Positions 1 through 64,000 of a stretch of DNA of 64,000 bases are shown here, in pieces. Position 1 is the stretch's first letter; each line of letters begins with the position of its first letter. Origin of the DNA: Okamejei kenojei (Eukaryota); assembly GCA_035221665.1 (NCBI GenBank), contig CM069169.1, positions 17,360,001 to 17,424,000 of the forward strand. The letters run 5' to 3'. A program made the position numbers and the translations under genes. The notes below the pieces were generated by a model, which worked only from the letters and a program-made list of their open reading frames with translations, had not been told where the DNA came from and ran no database searches.

Positions 1-1459
1 GAGGTGTTTCCCTTTTATTTTCAATCTGGTCTTTTGTTCTGTTCATTTGTTGCAACATTATTGTTTTTATTTCAGTTTTAGCTTGCATTGCACCCATATT
101 TCTCAAATAAAATCTCAGTTGAGGCAAGCTGGTGACTAATTTGAAGGCTTCAGTTATTTTGGTCCATGACTTTAGACAATTAGTATATATTGCTAATGCG
201 CATTTTATCTACGCTTTTAGCATAATTTCTGGATATTTGCGACATGAATGTCTTATCCATTTGTTGAGTGGTCGTAACCTCAAGATAAATGAGTGGCATT
301 ACATGATTATTCCATGCATTAGTGAGAAATTAGAATCCACTTGCTTTATGAAGTGCAAGATCAATTTGCTCAATTTATTGGATTGAGAATAGTGTATGAC
401 TCATCGTTCAGAAGTCATTTTTTTAAATGCTAAATTAATGCTAATTTAATGCTAAATTAGCTCCTTTAAGATTTTCTGAGAGGAGATAATGGATATTCAG
501 CAATTTCTGTTGTTTGCTTCTTAAGTTTGTTTGTTTCAACTGTTTTATCAGCCAGTTGCTCTTCTATGGAAGATGTTAATTTCTGTTGTGTGGGAATCCA
601 ATCATCAAATTTATTTCTGATGGAAGGTTTGAGTGGACATTGTGATTTGTGATTACTTGTGTGTTGATCATTTATTTAATCATGGATTAAATCTGTATGT
701 AAGCATAGCTTCTTGTATCTTTGTTGCTCTAGCATAAACAAGTGATTGTTGATTATCTCACTGAATGCTCAAAAAAAATGTTGAAAGCTTCTTTTGAAAA
801 TAAGCCAAAAATAATATTTATGTTAGCTGTGGAGCTGCATAAAAGGCAATGTAAAATTATAACTTTTAAAGAGAAGATAGCCACTTGGCCCTCTGGGCCC
901 ATGATACATTTTATGAGAAGAATCAGTTATTCGTGTTCCATCTATTCCTTTTTCTCCAGAAATGCTCTCTGATCAGCTGAGTTACTCCACCTTTTTGTGT
1001 CTATTCTTCCAATATTGCACTTTGTTTTACATTTATCTTGCTTCATGGCTATTTGTTGCACAAATATTTTTATTTTAGTACAGATTAGATTTTTTCCTTT
1101 TGGTTCGTCTACCAACAACCTTTAATGTATGGCTCTCAAGCCATTGACAAATGGGATGTTCTTTCCTTAGTTATACCTTTGACTTAATGATTTTTAACAA
1201 TTTATTGAAATTCCTCTCAACTCTTTATTCTGATAAGCAGGTATAACCCCTCTCAGTATTCTTTGCTAAACTCTTCTATTGCAGATGTTTCTATTTCCAA
1301 AGAAGTTCAGTAACCGACTTTGGTAGTTGTTGGCTTTGGTCTCTGAATCCTGATACATGTACTGATTTGAAACTTATTAGATTTGATCATAAATCTCTGT
1401 TGAATGGTAGATGAAATGATTTGATTGTCCTGTGGTAAAGTTGTCAATTGCTTTCCTGC

Positions 1460-2930
1460 GAAGATAGACACAAAGTACTGGAGTAACTCAGCAGATCAGG
1501 CAGCATATCTGGATAGAAGGAATGAGTGATGTTTTGGGTCGAGACTCTTCTTCAGACTGTCAGCGGAGAGGGAGACACAGAGATAAGGAAGCGTAAGATG
1601 TGAGAACAAGACATCAAAGGGGATGTAGATCAAGGAAAATGTAGAATAGATCATTGTTAGCTAGGAGAAGCTGACAAGGAAGCATACAGAGATAACATTT
1701 AATCAAGGGGACAGTCAGACTGGTCGGTGAACGAGGAAGGGGGAGGGTTCGAGAGAGAGGGTAAGCAAGCAAAGGAAAGCAAGAGAAATAGAGAAGTCAA
1801 TATTCATACTGCTGAGGTGTAAGCTGTCCAAGCGAAATATAAGATGCTGTTCCTCCAATTTGTGCTGGGTCTCACTCTGACAGTGGAAAGGTCAGAATGT
1901 GAGGGAGAGTTAGTGTTCAGCAACTGTGAGATCAGGTAGGTTTAGGCAGACTGAGTGGAGGTGTTCGGCAAAACGATCGCCGTGCCTGCGCTTGGTATCG
2001 CCATTATATAGAAGTCCACACCTGGAACAGCGGATACAGTAGATGAGGTTGGATGAGGGGCATGTGAGCCTCTGCCTCACTTGAAAAGACTGTTGGGGTT
2101 CTTGGATAGAGTCGAGGGATGAATAGGGATAGGTGTTGTATCTCCTGCAGTCATAGGGGAAGGGGTGGTTTGGGTGGGAAGGGACGAATCTCTGTGGAAA
2201 GTGGAAAGAGTGGAGGTGGGAAGATGTGGCTAGTGGTGGGATCCCATTGGAGGTGGCAAAAATGCCAGCAGATTACATGCTGTATGAGACGGCTGATGGG
2301 GTGAAAGATGAGGACTAGGGGGATTCTTCCTGTTGCGACTGGGGGACGAAGAGCAAGAGCGGAGCTGCGGGATATCGAAGAGACCCTTGTGAGGGCCTCA
2401 TCTATGATGGAAGAGGGGAACATCCGTTCCCCAAAGAATGAGGATATATCAGATGTCCTGGAGTGGAACACCTCATCTTGGGCGCAGATGCGTCGTAGAC
2501 AGTGGAGTTGGGAGTAGCGGATAGAGTCTTTGCAGGAGGCAGATTGGGAAGAAGTGTAGAGATATAGCTGTGGGAGCCAGTAGGTTTATAACAGATGCCA
2601 GTTGAAAGTCTATCTCCTGTGATGGAGATGGTGAGATCAAGAAAAGGTAGGGAGATGTTGGAGATGGTCCAAGTGAATTTGAGTGCAGAAAGGAAATTAG
2701 TAATGAAGTTAATGAAGTCCGTGAGTTCTGCATAGGTGCAGGACGTAGCCCCGATGTAGTTGTCAATGTAGCGGAGATAGTTCGAGGATAGGGCCAATGT
2801 ACGCCTGGAACAGGGATTGTTTTATGTACCCTACAAAGAGGCAGGCATAGCTGTGGCCCATACAAATGCCCATGGCTACTATGCCTTAGATTTACAGGAG
2901 CAGGGATTGTTCGACTTGCCCTACAAAGAA
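1460..2930 (-). mobile_element. Penelope-like element, 5'-truncated and decayed: RT C-terminal part, GIY-YIG endonuclease and pseudo-LTR
   Basis: Minus-strand frames give YLRYIDN and LPFLDLTISITGDRLST..YKPTGSHSY (PLE-type RT). They are followed by GIY-YIG-like sequence at about 1950-2080 and the pLTR at 1460-1560. Confidence 0.88.
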
Positions 2931-4043
2931 TCTGGAACAGAGAGTCTTGAATTTGTTCTTCTGCATTAGTTTTTCAACACCTTCCATGCCACGATTTGGT
3001 GTGGGTCTGCAAATATTAAATCCTATGGTACTTTGACAAAATGAGCATTCCCTGTGTAAGCTTAAGTGCAAAATATTGTAAGATTGAGCTTTTAATGTAT
3101 ATCATACCTGATTGCAAATCTGTACTTGTCCAAGATATCTCTCTACTTGCAAAACGTGTTATATAAAGTCAATTAATTGTTGTTGAGTTTCATATTGGCA
3201 AGCTTTCCTGCATCGATAAGTGAAGAAAAAACAGGTTTTGGAATCACACCATATTTTCATTTCATGGAAGGAGGCCACTTCAACTGTAGGTCTGACCAGT
3301 AAATAGATGATAGAATAGGCAACACATCGAGGATTTTAATGTTATATATGTGATAAACATATTCACAGGTTGTTGTGCTATGAGCCGAGTAGTAGAGCAG
3401 TCTCTCTTTTTAAAAAATTACTCTGTATGCCGTTGCTTCAGAAAATCAAACACAACTATCCTCAAAGTGGTGCAAATGGTGAAATATGGAGCCAAAAAAA
3501 CAAACTGTAGAAGCAACTCCGCAGGTTGGGCAGCATCTGTGGATGCAGAGGGATAGTTGTTTCTGGATGACACCCTACATTAGGACTGGCAATGTATGGG
3601 GGAAATCATCGGTGTAAGGGGGTTAGGGTATGAGCTGACAAATAAAAGATGGAACTGGGTGGGAAGGAGATGGTGGGTAGTTGGAACAGGAGTGGAGCCC
3701 TTGGTCTCTGAACACACTTTTTCCTTTGTTGGATAAAGATACATTAGAGGTGAATTTTGTTATCGATGTCTGTTACCTAGAAGGATGTCTGCTGAAGTTT
3801 GGAAAGTGATCCACATTTACAAGATTTTCGTTATTCATTTTCACATGTCATTGCTTGGAGAGAGGAAGGGAATGCAGCATTTTCCTAAAGGAACCGGTTT
3901 CCTTTTTGTTCTGGAAGCTAATTCCACTTCAAGAGGAAACTTGTTGGAGGTAAAGCACAATATTGCTACAAAGAAGATTGAGAAGAGGGGTGGTGAAATG
4001 ATATGTCCGTGTCTCAATTCTATGTTGTAGAATTATAAAGTAG

Positions 4044-4869
4044 CAAGTGGCGGCGCTGCCTGGCAGCTGTGGCTCACCTGCAGTCCGTCTGTTTTTATTT
4101 TATTTTTGTCTTTTTGTGTCTGTTTTAGTGATAATTTTGGTTTATTAGGCTGTGTATGTGTGTGGGGGGAGGGGTGGGGGTGGGAGAAACAGGGTTTTAG
4201 TCTCTCCCTTCGGGGGGATACGACTTTTCTTGTCGTATCCCCCGTCACAGTTTCTGTCTGTGCTGAGACCATAATGGCGGAGCTGGCGGCCTCGGAGCTA
4301 TGGCGGCCTTCCAGCTTCCAGCAGCGGCGGCACGGCTTCGGAGCTTCAGCGGCGACCTGACTTCGGGGCTGCGGTGCTCCAGCGGCGACCTGGCTTCGGG
4401 GCTGCGGTGCTCCAGCTGCGACCTAGCCGTCGGGGCTGTGGTGCTCCAGTGACATTCCAGGGGCGACCTGGCTTCGGAGCTGTGGTGCTCCAGCGGCGAC
4501 CTGGCTTTCGGAGCTGCGGTGCTCCAGCGTTCCAGCGGCAGGCCCTGTGGCGGTGTTCCGGCATTCCGGCGACGGCGGTGGCGGCAGCCTGGCTTCGGAG
4601 GCTCGGCCGCGGGCCTGGTGGACGGCAACATCGGAGGCCTGGATCTCCTCAGCGCAGAGGGAGAACAAGGAGGGAAGAAGACAGAGACTCTAAGACTTTT
4701 GCCTTTCACCACAGTGAGGAAGTGCCTGGTGAACTCACTGTGGTGGATGTTAAATATGTGTTTATTGTGCGTTTTGTTTTTTTATTATGTGTTATGACTG
4801 CAAGGTAACAAAATTTCGTTCAGACCGAAAGGTCTGAATGACAATAAAGGATAATCTAATCTAATCTAA
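4044..4869 (+). mobile_element. GC-rich non-autonomous retroposon (SINE-like) with internal minisatellite and Rex1/Babar-like 3' tail
   Basis: Abrupt CpG-rich island ending in aatttc-hairpin-tgacaataaa plus (ATCTA)3, the same tail architecture as the Rex1-like LINE ending near 9095. Confidence 0.65.
4348..4525. repeat. 33-bp minisatellite, about 5 copies (agcggcgacctggcttcggggctgcggtgctcc)
   Basis: Units are directly visible at 4348, 4381, 4414, about 4459 and about 4492. Confidence 0.9.
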
Positions 4870-4962
4870 GTATGGAAAGATCCAACTGAACTGGCACAAT
4901 ACATCAAGCATCCAACCTAGTTGATACTGCTTACGTTCCATTAATTCTCTTCAGAGTCTACT

Positions 4963-5135
4963 ATGGGCAATTTCAATTTATCCCATCCAAACTCTTTGGG
5001 GTGTGGGAAGAAACTGGAGTATTTCGAGCAAATCCACACGGTTGCAAGGAGTACATACACTATACGACAACCCCAAGGGTCTGGATTGAATCTAGATTGC
5101 TGAAACTAAGGCAGCATTTCTTCCACTGGTGCCAC
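4963..5135 (-). mobile_element. HE1-like V-SINE fragment
   Basis: Reverse complement has a tRNA-like head (gtggcac..gtggaa) and the V-domain-like ctccagtttcttcccacacccc. Confidence 0.6.
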
Positions 5136-5253
5136 AGTCTCGACCTGAAACGTCATGTATTCCTTCTCTCCAGAGATGCTGCCTGTCCCCTGAGTTACTC
5201 CAGCATTTTTTGTCTATCTTCAGTTATACCAGCATCTGCAGTTCCTTCCTACA
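5136..5253 (+). mobile_element. Penelope pLTR-derived short element (hammerhead 5' half lost)
   Basis: gtctcgacctgaaacgtc...gctgcctgtcccctgagttactccagca...cagcatctgcagttccttcctacaca. Confidence 0.85.
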
Positions 5254-5954
5254 CAGGCCGAGTGAAACTTCTTTATGGGTTCCCTGAATCCTTTAAAATT
5301 GTTTTTTTTTTTTGCAACATTTCTGTTGTTGTTTGGGAGCTAAATGGATAGAGTTTACAGATGGGTTAGACAATGTGAAGAAAGGAGGACAGGAGAAAGG
5401 ATAAACAGTGGTCAATCCAATAGAGATTCACAGCTGTCATGTACGAAAGCACAGGCGACTGCAGATGCTGGAATCTGTAGCAAAAAACCCCAGCTCAGTT
5501 GGTCAGGCCATATCTTTGGAAGGAAAGGAATGATTAGCTTTTTTTAGGCAGTGGGGCAAAGGTTCAGCAGATTGACACATAGGGTGAGGCCATCCCAAGA
5601 GATAAGCCCACTGGACCTGCCAAAGCAGCCCGCAGAAGAATACGGTTGAATCTTATTCAAGTGTACCAAATTCTTGAGGGGCTTGGCAAGGTGCATCTTT
5701 TGGCAAGTTACCCGTGGCAAGTTACCCTTGGCAAGGTTTATTGTGCCTAGGGTTTCCAGAATAAGTGATCAGCCTCAAAATAAGGAGTCAGCCATTCTGC
5801 AAATGCAAAGTTTTATTTTTCACCCAGATGAAAGTGCACTTTTGGAATTGTGTTGAAGAGGGATGAAGGCTAAATTGCTGACTGTTCAAGACAGGAATTA
5901 ATAGATTTTAGCTATCTTGGTTAATACAGAGAAACAGCACTGAGATAAAAAATA

Positions 5955-6071
5955 TGTTTAAGAAGGAACTGCAGATGCTGGAAAATCTCAGGTAGACAAA
6001 AATGCTGGAGAAACTCAGCGGGTGATGCTGCCTCACCTGCTGAGTTTCTCCAGCATTCTTGTCTACCTGAG
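5955..6071. mobile_element. Fold-back pLTR-derived element (about 39-bp arm palindrome, 5987-6071) inside a decayed CR1 end
   Basis: ctcaggtagacaaaaatgctggagaaactcagcgggtga pairs with tcacctgctgagtttctccagcattcttgtctacctgag. Confidence 0.85.
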
Positions 6072-8174
6072 GTAAAAGATAGGTATTATCTTATAAGGAT
6101 TATTAAACAATGGAGCTGAATGGTCCACTCCTACTATGTTCTTGTGTTTGCTTATAATTTGTAGCCGAGTACAATCAATGGAAGGGGTTTTGCAGGTGAA
6201 TGGATTTTTGAACTAAGTTTTTATGTTGTTGAGGGAGCATCCAGTGAAGACTGGTGTATAATGGAAATTGCTCTTTATCATGGATGGGTGTGTGATGGTG
6301 ACACAGGATCTAATTATAGTGTGAGCAGCATTTACGTGGGTCATCCAGAAATATCTGAAAACTTCCGGTTGTAATGCCATTGTTATATAATGAGTTCAAT
6401 GTCAGCATGATTTTTTTTTTTGGTGCATTGTGCACACAAAAAATTATCAATGAATTTGCTCAAGTTGCTTTATTACTTAATCGCTTTCCACCCTATTTTC
6501 TCTTTTACTATCACATTTTTTCCATTTCTGGTATTGATCCACCTTGTGCTGTCCTTTGTTTTGTCGGTCTGGATTCAGTTCTCATTTTTCTTTGATCGGA
6601 TCTCTGGCCCATTGGGGGAAAAAAAGTGAATTGCAGAGAACAGTTTATTGACCAGTATAGAGCTGTTAGAGCTCTATAAACAATAAAATTGTATAGGGAA
6701 CAATTTGATTTGGTTTCAAAATATTAACAGTGCAAAATCGCTCTAATTGCCACATCAGAGATGATTAATGTTTCTTCCTCCAGCATGTTAAACTTTACAA
6801 ACATTCAACACCTTTTTTGTGAAGAAATGTTTATTAAACCATGACCATGTTCTTACTTCATGCAGTTATGCTGAGAAGTGATAGCTTGAGATATGACTTG
6901 CCTTTTTATGTCTGTTGTATGTTGTAGCTTGAATTGATGTAGGATGTGATGATCCTCAACTGAGAATCTTGCTTTGCAGTGATATACAGCCCCGGGCTTT
7001 GCTTCCTCATGCATGAGTTTGTCCTCGTGCCCGAATTCTGGTGAAATTGGCTGCAAATAATCACTAAAGGTAATCTAATTTTGTTAAGGGTTGTGTGTAT
7101 CTCTGCAAACAGTTGGAGTTTGTTGCTGAACAATCATCCTTTGCTGCAATTTCATTTTTATTGATTGTCAGACAAAAGCTGCCTGAAATGCAAATTAGCT
7201 TTTGTCGTCATTGTCAAATAGTAAATAATTATTTAAGTATCTTTAGTGGACAAATGCCCTTGCTTCATTCTGAGTTTTTTTTCCATCCAGTCCTTGCACT
7301 TTCAAAGATTGGTCATCAGGAAGACATTTCTTCTGGGAGCTGAAGCTATTGTCCAACCTCATTAAGGGTGCCGCCTGCTGCTGAGATCAACATGAGCTTA
7401 ATTGTTACAGTTGTTATCAGATTTGGAATGATCTTGTGTGCATGTAGCTTATTTCTACTTTGCCATATATTTTGCTGCTTGAAACATGATCTTAAAAAAA
7501 AGTTAGACGTTTTTGAAGCATGGCCTACACGTTTCATCTGGTATCTTTCTTCTCATTCAGATCCCAAAATTTGTCTGTTTCTATCTTTTTGTGCTCAAGA
7601 TGTTGAATTTTTGAAAACTTCCTTTGAAGTTCATGTTCAGCTTAAATAAAATTGGTAATGAATTTGCCCCAAGTGTTTAAGAAATGCATGAACCCGATGC
7701 ATAGTGTGTTTTGGAACAATGGTTTTGGTAGCCAGCAATGGCTTCACTTTTCTCTATTACATAATTGCAACAGTGCAACAAATAACCTATGTTTTCAGGA
7801 ATAATCAGCAATAATGTCCTAAAATTGGTGCAAGAAAGTCCAATACATTGATAAATTGGCTATGGATTTTTTGTTTTGGTGGTTATTGGTATTTTGGGTT
7901 AATTGATGACCAAGTACGTTTCAAATCAATTAGCTATGAAAATGTACCCACATGGAGCAAATTAGTTGTACTGTCATTTAAAACACTGCTGCAAAATATT
8001 TGAGTTCTTAATCATAGTGATCTTATAAGAACTGAAGGATAATATCTTACAGTATCTGAATTGATCTTTATACTACGCAAATGGAATCATTAAGTCATAA
8101 ATGATTCGTAACATGCCCACTAAAATAAAATCAAGCAGCGGTTTGCACTGATCCCATTTTATTCCCCCCTCATT

Positions 8175-8368
8175 CCCATCAATTCCCCTAGATTCAACCG
8201 CTCACTTACACGCCTGGGTCAGTTTAGAGTGGCAATAAACTATCGACCTGCACGTATTTAGGATGTGGGGTGGGAGGGGGTGGAACCTAATGAAACCAAT
8301 GTGGTCACTGAGAGAATGTGCAAACTCAAAGCAGACAGCATCAAAAGTCAGTATTGAACCTGGGTTGA
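8175..8368 (-). mobile_element. HE1-like V-SINE fragment
   Basis: gagagaatgtgcaaactc..cagacagca..attgaacctgggt is the reverse of the B-box and V-domain-like region. Confidence 0.6.
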
Positions 8369-8414
8369 TATCCTCTGAGTATTTTGTAAGCCATTATATG
8401 GCATTGCATAAACA

Positions 8415-9095
8415 TTGACTACAGTTCGGCATTTAATACATTCATCCCCTCCAAGCTGGTTACCAAGCTCTCAGAATTGGGTCTCTGCGCATCCCTTTTT
8501 AATTGGATTCTCGACTTCCTCATCCACAGACCACAGTCTGTTCGTATTGGTGGAGATGTCAGCCTCGATAATAATCAGCATGGGAGCACTTCAAGGCTGC
8601 GAGCTCAGCCCCCTGCTGTACTCACTCTATACTCATAACTGCATAGCCGGTCATAGTGCGAACTCCATCAAGTTCGCCGACGGCACCACTGTTGTGGGAC
8701 GTATCACTGATGAAGAAGAGTCCGAGTACAGAAGTGAGATCGACCGACTGACCAAATGGTGCCAGCACAAAACCTGGCTCGCAGAACCAAGGAACTGATT
8801 GTGGACTTTGGAAGGGGTAGGATGAGGACCCGCAGTCCCGTTTATATCATACGGGTCGATGTTGAAAAGGGTCAAGAGCTTCAAATTCCTGGGCGTGCAT
8901 ATTTCCAAAGATCTCTCCTGGTCCCAGAACACTGATGCAATTATAACAAAAGCACATCAGCGCTTCTAATCAATGGTATATGGACACACTGATCTGTTCT
9001 GTATTTATTTATGCCTACAATATTCTGCTGTGCTGAAGCAAAAGCAAGAATTTCATTGTCCTATCTGGGACACATGACAATGAACTCTCTTGAAT
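8415..9095 (+). mobile_element. Rex1/Babar-like LINE, decayed RT fragment with 3' tail
   Basis: [27 protein letters not shown] and KFADGTTVVGRIT motifs; 3' end gaatttcattgtcc..gggacacatgacaat. Confidence 0.8.
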
Positions 9096-10599
9096 CAACC
9101 CATTAATGTTTATATCAGTACACCGCTGAATTTGGAGAGAATTTTGGTTTATATCCTTCCTTCGATTATAGTCTGGCGTATTGAGGTCTGTGAAGCAACA
9201 AATTAATCAATTAAGGATTTAGAATGGGATGTTTGTTATCTTTGTTGAGATTGTGTTTCAGCTTGGGATTGTTTTCAACATGATGGGCCCATGTCCCATA
9301 TCACCATATTCATATTTACTCTTGACTGCCAATGTAGATTTAGGGCTAAGTACGCCTTGCTTTCACTCTGCTTTTAGCTCACAAGCCCAATGTCGGAACA
9401 GCAGACTGACAGATAGGGCAAGAGATGTTCAATTGGCCAGGCAGCGAGAGACCATGGTGCTGTACTATGTGTTTCATAGGCCTGCTGTATTATCCTGATA
9501 CTTGGAGTTTCTCCATATCATCCTAAATGCTCATCTGATTTTAGTGATCAAGGGCTAGAGGTTTGCTGCCAGCTTTGGAGATTTGTTTGAAGCTTTGAGC
9601 ACATACTTGAATCTCTTCCTCTGTCAGCCTGTAATCTCTTCTCATGATTAAACTCAGAATAAATGTGAACCATATGATTTATCCTGTGACAAGGGCCATG
9701 AGAATTTTGTAAAGGATATAAGGATTGTATCCATCTTTTAGGGTGCAGAGACAAGATCTCAAGAGGCAATGAGAAAAGTGGAATCATGACAGCCTACTAG
9801 ACTTCTTGTTTTCTGCCCTATCTGTTAACTTAATCTTGGTGATTATTGATTCTCCCATTCTCACAGCGCCTTCCCCCGTTAGTATGGAAAATGAAACCCT
9901 TTTTACCTTTCCCATCATTCAATAAACCAGTCTTCCCAATGTATTAGCTATTCACTTACACTTCATTCAGTGTACTGCATTCAGCACTCTCACTGTAATC
10001 TTCCTCTACACTTGAGACACTAAATGCAGATTGATAACCATTTTGCAGTCATCCTTCTGTTCCATTGGCAGGAGCTTGAGTTTGCATTTGCCTTTCAATT
10101 TAATTCTCCATTTCTGTCCCACTTTGTTTTCAGCCTCCTACATTGCTCTACTGTAGCCTCATACAAGAGTGAAGTACAGCACTTTGTCACCCATTCAGCA
10201 TTTTGCAGCTACCTGGGCTCTGAATTTTAACATTATTTTAATTTTATATGATCAGATGTCAGCTATAGCCGTTATCAGTTTTTCTTTCCTCTATAACTGC
10301 CATTTTTTGGTGCAGGTTGCTGTTTTAACCAATTTTGTCTGTGCCCTATCACAGATATTCCCTCTGTTCTTTCCCCCTCCCCCTCTTTGCAGCTTAAAAC
10401 TGATTTGTTTTCTAATCATTCCAGTTCTGGTGAAACGTCCTTGACTGGAAACAGCCTTTGCTGTTTTTGTTGGTTGTTTGGGATACTATTATTGTATTTC
10501 AGAAGTTGGATGGGTTGGTACCAAGTTAAAATATTAGTGTACAAAATGGTTTGCAAACCAAACAGAACTCTTAAAAGAGCAGCAGTGTTTGACTGGGGT

Positions 10600-10691
10600 A
10601 CACAAAAAGCTGGAGAAACTCAGCGGGTGCAGCAGCATCTAGGGAGCGAAGGAGATAGGCGACGTTTCGGGTCGAGACCCTTCTTCAGACA
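10600..10691 (-). mobile_element. Solo pLTR-derived element with 17-bp TSD
   Basis: cagtgtttgactggggt at 10583-10599 and 10692-10708 flanks the element. Confidence 0.9.
10661..10690 (-). ncRNA. Minimal type I hammerhead ribozyme motif (PLE type), intact core
   Basis: Minus strand reads guCUGAAGA-a-GGGU-cucg-ACCC-GAAAC-GUC; palindromic ACGU stands in place of helix III. Activity not shown. Confidence 0.7.
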
Positions 10692-13014
10692 CAGTGTTTG
10701 ACTGGGGTTGTTTTCTATCAGTTTTGCAAATGATAAACCAATTTCTTAAGTATATTCAAAGATTGCTATATTTGAATAGGTGACATTTTGAATTTGGTTT
10801 CTTAGGATGGGAAATAAACAATGAAATAAAAATCAGGAAAATAAAAGGTCAAGCTGCTGAAGCCGAACTGAACAATAGATTCACATATTTGCTTCCTTTG
10901 CAATTGTTTCTGTTTTAGTAATTTGTATTGTTGATAGGAAGCCAGTGTACTAAAGGGTGAGGAGAAAGGAATAGACTGCTATATATGGTGCATCTGGAAC
11001 ACCGTTTGTTCAAAGGGACTGTCTGTATCATAGTTTCCTGATTAGTGCTCTCAAAAATAAGTCCATTCCTTTCAGTAACTTTTTTGTTATTCCAAATATA
11101 AGCTTCTTTACAAATTTACTGTAAAGTGCAATGAAAAGATCAGTTAGACGTCCACCCACGTCGTAGCTTTAGTTAGTTACTGTGTGTATGCAACTCATGC
11201 TCATGCAGTGTTTTTAAGATAGATTTGTGCTGTTGAGCAGCCGCAAGCAGTGGTGGGCAAAACCACAGTGTTGGAGGAACTTTTTGGGTTAAACAATGGG
11301 AATGGACAAACAATGTTTCAGGTCAGGACGCTTCTTCAGACTGAACAGGCTGTGGTAGGGTTGAGAGAAAATTGGTCCGATCGAGGTAGGCGTGTGTGTG
11401 TGTATAAACACGAGGCAATTGGTAATTGCGAAATATGGTTTTGTTGTACAAATGGTTCTGCAATTAATCATTTTTACATCATTAATCAGCTCTAATGTAT
11501 GTTGATGATTTGGGGAACACTATTTATATATTGTGGGCCAAATAGGTTATGTACATATATAGTGATGTATCGATCAGAAGATGCAAGAGGCTGGAACTAG
11601 AGAACCATTTAAAAGCTCCTATGGAAATTGACAAGCAGGAAAAAAAGCTATCTTGAAAAAATATTTTTGGGATAAAAATAAGTCTCCACAGTATTGGATA
11701 TCATTGTCACTTAAGAACACAGTCTCAGTTTCACTGGAAGTGGCCATTGAATTTAACAAGCGATTGCAATGATACTCTTAAATAATGCAACCGTTAGTAT
11801 TTTAACTTAATTTGATGTGGAAGCTTGTATTAAACTGGTATCAACTGCCCCGTGTTGTGATACAGTCCCTGGTGTGAAATTTGTTCTGTTTATTTGGTGG
11901 TCTTTGGGGCAGGATTCAGGTCTGTTTGTCTCCTCTCTGGTATCAATAACTTCTGAAAGAATAATGAATCTTGCCAATGCACTTATTTTTAAGAGATTGA
12001 TTAATACCCGATTTCCTCTTGGAGCGAAAGATGGTCAGATTGATAGTTTAACACTTTTAACAAGAGGTCGGATGAATATGTTTATACATTGTACTGTGTC
12101 CTGTGCATGCACAATTTGAGCTTTATAATGATTCCTGAGTTTTTTGGAGCTGTGGGAATATTACAAACAAAGCATTTTTTCTCCCATTGAAATCTAGCAC
12201 AGGTAAAAAAATACTGGCAGTCATTGACTACTTCAGGGGCGTTAGTTTGCTGGATGATTGGGATAGAGGCTACTACGGCTGCAACGGGCCTTCATGGGCT
12301 GCTGCTGCTTCAACTGTGAAAATGACGTCACACCTGCGACTTTTGTCGCAGGTGGGCTATTTCTATATACTTTGTACTCAATCTGGGGTTGTGCTTGTGT
12401 ATAGTAATGCATTTAATGAACTGTATGCAAAAATAATTTCACTATACCTCAGTAGATGTGATAAAAAACCATTGGACCATTCGATTAAATTGGGTAGGTT
12501 GGCAGTATCTATCGCAGATATGTTATCTGTCTCCTTTGTTACAATTGTTTCCATGAGCTGGAAACAAGTCATATTAAGATGAATAGCTTCAGTGGATGAT
12601 GCAGTTTAATATACCATGATCTTAATTTATAAGGACAAAATGTTCCCTTTGCTGTCATTAGTAACTAAACATCCGTACTTCATCCTTGAGTTACACTTAA
12701 AACAAAAACATTGGCAGATCTAGGGTTAAATATTGTTCTGACCAAATAATTATTGTAGATTTCTTTGTTTTGATGGTCTTTAGCAGGGGTTTGTACAGCA
12801 ATTTTTTTTTTTTTTTAATGACCATTAGTGAGATCAGTTTGAACTGCAGATTCATGGGATTACTTGGGTGCCAGTTCTCTAGGGGATGTAGAAGTGGACA
12901 TTATTATTGCATGAGTTAATCGATAAGCAATTTGTAAATTCCGACCGACTGACTGATGCCCATTTAGATGGCATCTTGCATCTGGCCTCTTCCAGCCTGT
13001 CACCTAATATTGAG

Positions 13015-13109
13015 TGTAGACATAAATGCTGGAGAAACTCAGTGGGTGAGGCAGCATCTATGGAGGGAAGGTAATAGGCAACATTTAGGGCCGAAACCCT
13101 TCTTCAGAC

Positions 13110-13143
<34 letters not shown>

Positions 13144-13756
13144 AAGAAAGAAAGAAGAGGTGGAGCCAGTAGGCTGAGGGAGAGCTGAGGAGGAGAAAGT
13201 AAGGACTGCCTGAAATTAGAGAAATAAATGTTCGTGCCACTGGGGTGCAAACTGCCCAAGCGAAGCATGAGGTGCCTCCTCCAATTTACGATAGTCCTCA
13301 CTCTGGCCATGGAGGAGGCCGAGGTCAGTAAGGTCAGATTCAGAATGGGAGGGGGAGTTGAAGTGCTGAACCACCGGGAGATCAGGTTGGTTATTGCGAA
13401 CTGAGCGGAGGTGTTCGGCGAAGTGATTGCCAAGCCTACGCTTGGTCTCACCGATGTAGAGAAGCTGACATCTAGAGCAGCGGATGCAATAGATGAGGTT
13501 GGAGGAGGTGCTGGTGAACCTCTGCCGCACCTGGAAAGACTGCTTGGGTCCTTGAATGGAGTCAAGGGGGGAGTTGGAGCAGCATCTATTGCATTTCTTT
13601 CTTTACCCCCCCCCCCACGCTCACATCAGTCTGAAGAAGGGTTTTGGCCCGAAACATTGCCTTTTTCCTTCGCTCCATCGATGCTGCCTCACCCGCTGAG
13701 TTTCACCAGCATTTATGTGTACCTTTGATTTTCCAACATCGGCAGCTCCTTCTTAA
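13015..13756 (-). mobile_element. Penelope-like fragment: GIY-YIG domain between inverted pLTRs, 13-bp TSD, internal poly-G
   Basis: ORF 13216..13530 reads RQRFTSTSSNLIYCIRCSRCQLLYIGETKRRLGNHFAEHLRSV. pLTRs at 13015-13110 and about 13600-13756 are inverted. acctaatattgag occurs at 13002 and 13757. Confidence 0.92.
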
Positions 13757-14984
13757 ACCTAATATTGAGAGACTGTCGAGCGAACAACAACACCGTGTCA
13801 CACTAACTGCTATGAGACAGACTTAGAGGGGTGAGAGTAGTTTCAATACCAGTGTCTCAAACTAACTGTTATGTTCAGTAGACATCATATTGCTTAAATA
13901 TATAAATATGTCAAAGTTTAGTTTGTATATAATATTATGACCTCAATTTATTAGCTATGGCGATAGATGACTCGCCCGCCATCCACTCACAAACATGGGT
14001 CCTGGCCCATATGCAGAACACGGCTGCCGAACCCCTGTCATAGAAGGTTCTAAGCTGAAAATTATACTAGCCTTTGAGTGGGTGGTTCTGGGTAGAAATT
14101 GGAGGTGGTCGTATTTGGTTCTTCCAATCTCATTGGCCTGTAATCTTTCGTCTGAAGTTGAGATTTCAATGGCACCTACTGTAAAGATTTGTTGGGGAAA
14201 AAAAGGTTATCAATTTAAAATTGAAGACGTGGCATGTCGCAAGATTGGGCAGAGTACAGATCGATTTGTCAAGTGAGACCATCTGCAAGTGCTGCAATTG
14301 GCAGTGTCATTTTTTAAATGATTATGGGGTTTAGTGGGCAATCCTTTATTTGAAACGTTTATACAAAAAACAATGCAGCAATATTATTGGAGGCAGTGGC
14401 CTGATCCTATCCCTGGATGTTGTCTGTCGATTTCCTTCCACACATGTTGCCTGACCTGCTGAGTTCCTCCAACACTTTATTCAACATCCCAGTCTCAGCA
14501 CTCTCGTCTGCAGTTTAGTTGTTTATTTTTTTGAATAAATAACTAAATGGTTGGAAATAATTTCAACTTATTACTGTACCTTGCTGGACACTCCTTGTAC
14601 AGGTAATTGTTAAAGTAAAAGTTAAATTGCTGACAGCACAGATTATTTGATTTATTTGTGGATGTAATGAAGAATAGAAAATAGTTATGCTTAATCATGC
14701 AGTTCTGAATTTGCAGGAAAATTACAAAAGTCACCTTGAGGGTAATGGGATTTCCTTCTCATGTTTATATAATGTTAAGTTTCCTTTTTGCTTTCTCCTT
14801 GCACTTGCTTGATATGCTTTCCTTTCCTTTTGCCTGGAAGAGTAATAATTTAACAGTAAAAAAGAATGGAATTCCGATGTTGGTTTTGTTTAACCTTTCA
14901 ATGCCCTGGAGCCAGTTACAGTTGATGGATTTTTATCCTTTCTCCTTACCTGTGCATCTAAAAACTAAGGTGTGTAATACAGAA

Positions 14985-15830
14985 CACAAGATAACAGAAA
15001 CAGGGGGAAGTCTCTTGGCTCCTCAAGCCTGCTCCACTGTTCAAAATGATCATGGCTGATCTAAGCTTGTCTAAGTTCCATGATCTAGTTTTCAAGGTCC
15101 TCAATTTTTTTTACTTTTCACATTTATTTATCCCTGATATGAATATATCTATGATTTACCCCAAACCATCCTTTGGGGCAGAGAATTGCAGATATTCACT
15201 ATTCTCGGAATAAGTTTCTGTCCAAGTTGATTTTAAATGTTTCCTTGGTTTGCACCATGTCCCTTTGAACTTTCCAACTCAAAAATAGCTAAACTTGTAA
15301 CCCCCATAGGATCTAATAAATTGGAATGAGGTCACTCCTCATTCTTCCAAACTACAAAGAATGCAGACACAAGCTTAAGTATCTCTCTCTCATCCCGGAA
15401 TTAGCCTGGTGAATCTCCTTTGGGCTTACTCCAATACAACTATATCCTTTCATGGGTAAGGGATATATTGTGCATAGTATTCCGGGTGTGGCCACGCCAA
15501 CATCTTGGAAAAGTGTAACAAAACACCTCCGAGAGAAAGGAAAAGACTACAGATGCTGGAATCTTGAGCAAACAACAGAATGTTGGAGGAACTCTGTGGG
15601 TCAGGCAGCAATTGCGAAGGGATATGGGTGGACCACCTCCTGAACCAAAATGTCGACTATCCGCTTTCCTCTACAGATGCTGCGTAACCTGTTGTGTTCC
15701 TCTAGCAGCCTGTTTTTTGCACTTTATTCTTGAATTCCAAAACCTTTTGCAATAGTCTCAACATGCCAGCTGCTTCCTTCACTACTTGTTGGACCTGCCT
15801 GCTGACTTTTTGTGATTCATGCCTCAGATG
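14985..15830 (-). mobile_element. Old CR1 LINE fragment interrupted by an old inverted pLTR pair (about 15540-15755)
   Basis: Reverse CR1 3' end motifs (gatcatggctgatc, gaattgcagatattcact, catcccggaattagcctggtgaatct). Confidence 0.65.
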
Positions 15831-16238
15831 TTTTACTTTAATTTATTAAAACTAATTCAAATTTTGAACGTATCAGATGAACAAATTCCACAGTATATCA
15901 CACATTTCCTTTTGAAAATTACAGATCCCTTGTTTTAGTTTAAAAACAAATGACAGGAAGTAAGTAGTTGTCGAACACCAATGACATTTTCTTTCATTAT
16001 GACTCGGTGAATGTAAATGACGCAATGAACAATGACCGATTTATTTTTGTTTAATCCCTTGGCCAGATTTATTGAGGAGACTAGTTATGTTTAGATTGGG
16101 TAATTTCGTACAAATAATTGTGAATTATGTGACGTGCACATAGCTCGACTGATAATATTGTAGCAGCAGGTCGTGCACTATTTCAAAAACAACTCTAAAA
16201 TAGAATGGTTATGTTGGCGTTAGTGTGACTCTTGTTAC

Positions 16239-16570
16239 AGGGCGTTGCAATGGTGCAGCCAGTAAAGTTACTGCCTTGAAGTACCAGCGACTTGGCTACA
16301 ATCTTGATCTGCGTATATTTTGTACGTTCCTGTGAATGCATGGCTTCCTCCATTTGTTCTGGTTTCCTCCCAATTCTCAAAGACATGAAGGTTGGTAGGT
16401 TAATTGGCCCCTGAATAATGTCACTATTTTGTAGTAAGTGTTGGAGTTCATGGGGAATTGAGATTTAAAAAAAAGTATTAATTCAGGATTAGCATAAATG
16501 GGTAGAATTTGCTCAGTACAAAGTCAGTAGGCTGAAGGGTCAGTTTCTGTGATGTATCGCAATGACTGCA
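16239..16570 (+). mobile_element. HE1-like V-SINE, near full length
   Basis: tRNA-like head tggtgcagc, V-domain ctggtttcctcccaattctcaaagac..gttggtaggttaattggcc and CR1-derived tail ggctgaagggtcagtttctgtg. Confidence 0.7.
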
Positions 16571-17154
16571 CTAAGGTTGCATGTTTTAAGGAATTGGGGT
16601 TACAATTTTGTTTTCTAATTCATCCATTTTGTTGCATGGTGAAAATTTTCCTTCAATCCAGTTTAGAGAAAAAGATTGTATGATTCTTGTGGTTAAATCT
16701 CTTTCTCATACACTGACCTCGCTCCTCTAGAGGAACAGTCTGCTTTCTAATTCTCTGAAGTCTTTGAAATGATTTCTGATGACATCTGGCATTCAAAAGG
16801 TTTGGCAGGTTTTGGTGCAGGGTTTGCAGAAAGGATAAAGTGTTTTTGAGCTGCAAGAATGTTTTAGTTTAACGAGTTAAAGTCTTTGGTGAAGCTGAGC
16901 GAAATGCAATGTCTGGGCTTGCTGCTTCGGCTGCAATGGGAGTGGAGTTTCTGTATGATGTCATTCCACTTTGCAGATGCCGACTTCTTGCTCACTGCAG
17001 TTTGTGTGATTGGTTTAATAATAACACAATATGCTGTAACTAGGCGGTTGCTTAAAACAGTTTGTGTAATTGGGTTTCAGGACATTGTCGGTCTGTATCA
17101 GAAATCAATCTAGTCAAGTTACTAAATGAGATGATACAGGAGAAGAAAAGGGGG

Positions 17155-17156
<2 letters not shown>

Positions 17157-17197
<41 letters not shown>

Positions 17198-17210
17198 CAC
17201 ACATGTGTGT
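17157..17210. repeat. (GT)n microsatellite running into gcgcgcacacac (alternating purine-pyrimidine tract)
   Basis: Directly visible. Confidence 0.95.
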
Positions 17211-17699
17211 CTGCATGAAATTAACTTCAGTGAAATATGTATGATGATGCGCATTTGCTTTGGTTTTAAATGCTTCATTTTCTTGAACTATTGCGTGGAG
17301 ACGGAACATTCTCAAAGAAAATGAGCTATTTAAAATTGATGTTGAAATGCTAGTATTGGCCATTGTGATCCATATCTATATAATTTTAAAATTAATTTCT
17401 AAACTATTTGTTCTCGTATTTATTGCTTTTCGCTGCCACTCGCTGTACTGGATCTAGAATAATATGTTCAGTTTTGCTTTGCTTACTTAAAAGCGTAGAG
17501 GGAATGGCGCAAACACTCACCAATCTGGTTCTGGAGATGCTTTTCTTGAAGGCCATGATCGTGATAAATGTTAGTGCAAGCTTGAAGGGCCAAATGGCCT
17601 CCACCTAATTCTAATTCTTACATTCTTACTATGCATTTCATCTTTCAGTCAAATTATAATTAATCTCTTTAGTTAAATGTAAATAATCATTTCCCATCA

Positions 17700-17830
17700 G
17701 TGAGAAGAAGGGTCTTGACCCGAAACGTCACCCTTTCCTTCTCTCCAGAGATGATGCCTGTACCGCTGTGTTACTCAAGCATTTTGTGTCTACCTTCGAT
17801 TTAAACCAGCATCTGCAGTTCTTTCCTACA
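17700..17830 (+). mobile_element. Solo pLTR-derived element with 10-bp TSD
   Basis: catttcccat at 17688 and 17831; hammerhead CUGA is mutated to GAGA. Confidence 0.88.
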
Positions 17831-17894
17831 CATTTCCCATAAAGTGTGTATCTCAAAAATGATGTATTAATTGTTAGGAATTTTTCCACTCTAC

Positions 17895-18200
17895 ATAGAA
17901 CAGTGCAGTGCAGCACAGGTCCTTCAGCCCACAATGTCTGTGTCTGACAATACCATATCCCTCCATTCCCTGCATATCTATAGGCCTACCCAAGAATCTT
18001 TTAAGTGCTATTATCGCATCTGCCTCAACCCTGCACCTGGTTGTGCATCCCAGGCACTCGCCACCCGCTCTGCAAAGAAAATGATCCGCACATCTCTCAC
18101 ACTCCTCTCACCTTAAAGCCATGCCTCTAGTATTTGATTCTTCCATATTGGGGAAATAGGTTCTGACTGTTTATACTATTAAGCCGCTCATAATTTTATA
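17895..18200 (-). mobile_element. CR1 3' fragment
   Basis: acagtgcagtgcagcacaggtccttcagcccacaatgtctgtg ... caccttaaagccatgcctctagtatttga. Confidence 0.7.
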
Positions 18201-18202
18201 TG

Positions 18203-18278
18203 GTGTGACGCCGCAGGCCGCCCCCCTGCAACCATGCGTTGAGGGGACGGGACCCAATGGGTCCCACTTGGTCAAGTA
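18203..18278 (+). mobile_element. Possible Helitron 3'-terminal fragment
   Basis: GC-rich patch with hairpin gggaccc-aat-gggtccc followed by acttggtCAAGt, one mismatch from the CTAG|t terminus. Confidence 0.45.
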
Positions 18279-18587
18279 TCCTCTGAAGATTATGTCCTGA
18301 AAAAGCTTGGGCAAACTTTTCAATCTTATTCTCCTCCTCTATATATTTCTGGATAAAGTGCTGACTGCAAGGAGTCAGTCATGGAAACTAATCAAAGAAA
18401 ATTACTTGGCTGATCAGTTGAGGCTTACTGATGTGACCGTGCTGTATTTTTAATTTGTATTTTTTAACCACGTCCTCATTCAGCTACAATACAACATTAA
18501 ACATTCATATTTGCAGTTAAATCAAGATTTATGGGGCAGACAATACCTCTTCCCTTCAAGTAAAATTAACTTAAATTCATATTCTGA

Positions 18588-18667
18588 TTCTCGTCAGATT
18601 GCAGTGGTTCTCAGCAATTGAGTTTAGTTGAACTCAATTGCTGAGAACCATTGCAGTCTGGCGAGAG
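18588..18667. repeat. Near-perfect 80-nt inverted repeat (37-bp stem including G-U pairs, 6-nt loop)
   Basis: ttctcgtcagattgcagtggttctcagcaattgagtt-tagttg-aactcaattgctgagaaccattgcagtctggcgagag. Confidence 0.92.
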
Positions 18668-19018
18668 CTAGAAAATTTATAATAGAAAACACTTGTTTCA
18701 AGCATCAGCCAATCTACGTATTTTCCACTTTTATCCAAGTATGCCATTTTAGTGGCTTGAATTATTCTATTACTGGTAGGCCACTTTTCGTAAATTGGTC
18801 ATTAAATGTAGTCCCATCTGACTAAACCTCCACGACAGAAGGATACACTAAACTCAAACTTCCAAAAATGTTGAGTGAAGTGGCACAGACATGGTAGAGG
18901 AACATGTGGAAACATGGGAGTTCATCCACTTGGATAGAAAAACTGGAAAGGCATTGCAGATGAACAGGGAGGGGAGGGGCACTGCATGCAAAGAGGAATA
19001 ATTAGCCTATTCATCTAT

Positions 19019-19197
19019 CAGTGGTTCTTAACCTGGGGGTTGGGACCCCCATGGGGGGTCGTTTGGGGCTTTACTGAGGGACATGAAGGGATCATAAATA
19101 ACATATCCATTTGTTGAGCCCCTTTTTAGGAACATACCACATACAGTATTTTGTTCGCGTATGCGCCTACGTATGCCAAAAAAGTTAAGAAGCACTG
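19019..19197. mobile_element. hAT/Charlie-type MITE
   Basis: Termini cagtggttcttaac and gttaagaagcactg; atctat is repeated on both flanks, resembling the NTCTAGAN target. Confidence 0.75.
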
Positions 19198-19893
19198 ATC
19201 TATATTCTGTCGGCAACAGAAATAGTGTAGGTAGAAATTTATAAGTAACTTGATTGCTGAAAACAAGCAGAAATTTTACGTAACAATTTGTAATAGTGTT
19301 CCAAACACTATGGAGGGCACTGTATACATAGATATTTGCACTCATCTTTCTTGCATGATTTATGAAATATTGGAAGCAAAATTACAACTGCTTGTGGAAG
19401 GGATTTGGGGAGAGCTCTATCCTTGTTACAACCTATTTTGCCTCTTAGTTATTGAAACACTTTTTGTAGATTAACAACATTCCCTTCTATTATTTTATTA
19501 TATATTCAAATGCATCATGAAGTTTAGCCTACTACAAACTTCCAAACTTTGGTGACATTGTAGACAGAAGATGATATAGAGGCTTCAAGGGGATAGAGAC
19601 ATGCTAAGCATATGGTAATTAGGGTTAAGCTTCGAAGCAAAATTAGGAAATATAATTGTGCTGCTAGTTGAGCTGCTCATTCTTTTAAAGGGGAGTCTAA
19701 AGGACAGGGAAGACCCCTGCAAAGTCGCATGATTCTTTAGAGTTGCAATTTTATTTGGTAACGTAGATAATTGAATCTGCCATGGTATTTATTAATTGAG
19801 CTTCTTTTAAAGTTTTTGGATTGTTGTGATAACATTTTGCGTTCTTAAGTGCAGCCGGAAATGTGATTTCCACTTCTGTTTGTTGTATTTTAG

Positions 19894-19966
19894 GTCTGAT
19901 ATCATGAAGAAGGACTGGTCCTCTGTGTGGATGTGTTATTAGTGCTGATGGCACAACTGATCCAAT
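19894..19966 (+). promoter_or_regulatory. MYO9A: 5' UTR portion of the first coding exon, containing upstream ATGs
   Basis: Pyrimidine-rich acceptor ttctgtttgttgtattttag ends at 19893. Upstream ATGs at 19904, 19931 and 19948 precede the main ATG at 19967. Confidence 0.7.
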
Positions 19967-20809
19967 ATGAATGTGCATGATGTTGGTGGAAGACGACGCT
20001 GTGAAGACAATGAATTTACACTACGGGTATACCCAGGGAATATAGCAGAAGGCACCATTTATTGCCCTGTCGCTGCAAGGAAAATCACCAGTGCAGCAGA
20101 AGTTATTGAAATTCTTATTTACAAATTACAACTAGAGAAGACAAAATGTTATGTCTTGGCAGAGGTGAAGGAATTTGGTGGGGAAGAATGGATACTCAAT
20201 CCAACCGACTGTCCAGTACAACGCATGATGCTTTGGCCACGCACTGCCTTGGAAAATAGTTTCAGCAGTGAGGACTATCGCTTCCTGCTTAGAGAAAAAA
20301 ACCTTGATGGTTCTATTCATTACAACAATCTGCAGTCATGGCTGAGGGTGACGGAGGAGCGGCGGAGTATGATGGAACGGGGTTTTTTACCTCAACCACA
20401 GCAAAAAGACTATAATGATCTGTGCAATCTACCAGACTTGAATGAAAACACACTTCTGGACAACCTGCGTAATAGGTTTAAACAAGAGAAAATCTACACT
20501 TATGTTGGAACAATTTTAATTGCCATAAATCCTTTTAAATTTCTTCCTATTTACAACCCCAAGTATGTAAAAATGTATGATAATCACCAACTGGGTAAAC
20601 TGGAGCCCCATGTATATGCTATTGCTGATGTGGCATACCATGCCATGTTACAACGCAGGAAGAACCAATGTATAGTTATTTCGGGCGAGAGTGGCTCAGG
20701 AAAGACACAAAGTACAAACTTCCTGATCCATCATCTAACTGCTTTGAGCCAGAAAGGATTTGCCAGTGGAGTGGAGCAGATTATTCTTGGAGCTGGACCT
20801 GTGCTAGAG
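19967..20809 (+). CDS. MYO9A: MYO9A exon 2 coding part (281 aa): RA domain and start of motor domain with P-loop
   Basis: ORF 19967..20827 is myosin-IX-like up to GAGPVLE, then the donor GAG|gtaaga at 20810. Confidence 0.97.
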
Positions 20810-22089
20810 GTAAGATGCATCACATGATTTCCTCTTGAGGGAATGGAAAGAAAACCATCCTTGAAAATGAACAGCTGTATTGCTTTATTTTTGTTTTATG
20901 GCAAATTCTCCATGAAGCAAGTACTGTAATGCAGTTTGTGAGACATAGTTTACCAGTGCATCTGGTGTTAAAAAATCTGAAACTCAAGCTGACTAATCAA
21001 TGTAAATGTGCATCCCAGGTGCCTAGAGATTCCTCAAATCTTATTTTACCGTGCCCCATGTCAGAAAATGTAGTTTATGGTCCAACTCTCTCACTTGTCA
21101 TTATATTTGGAAAGAGTGAATAGAAATAGCAATTTTCACATTTGTACCCTACCGAGGAATATATGCTGGTCCTCCAAATTTTAAATTGAAAACCTAGGAT
21201 TGGATCTATAAATGGCACAGATTATTTTGAGGGGGTTTAAGGCTGTGTGCTTCAAAGCTTTATGTACGAAGAGCTATCGGGTATTCTTCACTTCCCCCTC
21301 TCTCAAAGATCTCAGATAGAATTTATTACGAAGTGCCTATATTGGTTGTGCCTATACTGATTGACAATCTTTGATGGTTTAAGAACAGGAAGTGGCTGTT
21401 TATTGCAATAAACAGCATTTTGCAAGATCTCAATCAGGTTATTTAAAGGCGACTTTGGTTTATTTTGATTTAATATGAAGTAATGTCATGCCCCTTTCCT
21501 CCATTTTGAACATAAAATAGATCACAGTGGTCAACCTTACGGAGTCGAGTCTATTTCTTCCATTAGAAATGCCCAGTCTCCTCAATTGTCAATTTAATTG
21601 CCATATCCTTCAATCCCTTCCCTTCCAAAGGTCATTTAGGTGCATCATTGATACACTAATACAGACTAAATTCCTGGTTATGATATAACTTAATTCCCTG
21701 CAGTTTGTTCCACTTAATCATGCACCCCGAGTTGAATTCGAATACTGAAGTTCTAGCAATGTGAATGATAATTCAGGTTCAAGTTCACATTTATTGTCAC
21801 ATGCACCAATTAGTGCACAGTAATATTGGAGTTACCATGCAGCCATACAATTAAAGAACATAATACATGATAGAACTTAACATAAACATCCACCACAGTG
21901 ATTACTGTGATGGAAGGCAATAAAGTTCAGTCAGTCTTCCTCCTTTTGTTAAATTGTTAAATATAGTAAATATTCCAGGAACAATTATTGTATTTTTAGG
22001 AAATTTTGTGAACACAATTCTCCCTTGATAAATCAGAAGTAAAATGATTCCGACTTGTACAGAATGATGTACCAGTGCATCACAGACCT

Positions 22090-22510
22090 GTTACATTCTT
22101 CCATCCAATCCATCTTCACGGCGTGATGCATCTGGAAGGCTGGAAGTATTGTCAAAGATGTTTTTCATCCTGGCCATCTCCTCGCCTCGCTTCTACCTTC
22201 TGGGAGATGGAGTTTGAAAGCCCAGATGTTCAGAATTATTAATAACAGTTTCCTCCCACTACCATCAGACGTCTGAACAAATTACCTCTTTTGGACACTC
22301 TCCTGGAGGTGCTGCCTCTTCCTTTGAGCTTATTGCACTTTTGTGTGTTTTGGCACTATTTCAGATTGCACTAAACTCTTTGCACCATTCTACCTGTTCA
22401 CACTCTATGTATATTGGGTGTATTTATCATTACCATGTATATTCTTTATTCTGTTAGCTTCATGAGAACAAGGAATTTATCTGCAGCATGTGACAAATTA
22501 ATCTGAATCT
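22090..22510 (+). mobile_element. Rex1/Babar-like LINE 3' fragment (an opposite-strand tail lies at about 21775-21950)
   Basis: catcctggccatctcctc..cttctaccttctgggaga, aacagtttcctcccc; tail gaattt..tgtgacaaattaatctgaatctga. Confidence 0.55.
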
Positions 22511-22734
22511 GATGAGTGATTGACTTGTTCTAAACTAGTCCAAAACTTATTTTAGACCATGATAAATTTGAATTTGTTATCCAATTAAGTCCCCGCAAAA
22601 TTTCCCTCACTTCAACCTGCTTCTATTATTTATCATTTTTATTTAGTTTTGAAAACATTCTTAAAATCTCTTGAATCCTTTATCTCCTTGTGAACTTGCA
22701 GTCTCTTGTTGATACTAAAGTCAGAGGGCATAAA

Positions 22735-23050
22735 TAGAATTAGGCCATTCGGCCCATCAAGTCTACTCCTCCATTCAATCATGGCTGATCTATCTCCCCC
22801 TCCTAACCCCATTCTCCTGCCTTCTCCCCATATCCTCTGACACCTATACTAATCATGAATTTATCTATCTCTGCCTTAAAAATATCTACTGACTTGGCAT
22901 CAACAGCCTTCTGTGGCAAAGAATTCTACAGATTCACCACCCTCTGATGAAATAAATTCCTCCTCGTCTCCTTCCTAAAAGAACGTCCTTTAATTCTGAC
23001 TTTAATTAGTTCCAGACTCTTCCACTAACGGAAACATGCTCTCCACATCC
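22735..23050 (-). mobile_element. CR1 3' end fragment
   Basis: ggccattcggcccatcaagtctac..cattcaatcatggctgatct..ttctgtggcaaagaattctacagattcaccaccctc. Confidence 0.8.
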
Positions 23051-24043
23051 ACATACTCGTAAACAATAAGCTGAACTTGCAAAGAAGGTAAATTGTATCC
23101 AATCAAAACCTCAATAAGGATGGGGCAACGTGAAAAGTCTTGTTTTGAGGATCTGGGGATGATATCTTGAGCCAATGGTTTTGGTATGGTTTGCTGACTT
23201 AGTGCTTTGTTTTAAATATATATAGAGTGAATGGTGGAATACACTTGATGGGCCGAATGGCCAAATTCTGCTCATAGAACTAATGAACTATCTTATTATT
23301 TCTGAACTATTGTGTAACAGTGGCAACAGAAATGCTTGTAACAGTATTTTAAAATGTCATTATTTTGAAAATTTTTAGTAGAAAAAAAATTGCAGAGCAT
23401 AAGTCCAGTGCTGTTGACTAACAATCTGAAGTGATCAAATGTAAGTTTGATCGATTTCTTGTTTAAAGTGCTGCTGGCCAAATATTGAAGGTCATTCATT
23501 TTCAACATGGTAGTTAATTTCAAACTAGTTGGGTTTATAATAACAGTTGAAGTGTTGTGCATTGCAGATGGTTATTTGAGTAACCTGATTTGCGACCAGC
23601 CTGTTACTGATTAATCTTGATTATTGGAGAATTCAAGTGCAAACCTGAAGGATGTTTGGTTAGCCGTCCGGTGCTGAAGGTTAATGTATTGCTGGCTGGG
23701 TTCATATTTGTTGGGCTTTGTGTGATATTCACTTTGTTATCAGGTTTAATTGGAGGTTTATGCATATTTGCGAGGTTTAAGTGCCTTAACATCCTGTCTA
23801 AAAAAATACCACAATTGGCATTCCAGAAGTGGTATTGTCAGTTAGTGCTCTGCATTAAGTAATTGGAAATAAGCAATTGATTTTTCATTTTCTTCCTGAG
23901 TGGCTTATTTTCACATTTCGGATGCATCTCATTTGATACAGACTCAAATTTTACAGTGGGTATTTGTGGATAGTGACCAGTTGCAGCAATCCTGTTAATT
24001 CTATCCTGTTAACACAACTCTCACTCCAACAAAAATTGCATAA

Positions 24044-24215
24044 AAGATAGACAGTGCTGGAGTAACTCAGCAGGTCAGGCAGCACCATTGGAGAACAAGG
24101 ATGAGTGACATTACAGGTCGGGACCCTTCTGCAGACGGAATTACTCTGACCTGCTGAGTTAGTCCAGCACTGTGCGTCTATCTTTGGTATAAATAAGCAT
24201 CTGCAGTTGATTGTT
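24044..24215. mobile_element. Inverted pLTR pair
   Basis: aagatagacagtgctggagtaactcagcaggtcag ... ctgacctgctgagttagtccagcactgtgcgtctatctt. Confidence 0.8.
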
Positions 24216-25244
24216 TCTGCCTTTCCATTAATACCAATAATTTTGAATCATTGCAAGAACATATGAACAGGAATATGGATATCATTTTTCAGATGTTTTT
24301 GATGACTTCAAAATATTTCTGATCATATGCAACTATTAACAACACAGGTTTGTGTGTGCTACATTATCATAATTGTGGTGAAATGTCCCTAGAAAGCCTT
24401 TTCACTACAACTGAAGCAATTCAATACAGATGGATTAATTTTCCAAATGAACTGTGAACGTAATAAATGAAATCATGAACTGAAAAAGTGCCAGAGTAGC
24501 AGTTTGATTTCTTCAAATGGGCAAAACATTTTTAGTGAAGTAGCAATTTACTTTTGTTATTTTCAACTTAAAATACTTGATTTGGTTCACATGTGGTTGT
24601 CTTTACATTGTGGAAAAAAGATTACTGTTTTCTATCCGCAGTGGTGACCTTGAATATTCAACTTGCTTGTCACTTGAACTTTCCATCCCACTCCCCTCTG
24701 TTTTTAATCTCGAAATACTGCTCCAACAAATATCGATTCAAGCTTGAGGATAAAATTCTCCTCTTCCAACTTGGCATGTTACGGGCTTCAGGGCATGTTA
24801 CGTGCTTCAGGGCTCGGCATTGAATCTTTAAAAATGACGACAGTCAGCCATTGTATTGCTGCATCTCAGCTATCAACATTTAACGTTTATTTATTTTTCC
24901 TCTGGTATTATAGATAATTTATATTCAGTTTACACCTCAGTGTACCCTTTGTTATTCACTAGCCTTTATAATAGTCTTTTCCTGCAACTGAAAACTTGAT
25001 TTTTGACTGTTTCCATTTGTGATCGTTGATTCTGATTCTCTTTCCATAGAGTATTTGTTCTGTTTAGAAAACATTTTCACAGCATGCACATATTCACAGG
25101 AGCCTGCATGGTTACAAGCTGTGCCTTGCTCTTTGTGGGTTATGTGGACAGACCTTTCTTTGGTTTACTCGGCCCCATCCTTCATATCTGTAGCATGAAT
25201 GACTATATTGTCCCTGCCCTTGTATAGAACTTCAAGATTTATCT

Positions 25245-25362
25245 GTGTAGGAAGGAACTGCAGATGCTGTTTAAACTGAAGATAGACACAAATCTGGAGT
25301 CACCCAGTGGGACAGGTAGCGTCTCTGGACCTGAAAGGTCACCCATTCCTTCTCTCCAGAGA
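25245..25362. mobile_element. Partial inverted pLTR pair
   Basis: tgtgtaggaaggaactgcagatgctg..cgtctctgga, then cctgaaaggtcacccattccttctctccagagatg. Confidence 0.75.
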
Positions 25363-25881
25363 TGGGGGGGGGGAGGGGGGGGAGGGAGGTATGGACTGAG
25401 TGCAGATCAGTGGGATCAACTCAGCTTAGCAACTTGTATGCATGGATGTTGGGCCAACGGGGCTGTTTCCATGCTATATAGCTTAATGTCTGGCTCCAAT
25501 TTGGTTAATTATCTCAATTTCGCCAGCTCTGTATGTTTTTTTAAAAAAAACTGCTTCTGAGATGGCTTCCTCTTTGTCTGACTATATTTCCTTCCCACTT
25601 GGGTTGTGCTCTCATAATTCTTAACCATGCCTGGTCCATTTCCCGCACTTATACTCTCAGCCCTGCTCCCACCTGAACATACCAGCATCATTCTCCATAG
25701 TTTTCATCACCTTCAATGAGATGCCACCTCTAGACATATCTTCTACTCTGAGCATTCCAGTGGGTCACTTATGGAACACTCTGATTTGCTTTTTTTCTTC
25801 TATTTCCATCAACTGCGCGGTTTCTAAAATAAATTGACCACACATCTGCCAGAGATGTGGCACTAACATTTCACCTCTTTC

Positions 25882-27110
25882 AATAGACAATAGGTGCAGG
25901 AGTAGGCAATTTGGCCCTTCGAGCCAGCACCACCATTCAATGTGATCATGACTGATCATCCCCAATCAGTACCCCGTTCCTGCCTTCTCCCCATATCCCC
26001 TGACTTCGCTATTTTGAAGAGCCCTATCTAGCTCTCTCTTGAAAGCATCCAGAGAACCTGCCTCCACCGCCCTCGGAGGCAGAGAATTCCACAGATTCAC
26101 CACTCTCTGTGAGAAAAAGTGTTTCCTCGTCTCCGTTCTAAATGGCTTACTCCTTAGTCTTAAACTGTGGCCCCTGGTTCTGGACTTTCCCCACCATGTT
26201 TCCTGCCTCTAGCGTGTCCAAGCCCTTAACAATCTTATATGTTTCAATGAGATCCCCTCTCACCCTTCTAAATTCCAGAGTGAGCAAGCCCAGCTGCTCC
26301 ATTCTCTCAGCATTTGACAGTCCCGCCATCCCGTGAATTAACCTTGTAAACCTACACTGCACTCCCTCAATAGCAAGAATGTCCTTCCTCAAATTAGGGG
26401 ACCAAAACTGCACACAATACTCCAGGTTTGGTCTCACTAGGGCTCTGTACAACTGTAGAAGGACCTCTTTGCTCCTATATTCGATTCCTCTTGTTATAAA
26501 GGCCAACATGCCACTCGCTTTCTTCACTGCCTGCTGTACCTGCATGTTTACTTTCATAGACTGATGTACAAGGACCCCCAGATCCCGTTGTACTTCTCCT
26601 TTTCTCAACTTGACGCCATTTAGATAGTAATCAGCCTTCCTATTTTTGCTACCTAAGTGGATAACCTCACATTTATGTGCATTAAACTTCATCTGCCATG
26701 CATCTGCCCACTCCCCCAACCTGTCCAAATCACCCTGCATTCTCATAGCATCCTCCTCACAATTCACACTGCCACCCAGCTTTGTGTCATCTGTAAATTT
26801 GCTAATGTTACTTGGAATCCCTTCATCTAAATCATTGATGTATATTGTAAATAGCTGCGGTCCCAGCACCGAGCCTTGCGGTACCCCACTAGTCACTGCC
26901 TGCCATTCTGAAAGGGACCTGTTAATCCCTACTCTTTGTTTCCTGTCTGCCAATCACTTCTCTATCCATGTCAGCACTCTACCCCCAATACCATGTGCCC
27001 TAATTTTGCCCACTAATCTCCTATTTGGGACCTTATCAAATGCTTTCTGAATGTCCAGGTACACTACATCCACTGGCTCTCCCTTGTCCATTTTCCTAGT
27101 TTCATCTTCA
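25882..27110 (-). mobile_element. CR1 LINE, 5'-truncated ORF2 RT region with 3' tail
   Basis: ORFs 26954..27139 and 26147..26953 give VVYLDIQKAFDKVP, VTSGVPQGSVLGPQLFTIYINDLD and KFTDDTKL; (CTATTGT)-type tail. Confidence 0.95.
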
Positions 27111-27166
27111 AAAAATGTCCTAGCATACCATAGATACATTAACTAAAGCTTGTTGCACAGGTTGGA

Positions 27167-27300
27167 AGGGATCAAGGAATATGGGGGGAGAAGCAGGAAT
27201 AGGGTACTGATTTTAGATAATCAGCCATGATCATATTGAATGGCAGTGCTGGCTCGAAGGGCCGAATGGCCTACTCCTGCACCTATTTTTCTATGTTTTT
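27167..27300 (+). mobile_element. CR1 3' end, opposite orientation to the adjacent copy
   Basis: cagccatgatcatattgaatggcagtgctggctcgaagggccgaatggcctactcctgcacctatt. Confidence 0.85.
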
Positions 27301-27328
27301 TCTAATTCAACATGGAAATTGTTGCTAA

Positions 27329-27424
27329 GGTAGACACAAAATACTGGAGTAACACAGCGGGACAAGCAACATCTCTGGAGAGAAGGAATGGGTGAGGTTT
27401 CGGGTCGAGACCCTGCTTCAGACT
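27329..27424 (-). mobile_element. Solo pLTR-derived element
   Basis: ggtagacacaaaatactggagtaac...tttcgggtcgagaccctgcttcagact. Confidence 0.88.
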
Positions 27425-28909
27425 AACTAAGGCATTGTTTAGTTGGCATTTCTAAGCTAGATGGACCATGAGTATTCAAGGCCAATATTCTCAATCTGTA
27501 TTATATTATTAGTGCTACATTTAGTTTGAGTACTCTGAGGCCACTGATATTACTGTCAAAGTTCTGATTCCTATACACTCTCCACTAGAAAGTAAGCAAG
27601 AGTAGATACTGGGTGAATGGAATGCCAACAATTTAGCAGGTGAGGGAATTGAATATATTAGCTAATAATGCAACTTTCCACCGTTCACTATGAGCTTATT
27701 TGTTTTTCCCAGATGTCTTCATTAAAATTTGATGTTATTTTTAATCTTTATTCTAATCTTTAAAAGCAAAATGTCTTCAATGAAGGAAAATGTACTTTTT
27801 ATTGCTAATTATAATGTTCCTATCTATGAGCTACAATAATACAGTTATTTATAAATCTTTTGCAATGTATTTTAATGAGTTTGAACATCTGAGTTAATAT
27901 TAGAGATGCATAGCCTGACATGAAGGCAGGAAAGACTAGGTGAGTATTGCAGGTCAGGAACAGAAATCCAAAGGTTTCTGATTAGCGACTTTCTGAACTG
28001 GTTCTAATGAAATGCCATAGAGCTGAAACAATTGCTTCTCTCTCCACATGTCTGCCTTGATGAATACTGCCAGCATTTTCTGTTAATTTCAGAAATGATT
28101 TCTTGCCAGCATACGAATGTTTTTTTTGACAGCTAAATTGTGACACATCAATTATACGATCCAAGCATGGAAGCCTGTTCCAATTGAAGTATTGGTTGAT
28201 TGCTCAGAGCAGCAGGAAATTTGCATTGAAATGATCTTGCAAATGAAAACACAGGAAAACAACAATCATCAAACTGACTGGTAGACTGTTCATTTTAAAC
28301 AGTGTCATGTTTGCAAAATGTGGGCTAGGAATCATATTTAAATCACAAGGTCTAAATTAATGGTCTTAATTTTATTTTTTTGGAATTCCTTAGATTCTGG
28401 TATGGGCATATCCCATAACAGTGTTTCATGTTTGTTTTTCTCTGCACAATGATAGGATTGGGAATGGTATTGAATGTGTGCTTGTATTGTTCGGTCAGCC
28501 AGGATAGATCTCTGTATGCTGGGACTCGTGCTTCTGATGTATGAATTATTGCTGCTGCAATTTTCTTGACAGCATGTTTATACATGCAACAGAATTGTTT
28601 AAATCTGTTTCGCAGGGTTGAGCATTAGTGCTGTAAACAATTGGCAACATGAGAGTAGTGCAAATTAGCCCACTTAGAATACTGAAAATATTGAATTGAA
28701 ACAAAACACTTGAGTGTGTCTTGCGTGTATGATCTTAGTTTTTATTTTCAAAGTATGAAAGTGACTTGGATGGGAACCTGTGTTCCTGTGCCTCCTGCTT
28801 TTGTCCTGCTTAATGGTACAGGTCATGGTTTTGGAAGTGTTGGAATTTCCTGGGAACATGATGTAGCCATAGTTTTTTTAAGAGATTATGAAGACGATGG
28901 ATCAAAAAT

Positions 28910-29490
28910 TGATATTTTCTGCATGGACTTTAGTAAAGTATTTGACAATGTCCTTCGTGGTAAGCTGATTCAGAAGATTAAGTCGTTTGTTATCCTCAAT
29001 AAGTTGGTAACTGGGATACTAAATAGGCTTGGTCAAAGAAAACAATGTGACTGTTGGTCTAGAGTTGCACAAGGATTTGTGCTAGGACCTGATGTTTATA
29101 AATGACTTCAACCAAAATTTAGAGGAGTTTATTAGTAAGTTTGTAGAAAACACAAAGATTGATTGGATTGAGGACAGTGACGAAATCTGTTCAAGAATAG
29201 CAGGATAAAGATCAGTTACTGATGTGGACTAAGAAATGATAGATGGAGTTAATCTGGGCAGGTGTGATGCATGGCACTTTGGGAGGTCAAATGTAAGGAG
29301 AAAGTATGCTGTTGATGGCAGGACCATGAACATTATTGATGTAGAGAGGGATCTTGGGTCTAAATCCATAGCTCCCTCCATATGGTGGGCCATTGATTAT
29401 TAAATTTGAGAAGTCGTGTTGTAGCAAGCTAACTTTGGGTAGGCTAGCTTTGGAGTAATATGTGCAGTTCTGGTTATCACATTACAGGAA
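28910..29490 (+). mobile_element. Old CR1 RT fragment
   Basis: DIFCMDFSKVFDNV.RGKLIQKIK and VAQGFVLGP in ORF 28710..29105. Confidence 0.75.
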
Positions 29491-29554
29491 GATAATTTTC
29501 ATGCAGCTTGGTTCCAGACTGGAAGTACTCCATTGCATGACTGTACATCACAGC

Positions 29555-29650
29555 TCTGAAGAAGGGTCCTGAAACAAAACACCAACCCTCCCATGTTCTC
29601 CAGAGATACTGAATGATCTGCTGAGATACTCCAGCACTGCTGTTCTTTGT
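29555..29650 (+). mobile_element. Degenerate pLTR-derived element
   Basis: ctctgaagaagggtcc...ctccagagatactg..ctgctgagatactccagcac. Confidence 0.7.
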
Positions 29651-31769
29651 GTTTTCAGGCGAACCCTAACGGGAATCCCTGAATCATAATCCAGGGAAGT
29701 GCTGGAACATACCTGCCTGCACCTAGCTATAAACCAAACGCCAAAAAACTAACCCGGTGAAGCATGGAAGATGCCCACCTGAACCTTAGTGGCTAAATGC
29801 ATTGCAAGCACCCTTTAGACGGTGCCTGGAGACCTAGGAGCTGGCAAATCCTGCCTACTGCACGATCCTGTGCCACAATTGTGCGGGAAAATCGCACATA
29901 TGCACTCAGTAGAAGATGCCTCCAGTAATGTAGAAGCTAGGAAATCCAACCCTTTGCACTTTTCCAGTCACCCGTTAGCCAAGGTAACTCCCCTATACTC
30001 ACCCGGTAGAAGGCGTGTCCAGTCCTGCAGAAGCCAGCAAATGCAATCACCTGCACTCCTCCGGTCTCTTGTGGCCCGGAAAAATCACTCTTCACTCGTA
30101 CGCAACCAGCAGAAGGAGCCTGCAACCCCACATGTTCAGCCACAGCAGCCCTTTCAACACCTCAGCACACCTGACACTCCGTGTTCAAAAGATAATTACA
30201 CCTTTACGGTATCAGTACTTTCAAAAGCTACATGCTACTATTAAGCCCCCAGCATTCATCAAAGCCAAGGTGCAGACTGGAAAAATAATACTCCAAAATT
30301 AAAGCATGCTAATGCAATGCATGATGGCGTTAAGTTAGGTATACCTGTATTTGATCAAGCCTAATGTCGTCTCTCAGCAGATAAGAAATATCTTTGACAT
30401 AGTATTGGGGTACATTTACACCTGCCGTAGTTAGCTGGGGGCAGTAACCGCCATTACATTAGCTGGCCCCCATACTGTGTTTCTACGGCTGGAAATTATA
30501 TTTCCATCTATCCAAAACCTTTTAATAAAATTCTATCGATCATAAAGTTGCTGCTTAACAGCTGTACATTAGTTTGTGTTTGGCACCAGGGAAATAAAAA
30601 GGGGGGGGGGGGGAGAGAGAGAGAGGCAGTAGAATATATAAACCACACAAATTACCGAAGGAGAACACAGTTGGAGCATTCCATCACCTTCAGGCAGCTT
30701 TTATTCAAGAGCAGGGTAAACATGAAGACGCTAATAAAAGCCAATTGCAGTAAGTTGAGAGCCAGAGGATCCAAGACACTGAATGGGTGCTTTGGCCTTG
30801 GCATATTCACTCCACCTGATGCACAGCAGGTTGGAAGAAATGCCAAGATCCTACCTAAAATAAAGGGAGATGTGAGCTTATCGTCAACGTCCTGCCATTT
30901 ATCTTATATTCTGCCTGTTCCTTGCAGGATCCCTCTCCCACTCCTAGTTCTCTCCCGACCAAATGCACTTTGATGAAACTCAGAGGAGAGTTTTTCGTAT
31001 TTCTTTTAAGTTCTTTTCTTATTGTTCTCGTTCCGCTGTTCCTTCATTTTTCCTGTAGTTAATTTTTGAGTTACTTCACTGAGTATATGCAAGACAGAAA
31101 TCAGGAATCAAAGACTATAGGGTTAGTGTTAGCTAGTACTCAAGGTAAGATATCAGCCACAATCTTATCAAATGTCATAGGAAGAGTGAAGGTCTGAAGG
31201 ACCTAAAGTTCTTAGATAGTACACTTTGTTTACTACTGAGGATCATTGGAGCATTCGCCCAAAGAAAAACATCATCATGAAACCCTCCACGAGAATTCCA
31301 AAAATTCCAGATCTGTTTCTTTGTTGATTCCTCAACATACTGATTGTGAAAACATCCTCAACACTTTCAATGCTAATTTTAATCTTCCGTAGTTTTTTGG
31401 AACTAAAACAGTACTTGTGGCAAACAATCCGCTACAAATACAGAGAGACATAAAACTGATGCCGAATCAGAACAGAAAGATGAAACCATCCTTTATATCA
31501 AAGGAAACTCAGAGAACATCTTAGTTAAGAACAGTAAAGTGTGCTCTGATCTGTTACCAGTCTCATGACTGACATGAAAGTGGTTACAGTGACAGCATTA
31601 ACCAAGACCTAATGCTAGGGGGAGGGTTGGGGTTTCACTGTTATAAATTGAACTGCGTGCATTAAATGGAAGAAGATGCTAAAATCAAAGGGGTGAACGT
31701 TTACAAGAAAATTATACTGAAGAAAAATAAAGTTAGTTTAATTGTTCAATGTTATGAGTATTTGTAACA

Positions 31770-31870
31770 CATGGGAACTTACAAACTTCATATAGACAGC
31801 ACCCTTAGTGAGGATCGAACCTGAGTGTCTGGTGGTGTAAAGCAGTAGCTCTATGGCTGCGCTACTGGGC
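31770..31870 (-). mobile_element. HE1-like SINE 5' fragment
   Basis: acaaacttcatatagacagcaccc.tagtgaggatcgaacctgagt..gcagtagctcta..gctgcgc. Confidence 0.6.
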
Positions 31871-32544
31871 TACTCAATTTGAGTATATTTGAGATTGGTT
31901 GAAAAGTGCAGTTCCAAAAAAAATCTGTTAATCACTTTTGTATAATGCTGATCATGCTTTTACTTAATGCCGGTTGATTCTCCCACCAGTGTGAACTTAG
32001 TATAAGTACATTAACACTGATTAATGTAAATCTGGAAATTTGAGTGGACTCGGAAGTGGGTAGCTCTCATTTTAGTTGCAACCATTCAGTCTCTACTTGG
32101 CTGCAATCATGGGAACCTTTCTTAAGGTCAGAGGATGAAATGCAACATGGACTTTGATTAAGAGTAGCTTTAAATGAAAATCTTAATGTCATCAACTCCA
32201 TGGATCATCTCCAGAAGCTACCATCTCCTTCCCTCTGTTTTTGTACCTGGTGGCATAATCTTCCAGCCTGGTTTCTACATTCACACAACCTGTGGTATTG
32301 GTTATCTCCCTTACTTCTCTTTAATCCTGATGGCATCTTCATAGTAAGATGTTGCCTACAATACTCAATGCTGGACAGGCCACAGCATCTTACCACATTG
32401 GAAATGCCGAAGGTCATTCTTTCAGGATTTTCTAAACTGCTATGTTCCCCCTTCAAACTAACAAACTTTGGCATTCTATTTCATTCTAGAGTGCCATTTT
32501 AAACTACTCATATAAGACTGCTGTGGTCAGTTACACAATATTGT

Positions 32545-33152
32545 TCTTGGGGGCAAAGAGGTCCTTCTGCAGTTGTACAGGGTCCTGGCGAGACCACACC
32601 TGGAGTATTGTGTGCAGTTTTAGTCTCCAAATTTGAGGAAGGACATTCTTGCTATTGAGTGAGTGCAGTGTAGGTTCATGAGGTTAATTCCCGGGATGGC
32701 TGGACTGTCATATGTTGAAAGAACAGAACGACTGGGCTTGTATACACTGGAATTTAGATGGATGAGAGGGGATCTTATTGAAACATATAAGATTATTAAG
32801 TGATTGGACAAGCTAGAGGCAGGAAACACGTTCCTGATGTTGGGGGAGTGCAGAACCAGGGGCCACAGTTTAAGAATAAGGGGTAGGCCATTTAGAACAG
32901 AGATGAGGAAAACCTTTTTCATCCAGAGAGTTGTAAATCTGTGGAATTCTCTGATTCAGAAGGCAGTGGAGGCCGAATCTCTGGATGCTTTCAAGAGAGA
33001 GTTAGATCAAGCTTTTAAAGATAGCGGAGTCAATGGATATGGTAAGAAGGCAGGAACGAGGTACTGAATATGGATGATCAGCCATGATTACAGTAAATGG
33101 CGGTGCTGGCTTGAAGGGCCGAATGCCCTACTCCTGCACCTATTGTCTATTG
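32545..33152 (+). mobile_element. CR1 LINE 3' fragment
   Basis: agaccacacctggagtattgtgtgcagttt, RTRGHSLRIRGRPFRTEMRK..VVNLWNSL and the tail cctattgtctattg. Confidence 0.92.
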
Positions 33153-33479
33153 CCTATAACCCACAGAGCAGTGTAATCAGTTGTTGGAGATATTGTAGCC
33201 ATTTTTATTCTCGTTCACTGTCCACATTTGAGAATTTGCAGTATTTAACAGTAAAGAAAATGAAACTGTTGGGCACCAAGACCTTTGCCATAGTCCCAAT
33301 CCTAACTTCACACAAAGAAATAGAACCCGCTGCCTTCCTTATCTTAAAGTTTGGAAACTTCTGAGCGAAAGAAGAATAATTACATGATCCAACTTGTGTA
33401 ATATTCACACATTTTAAATTATTGTATGTTAAGTGCAAGTTGCCGTATAATAGACCAAATGATGTAAGATGATGTTCAA

Positions 33480-34070
33480 GAAGATCTTAACTTGAAGATG
33501 TAATATATTGAAGTACCTGCAGCATGTCAATCTTTGGCCAAAATCCTTCTACAGATGCACCATAAAAAAACAGTTTATGGGGATGCATTACACCTTGGTT
33601 TGGCACAGCTCTTCACAAGATTGCAAGAAGTTGCAGTCGTGGATGTATCCCATTCTATTACCCAAACCTTCTTCCCACTGTCAACTCCATCTACATTTTG
33701 TGCTACCTCAAAAAAGCAGCCAACATAATCAAATACTATTTTACCCCAGTCATGCTCTCCTCTTCCCTCTCCTGTAAAGCAGGTTACAAAAGCTTGAAAG
33801 CATGTACCACCAGATTCAGTAATAGCTTCTTCCCAGCTTATATCAGACTACTGAACAATCCTTCCATAAATTCGATTGCAGTCCTGATCTCCTCATTGTG
33901 GACCTTGCTCTTTTTAATATCTGTACCGCTATATATTCTGCACTCTGGCAATTGTACATGTGTATGGCTTGAATGTGCTATTGTATAGTATGATTTGACT
34001 GGGTAGCATGCAAACAGATCTTTTAATTGCATCTTGCTGTTTGTGACAATAATAAAACAATATCAATATT
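33480..34070 (+). mobile_element. Rex1/Babar-like LINE 3' fragment
   Basis: SLKACTTRFSNSFFPAYIRLLN; tail tgtgacaataataaaacaatatcaata. Confidence 0.65.
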
Positions 34071-35179
34071 TTCCTTGTGATTTCAATAAATTGCTCATAT
34101 TTGCACCTTTGGGTCGTCGATTAAATTATTTCACAGTTGCACAGTTTGAAAGTGTATTCTAACTGAATGTTGTACTGATAAAGCAAGTGTTAGCTATTTA
34201 TTATGAAATATAGTTGATGCAGGACTTTTAAAAGATGCTGCAGAAAACAATTTCAATAAATCAATGTAGTTTGTAGAAGCAGCTTTAACCAGTTACTTTT
34301 TACACCTGAGGTGGAAAGGGTGCATGTCAGATAACCATTTTTGCTCCATATAGTTTGAAGGGAAATCATGAACATTAATTAGGAAGCAGTGTCAGCATTC
34401 CTAACATGCTTTGGTATGCATCATTCACATAGAGAATAGAATGTGCACAATCCAGTTTAGGCTGACCAAAGATGATGTGCTGGTGCGGACTACCTCATTG
34501 CAATATTTCAAATTCACTACCAGGCAGGGAAAAGCTGTTCTGATCTTATCCTCAGTGGATTTTCCAGCGTGTTGTATATTTTTCAGAAATAGATTAATAT
34601 TTTGGTCAGAATGTATGAACATCATAATCAGGAGGAAGAGCAGCCTACGCTGCTATTCAGTCAGGTCATGGCCTACCTAGGCTTGGCATCAATTCCATTC
34701 TGCTTCCCTCTCATCATACCTTTGACTTGTCTTTTAATTGTCTGTCAATATATTCAATGACTTCACCTCCACGACTGTCAAAGAGAATTCCAAAGATTTG
34801 CAACTTGAGAGAAGGAAGTCCCTCTCATCATCTCTGTCTTAAATGGTTGGCCTCTTTTTCTAAACCTGGGCCCCTGGTTCTTGATAACTCAACTGGGGGA
34901 AATGTTATCCCATACACCCTGAGTATCATGTTTTTCAGTAAAATCTCTTATCTCAACAGAGCATACGTTCTTCATGCGTCAATTTTATTTCAGCCCAAGA
35001 CTCATGATGCTGAACCTTCCATTCAATGAAGGTATATAACATCTTAAATGCGGAGAACATACCACTTACGGTATTCTGGGTGAGGTTTTGCCTGTTTGGT
35101 AAAATTTTGCAGCAAATCTCCCTTCTTAAATGCTCCGTACATTCTATAATAATGTATGTCATCCATCAGAATTCAGAAT

Positions 35180-36020
35180 TACCTCCTTTGCCTTCTGAGG
35201 AAATGAAGGCATTAGGGTGCTTTTTGGCTGTGGTATCAGTTGATCCAGGACAAATTGTTGCCCCAGAAATTGAAGCTCTCAGCCATTTCCACTTCAACAC
35301 CATTGCACGTTGATGTGTGTATACTACTCTGCTTCCTAAAGTCATTGATTAGCTTGTTTTTTTTATTTTACTTCGAGGGAGAGGTTCTTGTTGTGACAAT
35401 CTTTCTGTACTTGTAATTGTTTGAGATATGCCCCACGCAAGTGATGCCATCTGCAAACTTTTGTAATGGGAGTTAGGGCAGAGTTGAGCTGCGCAATCAT
35501 GCGTGTATATATCCTTATGGGGCACTCGTGTTGAGAATTATTGTGGAGGAAAGTTTGTCGTCCTTCCTCACTGACTGCAATCTGTGGGTCGGGACGTGAA
35601 CCATCCATTTACAGAGGAGGATGCTGAGTTCTAGGTCCAAGAGGTTGGATTTGGTTTTGTATGGAACTATGATGTTGAAGACAGGATGATAGTCAAGAAA
35701 CAGGACGTAGGTGTCCTTGTTATCTAGGTGTTCCACGGGTGAGTGTAGGGCCAGAGAAATGGTGTCTAGTTTGGGCCAGTTTTAGCAGTTGGCAAATTAC
35801 AGTGGATGAGGGCTGTTGGAGGCTGGAGTTGATGTGCGCCATGACCAGTCTCTCGAAGCACTTCATGATGGCAGATGTCAGAACCATCTGTCTGAAGTTT
35901 AAGCATGTTACTTTGTTTTTTGTTGGCATTAGAATAATAATGGTCTCTTGAAAGCATTTGGGAACCAGATTGGAGGAGGGGGAAATTAAAGATGCGCAAA
36001 AATACTCCCAGCAGCTGGTC
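35180..36020 (-). mobile_element. Rex1/Babar-like LINE RT fragment
   Basis: VPKCFQETIII..KNKVTCLN, LTSAIMKCFERLVMAHINSSL and EHLDNKDTYVLFLDY..FNIIVP. Confidence 0.8.
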
Positions 36021-37052
36021 CAGTCAGTTTCCGAGTACATTACACGCACAACTTCCATCTTGTTATCAACCTAAATAATTGCACTGACATCTTTACCTTT
36101 GTGCTCAAATCTTTTGGGATTAAGGTCAACATATCATTTGCCTTTTTAATTGCTTGGTGCATCTGCATGTTAGTCTTCATTGTCACGGACCCTACAGCAG
36201 TGGTTCAGACAGGTGCTCACCACCACCTTTGCAGCGATTTAGTAATGGCTGATAAATGCTCACCTTTGCATGCAAGTCAGATCTTGAAGAATTGAAGAGA
36301 AAAAATATGTAGACTACCACCATCACTACCATCACTTCATCTGTTCGTCAGCAAATGTACCCTGTTTGGCTCTCAACAACAAATAAGGCAATTGACATTG
36401 CGTTGGCTTACTGTTTTGTAACTGAAGAGACACTCTTTTTGGCCATAGGTTTATCAGTCACTGCTTCTATATGGGGAAATGCTGAATTGTCTCCAGCACT
36501 TGCAGCAAAGGAACGTGGCATGTGATGAGTGGGTATATCAGATTGATGAATACTGATTTCTTACTTGATTTCTGTGGCAATAAGCTGAACTACTTTGAGC
36601 AGTATGGGCGTGGGACTAACATCAGAAATTCAAATATTTGTTTAAACAAGTCGAGGCATTGTACTTGAGTTAAACAATGGAAAACAAGTTAAAGCCAGAT
36701 TAAATATCACTTGGTGACTGGATTTTGACATAATTAATTCCATTGGTATGCATAGTTAGTGTACACAAATCAGAAATCATTGCTACAGTATAACTTAGAA
36801 CATTCTGAAGGTTAGGTCTGAGAAACTGCCACGGTATTGATTCTGATGCTTTCAATAATTGACATTTACAAAACCATCCCTGTGACGTTTTCAATCAACT
36901 TCTTCCCCCTCAGTTGTTGCCATCCAGAATGCTCTGTGGAATGCAGCATAATGTTTAGAGCACTGTACTTTTATTACAGCAGATACATGAACCATCAAAG
37001 ATGATTGTATGAGATTCTTATTGTTTACTCAGGCATATTTACTGCTGGAAAA

Positions 37053-37640
37053 GGTAGATACAAAATGCTGGGGTAACTCAGCGGGACTGGCAGAGTTACT
37101 TTCTGGAGAGAAGGAATCAGTGACGTTTTGGATCGAGACTCTTCAGACTGATGTCAGGGGAGTGGGCTGAAAAGAGATAGAATGTAGTCGAAGACAGTAA
37201 GACGTGGGAGAACTAGGAAGGGGGAGGGGATGGAGAGAGAGGGAAAGCAAGGACTATTTGAAGTTGGAGAAGCCAATGTTCATACCGCTGGGGTGTGAGC
37301 TACCCAAGCGAAATATGGGGTGCTGTTCCTTCAATTTCCAAATACCGCTGGACAATTTGCCTGGTTTGGTTATTTTGTTGGTATTCATTCCCTTGGGTAA
37401 ATATTTCAAAATTCTACAGACGTATAGAAATACAGAGGGTACACAAAAGGCTGGAGAAACTCAGCGGGTGCAGCAGTATCTAAGGAGCGAAGGAGATAGG
37501 CGACGTTTCAGGTCGAGACCCTTCTTCAGATGCTGGTTTACAAAAAAAGTAATTCAGAAGAAGGGTCCCGACCTGAAACATCACCTATCCGTGTCCTCCA
37601 GAGATGCTGCCTGACCCAAAGATCCAGCACTTGGAGTCCT
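37053..37640. mobile_element. Cluster: pLTR plus Penelope 3' fragment (37053-37345), second pLTR with intact hammerhead core (37438-37530, minus strand), third pLTR in opposite orientation (37555-37640)
   Basis: Homologous to 1460-1860 and 10600-10691. The minus strand at 37502-37529 reads CUGAAGA-a-gggucucgaccu-GAAAC-GUC. Confidence 0.85.
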
Positions 37641-37944
37641 TTTTTTCCAAAATACTAGCCCATTGTAATATTATTTCTGTTGTAACCCTTTTGAGACATT
37701 ATCTTCCACCATAATATAGTGAATGCTTCAATCCCTACTTTTCTCTGTTCAATGATGAAGTTAAGAGTTCCTGGTCACTGAGAATTCCTCATTGTGATTA
37801 ACCAGCTTGTCTACCTGATGGTGTTGCCGTTGTTAAATGAAGACCTGTCATCCATGATTTGTCACCTGATAACCAATGTAAGGAATTCATGCCAGAGATA
37901 ATGACAGATCTTTACAATCCAAGTCAGCACTAAATACCATCGAC

Positions 37945-38086
37945 GGTAGACACAAAATGCTGGAGTAACTCAGCGGGATAGGCAGCATCTCTGGAGAGAA
38001 GGAGATGCTGCCTGTACCAATGAGTTACTCCAGCATTTTGCATCAACCTTCGATTTAAACCAGCATCTGCAGTTCTTTCCTATACA
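37945..38086. mobile_element. Fold-back pLTR-derived element with 10-bp flanking repeat
   Basis: caaaatgctggagtaactca..ggcagcatctc pairs with gagatgctgcc..tgagttactccagcattttg; taaataccat at 37931 and 38090. Confidence 0.85.
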
Positions 38087-38194
38087 TCGTAAATACCATT
38101 GTTTCATTACTGACAACAAGAGTTATTTGAGGCTTACATTTTGCAATCATTCCTCCCCCTTGAACTCCCATCCCTTCTTTCTCTCCACAATCGA

Positions 38195-38685
38195 CAAGAA
38201 TGATCCCAGGAATGGCAGGGTTAACTTATGATGAGCGTTTGACGGCACTGGACCTGTACTTGCTGAGGTTTAGAAAAATGAGGGGGGGGGGAACCTCATT
38301 GATATGCACCGATTAGTGAAAGGCTCGGATAAAGTGGATGTAGAGAGGATGTTTCCACATGTGGGAGAGTCTAGGACAAGAGGGCATTGCCTCAGAATTA
38401 AAGAACGTTCCTTGAGGAAGGAGATGAGAAGGAATTTCTTTTGACTAAACTGTGGAGGGTGGTGAATCTGTGGAATTCTTTGCCACAGAAGGCTGTGGAG
38501 GCCAAGTCAATGGATATTTTTTAAAGCAGAGATATATAGACAGACACCCTACGGGCATCAGGGATTATGGGCAGAAGGTAGGAGAATGGGGTTAGGAAGG
38601 AGAGATAAATCAGATGTGATTGAATGGCAGAGTAGTCATGATGGGCCGAATGGCCTAATTCTGCTCCTATCATTTATGACCTATG
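38195..38685 (+). mobile_element. CR1 3' fragment
   Basis: gggtggtgaatctgtggaattctttgccacagaaggctgtggaggccaagtca ... gggccgaatggcctaattctgctccta. Confidence 0.85.
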
Positions 38686-39389
38686 ACAAAAAGTTGATCT
38701 TGGGTTCAGAATTATAAATAGCAGAACTTATGGTCTTGGCATTAAATCTTGTGCATGTGTGTGTGTGATACACTTTAATAACAAAGTAATCCCCTGTTTT
38801 GAGATTATTAATTTGGTTTAAGGTTTATGATGCTTTCTTGCCTTGTGTTTCAGTCATTTACATTTCACATCTGTATGTTCTTCTGTGAATAATGAAAATG
38901 TGAAGCAAATGTAATGTTGTGGAATCTTTCAGGCAAATAATTAAAGCAGGAAATTGCTTGTGCTGCAAATAAAAGCAGGAAAGCTTTGAAGTTGTCCCAA
39001 TGCAGCTGAAATGTGGTGTTAGAGTATAAATGAAGGATTGGCGAGTATAATGCAAGCAAGGAGCCACAATAACAATAAATCAAACCAATGTCCGTTGTGA
39101 GTGCGCACTCTGACGCAAGCTCTTAGGTTTTTCTCAGAATGGATTAGTTCTAAGAAACTGTGGTCTTACATTTAGTGTTTTGTGTTTGCACGCTCTTTAA
39201 TTCTGTTTGGTGATGATTGGGTGGAAGCAATTCGACTGTAGTCTTTTTCCATTTTCGCATAATGAATAATTATATTAAAATAAAGCCTCCAACTCCTTTT
39301 TGCATTATTACTGAAAAAAACCCACAGGAAAAGTCATACATCCTGTTGAAGTGGTAGCAAAATATATGAATGAGTGGAGTGTGACTGAT

Positions 39390-40700
39390 GTAGCTTACAG
39401 ACTTAAGTATGGCCTTTGACAAGGTCCAACATGGGGGGCTGGTCTGAATAGTTTGAACCCATGGGATCCAACGATCCAAATTTGGGTTGTTAATAAGAGA
39501 CAGAAATGGAGCTCTGTTTTTGTGATTAGATGCCGTGTGACCAGTGGTATACCACAGGGGTCACTGCGGGGACCGTTACAATTTGTTATAAACATTACCA
39601 GGATGTAGATGTGTGAGCATTGAGTAGTAAGTTTGCAAATGATGCAAACTTGGTGGTTTTTTGATAGTGAGGAAAATAGCTGACTACAGGATGATGTAGA
39701 TTAGCTGGTATGATGCAAAGTGGAATTTAAACCTATACATGTGAGCCGAAGCACTTTGGGAAGAGTAAACTGGGAACACACACAATAATTGGACGCTTAC
39801 CTAAATCACAGTTATGTCTCTCACAGTTAAGTGCAGTTAAGCATGAGATTAAAAAAGATCTGGTAGGAGTAGTATTTATGGTAATCTACCTGTGGTGAGA
39901 TAGAAACATAGAAAATAGGAGCAGGAGTAGCCAATTCGGCCCTTCGAGCCTGCACCGCCATTCAATATGATCATGGCTGATCATCCAACTCAGTATCCTG
40001 TACCTGCCTTCTCTCCATACACCCTGATCCCTTTAGCCCTTTACCCCTTGAGATGACATTCTATAGAGAAATGTAGATTAGTTAAATGAATAGTCAAAGA
40101 TCTAACACATGGACTGTAATACCTGGGTCTTGTGCTTGGATTCACAAAAGGCTAGTTGCAGGTTCAACATGTAATATGGAAAACTAACAATGTTACTTAT
40201 TGATAATAAATGGAATAGAAAACTTGGGAGGTTACGTTTCAGATATGTAAAGCATTAATGAGACGATATCTGGAGTATTCTATACGGTACTGATTCTATA
40301 CGGTTCCCTTATTTAAGGGAAGATGTAAGTGTATTTAAAGCAATTTAATTTTCCTCAACTAATACCTCTAAAGAGTATGTATTATAAGGAAAAGTTGGGT
40401 AATTGAAATCTATATCCACTTGAACTTTGAAGAGTTGGAGGTAACTTGACTGATATATGCACAATTGCTGAGAAGACTTAACAGTGTGGGTGCAGAGGTT
40501 GTGGGAAATCTTAAACCAGAGGTCACTATTTACAACTAAATGCTAGTCCATTAAAGGCAGACGAGACAGAATTTTATATCCTCAGAGAACCTTGAGTCTA
40601 TGCAACTCTTCCCCAAAGGTAGCAGAATTTGATAGTTTATGAGCAAGTAGGTGACAGGTTATCAAGTTTAGATGGAAAAGCACAGTTGAGGTTATAATCA
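39390..40700 (+). mobile_element. Old CR1 fragments with a nested younger minus-strand CR1 3' end (about 39900-40040)
   Basis: gcctttgacaagg, gtgaccagtggtataccacagggg and agtaagtttgcaaatgat; nested tagaaacatagaaaatagg..ggcccttcgagcc. Confidence 0.65.
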
Positions 40701-40721
40701 GAACCACCATGAAGGTATTAA

Positions 40722-40852
40722 ATGTTTAAGAAAGAACTGCAGATGCTGGAAAAATTAAAGGTAGACATAAATGCTGGAGAAACTCAGCAGACGAGGCAGC
40801 ATCTATGGAGAGAAGGAATAGGCAACATTTTGGGTCGAGACCCTTCTTCAGA
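40722..40852 (-). mobile_element. Solo pLTR-derived element
   Basis: atgtttaagaaagaactgcagatgctgg...ttttgggtcgagacccttcttcaga. Confidence 0.88.
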
Positions 40853-41132
40853 TGAAATGGTGAGTAGGCTCAAGGGGCTGAGTGGTCCACACTTCCTACT
40901 CTTCATTTCTCCGTTAATTTGCACCGATTTGAATATAAACTAGATGTATAATTGGAAACCATACATGCTTTGTAGTATATTTTATTATTGTGCATTCTTT
41001 AAAAATGTTCTATATTTTAAAATAGATTCTTGGTTTAAATTCTCTGTGTTAACAGAAATGCGGGGATGAAATAGATTATGAGTAGAGTCATTGTTCCAAT
41101 TTTTAGACACTTGATTTTTGTTTTATGAACAG

Positions 41133-41227
41133 GCTTTTGGGAATGCAAAGACTGCTCACAATAACAATTCCAGCCGATTTGGTAAATTCATTCAAGTCAA
41201 CTACCAGGAAACGGGCACGGTGCGAGG
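41133..41227 (+). CDS. MYO9A: MYO9A exon 3 (95 nt) [31 protein letters not shown](G)
   Basis: Acceptor atgaacag|GCT, donor GG|gtgagt; contains switch I. Confidence 0.97.
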
Positions 41228-42279
41228 GTGAGTAATGTGTGAATCTGACATGATCAGTAATTCCCCCACTCCCGTTCTCCACTTCTCAATCTCCCCATCC
41301 TCAGTTTCCCCCAACTACTTTTCAGTTCCCCCCTTCCCCAATTCACTTTCTCCCTCTGACCATTTGGCACAATTGAATATAGTATATATGTCATGATTTA
41401 GCCATTGTTTTGTTGAATAACAGAACCAGTTGTGGGGCTTAATGGTCTATTTCTGTATTCATGTTTCAGATTATCCTGAAGTTCAGTTATTAAATGTGTA
41501 GAGCCAAACAAATGAAGAGATCAGAAATTTCATCCCGGCTGTGTTGATTTAACTGATTTTAGCTTTGATAGCAGTTGAGGGTTGCAGGTATGTCCTGGAT
41601 TGGAAGGGCAATAAAATCTGGTATGATTGCTCCTTTTAATGATCTTAGTGTCTCTGATTATGAGCACACATGGATATGTGGAAAGACTGATCATGAAGAT
41701 TGCAGGTGATTGTGAACAATGTCGATATATGGCCATGTTATTTTTTTGTATATTAGAGAATTAGAGGAGATTGTGAATCTTCTAGAGTACAATGTGAGTG
41801 CAGAATTAAACAATGTGCCAAACAGTAGCCTAAATGAGAATTTGCTTCAGCGTAGAAGGAGATGATGCCCTCGAATAAAAACATTTTACACAGACTTGGC
41901 GGGGGTTTATAGATTACATAAAAAGGAAGAGGAATGGGATAAAACGTTATTAGCATAATAAAAACAACCATGTTTTTTGGGGGTCCTGGGTGGATTGCTG
42001 AGACCTGTTGCTTGTAATAACACCGTCATGTGTGAGATTTAGGGCACTTCATGTGTCTTTGTGGACCATGTGCAGAAGGTACCTCCAGCTGTTTGAACTT
42101 AAACGCTGAAGTTTCCAGCATTTGATTTTTCTTTAACATATTTACCTCAACCACTTCCTCAGTTATAAAGTTCCAAACTCCAACTTGATTGTGTAGTATA
42201 TGTGATGTTTTTATTTTTCCTGAATGTTGTGTTACTTTACATTGTGATGTTACAGTTAATTTATGCCGAACCACACAAT

Positions 42280-42412
42280 AATAGTCTGAAGAAGGGTCCC
42301 GACCTGAAATGTCAATAGTCTGAAGAAGACTCCCGGCCCGATATGTCACCTACATATATTTTCAGAGATGCCATCTAACCCGCTGAGTTACTCCAGTACT
42401 TTGTGTCTTTTT
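42280..42412 (+). mobile_element. pLTR-derived element with tandemly duplicated hammerhead motif (2 x 34 nt)
   Basis: aatagtctgaagaagggtcccgacctgaaatgtc followed by aatagtctgaagaagactcccggcccgatatgtc. Confidence 0.85.
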
Positions 42413-42492
42413 TACACAGTAATAACGTTTTCTAGTTGTATTATACTTCATTAATCATCTTTTTCCCTCTCCTACCACTTCGAGATAGATAA

Positions 42493-42528
<36 letters not shown>

Positions 42529-42556
42529 GAGTGTGTGTATATATATATTTATATAT
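42493..42556. repeat. (GT)n/(AT)n compound microsatellite
   Basis: Directly visible. Confidence 0.9.
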
Positions 42557-43330
42557 GACAGAAGTATACACTCAGGATGTTGTTCAAGGGCCAATGATGA
42601 CAGACATAGCACAAATTGATGATTTTCACGATTAACAATTCATAGAATTTGTTACCCACTCAGCCTTTTTTTTAATAAAACATCAGCTTCCAAATTAAGC
42701 ATCAGCCTGTGGTTATAGATGCTTCCCCACTTTCATTTCTTTGAACTGTGACTTTGGTTGTTCATGCAAATATAATAAAATAGGTGTCAATCTGTTGGCT
42801 CCTAAACCTGCTCTGCCTTTTATTAAGATCGTGGCTGATCTTTTGCCTCAACACCATATCTATCACCAATTTTAGTGTTTCTGTTTCAAATGAATTTGAT
42901 GACTGAGATTCCACAGCCTCCTAGGAAAGAATTCCAACACGTCACTACCCACTGAATGCATTTCTCTTCATGTTTGCCCAAAATGGTCAGCCTTTTAATT
43001 TGAAAATGAAACATTCATTGATATACTCCGACCATCTGGGTTATATCTTTATATTTTGAAACATAAAAATTTTCTATGTTTCAACGAGGTAACCTTTCAT
43101 TTTTAAACGGAACAATTGAAGCCTCGGCTAATCGTTCACTCCTTGTACGATAGGTCAGCCATCCCAGGAACCAGTCTGATGATACTTTATTGCACTCTCT
43201 TTATACCAAATCTATGGTAGAAATTTTGATGTTATATTTTCAATGAATGTATGTCATTTATTTAAACAGTGACTGTTGTATTTCTGTGGATTTTTATGAT
43301 TAAGCCAGGAGCACCAATTTGTTCTTTCAG

Positions 43331-43393
43331 AGCTTATGTTGAAAAGTATCTGTTGGAAAAGTCAAGGCTGGTCAACCAGGAACATAATGAACG
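43331..43393 (+). CDS. MYO9A: MYO9A exon 4 (63 nt) AYVEKYLLEKSRLVNQEHNE(R)
   Basis: Acceptor gttctttcag|A, donor CG|gtaaga; YLLEKSR motif; phase-compatible with neighbours. Confidence 0.96.
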
Positions 43394-44872
43394 GTAAGAG
43401 GCATGCAGAACTTTTTAAGAGACAATGTAACACTAAGATCTTTATAAGTAGCACCGAACAGTGGGTATTAATCTTTCTGACAGAAATATATGACCTTACA
43501 CGTGACTAGAAATATATCTGTTAAGATTGCACGATGACCTAAGTTTGAGTATTAATCTGAAATAAAATATTTAAAACAAAAGCTGTCCACATGTTAACAT
43601 GTTCCTTTAATATGGTGCCAAAGAAGAACTCTTGAGGCAAGTGTGTCTTGTGAAATTGATGTTTTAGTTGCATTTGTAAGGTCGTATGCCATAATCCTTT
43701 TTTGCGAGCCTCAGTTTCCACGATTCTCTTTTCATTCATATTGATGGAACAGCTGGTTGGCATTAACTTCTGTTTGGGTAGACTTGTTATGTTTCAATGG
43801 TAATGTTAGTACTCTTTGGACACCGAGTACTGAGTCTCAATCCACTTGTTATTGAACAAAATTGGCCTCTAATTACACTAACTAGACATTTCACAATTTT
43901 TTGCTTATTGGTACAACAGTGATACAGTGGACGGAGTTGCAAAATTGTTTCACGATCTATTACTGCAGCTGATGCAGCACCAGAAATAAATGTTTGTACA
44001 TGTGCCAAAATGTCATTGCCTATTTGTATATTAATTAAGATTTGAATTGCTTGAGTGCTTTTTGAATAGTATAATCATATATCCCTCAGATGACTGAGAG
44101 CTCTGCTTATTTGAAGGATTTTAAGTGGTAACCAATCGAAATTTTCTTCTCCCTAACCACCCTTAACATATTAATTGATAATATTCTCTAGAATTGAAGA
44201 CCTGTGCCAATCCTACAGCAAAATGACTTTGATTCGATTCAGATACTGCCCCATGGATTTGATGTGCAAGGGTCAATATCGAGACAAAAATAATCAATAT
44301 CGAAAACTGAATAACAATAATAAAATATCATGGCTATCATAATATCATAAAATGCTTATTCTAATAGAATAATGCACAATAATCTGGTTTTATATTGTTG
44401 ATTTAGTTCGCACGACATTAACCCTTGGTGTCCTATAGTCATTTAAACATTACCCATGATATCTATGCTGGACATGATGCCAGATTAAATCCATTATGCC
44501 TGTATATGATCCTTATCATTCCATGCATATTCTTTTGCCTATCTAAAGTCCTCTTAAATTCCACTATATCTACTTCCACCACCAGCCCTAGCAACACCAA
44601 CCACTTTCTGTCTGGGGGAAAATGTTGCCCTACGTTTAAACCGTTGTTCACGAAGCTGAAAACCTTCCCCTCCTCTACTTGAGATTTCCACCCTGGGAAA
44701 ATAATGTTCTGACTGTATACCCTATTTATGTCTCTTGTAATTTTATAAATTTGACTAAATTTTATTTGTTGTGAAATGTCTGCACATAATATTTTAAACT
44801 GCTGTTGTTCCTCCCGTCTGCTGTTGAGTGTATTACTTACAAAATATAAGATTTTATGAAATTCCATTTCAG

Positions 44873-44972
44873 GAACTATCACGTATTCTACTACCTGCTG
44901 GCAGGTGCCAGTGAAGAAGAGAAAAAGAGTTTCCATCTGCTAAAGCCTGAGGAATACCACTATTTGAACCAG
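44873..44972 (+). CDS. MYO9A: MYO9A exon 5 (100 nt) [33 protein letters not shown]
   Basis: Acceptor ccatttcag|G, donor CAG|gtcagc; ERNYHVFY motif completed across the splice junction. Confidence 0.96.
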
Positions 44973-45141
44973 GTCAGCACCAAAAGCAGATTGTTTGCAT
45001 TCCACACTTTTGGCAGGTGTTCCATTGAAGACAGAATATATTACATTCAGGGCAAAGATCTTGATTTCTATCAATTATTACTGAACTAACTTGGCTTTGT
45101 AAGTACCTAGAGCAGTAACATAATGTTCCTTGTTTTCTTAG

Positions 45142-45198
45142 ATGACAAAGAAACCGGTCAGACAGACTTGGGATGATTATTACTGTGATTCAGAGCTG
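45142..45198 (+). CDS. MYO9A: MYO9A exon 6 (57 nt) MTKKPVRQTWDDYYCDSEL, symmetric phase-0 exon
   Basis: Acceptor ttgttttcttag|ATG, donor CTG|gttagt; resembles the mammalian MYO9A segment ITKKPLRQSWDDYCYDSEP as recalled. Confidence 0.9.
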
Positions 45199-45628
45199 GT
45201 TAGTATTCAAGTTTTGCTGTGCCAGTGGTGTGATACTAGTTCACCACTATTCATCCTCAAGTTATGCACTCGGATAATTGTCAAAATATGCCAGTTGTTA
45301 CATTGAATATTTCAATAAAATGATTATAGACTATTTATGGTGGCTGAAGCAGTCAGTGTTTCAGGTAACTGATCTTTGATCAGAATTCCATCACAACACC
45401 GAATAATTTGTACAGTTAAAATGATGAGTATCAAAGAAGTATCAAAGAGTATCAATGAGTATCTTAAAATTGAGATGACTCTCGAGTAAAAATGATTACG
45501 TTTAACATTGTCCCTCAGAAAAGGATATTCTGCTTTCTTTCCACAATAAACATGCTATAATTTGAGTTTAAGTGAACTATGAGAACATATAAGCATTGAA
45601 TAATTAAGGCGGATATTGGATATTGGTG

Positions 45629-45709
45629 GTAGACACAAAATGCTGGAGTAACTCAGCGGGACAGGTAGCATCTCTGGAGCGAAGGAATGGGTGACTTTTC
45701 TACAGAATC
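45629..45709 (-). mobile_element. Truncated pLTR-derived element with 13-bp TSD
   Basis: ttggatattggtg at 45616 and 45710. Confidence 0.85.
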
Positions 45710-46064
45710 TTGGATATTGGTGATTCCATTCATGTTTTTTTGTGGGGAAGTTAGATTGCTGTTTGTTTATTCTTTGAGCTTGAATTAGAAGATTGTTTAA
45801 GCCCCAAGCTTAGGTGTGTCATCTTGGCAGCTTTTAACAATTGCATACCAAATGGGGGTATGCTATTTATTAAGTGTTAAATTCAGCTAGTCTCTATGAA
45901 TACTGATAGATATATGGCACAATTTGTAGAAATGTTTTCCCAAAATCTTTTAAACGTTTGTGTGTTCTTAATGTATGAAGACTGTTTTATGTAATTAGCA
46001 ACATTGTAAAAGCAATGATTTGCATTGTCTTTTGAGGCATGAAGTCTTTTGAAACAAAGTATTT

Positions 46065-46690
46065 CAGGTTCAGTTTAGTTTATTGTCATGTGTAGGGAGG
46101 TACAGTGAAAAGCTTTTGTTGCGTTCAAACCAGTCAGCAGAAAGACAATACATGATTACAATCGAGCCATTCAGAGTGTACAGGTACATGATAAGGGAAT
46201 AACGTATAGTGCAAAGTAAAGCCAGTAAAGTCCAATCAAAGATATTTCGAGTGTCCTTGATGAGGTAGATCGTAGTTCAGGACTATTCTCTGGCTGCGGT
46301 AAGTTAGTTCAGTAGCCTGATAACAGCTGGGAAGAAACTGTCCCTGAATCTGGAGGTGTGCTATATCTTTTGCCCGATGGGAGTGGAGAGAAGAGGAAGT
46401 GGCTAGGGTACAATTTGCCCTTGATTATGCTGCTGGCCTTGTCGAAGCAGCATGAGGTATAAATGGAGTCAATGGAAGGGAGAGTGGTTTGTGTGATGGT
46501 CTGGGCTGCTTCCACAATTCGCTACAATTTCTTGCAGTCCTGGATGGACCACTATCTCCATTGTCTTGCTGACATTGAGAGAAAGGTTGTTGTCTCGACA
46601 CTAGGACACGAGGTTCTCTATCTCCTTCCAGCACTCCCACTCAGCATTATTTGATGCCCGGCCCACAATGGTGGCGTCGCCTGTGAATTT
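46065..46690 (-). mobile_element. Rex1/Babar-like LINE 3' fragment
   Basis: MEAAQTITQTTLPSIDSIYTSCCFDKASSIIK..FLFSPLPSGKRY; reverse tail tttagtttattgtcatgtgt. Confidence 0.75.
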
Positions 46691-47335
46691 GTAAAGTGTG
46701 TATAAATTCAGACATTTTTGTGGCGATCCATTTTGTCCAGTGACAGATCTCAGGAATAGTTTATATCGTTTAACAAGCCTAGCAAGTCAGATGTCTGACC
46801 CGATGTAATATATGTGCTGTCACCTTTTCAACGCTGTGGTTATCTTTATGAATTTAATCATTATGAATCTAGTATTATAGAAAGCCCCCTCCCTCTCCCC
46901 TCCACAGCCAACATGCGCAACCATGCAAGTCAGTTTATAAATTCAACATATTTCTTCATCCCATCTTTTGCAAAAAGCAAAATCACCATGAATAAATGAT
47001 GACATGAGGAAAATCACATTGGCAGTGGTGCAGTGAATCTATTTGAAGATCTTTCTCTCAAGCCTTTTATGAGCTTTGATCATTGATGTTAAATCTCCAG
47101 TTGTATCATTTAATGAGATGCCACATGATCACTTGTAATTAAGAAGGCTTGCTGGGTCTCATCCTTCCGCAATACTAATCCTGTCATCTTATTTTATCTT
47201 TAATTAAACCCCTCTGAAGCACAGTACCTCTAACTTTGTATAATAAGCTTAACACTGCAATTAAATGAAATGCTATACAATGTATTCAAACTGCAGCATG
47301 GAACTGCTTGCTTGGCTGTACCCACATCCAACCTG

Positions 47336-47573
47336 AAGATGGACAAAAAATGCTTGAGTAACTCAGCACGACAGGCAGCATCTCTAGAGAGATGGAATGG
47401 GTGATGTTTCGGGTCCAACCTGAAGATCCAATCCACATTCAGTCTGAAGAAGGGTCTCTGCCCGAAAAGTCACCTATTCCTTCTCTCCAGACATGCTGCC
47501 TGTCTCGCTGATTTATTCCAGCTTTTTGTGTCTATCTTCGGTTTAAACCAGCATCTGCATTTCCTTCTTACAC
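47336..47573. mobile_element. Inverted pLTR pair with about 16-bp flanking repeat
   Basis: acccacatccaacctg (47320) and acccatatccaaactg (47574); near-intact hammerhead motif at about 47444. Confidence 0.88.
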
Positions 47574-47898
47574 ACCCATATCCAAACTGCCTTCCTGCTA
47601 ATCTCATTGCCCCTCACTCTGGTTTGCCTCGGTTCCTTATGGTAATCTTTGTCTGCCTACCTGAGAAAACCATTTGTCTGACACTCTGTCTGCATAGAGG
47701 GGCTCATTCTATCTATTTGTCTGTTTGTGCTCCCACCACGAACTACCCCCTCGTTGACTGCCAATCTAAAACCTTTAAGTTGACCCTAAAGGAAGTACTC
47801 GTAGTTGATGACATCAGGCGAACTGTTTCATCATTCAGCTGAGAGCTCAGTACTTGTGCAGCCCTTCAAATACTGGGCTAACATCTGGAACATAATTG

Positions 47899-48030
47899 TG
47901 TAGGAAGGAACTACAGATGCTAGATTAAACCCAAGATAGACACAAAAAGCTGGAGTAACTCAGTGTATCATAGAGCATCACAGGAGAAAAGGAATAAGTG
48001 ACGTTTTGGGTCGAGACCCTGCTTCAGACA
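47899..48030 (-). mobile_element. Solo pLTR-derived element with 9-bp flanking repeat
   Basis: acataattg at 47890 and 48038. Confidence 0.85.
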
Positions 48031-48228
48031 CTTCTATACATAATTGAATGCTACTGCAACAAATGCAGATGTGCATAGCTTTCCCTCACTGTTTTTGTTG
48101 ATTTGTTCTTTGTGGTTTGCCCAGAATGACCTAAGAGTTCCTCTTTGTCACCATATTACAGGAATATGTTTAGCCATCAGTAATCAAGAATTTGATTACT
48201 TTGATTTTGATTTTGAAGATTGCAAACT

Positions 48229-48630
48229 GACCTCCGCTCAGTTCGCAATAACCAACCTGATCTTGCGGTGGCTCAGCACTTCACCTCCCCCTCCCATTCC
48301 GAATCTGACCTTTCTGTCCTGGGCCTCATCCATTGCTAGAGTGAGGTCCATCGCAAATTGGAGGAACAGTACCTCATATTTCGCTTGGTTAGTTTACACC
48401 TCAGCAGTTTGAACATTGACCTCCAATTTCAGATAGTCCTTGCTTTCTCCCTCTTTCCCCTTACGCTCACCCTTCCCAGCTTGCCCACAAGCCTACTGTC
48501 TCCACCTCTTCCTTTCTTTTTCCCGCCCCCCCCAACATCACTGAAGATTGGTCTCGACCCGAAACGCGCCTATTCCTTCTCTCCAGAGATGCTGCGTCAC
48601 CCAATGAGTTTCTCCAGCATTTTTGTCTCC
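48229..48630 (+). mobile_element. Penelope-like 3' fragment (end of GIY-YIG ORF plus pLTR)
   Basis: Reverse-orientation homologue of 13015-13410: ctccgctcagttcgcaataaccaacctgatc ... EEQYLIFRL. Confidence 0.88.
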
Positions 48631-49181
48631 CTAAGATTTATCATTTGGAAAGAGGCAATCCACATTTAACTGTAAAAGATCAACAGTATATGGAATTAAA
48701 ACAAAGCTACACAAGCACTGGAATGTTTCTCATTGATTAAAACAGTAGTTATATCCCCAATATTGTAGTAACAGCAGAACCACTCCCTTCCACTTATTTC
48801 CCTACCCCAAAATAGCCTCATGAATCCTTGCGATTGCTTTATTTACTGACTCATACGAAGATCTCGGGTGGTTGCCTCATATACTGCAAATAGTGTCATT
48901 TACACAGAAATAAAAATTTCATTCCAACTCGTACATGCCTTCCAGAGCCTGTTGCAGTTGCAAATACTTGATCCACAACTCTCTAAACTTTTGTTTTCCA
49001 TGAACCTTAAAAATGCCTTTTAAACATTATAATTGTACCTGCTTCTACCACTTCCAATGCATATATCCATCACCTTTGTTGAAAAACATTGCCCACTTAT
49101 GTCCACTTTAAATCTTTTCCCTCTCATCTTAAACCTAAACTCCCCTACAGTGGAAAAAAGCCTGTGATCATCCACGGTATC

Positions 49182-49339
49182 TAAGGCAGATAAAAATGCT
49201 GGAGAAACTCATCGGGTGAGGCAGCATCTATAAAGCGAAGGAAATAGGCATCGTTTCGGGTCGAGACCCTTCTTTAGACTGAAGACTCCAGCATTTTTTT
49301 CTACCTTTGATTTTCCAGTATCTGCAGTTCCTTCTTAAA
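49182..49339. mobile_element. Inverted pLTR pair with 13-bp TSD, nested in a CR1 fragment
   Basis: catccacggtatc (49169) and catccacgatatc (49340). Confidence 0.85.
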
Positions 49340-50415
49340 CATCCACGATATCCATGCCACTCATGATTTCATAAACCTCAGCCGCCTTTACTCCACAGAA
49401 AATAGTCCCAGCCTATCCATTCTCTTGTCATAACTCCAATCCCGGAAACATCTTTCTGAATCTTTTCTGCCCTCTCAACAGCTTAATCACTTTGGTTTTG
49501 AGCAGACAGAATTTCAGGTGTATGTTTAGAGCATGCTGTTTCAGCTCTTTTATATTGGGCACTGATTAGATAGGAATAATTATGGTGCATGAATTAACTT
49601 CCAAAAGTCATCCCTTGGATGCATAGAACATAAAGCAGTCCAGCACTTTATGTTTATGGTATGTTTGTGCCCATCATGATACCAAGTTAATCTCTTCTGC
49701 CTACATGTAATCCATATCCCTCCATTTTGTGCCTACTCATGTGCTTATCTAAGTGCCTCTTAAATGCTCCTTTCATATTTGCCTCCACCATCATTCCTGG
49801 CAGCATGTTCAAGCATGTTATAGCTAATGCTCTCTAATCCAAATTTTACATTACTGCTCTAATTTGCTCTCAGTGCATCAAACATTTGTTGATGGACCTG
49901 GACGAACCTGGATGACCATTTGTGAAATTCAATCTCTTTGTATGAGTAGTTAAATAAACTTCAGATACTGACTCCTGTTGGATTTGGGGCCTTTTGTTGA
50001 TAGGCAGAGATCATGTTGATTTCTGAAAGTATTTGGGCAAATAACAATCAAAAGTGAAGTGAAATGACTAGTACAGTTCTTGATCTATACACTGAGAGAG
50101 CTGTGAATTTATGGCATGAAGTTTGAAGACTGGTGTGTACTGGAGGGGGTCAACAATCAGTGTTGCTTTTATTTCTGATTTTCTGCAAATATCTATATTG
50201 GATGATAATATTGTTCTTTGCAGTCAGACAATGTATCAGGCTCAACGTCGAGGCTCTTACCTAAGTAATAGCCAATTTCAAGTGATGGTAACTAATATAT
50301 GCGAAACGATACTCCAGGAAGGAGCCAGTGACTTCTAGGAGGAGGGGTGACACTTGATTGTAGCACTAGTATATAATATTGTCTAACTGGAAATTGTTTG
50401 ATCTATATTCAGCAG

Positions 50416-50513
50416 GACAGTTTTATAGTTGAGGGGGAGGATCTGAAGCACGATTTTGAGCGCTTACAGCTGGCAATGGAGATGGTTGGATTTCTGCCAA
50501 AAACACGGAATCG
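50416..50513 (+). CDS. MYO9A: MYO9A exon 7 (98 nt) [32 protein letters not shown](R); alternative start at 50413
   Basis: Tandem acceptor ttcagcag|GAC, donor CG|gtgagt. Confidence 0.94.
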
Positions 50514-50692
50514 GTGAGTTGATTGGCCGGAAATACACAACTTGATTATGTATTGTCGAGGCAGGTATTAAATATTTAAAAATAACTCGAAATTGTGGTT
50601 TTAACTGGAGCATTTATATGCTGGAGACCATGTCTATTTTTCATGATTTCTCAAAGCCTCAGTCTTGTACCATGTACCATGTTGTATTAGAA

Positions 50693-51795
50693 TCATAGAA
50701 TCATAGAAAATAGGTGCAGGAGTAGGCCATTCGGCCCTTCGAGCCTGCACCGCCATTCAATATGATCATGGCTGATCATCCAACTCAGTATTCTGTACCT
50801 GCCTTCTCTCCATACCCCCTGATCCCTTTAGCCACAAGGGCCACATCTAACTCCCTTTTGAATATAGCCAATGAACTGGCCTCAACTACCTTCTGTGGCA
50901 GAGAATTCCACAGATTCACCACTCTCTGTGTGAAAAAAGATCTTCTCATCTCGATCCTTAAAGACTTCCCTCTTATCCTTAAACTGTGACCCCTTGTTCT
51001 GGAGTTCCCCAACATCGGGAACAATCTTCCTGCATCTAGCCTGTCCAACCCCTTAAGAATTTTGTAAGTCTCTATAAGATCCCCCCTCAATCTCCTAAAT
51101 TCCAGCGAGTACAAGCCGAGTCTATCCAGTCTTTCTTCATATGGAAGTCCTGCCATCCCATGAATCAGTCTGGTGAACCTTCTCTGTACTCCCTCCATGG
51201 CAAGAATGTCTTTCCTCAGATTAGGAGACCAAAACTGTACGCAATACTCCAGGTGTGGCCTCACCAAGACCTTGTACAACTGCAGTAGAACCTCCCTGCT
51301 CTTGTACTCAAATCCTTTTGCTATGAATGCCAACATACCATTCGCTTTCTTCACAGCCTGCTGCACCTGCATGCCTACTTTCAATGACTGGTATACCATG
51401 ACACCCAGGTCTTGTTGCATCTCCCCTTTTCCTAATCGGCCACCATTCAGATAATAATCTACCCTCCTGTTTTTTGCCGCCGAAGTGGATGACCTCACAA
51501 TTATCCACATTATACTGCTTCTGCCATGCATTTGCCCACTCACCAACCTATCCAAGTCACCTTGCAGCCTCCTAGCATCCTCCTCACAGCTAACACTGCC
51601 CCCCAGCTTCGTGTCATCCGCAAACTTGGAGATGTTCCATTCAATTCCCTCATCCAGATCATTAATATATATTGTAAATAGCTGGGGTCCCAGCACTGAG
51701 CCTTGCGGTACCCCACTAGTCACTGCCTGCCATTCTGAAAATGACCCGTTTACTCCTACTCTTTGCATCCTGTCTGCCAGCCAGTTCTCTATCCA
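50693..51795 (-). mobile_element. Young CR1 LINE, 5'-truncated ORF2 with 8-bp repeat tail
   Basis: 339-aa ORF with VTSGVPQGSVLGP, KFADDTKL and LVRPHLEYCVQFWSP; tail (TTCTATGA)n. Confidence 0.95.
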
Positions 51796-52119
51796 AGTGG
51801 ACAATTGTCAATAGACAATTGGTGCAGGAATAGGCCATTCGGCCCTTCGAGCTATTATTGGGTGATCTCCACTGAGTTGCATACCATTTACATCAATGAC
51901 AGGTTGGGGAAAGTCCAGTTACTTCGGCAGAGAGAAGTGTGTGTGAGCTTAAATGTTCCAGTAACCTGCTGTCATTCTCTTGAAAAGAATGCAGAGCAAC
52001 ATTGGTGAAATCAAGGGGGTGATTTATGTGCTTTGAGTACAGGGCCTACTAATCTATTGAATTCTAAGACAGAAAAGTACCCTGAGTATGATTTTATTTT
52101 AATTATGCTTTATTTACAG

Positions 52120-52246
52120 AATTTTTTCACTTCTATCTGCAATATTGCACCTTGGGAATATAAAATACAAAAAGAAGTCATATCGTGACGATTCCATTGA
52201 CATCTGTAATCCAGAGGTATTGCCCATCGTCTCAGAGCTTCTGGAG
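52120..52246 (+). CDS. MYO9A: MYO9A exon 8 (127 nt) IFSLLSAILHLGNIKYKKKSYRDDSIDICNPEVLPIVSELLE
   Basis: Acceptor tatttacag|A, donor GAG|gtagtg; AILHLGN motif. Confidence 0.95.
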
Positions 52247-52594
52247 GTAGTGAATCCAGTCAACAATTCTATTAATTTTACTGTGTAGAATGTGATGGCA
52301 ATTTTGTTCTTTTAAGTAATTAATTCCTATTTTAAATGTGGTGCTGCTTCATTTGCGGTTTTTTTAAACTTTTGCAGAATTGCTCTCTGATTTGCCCCTT
52401 GTTTGGCTTCTGAGCAGTTTTTCTTGCCCAATAAAATTTGTAAATCATTACATGCAATGGTTGAACATAGTGGAATGTAATCATCAAATACAAGAAGAGC
52501 AGTTTGTGTTTATTTAGTGTTTCCAATGTAATGAAATATTCCAAATTATTTCACAGAATGGAAAATAAACAAGCTGCACGTGGTGATGTTAGAT

Positions 52595-53130
52595 ACGGAA
52601 TATAGAACAGTACAGCAGAAGAACTTTCAGCTCATAATGTCCATGCTGAACATGATGCCAAGACTAACTCCGATCTACGTGCATTTAATCCATATCTCTC
52701 ATTCCCTCCACATCGATGTGAATATCCAAAAGTCTCCTAAATGGCTCTATCATATCTTCCTGAACCACCACCCCTGACAGCATGTTCCAGGCACTCGCCA
52801 TCTTCCGTGTAAACAAAACTTGCCTGGCACATCTCCTTTAAACATTGCCACCTTCCCCGTAAAACTATGCCTTCTGGTATTTGATTTTCCCATCTTGGGG
52901 TAAAAGGTTAGTACTCTCTAACCTATCTATGCCTCTCATAATTGTAAGTAGCTGCTGTCAGGTCTCCCCGCAACCTCCAACGTTCTTGGAAAAAGAACAA
53001 TCCAAGTCTCTCCCTCTAGCCAAGACATAATTCTGGCAAGCTTCTGCAACCTTTCCAAATCCTCAACATCCTTCCAGTAATGGGATGACCATAACTGCAT
53101 GCAATAATCCAAATAGCCCAACCAAAGTCC
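52595..53130 (-). mobile_element. Old CR1 3' fragment
   Basis: YLDYCMQLWSSHYWKDVEDLERLQK; reverse 3' end tagaacagtacagca. Confidence 0.7.
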
Positions 53131-53665
53131 TAGAAACCTTCAAAAACCTGTATGGAATGATTTGGAAGATGGTGAATAGGTAGAAAAGAAAGTAATTTTA
53201 GATGTTTGAAGCCTTGGCCACTGACGGCATGACATTCATTGGTGAATTGGTTTCAATTGGGATGTACAAAAAGCCAATTCTAGACAATCGCATGTAGGAT
53301 ATTTTGCATCTGAGTTTCTGCTTATTTGTAACCCTGCAGAAGAAAATAAAAAGCTCCGAACAGGGATTGCAAATAGAGAGACGAGGTTTACCTCTGAAGT
53401 TGGAAGAAAGATTAATGCTGTAAAATATGCTAATCCCTGCTATAGGAAAGACAACATTAAGTTTAATTAGAGATGAGGTTTACCTCTGAAGTTGGGAGAA
53501 AGATTACCATGTCAAATACATCTTGATCAAGTAACATCATAAATATAAAGTAAAGACATTACAGAAGAGGACTCAAATGTGTAATAATATCCAAGTGCCA
53601 TGATTGCTGCCAATAGTGAAGTTACATTATGCTACTCACTTTGATAAACACTGTTTTTAAACTAG

Positions 53666-53755
53666 GTTAAAGAGGAGACACTTTTTGAAGCACTGACCAC
53701 CCGGAAGACTGTGACAGTTGGAGAAAGACTTATCCTACCCTATAAATTATCTGAG
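53666..53755 (+). CDS. MYO9A: MYO9A exon 9 (90 nt) [30 protein letters not shown]
   Basis: Acceptor tttttaaactag|GTT, donor GAG|gtaaca. Confidence 0.95.
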
Positions 53756-53812
53756 GTAACATAAAATACAGTAGAATGACTGTACAATGTTGTGTATTCT
53801 GTGAATGGGAAA

Positions 53813-54008
53813 TGTGTAGGAAGGAACTGCAGATGCTGGTTTAAACCGAAGATAGACACAAAATGCTGGAGGAACTCATTTGGGACAGGCAGCATCTATG
53901 GAAAGATGAAGTCTGAAGAAGGGTCTCGACCCGAAACCTCACCCATTTCTTCTCTCCAGAAATGCTGCTTGCCCCGCTGAGTTACTCCAGCATTCTGTGT
54001 CTCATCTA
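53813..54008. mobile_element. Inverted pLTR pair with perfect 14-bp TSD, 57 nt downstream of the exon 9 donor
   Basis: ctgtgaatgggaaa at 53799 and 54009; sense-strand CUGAAGA-a-gggucucgaccc-GAAAC-CUC at about 53913. Confidence 0.92.
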
Positions 54009-55029
54009 CTGTGAATGGGAAACATGACTTCGTAATCAGCTTTTTTGTGGTGACAATATTAAATGTTGAATTTCAGGCAATGTTTAAAAGAAATATAACT
54101 GATTAAAAGAAATATAATATCTACATTTGTTTCATTATAACAACAATTATGACTTGAGGTTCCTTTTCAACAGGAAGCTAAATTTTCATTGACCTGAGTG
54201 AAATTGCTGTCTTTAATTTCCTGGTCCTTGGTCTGTCTGTCTTTGAAAGGAAAGTGAAAATTAGATTGCTCAAATTGCTGTCTGCTCTTGTAATATTTTA
54301 TAGGAATTTGTCATGTTCTTTATTCCATATGTAGTATTTATTTAAAACTCCAAGCATTCTTTTGTGTTATTGCAGCTGGCTTCAGTGGTGTTCAACAACA
54401 GGGTTCCACAGTTAGTTTGTGCCCTCTGCTAGGGCAAACTGATCAATTGCATTTACTATTTAGAATAATACAGTATGGAAACAGGCCCTTCGGCTCAACT
54501 GTTCCACACTGACCAGCGTGTCCCAGCTACACTAGTTCCACCTGCTTGCATTTGGCCCATATCTCTCCAAACCTGTCCTATCCATGTGCTTGTCTATAAC
54601 TGTTTCTTAAACATTGGGATAGTCCCTGCCTCAATGACTTCCTCTGGTAGCTTGTTCCACAATGATTGATTGGCTAGCTTTGCTGCAGTGGTATCTGAGG
54701 TCAAAATATAACTTGCCAGTCATGTAGATGTCATATTCTTGATTTTTCATTATCTGGACTAAACATGGGGCATATAGGGATAGTTACGTGACTGATGCCT
54801 GTTGAAGATGTCACTAAAATAGGTGGTTGTAAGATATTACGGCAGTAGCATGTAGATAGAAAACAAAGCACAGGTTTTCGATACACGCTATTGTGATCTT
54901 TATTTTATAAAAGTACACTGCGCATATAGATTCATATTCACGAGACTGATAAGATAATGAATATATCACATGATACAAATCCTGCTACTCACTTCTTAAA
55001 ATGACAGTTACCATTATTATATACACTAC

Positions 55030-55760
55030 AGTGGTACCGTCGATAGTGAAGGTTATCAGGAATCACAGGGATGGATAAGTGGGCTGAGGAATGACAAATG
55101 GAGTTTAATTCAGATACAGTGTGAGGTGTTGCATTTTAGGAAGTCAAACCACGGTAGGGCTTTCACATTATATGGAAGCACCTTGGGAAGTGTTGTGTGA
55201 CTCGATTATAACTTTGGTTATCATTTGGAGACCTGTGTGCCTTTCTGGTTGCTGAATTATAGACAGGATGTGGAGGCTTTGGAAGGGGGGAGGGGTTCAC
55301 CAAGAACTTGCCTGGATTAAAGAGTATTAATTATCAGGAAAGGTTGGACAGGTTTGAATTGCTTTCTCTGGAGCGTCAGAGGATGGGAAGAGACCCGATG
55401 GGGATGTTTGTAATTCCGTGTGAGGGACAGGAGGAGTAGACAGTCAGAACATTTTTCCCACTGTGAAATTGTCAAATATTGGAGGGCATAGCTTTAAGAT
55501 GAGGGGGAGAGGGAGTTTAGAGGAGATGTGTGAGGCAAGTGTTAGAGTGGAAGGCGTCTTGGCTGTGGTGCCAGAGTAGGCGATGGAAGCAATAAGATGC
55601 GCTGTTTAGGATACATTTACAAAGACAAATGAATATGCAGGGAATGAAGTGATATAGACCATATGGAAGCAAATAGGTTTTATTTACTATAATTTGGTAC
55701 CATGCTTGGCACACACATCATGGGCCTTAGGGCCTGTTCCTGTGCTCCACTGTTCAACAT
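55030..55760 (+). mobile_element. Old CR1 fragment
   Basis: caaatggagtttaattcaga..gtgtgaggtgttgcatttt ... gggcc.tagggcctgttcctgtgct. Confidence 0.7.
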
Positions 55761-56017
55761 TCTAAATGTAAGTGGGACTCCAGGGAAATCAAAGCATTTT
55801 TAATTCAAAGGCTTGATTTCTGGGAAGCGTTTCTTGGTAACACTAAATTAATAATTAATGCAAATATGAGAGATTTCTGCTGGAGGCATCCTTTTGTATT
55901 TGATACTGCTCTGTTCTTGACAGACAAAGTGACTCTCCTCTTCCCAGAAATTATGCATATTATCAAAACTCTGATTACTTTGCCCATCATAACCAAATGA
56001 TAAGATGAAAAGAATTA

Positions 56018-56572
56018 AGGGCCTGTCCTTAACTGCGAGCTGGATCGACCGTCNNNNNNNNNNNNNNNNNNNNNNNNNNNNNNNNNNNNNNNNNNNNNNN
56101 NNNNNNNNNNNNNNNNNNNNNNNNNNNNNNNNNNNNNNNNNNNNNNNNNNNNNNNNNNNNNNNNNNNNNNNNNNNNNNNNNNNNNNNNNNNNNNNNNNNN
56201 NNNNNNNNNNNNNNNAGTTTTGCGGGCATTTAACATTACTGGTCGGTTTTCCTTGGTTCTGAAAACTCCAATGAGCCCATTAAAATGCCCGGTCAGCAAA
56301 GGAGATTGCCTACAGCTTCCTCGACTGCCTGGCGACCCCACTCCACTGCACTACGAGTTCAAAAGAATCATGCTGACCAATTTGTACTCGCAGAAAATGT
56401 TTCCTCGACCAAACTGAGGCCGCGAGTTTGCGGAACTTCCCTCGAGCATGAAGGAGATTTCCAGTGACCTCCTAGGACCTCCTGGGACTTCGTGCCGACC
56501 ATGCTGTGAGTTTGAGTCAAGAGCAAACTCTTCTAAACTCACAAATTAGGTCGCCGCAGTTTGACAGGCCCT
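56018..56572. mobile_element. PIF/Harbinger-type non-autonomous DNA transposon (spans the assembly gap)
   Basis: Termini agggcctgtc and gacaggccct flanked by TTA on both sides. Confidence 0.72.
56054..56215. other. Assembly gap (162 N)
   Basis: Run of N. Confidence 1.
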
Positions 56573-58347
56573 TTACTGGAACTTTCTTTAATCCTCCTCT
56601 TTGTCAATTATCTGCTGTGCAATGATTATCAATTTCATTATGTTCCTGGCATTAACTCAGTGGGTTGCATGTGTCAATTTACAAACACTTCATACACGAA
56701 TTAACCAGAAAGTACAGCGAATTAATGGGAGAGTAACAAATGTTGGGAAGATAGGTTTTGAGTAACAAAACCTGGGATGTGTGAAATACGTAAATGGAAA
56801 TATTGATTGGTTCTAATCTGGAATTTTGTGAGTCTCTTAGATGAGCAACAGCTGAAGAAAAATGGCAGCATTCTTGGCTGTCGTTGCTGCAGCATGGCTG
56901 GCCTGTATTAGTTTGGACTCTTATCACATATTTATGGCTTGCATAAGAGGTGTTAGAGATTCAGTGCTGTGCATTTATTTGGACTTCAGAAGGAAGCTAG
57001 GTTTCAATATTTTCTTCTTTCAGCAGATAAAATATGTGAACAAATCTGCTGGAAAATTGTGGAAACAATCCTTAAAGTAACCAGAATTAGGAAGCAGATA
57101 AAGTGAGAAATGCATGCCAGTAATGAAAGAGAAAGATGTTATTATTTTGGCTGCAGAATTCTGTAAAACAGAAAGATTTTTCTTTCCATGTGCTGAGACC
57201 CCAAGTGTACATTTCCAACACTTCAGATTTCTGGCATTCCCAATTTTTCTTTTTCTCTTATTGGCAGTACAGTTGCTGTTATTGGTTTATTGCTTTTTAT
57301 GGCAAGTAAATGTGCGGCATGGTTAGAAAGGACGAAGGGTAGCTTTGTATTTACTGGTAATTTAATTAATTTTGTGAACAAACCTTTATAAAAGACCTGG
57401 ATTTTTTTACAATTTTGAATTGATTCTCTACACTAATACTTCTATAATACTCTGTTGTCACAGAGCTGTACAGCACAGAATCAGGCCCTTCGATCCACCT
57501 TATACATGCCAACGTGATTGGCTTACTGAACTAGTCCCGTTTGCCTACATTTGACCCATGGACCTATAAACACTTCCTATCCATATATATGTCGAAAGTC
57601 TTTTAAAAATTGTAATTGCATCCACTTCTATAACTTTCTCTGACAGCTCATTCCAGATACGGACTTCCCTCTGGGAGAAAATTTTGTCGCTAGTTTCACA
57701 GTTAATCTGTTAAGTGCTGATTCTGGGCAGAAGTGGCAGCCTGTGGCACAGTAAATAAAGTGAGAACGAGAAATAACATGAATGACAATTATTTAAGTTT
57801 TGACTCTGTTGGCTGAGTTAATAGGACATCAGTGATTAGTGCCATGAGTCTTTTATCACCTGTAAATGCAGTCAACCTGGTCATGATTACTGTCTTTTCT
57901 CAAAGGTGAAGTTTCTGCCAACGTGGCAAATGCACCTGACTGCATTGAGAGATTAGCCTCGATTAAGGGCTTGTCCTGGAGTGTGACTAAATACAAAGTA
58001 TTTTGACTCTGGTTTGATCCCTTCGAATATGTCAGTAGTGATGTTTGAATAAATAGATCAGTCAATATGCTTGCTTAGTCATAAGGGAGTATTTTCTAAA
58101 GAAAACTAATTACTTCAAAGCCCTTAAAGAGTCTGATTAATTGTCAGTTTAACAGCTGATGTTTATAAGCTGTTGAACAATCTAGCTGCAGAAGCAGTTT
58201 TCTGTTTTAATTTCAGCGCTCCTAACCCAAATATAACGATTTAAAAATAAGCTAGTAAATGAACATTTCGTGGGACCTGAAGTGCTCTCATATTTTAAAC
58301 TTATGCTCTAAAAATGGCCGATTACTAATAGTTTATTTATATTGCAG

Positions 58348-58461
58348 GCAATAACTGTACGAGACTCTATGGCAAAGTCTTTGTACGATGCCCTTTTTGA
58401 CTGGATTGTATTCCGAATTAACCATGCTCTTCTTAACAATCGAGATCTGGAAGAGCATAAG
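58348..58461 (+). CDS. MYO9A: MYO9A exon 10 (114 nt) [38 protein letters not shown]
   Basis: Acceptor atattgcag|GCA, donor AAG|gtgagt; AKSLY..LFDWIV.RIN motif. Confidence 0.96.
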
Positions 58462-59334
58462 GTGAGTCACAGTGGCTTTTTGATAGACTAGTTTTCAAGA
58501 GGCGGTTTGACATTTAGATGCCTCCGCATTAATTTCTTCAATAAATGTAAGTGTTTGTATTCTCAATTATGACATGGCCATGGAGTTTTGGGCATCATGA
58601 ATGCTGTCCAGCAATTGCATTTGTCCATTGCATATTGCAATGGTATTGCCGAGGACCACCTGCAGTTTTTCCTGTCTCCTCCACCACTTTGCTGCCCCAT
58701 TGAAGTATGGTTGCAAGCTGTTGAACAAGATCCAGCTGCAGAAACACTTTTCTATTTTAATTTCAGCTCTCCTAACCCAAATGTAAAAAAATTAAGATAA
58801 GCCAGTAAAGGAACAGATCCTCGGTCTGCAGTGCTATCATATATTTTACCATTTATATTCTTTAAAAAAAAATGGCCTGTTATTAATACTTTATTTGTGT
58901 TACTGCCACATTGTTAGTCCTATTGGAGTATGGTGCAAATGCTGGCACAAAGACTATCCGTTTGCAAGATGGTATCAATTGTGTTCATCAACATAGGTCC
59001 TCAGTTAATTGGCTTAGTAAAAGTAAAAGAAAATGTCCTTAGTGAGTTAATATGCTGGCCGGTGCGGACCCGGACCCAGTGGGACGAAAGGGCCTGTTTC
59101 CGCGCTGTATCTCTAAACTAAAGTGCAACAATCAATTGGATAAGTTTCAATGAAAATCAAAAACTTGCACAATCTGGAATCTAAATATAAACAGAAAATG
59201 GAGGAAGCACTCAGCTGTGCAGCAGCATCTGTGGAAAGAAAAACAGGGTTAATCTTTCAGATCTGAGATTCTTCATCTGAATTGCTATTAGAAGTAAGTT
59301 GTCAGTAAAGTAAATGCCACTTTTGTTTTTGTAG

Positions 59335-59469
59335 ATTCTCTCCATTGGTGTATTGGATATCTTTGGCTTTGAGGACTATGAGAATAACAGCTTTGAACAG
59401 TTCTGTATTAACTTTGCGAATGAGCGACTTCAGCACTACTTCAATCAACATATCTTCAAAATAGAGCAG
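59335..59469 (+). CDS. MYO9A: MYO9A exon 11 (135 nt) [45 protein letters not shown]
   Basis: Acceptor ttttgtttttgtag|ATT, donor CAG|gtaaaa; switch II and relay helix. Confidence 0.97.
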
Positions 59470-59569
59470 GTAAAATCGAGTTCATGATTCTTATCCCCTG
59501 AGTGAGAAACTCTACATTGCATCATCCTAGGCGAGGTTTCCAGATAGATTTGTTGGTATTTTAGTCTTA

Positions 59570-59800
59570 TGGGCCTGTCCCAATTAGGCGATTTTTTTGG
59601 CGACGACAGGCGACAGCTGTAAAATTTTTAACATGTTGAAAAATTGTCGGCTTCAGTGGCGACAATTTTTGCTGGCGTAGTTATTGTCGTAGGTGCTGTC
59701 GTAGGTTGTCGTCAGGTGTCGTAGGTGGTTTCCATTAAAACTAGTCCATGGCAGTCGCCTAAAGAGTCGCCTAAAGAGTCGCCTAAGTGGGACAGGCCCA
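59570..59800. mobile_element. PIF/Harbinger-type MITE
   Basis: TIRs tgggcctgtcccaattaggcga and tcgcctaagtgggacaggccca; flanks TTA and TCA; internal gtcgcctaaaga and tgtcgtagg repeats. Confidence 0.8.
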
Positions 59801-60364
59801 TCATTTTCTGCATAATTCTATGAGGCCATCAACATTGATGAGGTGGGTAGGATTGCCACAGTATGGTTTTACTCATTGTGAAATCTGTAGTACTAATCCT
59901 AACCCTCCACCCCACTACACCCTCCTTTACACCCAATTGTCCCCCCCCCCTTCACATATCTAATCATTTCACAATTTTACAGCTAAATTTACTTCTCAAA
60001 GCTATTTAATTATATTTAATGTCCCCTATATTTGTGTCCTCTTCAAAGTTTGGTCTCACTTCTCTTAGACCCAAAATGAATTATTTGAATGTAATAATTT
60101 AAAGTTCACAAAATGTCACCATGATGTTTCCCATGGATGTGATGTCCAGAATCCATGGTGTCAGTCTCAAACAAAACATGGGGGCTTCCTTTAGGGTCTG
60201 AGATGAGAAGAGACGGCTTTGTCTAGAATGTTGTAAATGTTTGGAATTCTCCACCCAATAGGTCTGTGAATGCTCAGTTGCAACCTATATTTAAGGCAGA
60301 GATGCATTCTATGACCTTTAAGGAATCGAAGATTGATTTATTGCATAACAGAATGTGCATATGG

Positions 60365-60900
60365 TATTGGTATTTGTTTATTAATGTCATGTGTACCGAG
60401 ATATGGTGAAAAGCTTTAGGCTGTGTGCTATCTAATTAAATCACATCATACTATACATGAATACAAGCCATGTGCAGAACAAAGAGAAAAATACCAGAGT
60501 GTAGAATATAATTTACAACAATGTAGCATTGCAGTTCCAGAGAAAAGACCCAATGTCTGCAAAGAAGTAGGTTGGAAGATTAGCACTACATCCTAACTTG
60601 TGGGAGAACATTCAGGTCCGATAACTGAGTGGGAGAAGCCGTTCCTGAGTCTGCTTTTGTATCATCTGCATGGCAGCAATGGGGATTAGGGAGAAAAGAT
60701 AGTTGATTAGGTTGCTTCATGCCCGAGGCAACGTGAAGTGTGGATGGAGTCGATTGTGGGAAGTCTGGTCTATGTGATGGACTGGGCTACATCCACAATT
60801 CTGCAATTTCTCTTGTGGTTTTGGGCAGAGCTGTTCCCTGATAGTATGCTTTCTATGGTGCATCTGCAGAAGATTGTGAGAGATGTTAGAGACATATCAA
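60365..60900 (-). mobile_element. Rex1/Babar-like LINE 3' fragment
   Basis: Reverse tail tttattaatgtcatgtgtaccgag; similar to 46065-46690. Confidence 0.6.
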
Positions 60901-61251
60901 AATGGCCTATTCTTGGGTTCATTCATGTGACTCGAGACACACGACCATATGGTTTACTATTAACCGTTAGGTTATTTCAGAGGGCAGATTGAAGTGGGCA
61001 ATATTTGCCCACAGGCATCCACATCCACCAAATGACTAATAGGAATACTGTATGGATGGTCAGCCTTCGGCAAGCTGTGTCATCATCATCACCATCTTTT
61101 AAAATAATGTTGTGCAGATGCATGAATTAATTTAGTTCTCAGTCTGCAGTTAACAGAATTATGAATTTCACCACCTTTTCTTGATTGCTACTTGGATCGG
61201 TCCTATTTCTAGCAATATATAATGTGGGACAGTAAAGCGCAGGAACAGGCC

Positions 61252-61464
61252 AAAGATAGACACGCAATGCTGGAATAACTCAGCGGGAAATGTAGCATCT
61301 CTGGATAGAAGGAATGGGTGATGTTTCGGGTCGAGAGCCTTTGAGGGGTCTCGACCCGAAACATCACCCATTCCTTCTATCCAGAGATGCTGCCTGTTCC
61401 GCTGAGTTATTCTGGCATTTTGTGTGTCTACGGTATAAACCAGCATCTGCAGTTCCTTCCTACA
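61252..61464. mobile_element. Fold-back pLTR pair (about 85-bp arms) with 12-bp TSD, inserted in a CR1 3' end that continues to about 61790
   Basis: caggaacaggcc at 61240 and 61465; arms meet at gtttcgggtcgaga-gccttgagggg-tctcgacccgaaac. Confidence 0.92.
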
Positions 61465-63149
61465 CAGGAACAGGCCCATCAGTTCACAATGTGCAGAGAT
61501 TGTTGCCAAATTAAACACATTCCTTCTTTCTGCCTGTACGTAATCTGTACCCTCCATACTCTGCATATCATGTGCTGATCTAAAAGCCTCTTAAATGCCA
61601 CTGTCGTATCTGCTTCCATCGCCACCTCTGGCAATACATTCCAGGCACCTACCACTCTCTGTGTAAAAGGAAACTTGCTCCGCACATCCCCTTTAAAGTT
61701 TCCCCCTCTGACCTTAAAGCTATGCCCTTTGGTATTTGACATTTCCATGCTTAGAAAAAGATTCTGACTCTCCTGTTTATGCCTCTCATAATTAATTATA
61801 CTATATGTGATTGAATATATTTTTTTAATACTGTCCTTGTTCCTTTGGTAAGAGACAATATCTTATTTAAATGTTTTCCACTCGTGCTTCATTGGAACTG
61901 TTTCATACTGAAGCTGTTCTACCAAGTGCCACTTTAAGGAAAAATGTGACAACTGGATATTGGTACACGATTATTTTAGAAGCTATTTAATACTAGTGTT
62001 CACAATCCTCGTGGCTCTGTGCCAACAATTCAAACAATATTGTTTTTCTTCAATGTTCTGTTCCTTCTACGGTCACACACAAAGTGAGATTTTTATTTCT
62101 TTCTTGTTGCATTACCGGAGATAGTGTCACATGAAGTGTTCCATGAAGCAGCAGCCGACATTTCAGGTTCTTTGTTTTGTTGTTCAATAAGCTGCAATTT
62201 TTGCATTCAAATATTACAGAAAGTCTTCTGTCTATTCTTGGTCAGCTGCTCCTGCATTGTAGGCATGCCCTGCGAGTCAATCTGAATGAATTCATTCATC
62301 AGGCAGCATTGCATGAGGTACAGTCATACTCTCCTACAATTAGATTATAAAGCAGACATGGCTACAGCTCTCAAATTTAAACTGCAGCTAATTATTAACC
62401 ACTCTTTCGGGCATTCTTTCATGTTCCTTGTTCATAATTGAAACCGTCTCAGAGGATCTTTAGACTTCTATTTTGCGGCAAAGGTTTGTGCAATGTTTTC
62501 ATAAAACAAAAAGTGAACATTTATCCTGAGATATTACAATTTTACCCTGTCAGGAGAAGCATGGAGAGGAAAATAAGATTAATTTCTCTGACAAAAACTG
62601 GAAAACAGATATTTGCATCTCCCAGCAATTAATTCTTGAATAAAAGCTTTGAAAATGCTTGAGATAATCAGCAGGTTGGGCAGCATCTATGGGAAGAGCA
62701 GTGGTTAATGTTTCAAGACGATGATATAGAACCTAGGATGAACCTAAGACGATAGAGAACAGCACAGGAAAGAGCCCTTCTTGCCCACAGTGTTAGTGTC
62801 AAACATGCCAAGTTAAGCTGATCTTACAAGTAAAAAAGTAGATTTTGAATTTTTAGCATTTTTAATATCCCAAAATAATTTTTAAAGTATTATTTCACTG
62901 TACCTCGGTACACATGACAAACCAAACCGAACTGTTAATAAACTAACACGAGACAATAAACTAAACTGGTCAGGCCCTTAAATAGGTAAGCAGCTTATAG
63001 GACAATAATTTGCCATAGACACCAACAGCAAGGAATGATATGCATACCAGCGTATTTTGGTCCATAAAAAATAGCACTGTGGACAATAAATGTTGACATT
63101 TCAAGCAACATCCATCTCGTGAATTAACAATAAAGATACTTGTACATTG

Positions 63150-63235
63150 GGCCTCAACCCTAAACGTCACCCATTCCTTTTCTCCGGAGATGCTGCCTGT
63201 CTTGCTGAGTTACTCCGGCATTTTGTGTCTATCTA
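63150..63235 (+). mobile_element. Solo pLTR-derived element
   Basis: gggcctcaaccctaaacgtcacccattcc...gctgagttactccggcattttgtgtctatct. Confidence 0.82.
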
Positions 63236-64000
63236 CTTGTACATCGAAGGATGTGAAGATGTACAGACAAGATATGCATATTTAAACCACATGTCCACCC
63301 TTATTAACAGTACTGTTTTGATGTTGAAGCATAGATTGTGGAAGCATGTATTCATATCACAGTGTAGGATAAGCCATTTTCTTTGCATGATGGCTTGGAC
63401 ATATTGATTTCCCTCATCACACATCTACCATGATGTCAGTTGACAATTGATTTATCAGTACAGTACTGAGCCAAAAGCCAAGAAAGTGCCAGACTGAATT
63501 CCCGACATATATCAGCCCACCTACGTTCAACAGCATCTGCAGTTAAAATTCCAAATTGTTTATTGCTTTACTCAGTATGGATCTGCACATGGGCAGCAGT
63601 AGCATACATAAATTTTAGTTACTGTATCAGAATGATGTACTTTAAAGAATGTAAGATGCTTGTTTCCACTATTACTAGCTTTCTCAATTCTCTCCCAAAA
63701 AAAAACAAGTGATCCATCATTGCACTCAAGGGAAGTTCTCTTTGTATGTTGTAATTTAAAAATTTCAAGATCAACATTCATGAGGAAGTGAGAAGTGATA
63801 TATTTAGTGCATAACTAATAAGATGACCCAGTTTATAATCCTCAAAATGGATTCATCTCAAAGCTGCAAGGACATAGTTGTGAATATTTCCTTTCTGGAA
63901 TTTTTAACCTACATGCACAACCGACCCATCAACAATGTGAATTTCAAACTCTTTGGATTCTGTTTAAGTCACAGTGTTGCTTTCCTCCTCTGTTTTAGCA

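Follow-up and report, generated by a model that had tools for sequence, protein, structure and literature searches.

Short hammerhead-bearing repeats of Okamejei kenojei as putative terminal modules of a Penelope-like element

The short hammerhead-bearing repeats of Okamejei kenojei are best read, going by their sequence, as the terminal module of an autonomous Penelope-like element (PLE) and not as a separate non-autonomous family. We argue with moderate confidence that the short copies (stubs) are such modules pasted singly by the parent's own enzyme, and that they were cut short by run-off at an RNA start lying before the hammerhead. The initial annotation of the window, the whole stretch of 64,000 nucleotides analysed here, had proposed a separate retrozyme-like family. 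That proposal fails, since 90 of the 91 bases of the insert at 10600-10690 match the last 91 bases (the 3' end) of L112, an intact element of this genome, and solo and extended copies are indistinguishable by sequence.

The class itself is already known: ends of PLEs that carry minimal hammerheads and are scattered as truncated copies. The value of this case is as a test system: the vertebrate parent is intact and was active recently, and the stubs, about 1 million of them, are dated. It predicts precisely that the RNA starts at +1 and that priming takes place at +96/+129 on uncleaved template, and it bears on the origin of PLE pLTRs and the role of their ribozyme. Our search of mainly open-access literature found nothing on this unit family or on a pile-up of 5' ends at its edge.

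The parent element

L112 and L109 each keep an open frame of 1,197 codons with RT and GIY-YIG domains. In L112 both domain matches (RVT_1, E 5e-6; GIY-YIG, E 0.004) are below the Pfam cut-offs. The protein has 1,697 homologues at E<=1e-20; of those that are named, cartilaginous fishes supply the most similar (64-75% identity). A CxxxxCxxC linker sits at aa 1064, between the YIDD of the RT (aa ~844) and the EN (aa ~1113). In the available parts of PMC8557442 and PMC3846280 this motif between RT and EN is a mark of the Neptune/Nematis PLEs, so by its Cys linker the parent appears to be of that type.

The layout is a variable 5' repeat, the unit, a 33-base tail, the ORF, the 3'UTR and the unit again, with a monomer of 3,955 bases. 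Full elements were located through protein searches, and pLTRs of 246-898 bp are found in all five that were examined. The parent shares with the EN+ PLEs of the same two sources a single ORF with RT and C-terminal GIY-YIG, a partial-tandem pLTR, an inverted 5'-truncated partner copy, an optional tail (30-40 bp there), heavy 5' truncation and TSDs. It differs from those descriptions, as far as their available parts go, in its ~1.3 million end units, ~4% of sampled bases, and in the sharp pile-up at the edge.

Two other features of these elements deserve mention. A long Pro/Ser/Ala-rich low-complexity N-terminal region (L112:4300-5190, ORF aa ~180-470) makes the ORF longer than any of the 120 homologues listed (search scope <=1,045 aa). 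One long young copy (L023:5306-5335, minus strand) opens with a 29-base piece of the unit head joined to mid-ORF, inside a 16-bp TSD. This joint is likely a template switch.

The insert at 10600-10690 and its hammerhead

Features of the window are collected in Table 1. Unit positions are numbered from +1, the A of AGUCUGAAGA. The predicted core consists of CUGAAGA, an extra A, helix II, GAAA, a palindromic ACGU and the GUC triplet. The initial annotation had described this copy as having a perfect 17-bp TSD and an intact core, and the unit as a minimal hammerhead derived from a PLE pLTR. Both descriptions stand: the flanking repeats are identical, and the core boxes, extra A and palindrome are confirmed.

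Table 1. Unit copies, element fragments and parts of the 10600-10690 insert in the window
Feature	Position	Strand	Remarks
Decayed PLE fragment: RT C-terminal part, GIY-YIG, 3'UTR, unit (1463-1558)	1463..2879	-	tblastn
TSD, 17 bp, element's 3' side	10583..10599	.	
Solo insertion of PLE terminal unit, young subfamily	10600..10690	-	unit positions +2 to +92; 91 bases
Stem-loop region just inside short 3' end	10609..10640	-	conserved among subfamily consensuses; folds
Minimal type I hammerhead core, predicted	10661..10688	-	from sequence; features as in available part of PMC4209133
TSD, 17 bp, element's 5' side	10692..10708	.	extra base at 10691
5'-truncated PLE: GIY-YIG end + unit (13013-13110)	13013..13602	-	
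Inverted tail-bearing unit near the preceding fragment	13628-13756	+	
Tail-bearing solo unit	17700..17827	+	10-bp TSD
5'-truncated PLE end: ORF C-terminus + unit	37043..37337	-	6-bp helix I variant
Head-to-head pair	37429..37645	.	minus arm 37429-37530 is second young full-core copy
Solo unit truncated inside ribozyme	45629..45700	-	13-bp TSD
Head-to-head pair	47338..47569	.	14-bp direct repeat around minus arm
Tail-bearing solo unit	47902..48029	-	9-bp TSD
5'-truncated PLE end: ORF C-terminus + unit (48541-48637)	48217..48637	+	
Head-to-head pair, one arm with tail	53818..54006	.	
Head-to-head pair, one arm with tail	61255..61461	.	
Solo unit	63149..63238	+	11-bp TSD

The unit has the traits of PLE minimal hammerheads: the core boxes, the extra base at 9/10.1, the G10.1-C11.1 pair, and a palindrome (positions 15.2-16.2) that replaces helix III. 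Like them, it occurs mostly as single motifs of truncated PLEs or as opposite-strand pairs. Cervera and De la Pena (PMC4209133, in its available part) likewise describe minimal motifs that mostly occur singly and probably derive from truncated PLEs. In coelacanth and Xenopus 4,000-9,000 motifs have been reported, far fewer than the copies here, although detection methods differ. The helices are shorter too. Helix II of the insert has 4 bp plus a tetraloop (10669-10680) as against the usual 7-8, and helix I has only 2 bp. Set against a criterion of 4-5 bp, helix I offers a proximal 2 bp (87% of cells paired, with U-A/U-G exchange), and a possible distal 2 bp would need bases upstream of +1, which the stubs lack. 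The hammerhead fold of the monomer comes to -4.2 kcal/mol while the MFE is -9.0. Rfam gave no hammerhead match at gathering in the window and none at E<=10 on the parent pLTR. Minimal hammerheads are reported to cleave as dimers (Lunse et al., via the available part of PMC6765202).

The stem-loop at 10609..10640 is a predicted part of the structure at which the RT starts; covariation lent it no support.

Copies in the window and across the genome

Searched with a profile, the window yields 43 units. The earlier count of about 30 was low; all 14 positions it listed were recovered, but the copy at 940 has no core. The 11 core bases plus H17 are kept in only 7 of the 43, and core, helix II and palindrome together in only 2. 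Twenty are arms of head-to-head pairs, which qualifies the view that most copies are solo, and 5 are joined to upstream element sequence. Many copies had been credited with their own TSD, but a strict script scores one for only 7 of the 43, one of them a tandem duplication. The four Penelope fragments said to link GIY-YIG to the unit are confirmed by tblastn with the parent ORF. The longest (1463..2879) is 59-74% identical to ORF aa 807-1194.

The window also holds a large exon of a myosin-IX-like gene (19961-20827, plus strand; RA domain and myosin head) and GC-rich tandem repeats with long open frames on both strands (4033-4808). Fragments of another RT-bearing non-LTR element, which we take to be CR1-like, lie on the minus strand at 26147-26953 and 50785-51807 (RVT_1 matches).

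An exact 48-mer of the unit has 19,392 genome-wide matches and its reversed control has none, which rules out chance. Sixty evenly spaced 10-kb stretches contain 279 units, ~4.2% of their bases. Scaled from this density to a genome of 2.76 Gb, there are ~1.28 million units (bootstrap 1.07-1.51 million). Among 351 evenly sampled units, 138 belong to head-to-head pairs and 33 extend upstream. Two younger subfamilies had been named in the initial annotation. One of them, 'ggagaaactc', is indeed 2-3% diverged, but 'ggagtaactc' is ~10% diverged and so is not young. The two oldest subfamilies are 15-22% diverged.

Young copies reach into the ORF in 68 of 136 cases in the first 10.7 Mb of G000:C1 and in 3 of 24 in the evenly spaced stretches. 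This regional difference may reflect loss of long insertions or sampling. Positions ~37-92 of an old-subfamily unit (the stem-loop, without the hammerhead) have also become a 54-bp minisatellite that forms tandem arrays (L132, L140, L151/L152, L157 and L159-L164, at 0.3-4.3 Mb of G000:C1; e.g. L160:2420-3422).

Parent ends or an independent family

It is worth considering how an independent family would look. It would have its own short sources and RNA processed by the ribozyme. Most units do lack upstream element sequence (the 33 of 351 above), their ends are fixed, and solo copies of all ages have a TSD in 40 of 230 cases as against 0 of 230 in a swapped-flank control. The metazoan non-LTR retrozymes, in the available parts of PMC7229834 and bioRxiv 10.64898/2026.07.22.740005, are likewise protein-free, with a type I hammerhead, PLE pLTR ancestry and long TSDs. 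They are also tandem units of 150-450 bp (51-972 bp) with mostly canonical hammerheads and circles running from cut to cut. The units here are instead dispersed parent ends, single or head-to-head, that start upstream of the cut.

The sequences do not separate solo from extended copies. In the young sample (98 copies; 99 were found and one duplicate locus was dropped) the haplotypes stand at 13:5 in short and 35:16 in long copies, with no site significant. Two older subfamilies gave no diagnostic site either, with 156 solo and 51 extended copies in one (permutation p 0.17) and 31 and 16 in the other (p 0.44); no site in them survives correction. Among 407 cores there are 7 close direct pairs (within 140 bases) and no tandem arrays of hammerhead cores. 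No 5'-end peak falls at the cleavage site, with 2 of 197 ends at +30..34 and 2 of 458 at +32. Two apparent signals nearby were rejected. A peak at +37 is mostly the 54-bp minisatellite, and a bump at +35 consists of 5 young copies, of which two are the arms of a single pair; it lies too far off the cut, and is too small, to mark cleavage.

With no separate lineage in the young and mid-age subfamilies, no core arrays and no peak of 5' ends at the cut, the unit is not a retrozyme. Its boundaries are not those that ribozyme cleavage would set, the head-to-tail hammerhead tandems of retrozymes are absent, stubs lack the upstream bases that could extend helix I, and once inserted the cores decay no differently from other positions. 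The independent-family reading is largely refuted for the young and mid-age subfamilies. In the two oldest subfamilies independent short sources are possible, as ORF-linked references are only 3 of 143 there. Overall we consider an independent family very unlikely.

3' ends and priming

The 3' end falls at +93-98 in 144 of 261 young copies and at +126-134, which takes in the PLE 'tail', in 83. Both ends are common to short and ORF-linked copies. TSDs were scored for 62 of the 261 and are 9-25 bp long with a mode of 14. Mobilisation by the Penelope RT/EN had been proposed before, and we agree that each copy is a separate insertion by the PLE RT/EN.

The available part of Frangieh et al. 2024 (PMC11167929) shows that priming by a lizard PLE is internal, at two sites which mark the limits of the tail; the element uses uncleaved RNA, and its ribozyme cuts only with the protein. 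The two 3' ends here match these two RT starts. As in PAc Poseidon of Anolis (same source), they are ~33 bases apart downstream of the hammerhead, and there is no sign of cleaved RNA as template. The PAc Poseidon ORF starts inside the ribozyme, whereas here the open frame begins right after the tail, with its first Met ~170 bases past +1.

5' ends and the front edge of the ribozyme

Among 197 young copies selected on grounds other than the ORF, 69 begin at -1..+4, six bases at the front edge of the ribozyme. Counted as stops, these 69 among 163 copies at risk give 0.071 per base, and the rate elsewhere is 0.0017-0.0032 (22-40x lower). Because two of the three samples required the opening bases of the unit, stops within the unit are missed there, whereas upstream stops are still counted. 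The edge share is 15/24 in the evenly spaced sample and 18/37 and 48/136 in the others (p 0.0016). In a separate count 29 of 98 5' ends fall within 8 bases where ~2 are expected (p ~1e-26).

The initial annotation had allowed that copy lengths might be fully explained by random 5' truncation. Ends upstream of the edge do spread smoothly to -1,619, as they should if the edge were not special. Both the clustering and the stop rate at the edge contradict this, and for the young subfamily plain random truncation is refuted by the stop excess. We give it almost no credence.

What makes the edge? An untemplated G is a trace of the cap in work on LINEs. A preceding G is seen in 14 of the 25 copies that start at +1/+2 and in 17 of 92 upstream truncations (p 5e-4). 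Both counts are of copies without an inverted partner, and the second leaves out 18 in which the parent itself has G as its next base. The figures for TSD-anchored copies are 7/10 and 2/12 (p 0.03). Against a cap trace, nearly half of the +1/+2 edge copies have no preceding G. The edge sequence CCAGTCT is initiator-like and fits the initiator consensus YYANWYY. Five short direct duplications restart at ~+1 from donor points at +25 to +44, as if the RT jumped from a template end. Penelope of D. virilis has an internal promoter in its pLTR (available part of PMC2377424). From the pile-up, the G excess, the initiator-like site, this promoter and the restarts we infer run-off at a capped RNA start, following internal priming.

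The parent's own enzyme would then insert terminal modules of 90-130 bases one at a time. The PLE protein would nick the target and prime internally at +96 or +129 on uncleaved RNA, as the biochemistry of the Anolis PLE suggests (PMC11167929, available part). If the element RNA has its capped 5' end at ~+1, priming in the 5' unit would yield stubs of 92-130 bases. The mere 2 of 197 stops at +30..34 are consistent with uncleaved RNA as the substrate. Longer copies and full elements with their long pLTRs would need templates longer than the unit: read-through, tandem or circular RNA.

It must be noted that several observations go against run-off. Of the 30 copies that carry the ORF start, 24 run past the edge and 6 stop there, five of these at +6/+7 and not at 0..+2. 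All five full elements examined have longer pLTRs. Run-off predicts that tails are enriched in edge copies, but they occur in 23/76 of these and 28/88 of longer copies (p 0.87). The edge share differs between samples, and the edge is also a pyrimidine tract plus YAG.

One can imagine a fuller scenario with two templates. The ~1 million stubs would be run-off of the capped 5' mRNA leader, with the RT priming in the first terminal repeat. The full-length copies with variable pLTRs would come from a 3,955-base circle cut by a hammerhead dimer to which both terminal units of a single transcript contribute. We regard this combination as possible but doubtful. If it is true, the genome preserves a record of where transcription begins and of a life cycle in which Penelope-like elements use two templates.

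Another scenario keeps the same parent but has a fold or bound protein at the front edge stop the RT on longer templates. RNAfold pairs +5..14 with the tail end at +119..128 (p>0.8), which would bring +1 together with the start site at +129 at the base of one stem. The 6 of 30 ORF-bearing copies would have stopped at the edge on a second pass, and the equal tail frequency in both classes fits a roadblock. It does not explain the G excess. The pairing is predicted, and the tested helices do not beat shuffles. The tail is also absent from half or more of the edge copies. A roadblock seems unlikely to us.

The edge could also be the 3' splice site of a pLTR intron, with stubs made from splicing intermediates or spliced RNA. 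A pyrimidine tract and YAG do precede the unit in the ORF-linked copies shown, and the D. virilis intron ends at helix I, abutting the hammerhead (PMC2377424, available part). Spliced copies should share an upstream exon, but none of 88 young edge copies does; the 9 direct joins are all different. Most edge copies keep the G, AG or CAG of the would-be intron. The contig joints shown include no recurrent GT-AG joint, which counts weakly against splicing as well. We consider splicing improbable. Run-off at the RNA start is the reading we keep.

Conservation and folding of the ribozyme

It had been asked whether the core is any more conserved than its flanks. Across 12 k-means subfamily consensuses the core varies at 1 of 11 positions (a CpG-decay cluster) and the adjoining linker at 13 of 20, so in that comparison it is. 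The downstream stem varies at only 8 of 33, which means that conservation is not unique to the core. Intact core, helix II and palindrome survive in only 23 of 165 evenly sampled core-spanning copies. We also considered selection on cores after insertion and rejected it, as base-matched decay goes both ways (A 0.049 vs 0.075, G 0.064 vs 0.071, T 0.072 vs 0.047). With no consistent core protection and so few intact copies, selection likely acts on source elements only. The ribozyme would be selected there and be a passenger in the stubs.

Folding predicts that the core pairs with the tail end. Covariation gave no support, with only 3 pairs from RNAalifold on 27 decayed copies, and neither the named structure nor the tested helices beat shuffles.

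The restart duplications consist of a partial unit followed by a restart at ~+1, which leaves two cores 29-44 bases apart. They are seen at L061:6207-6340, L077:4823-4856, L151, L190, L202 and L217, and at 42283-42414 of the window. A joint resembling them occurs in contigs of two organisms. These duplications are possible natural dimer substrates.
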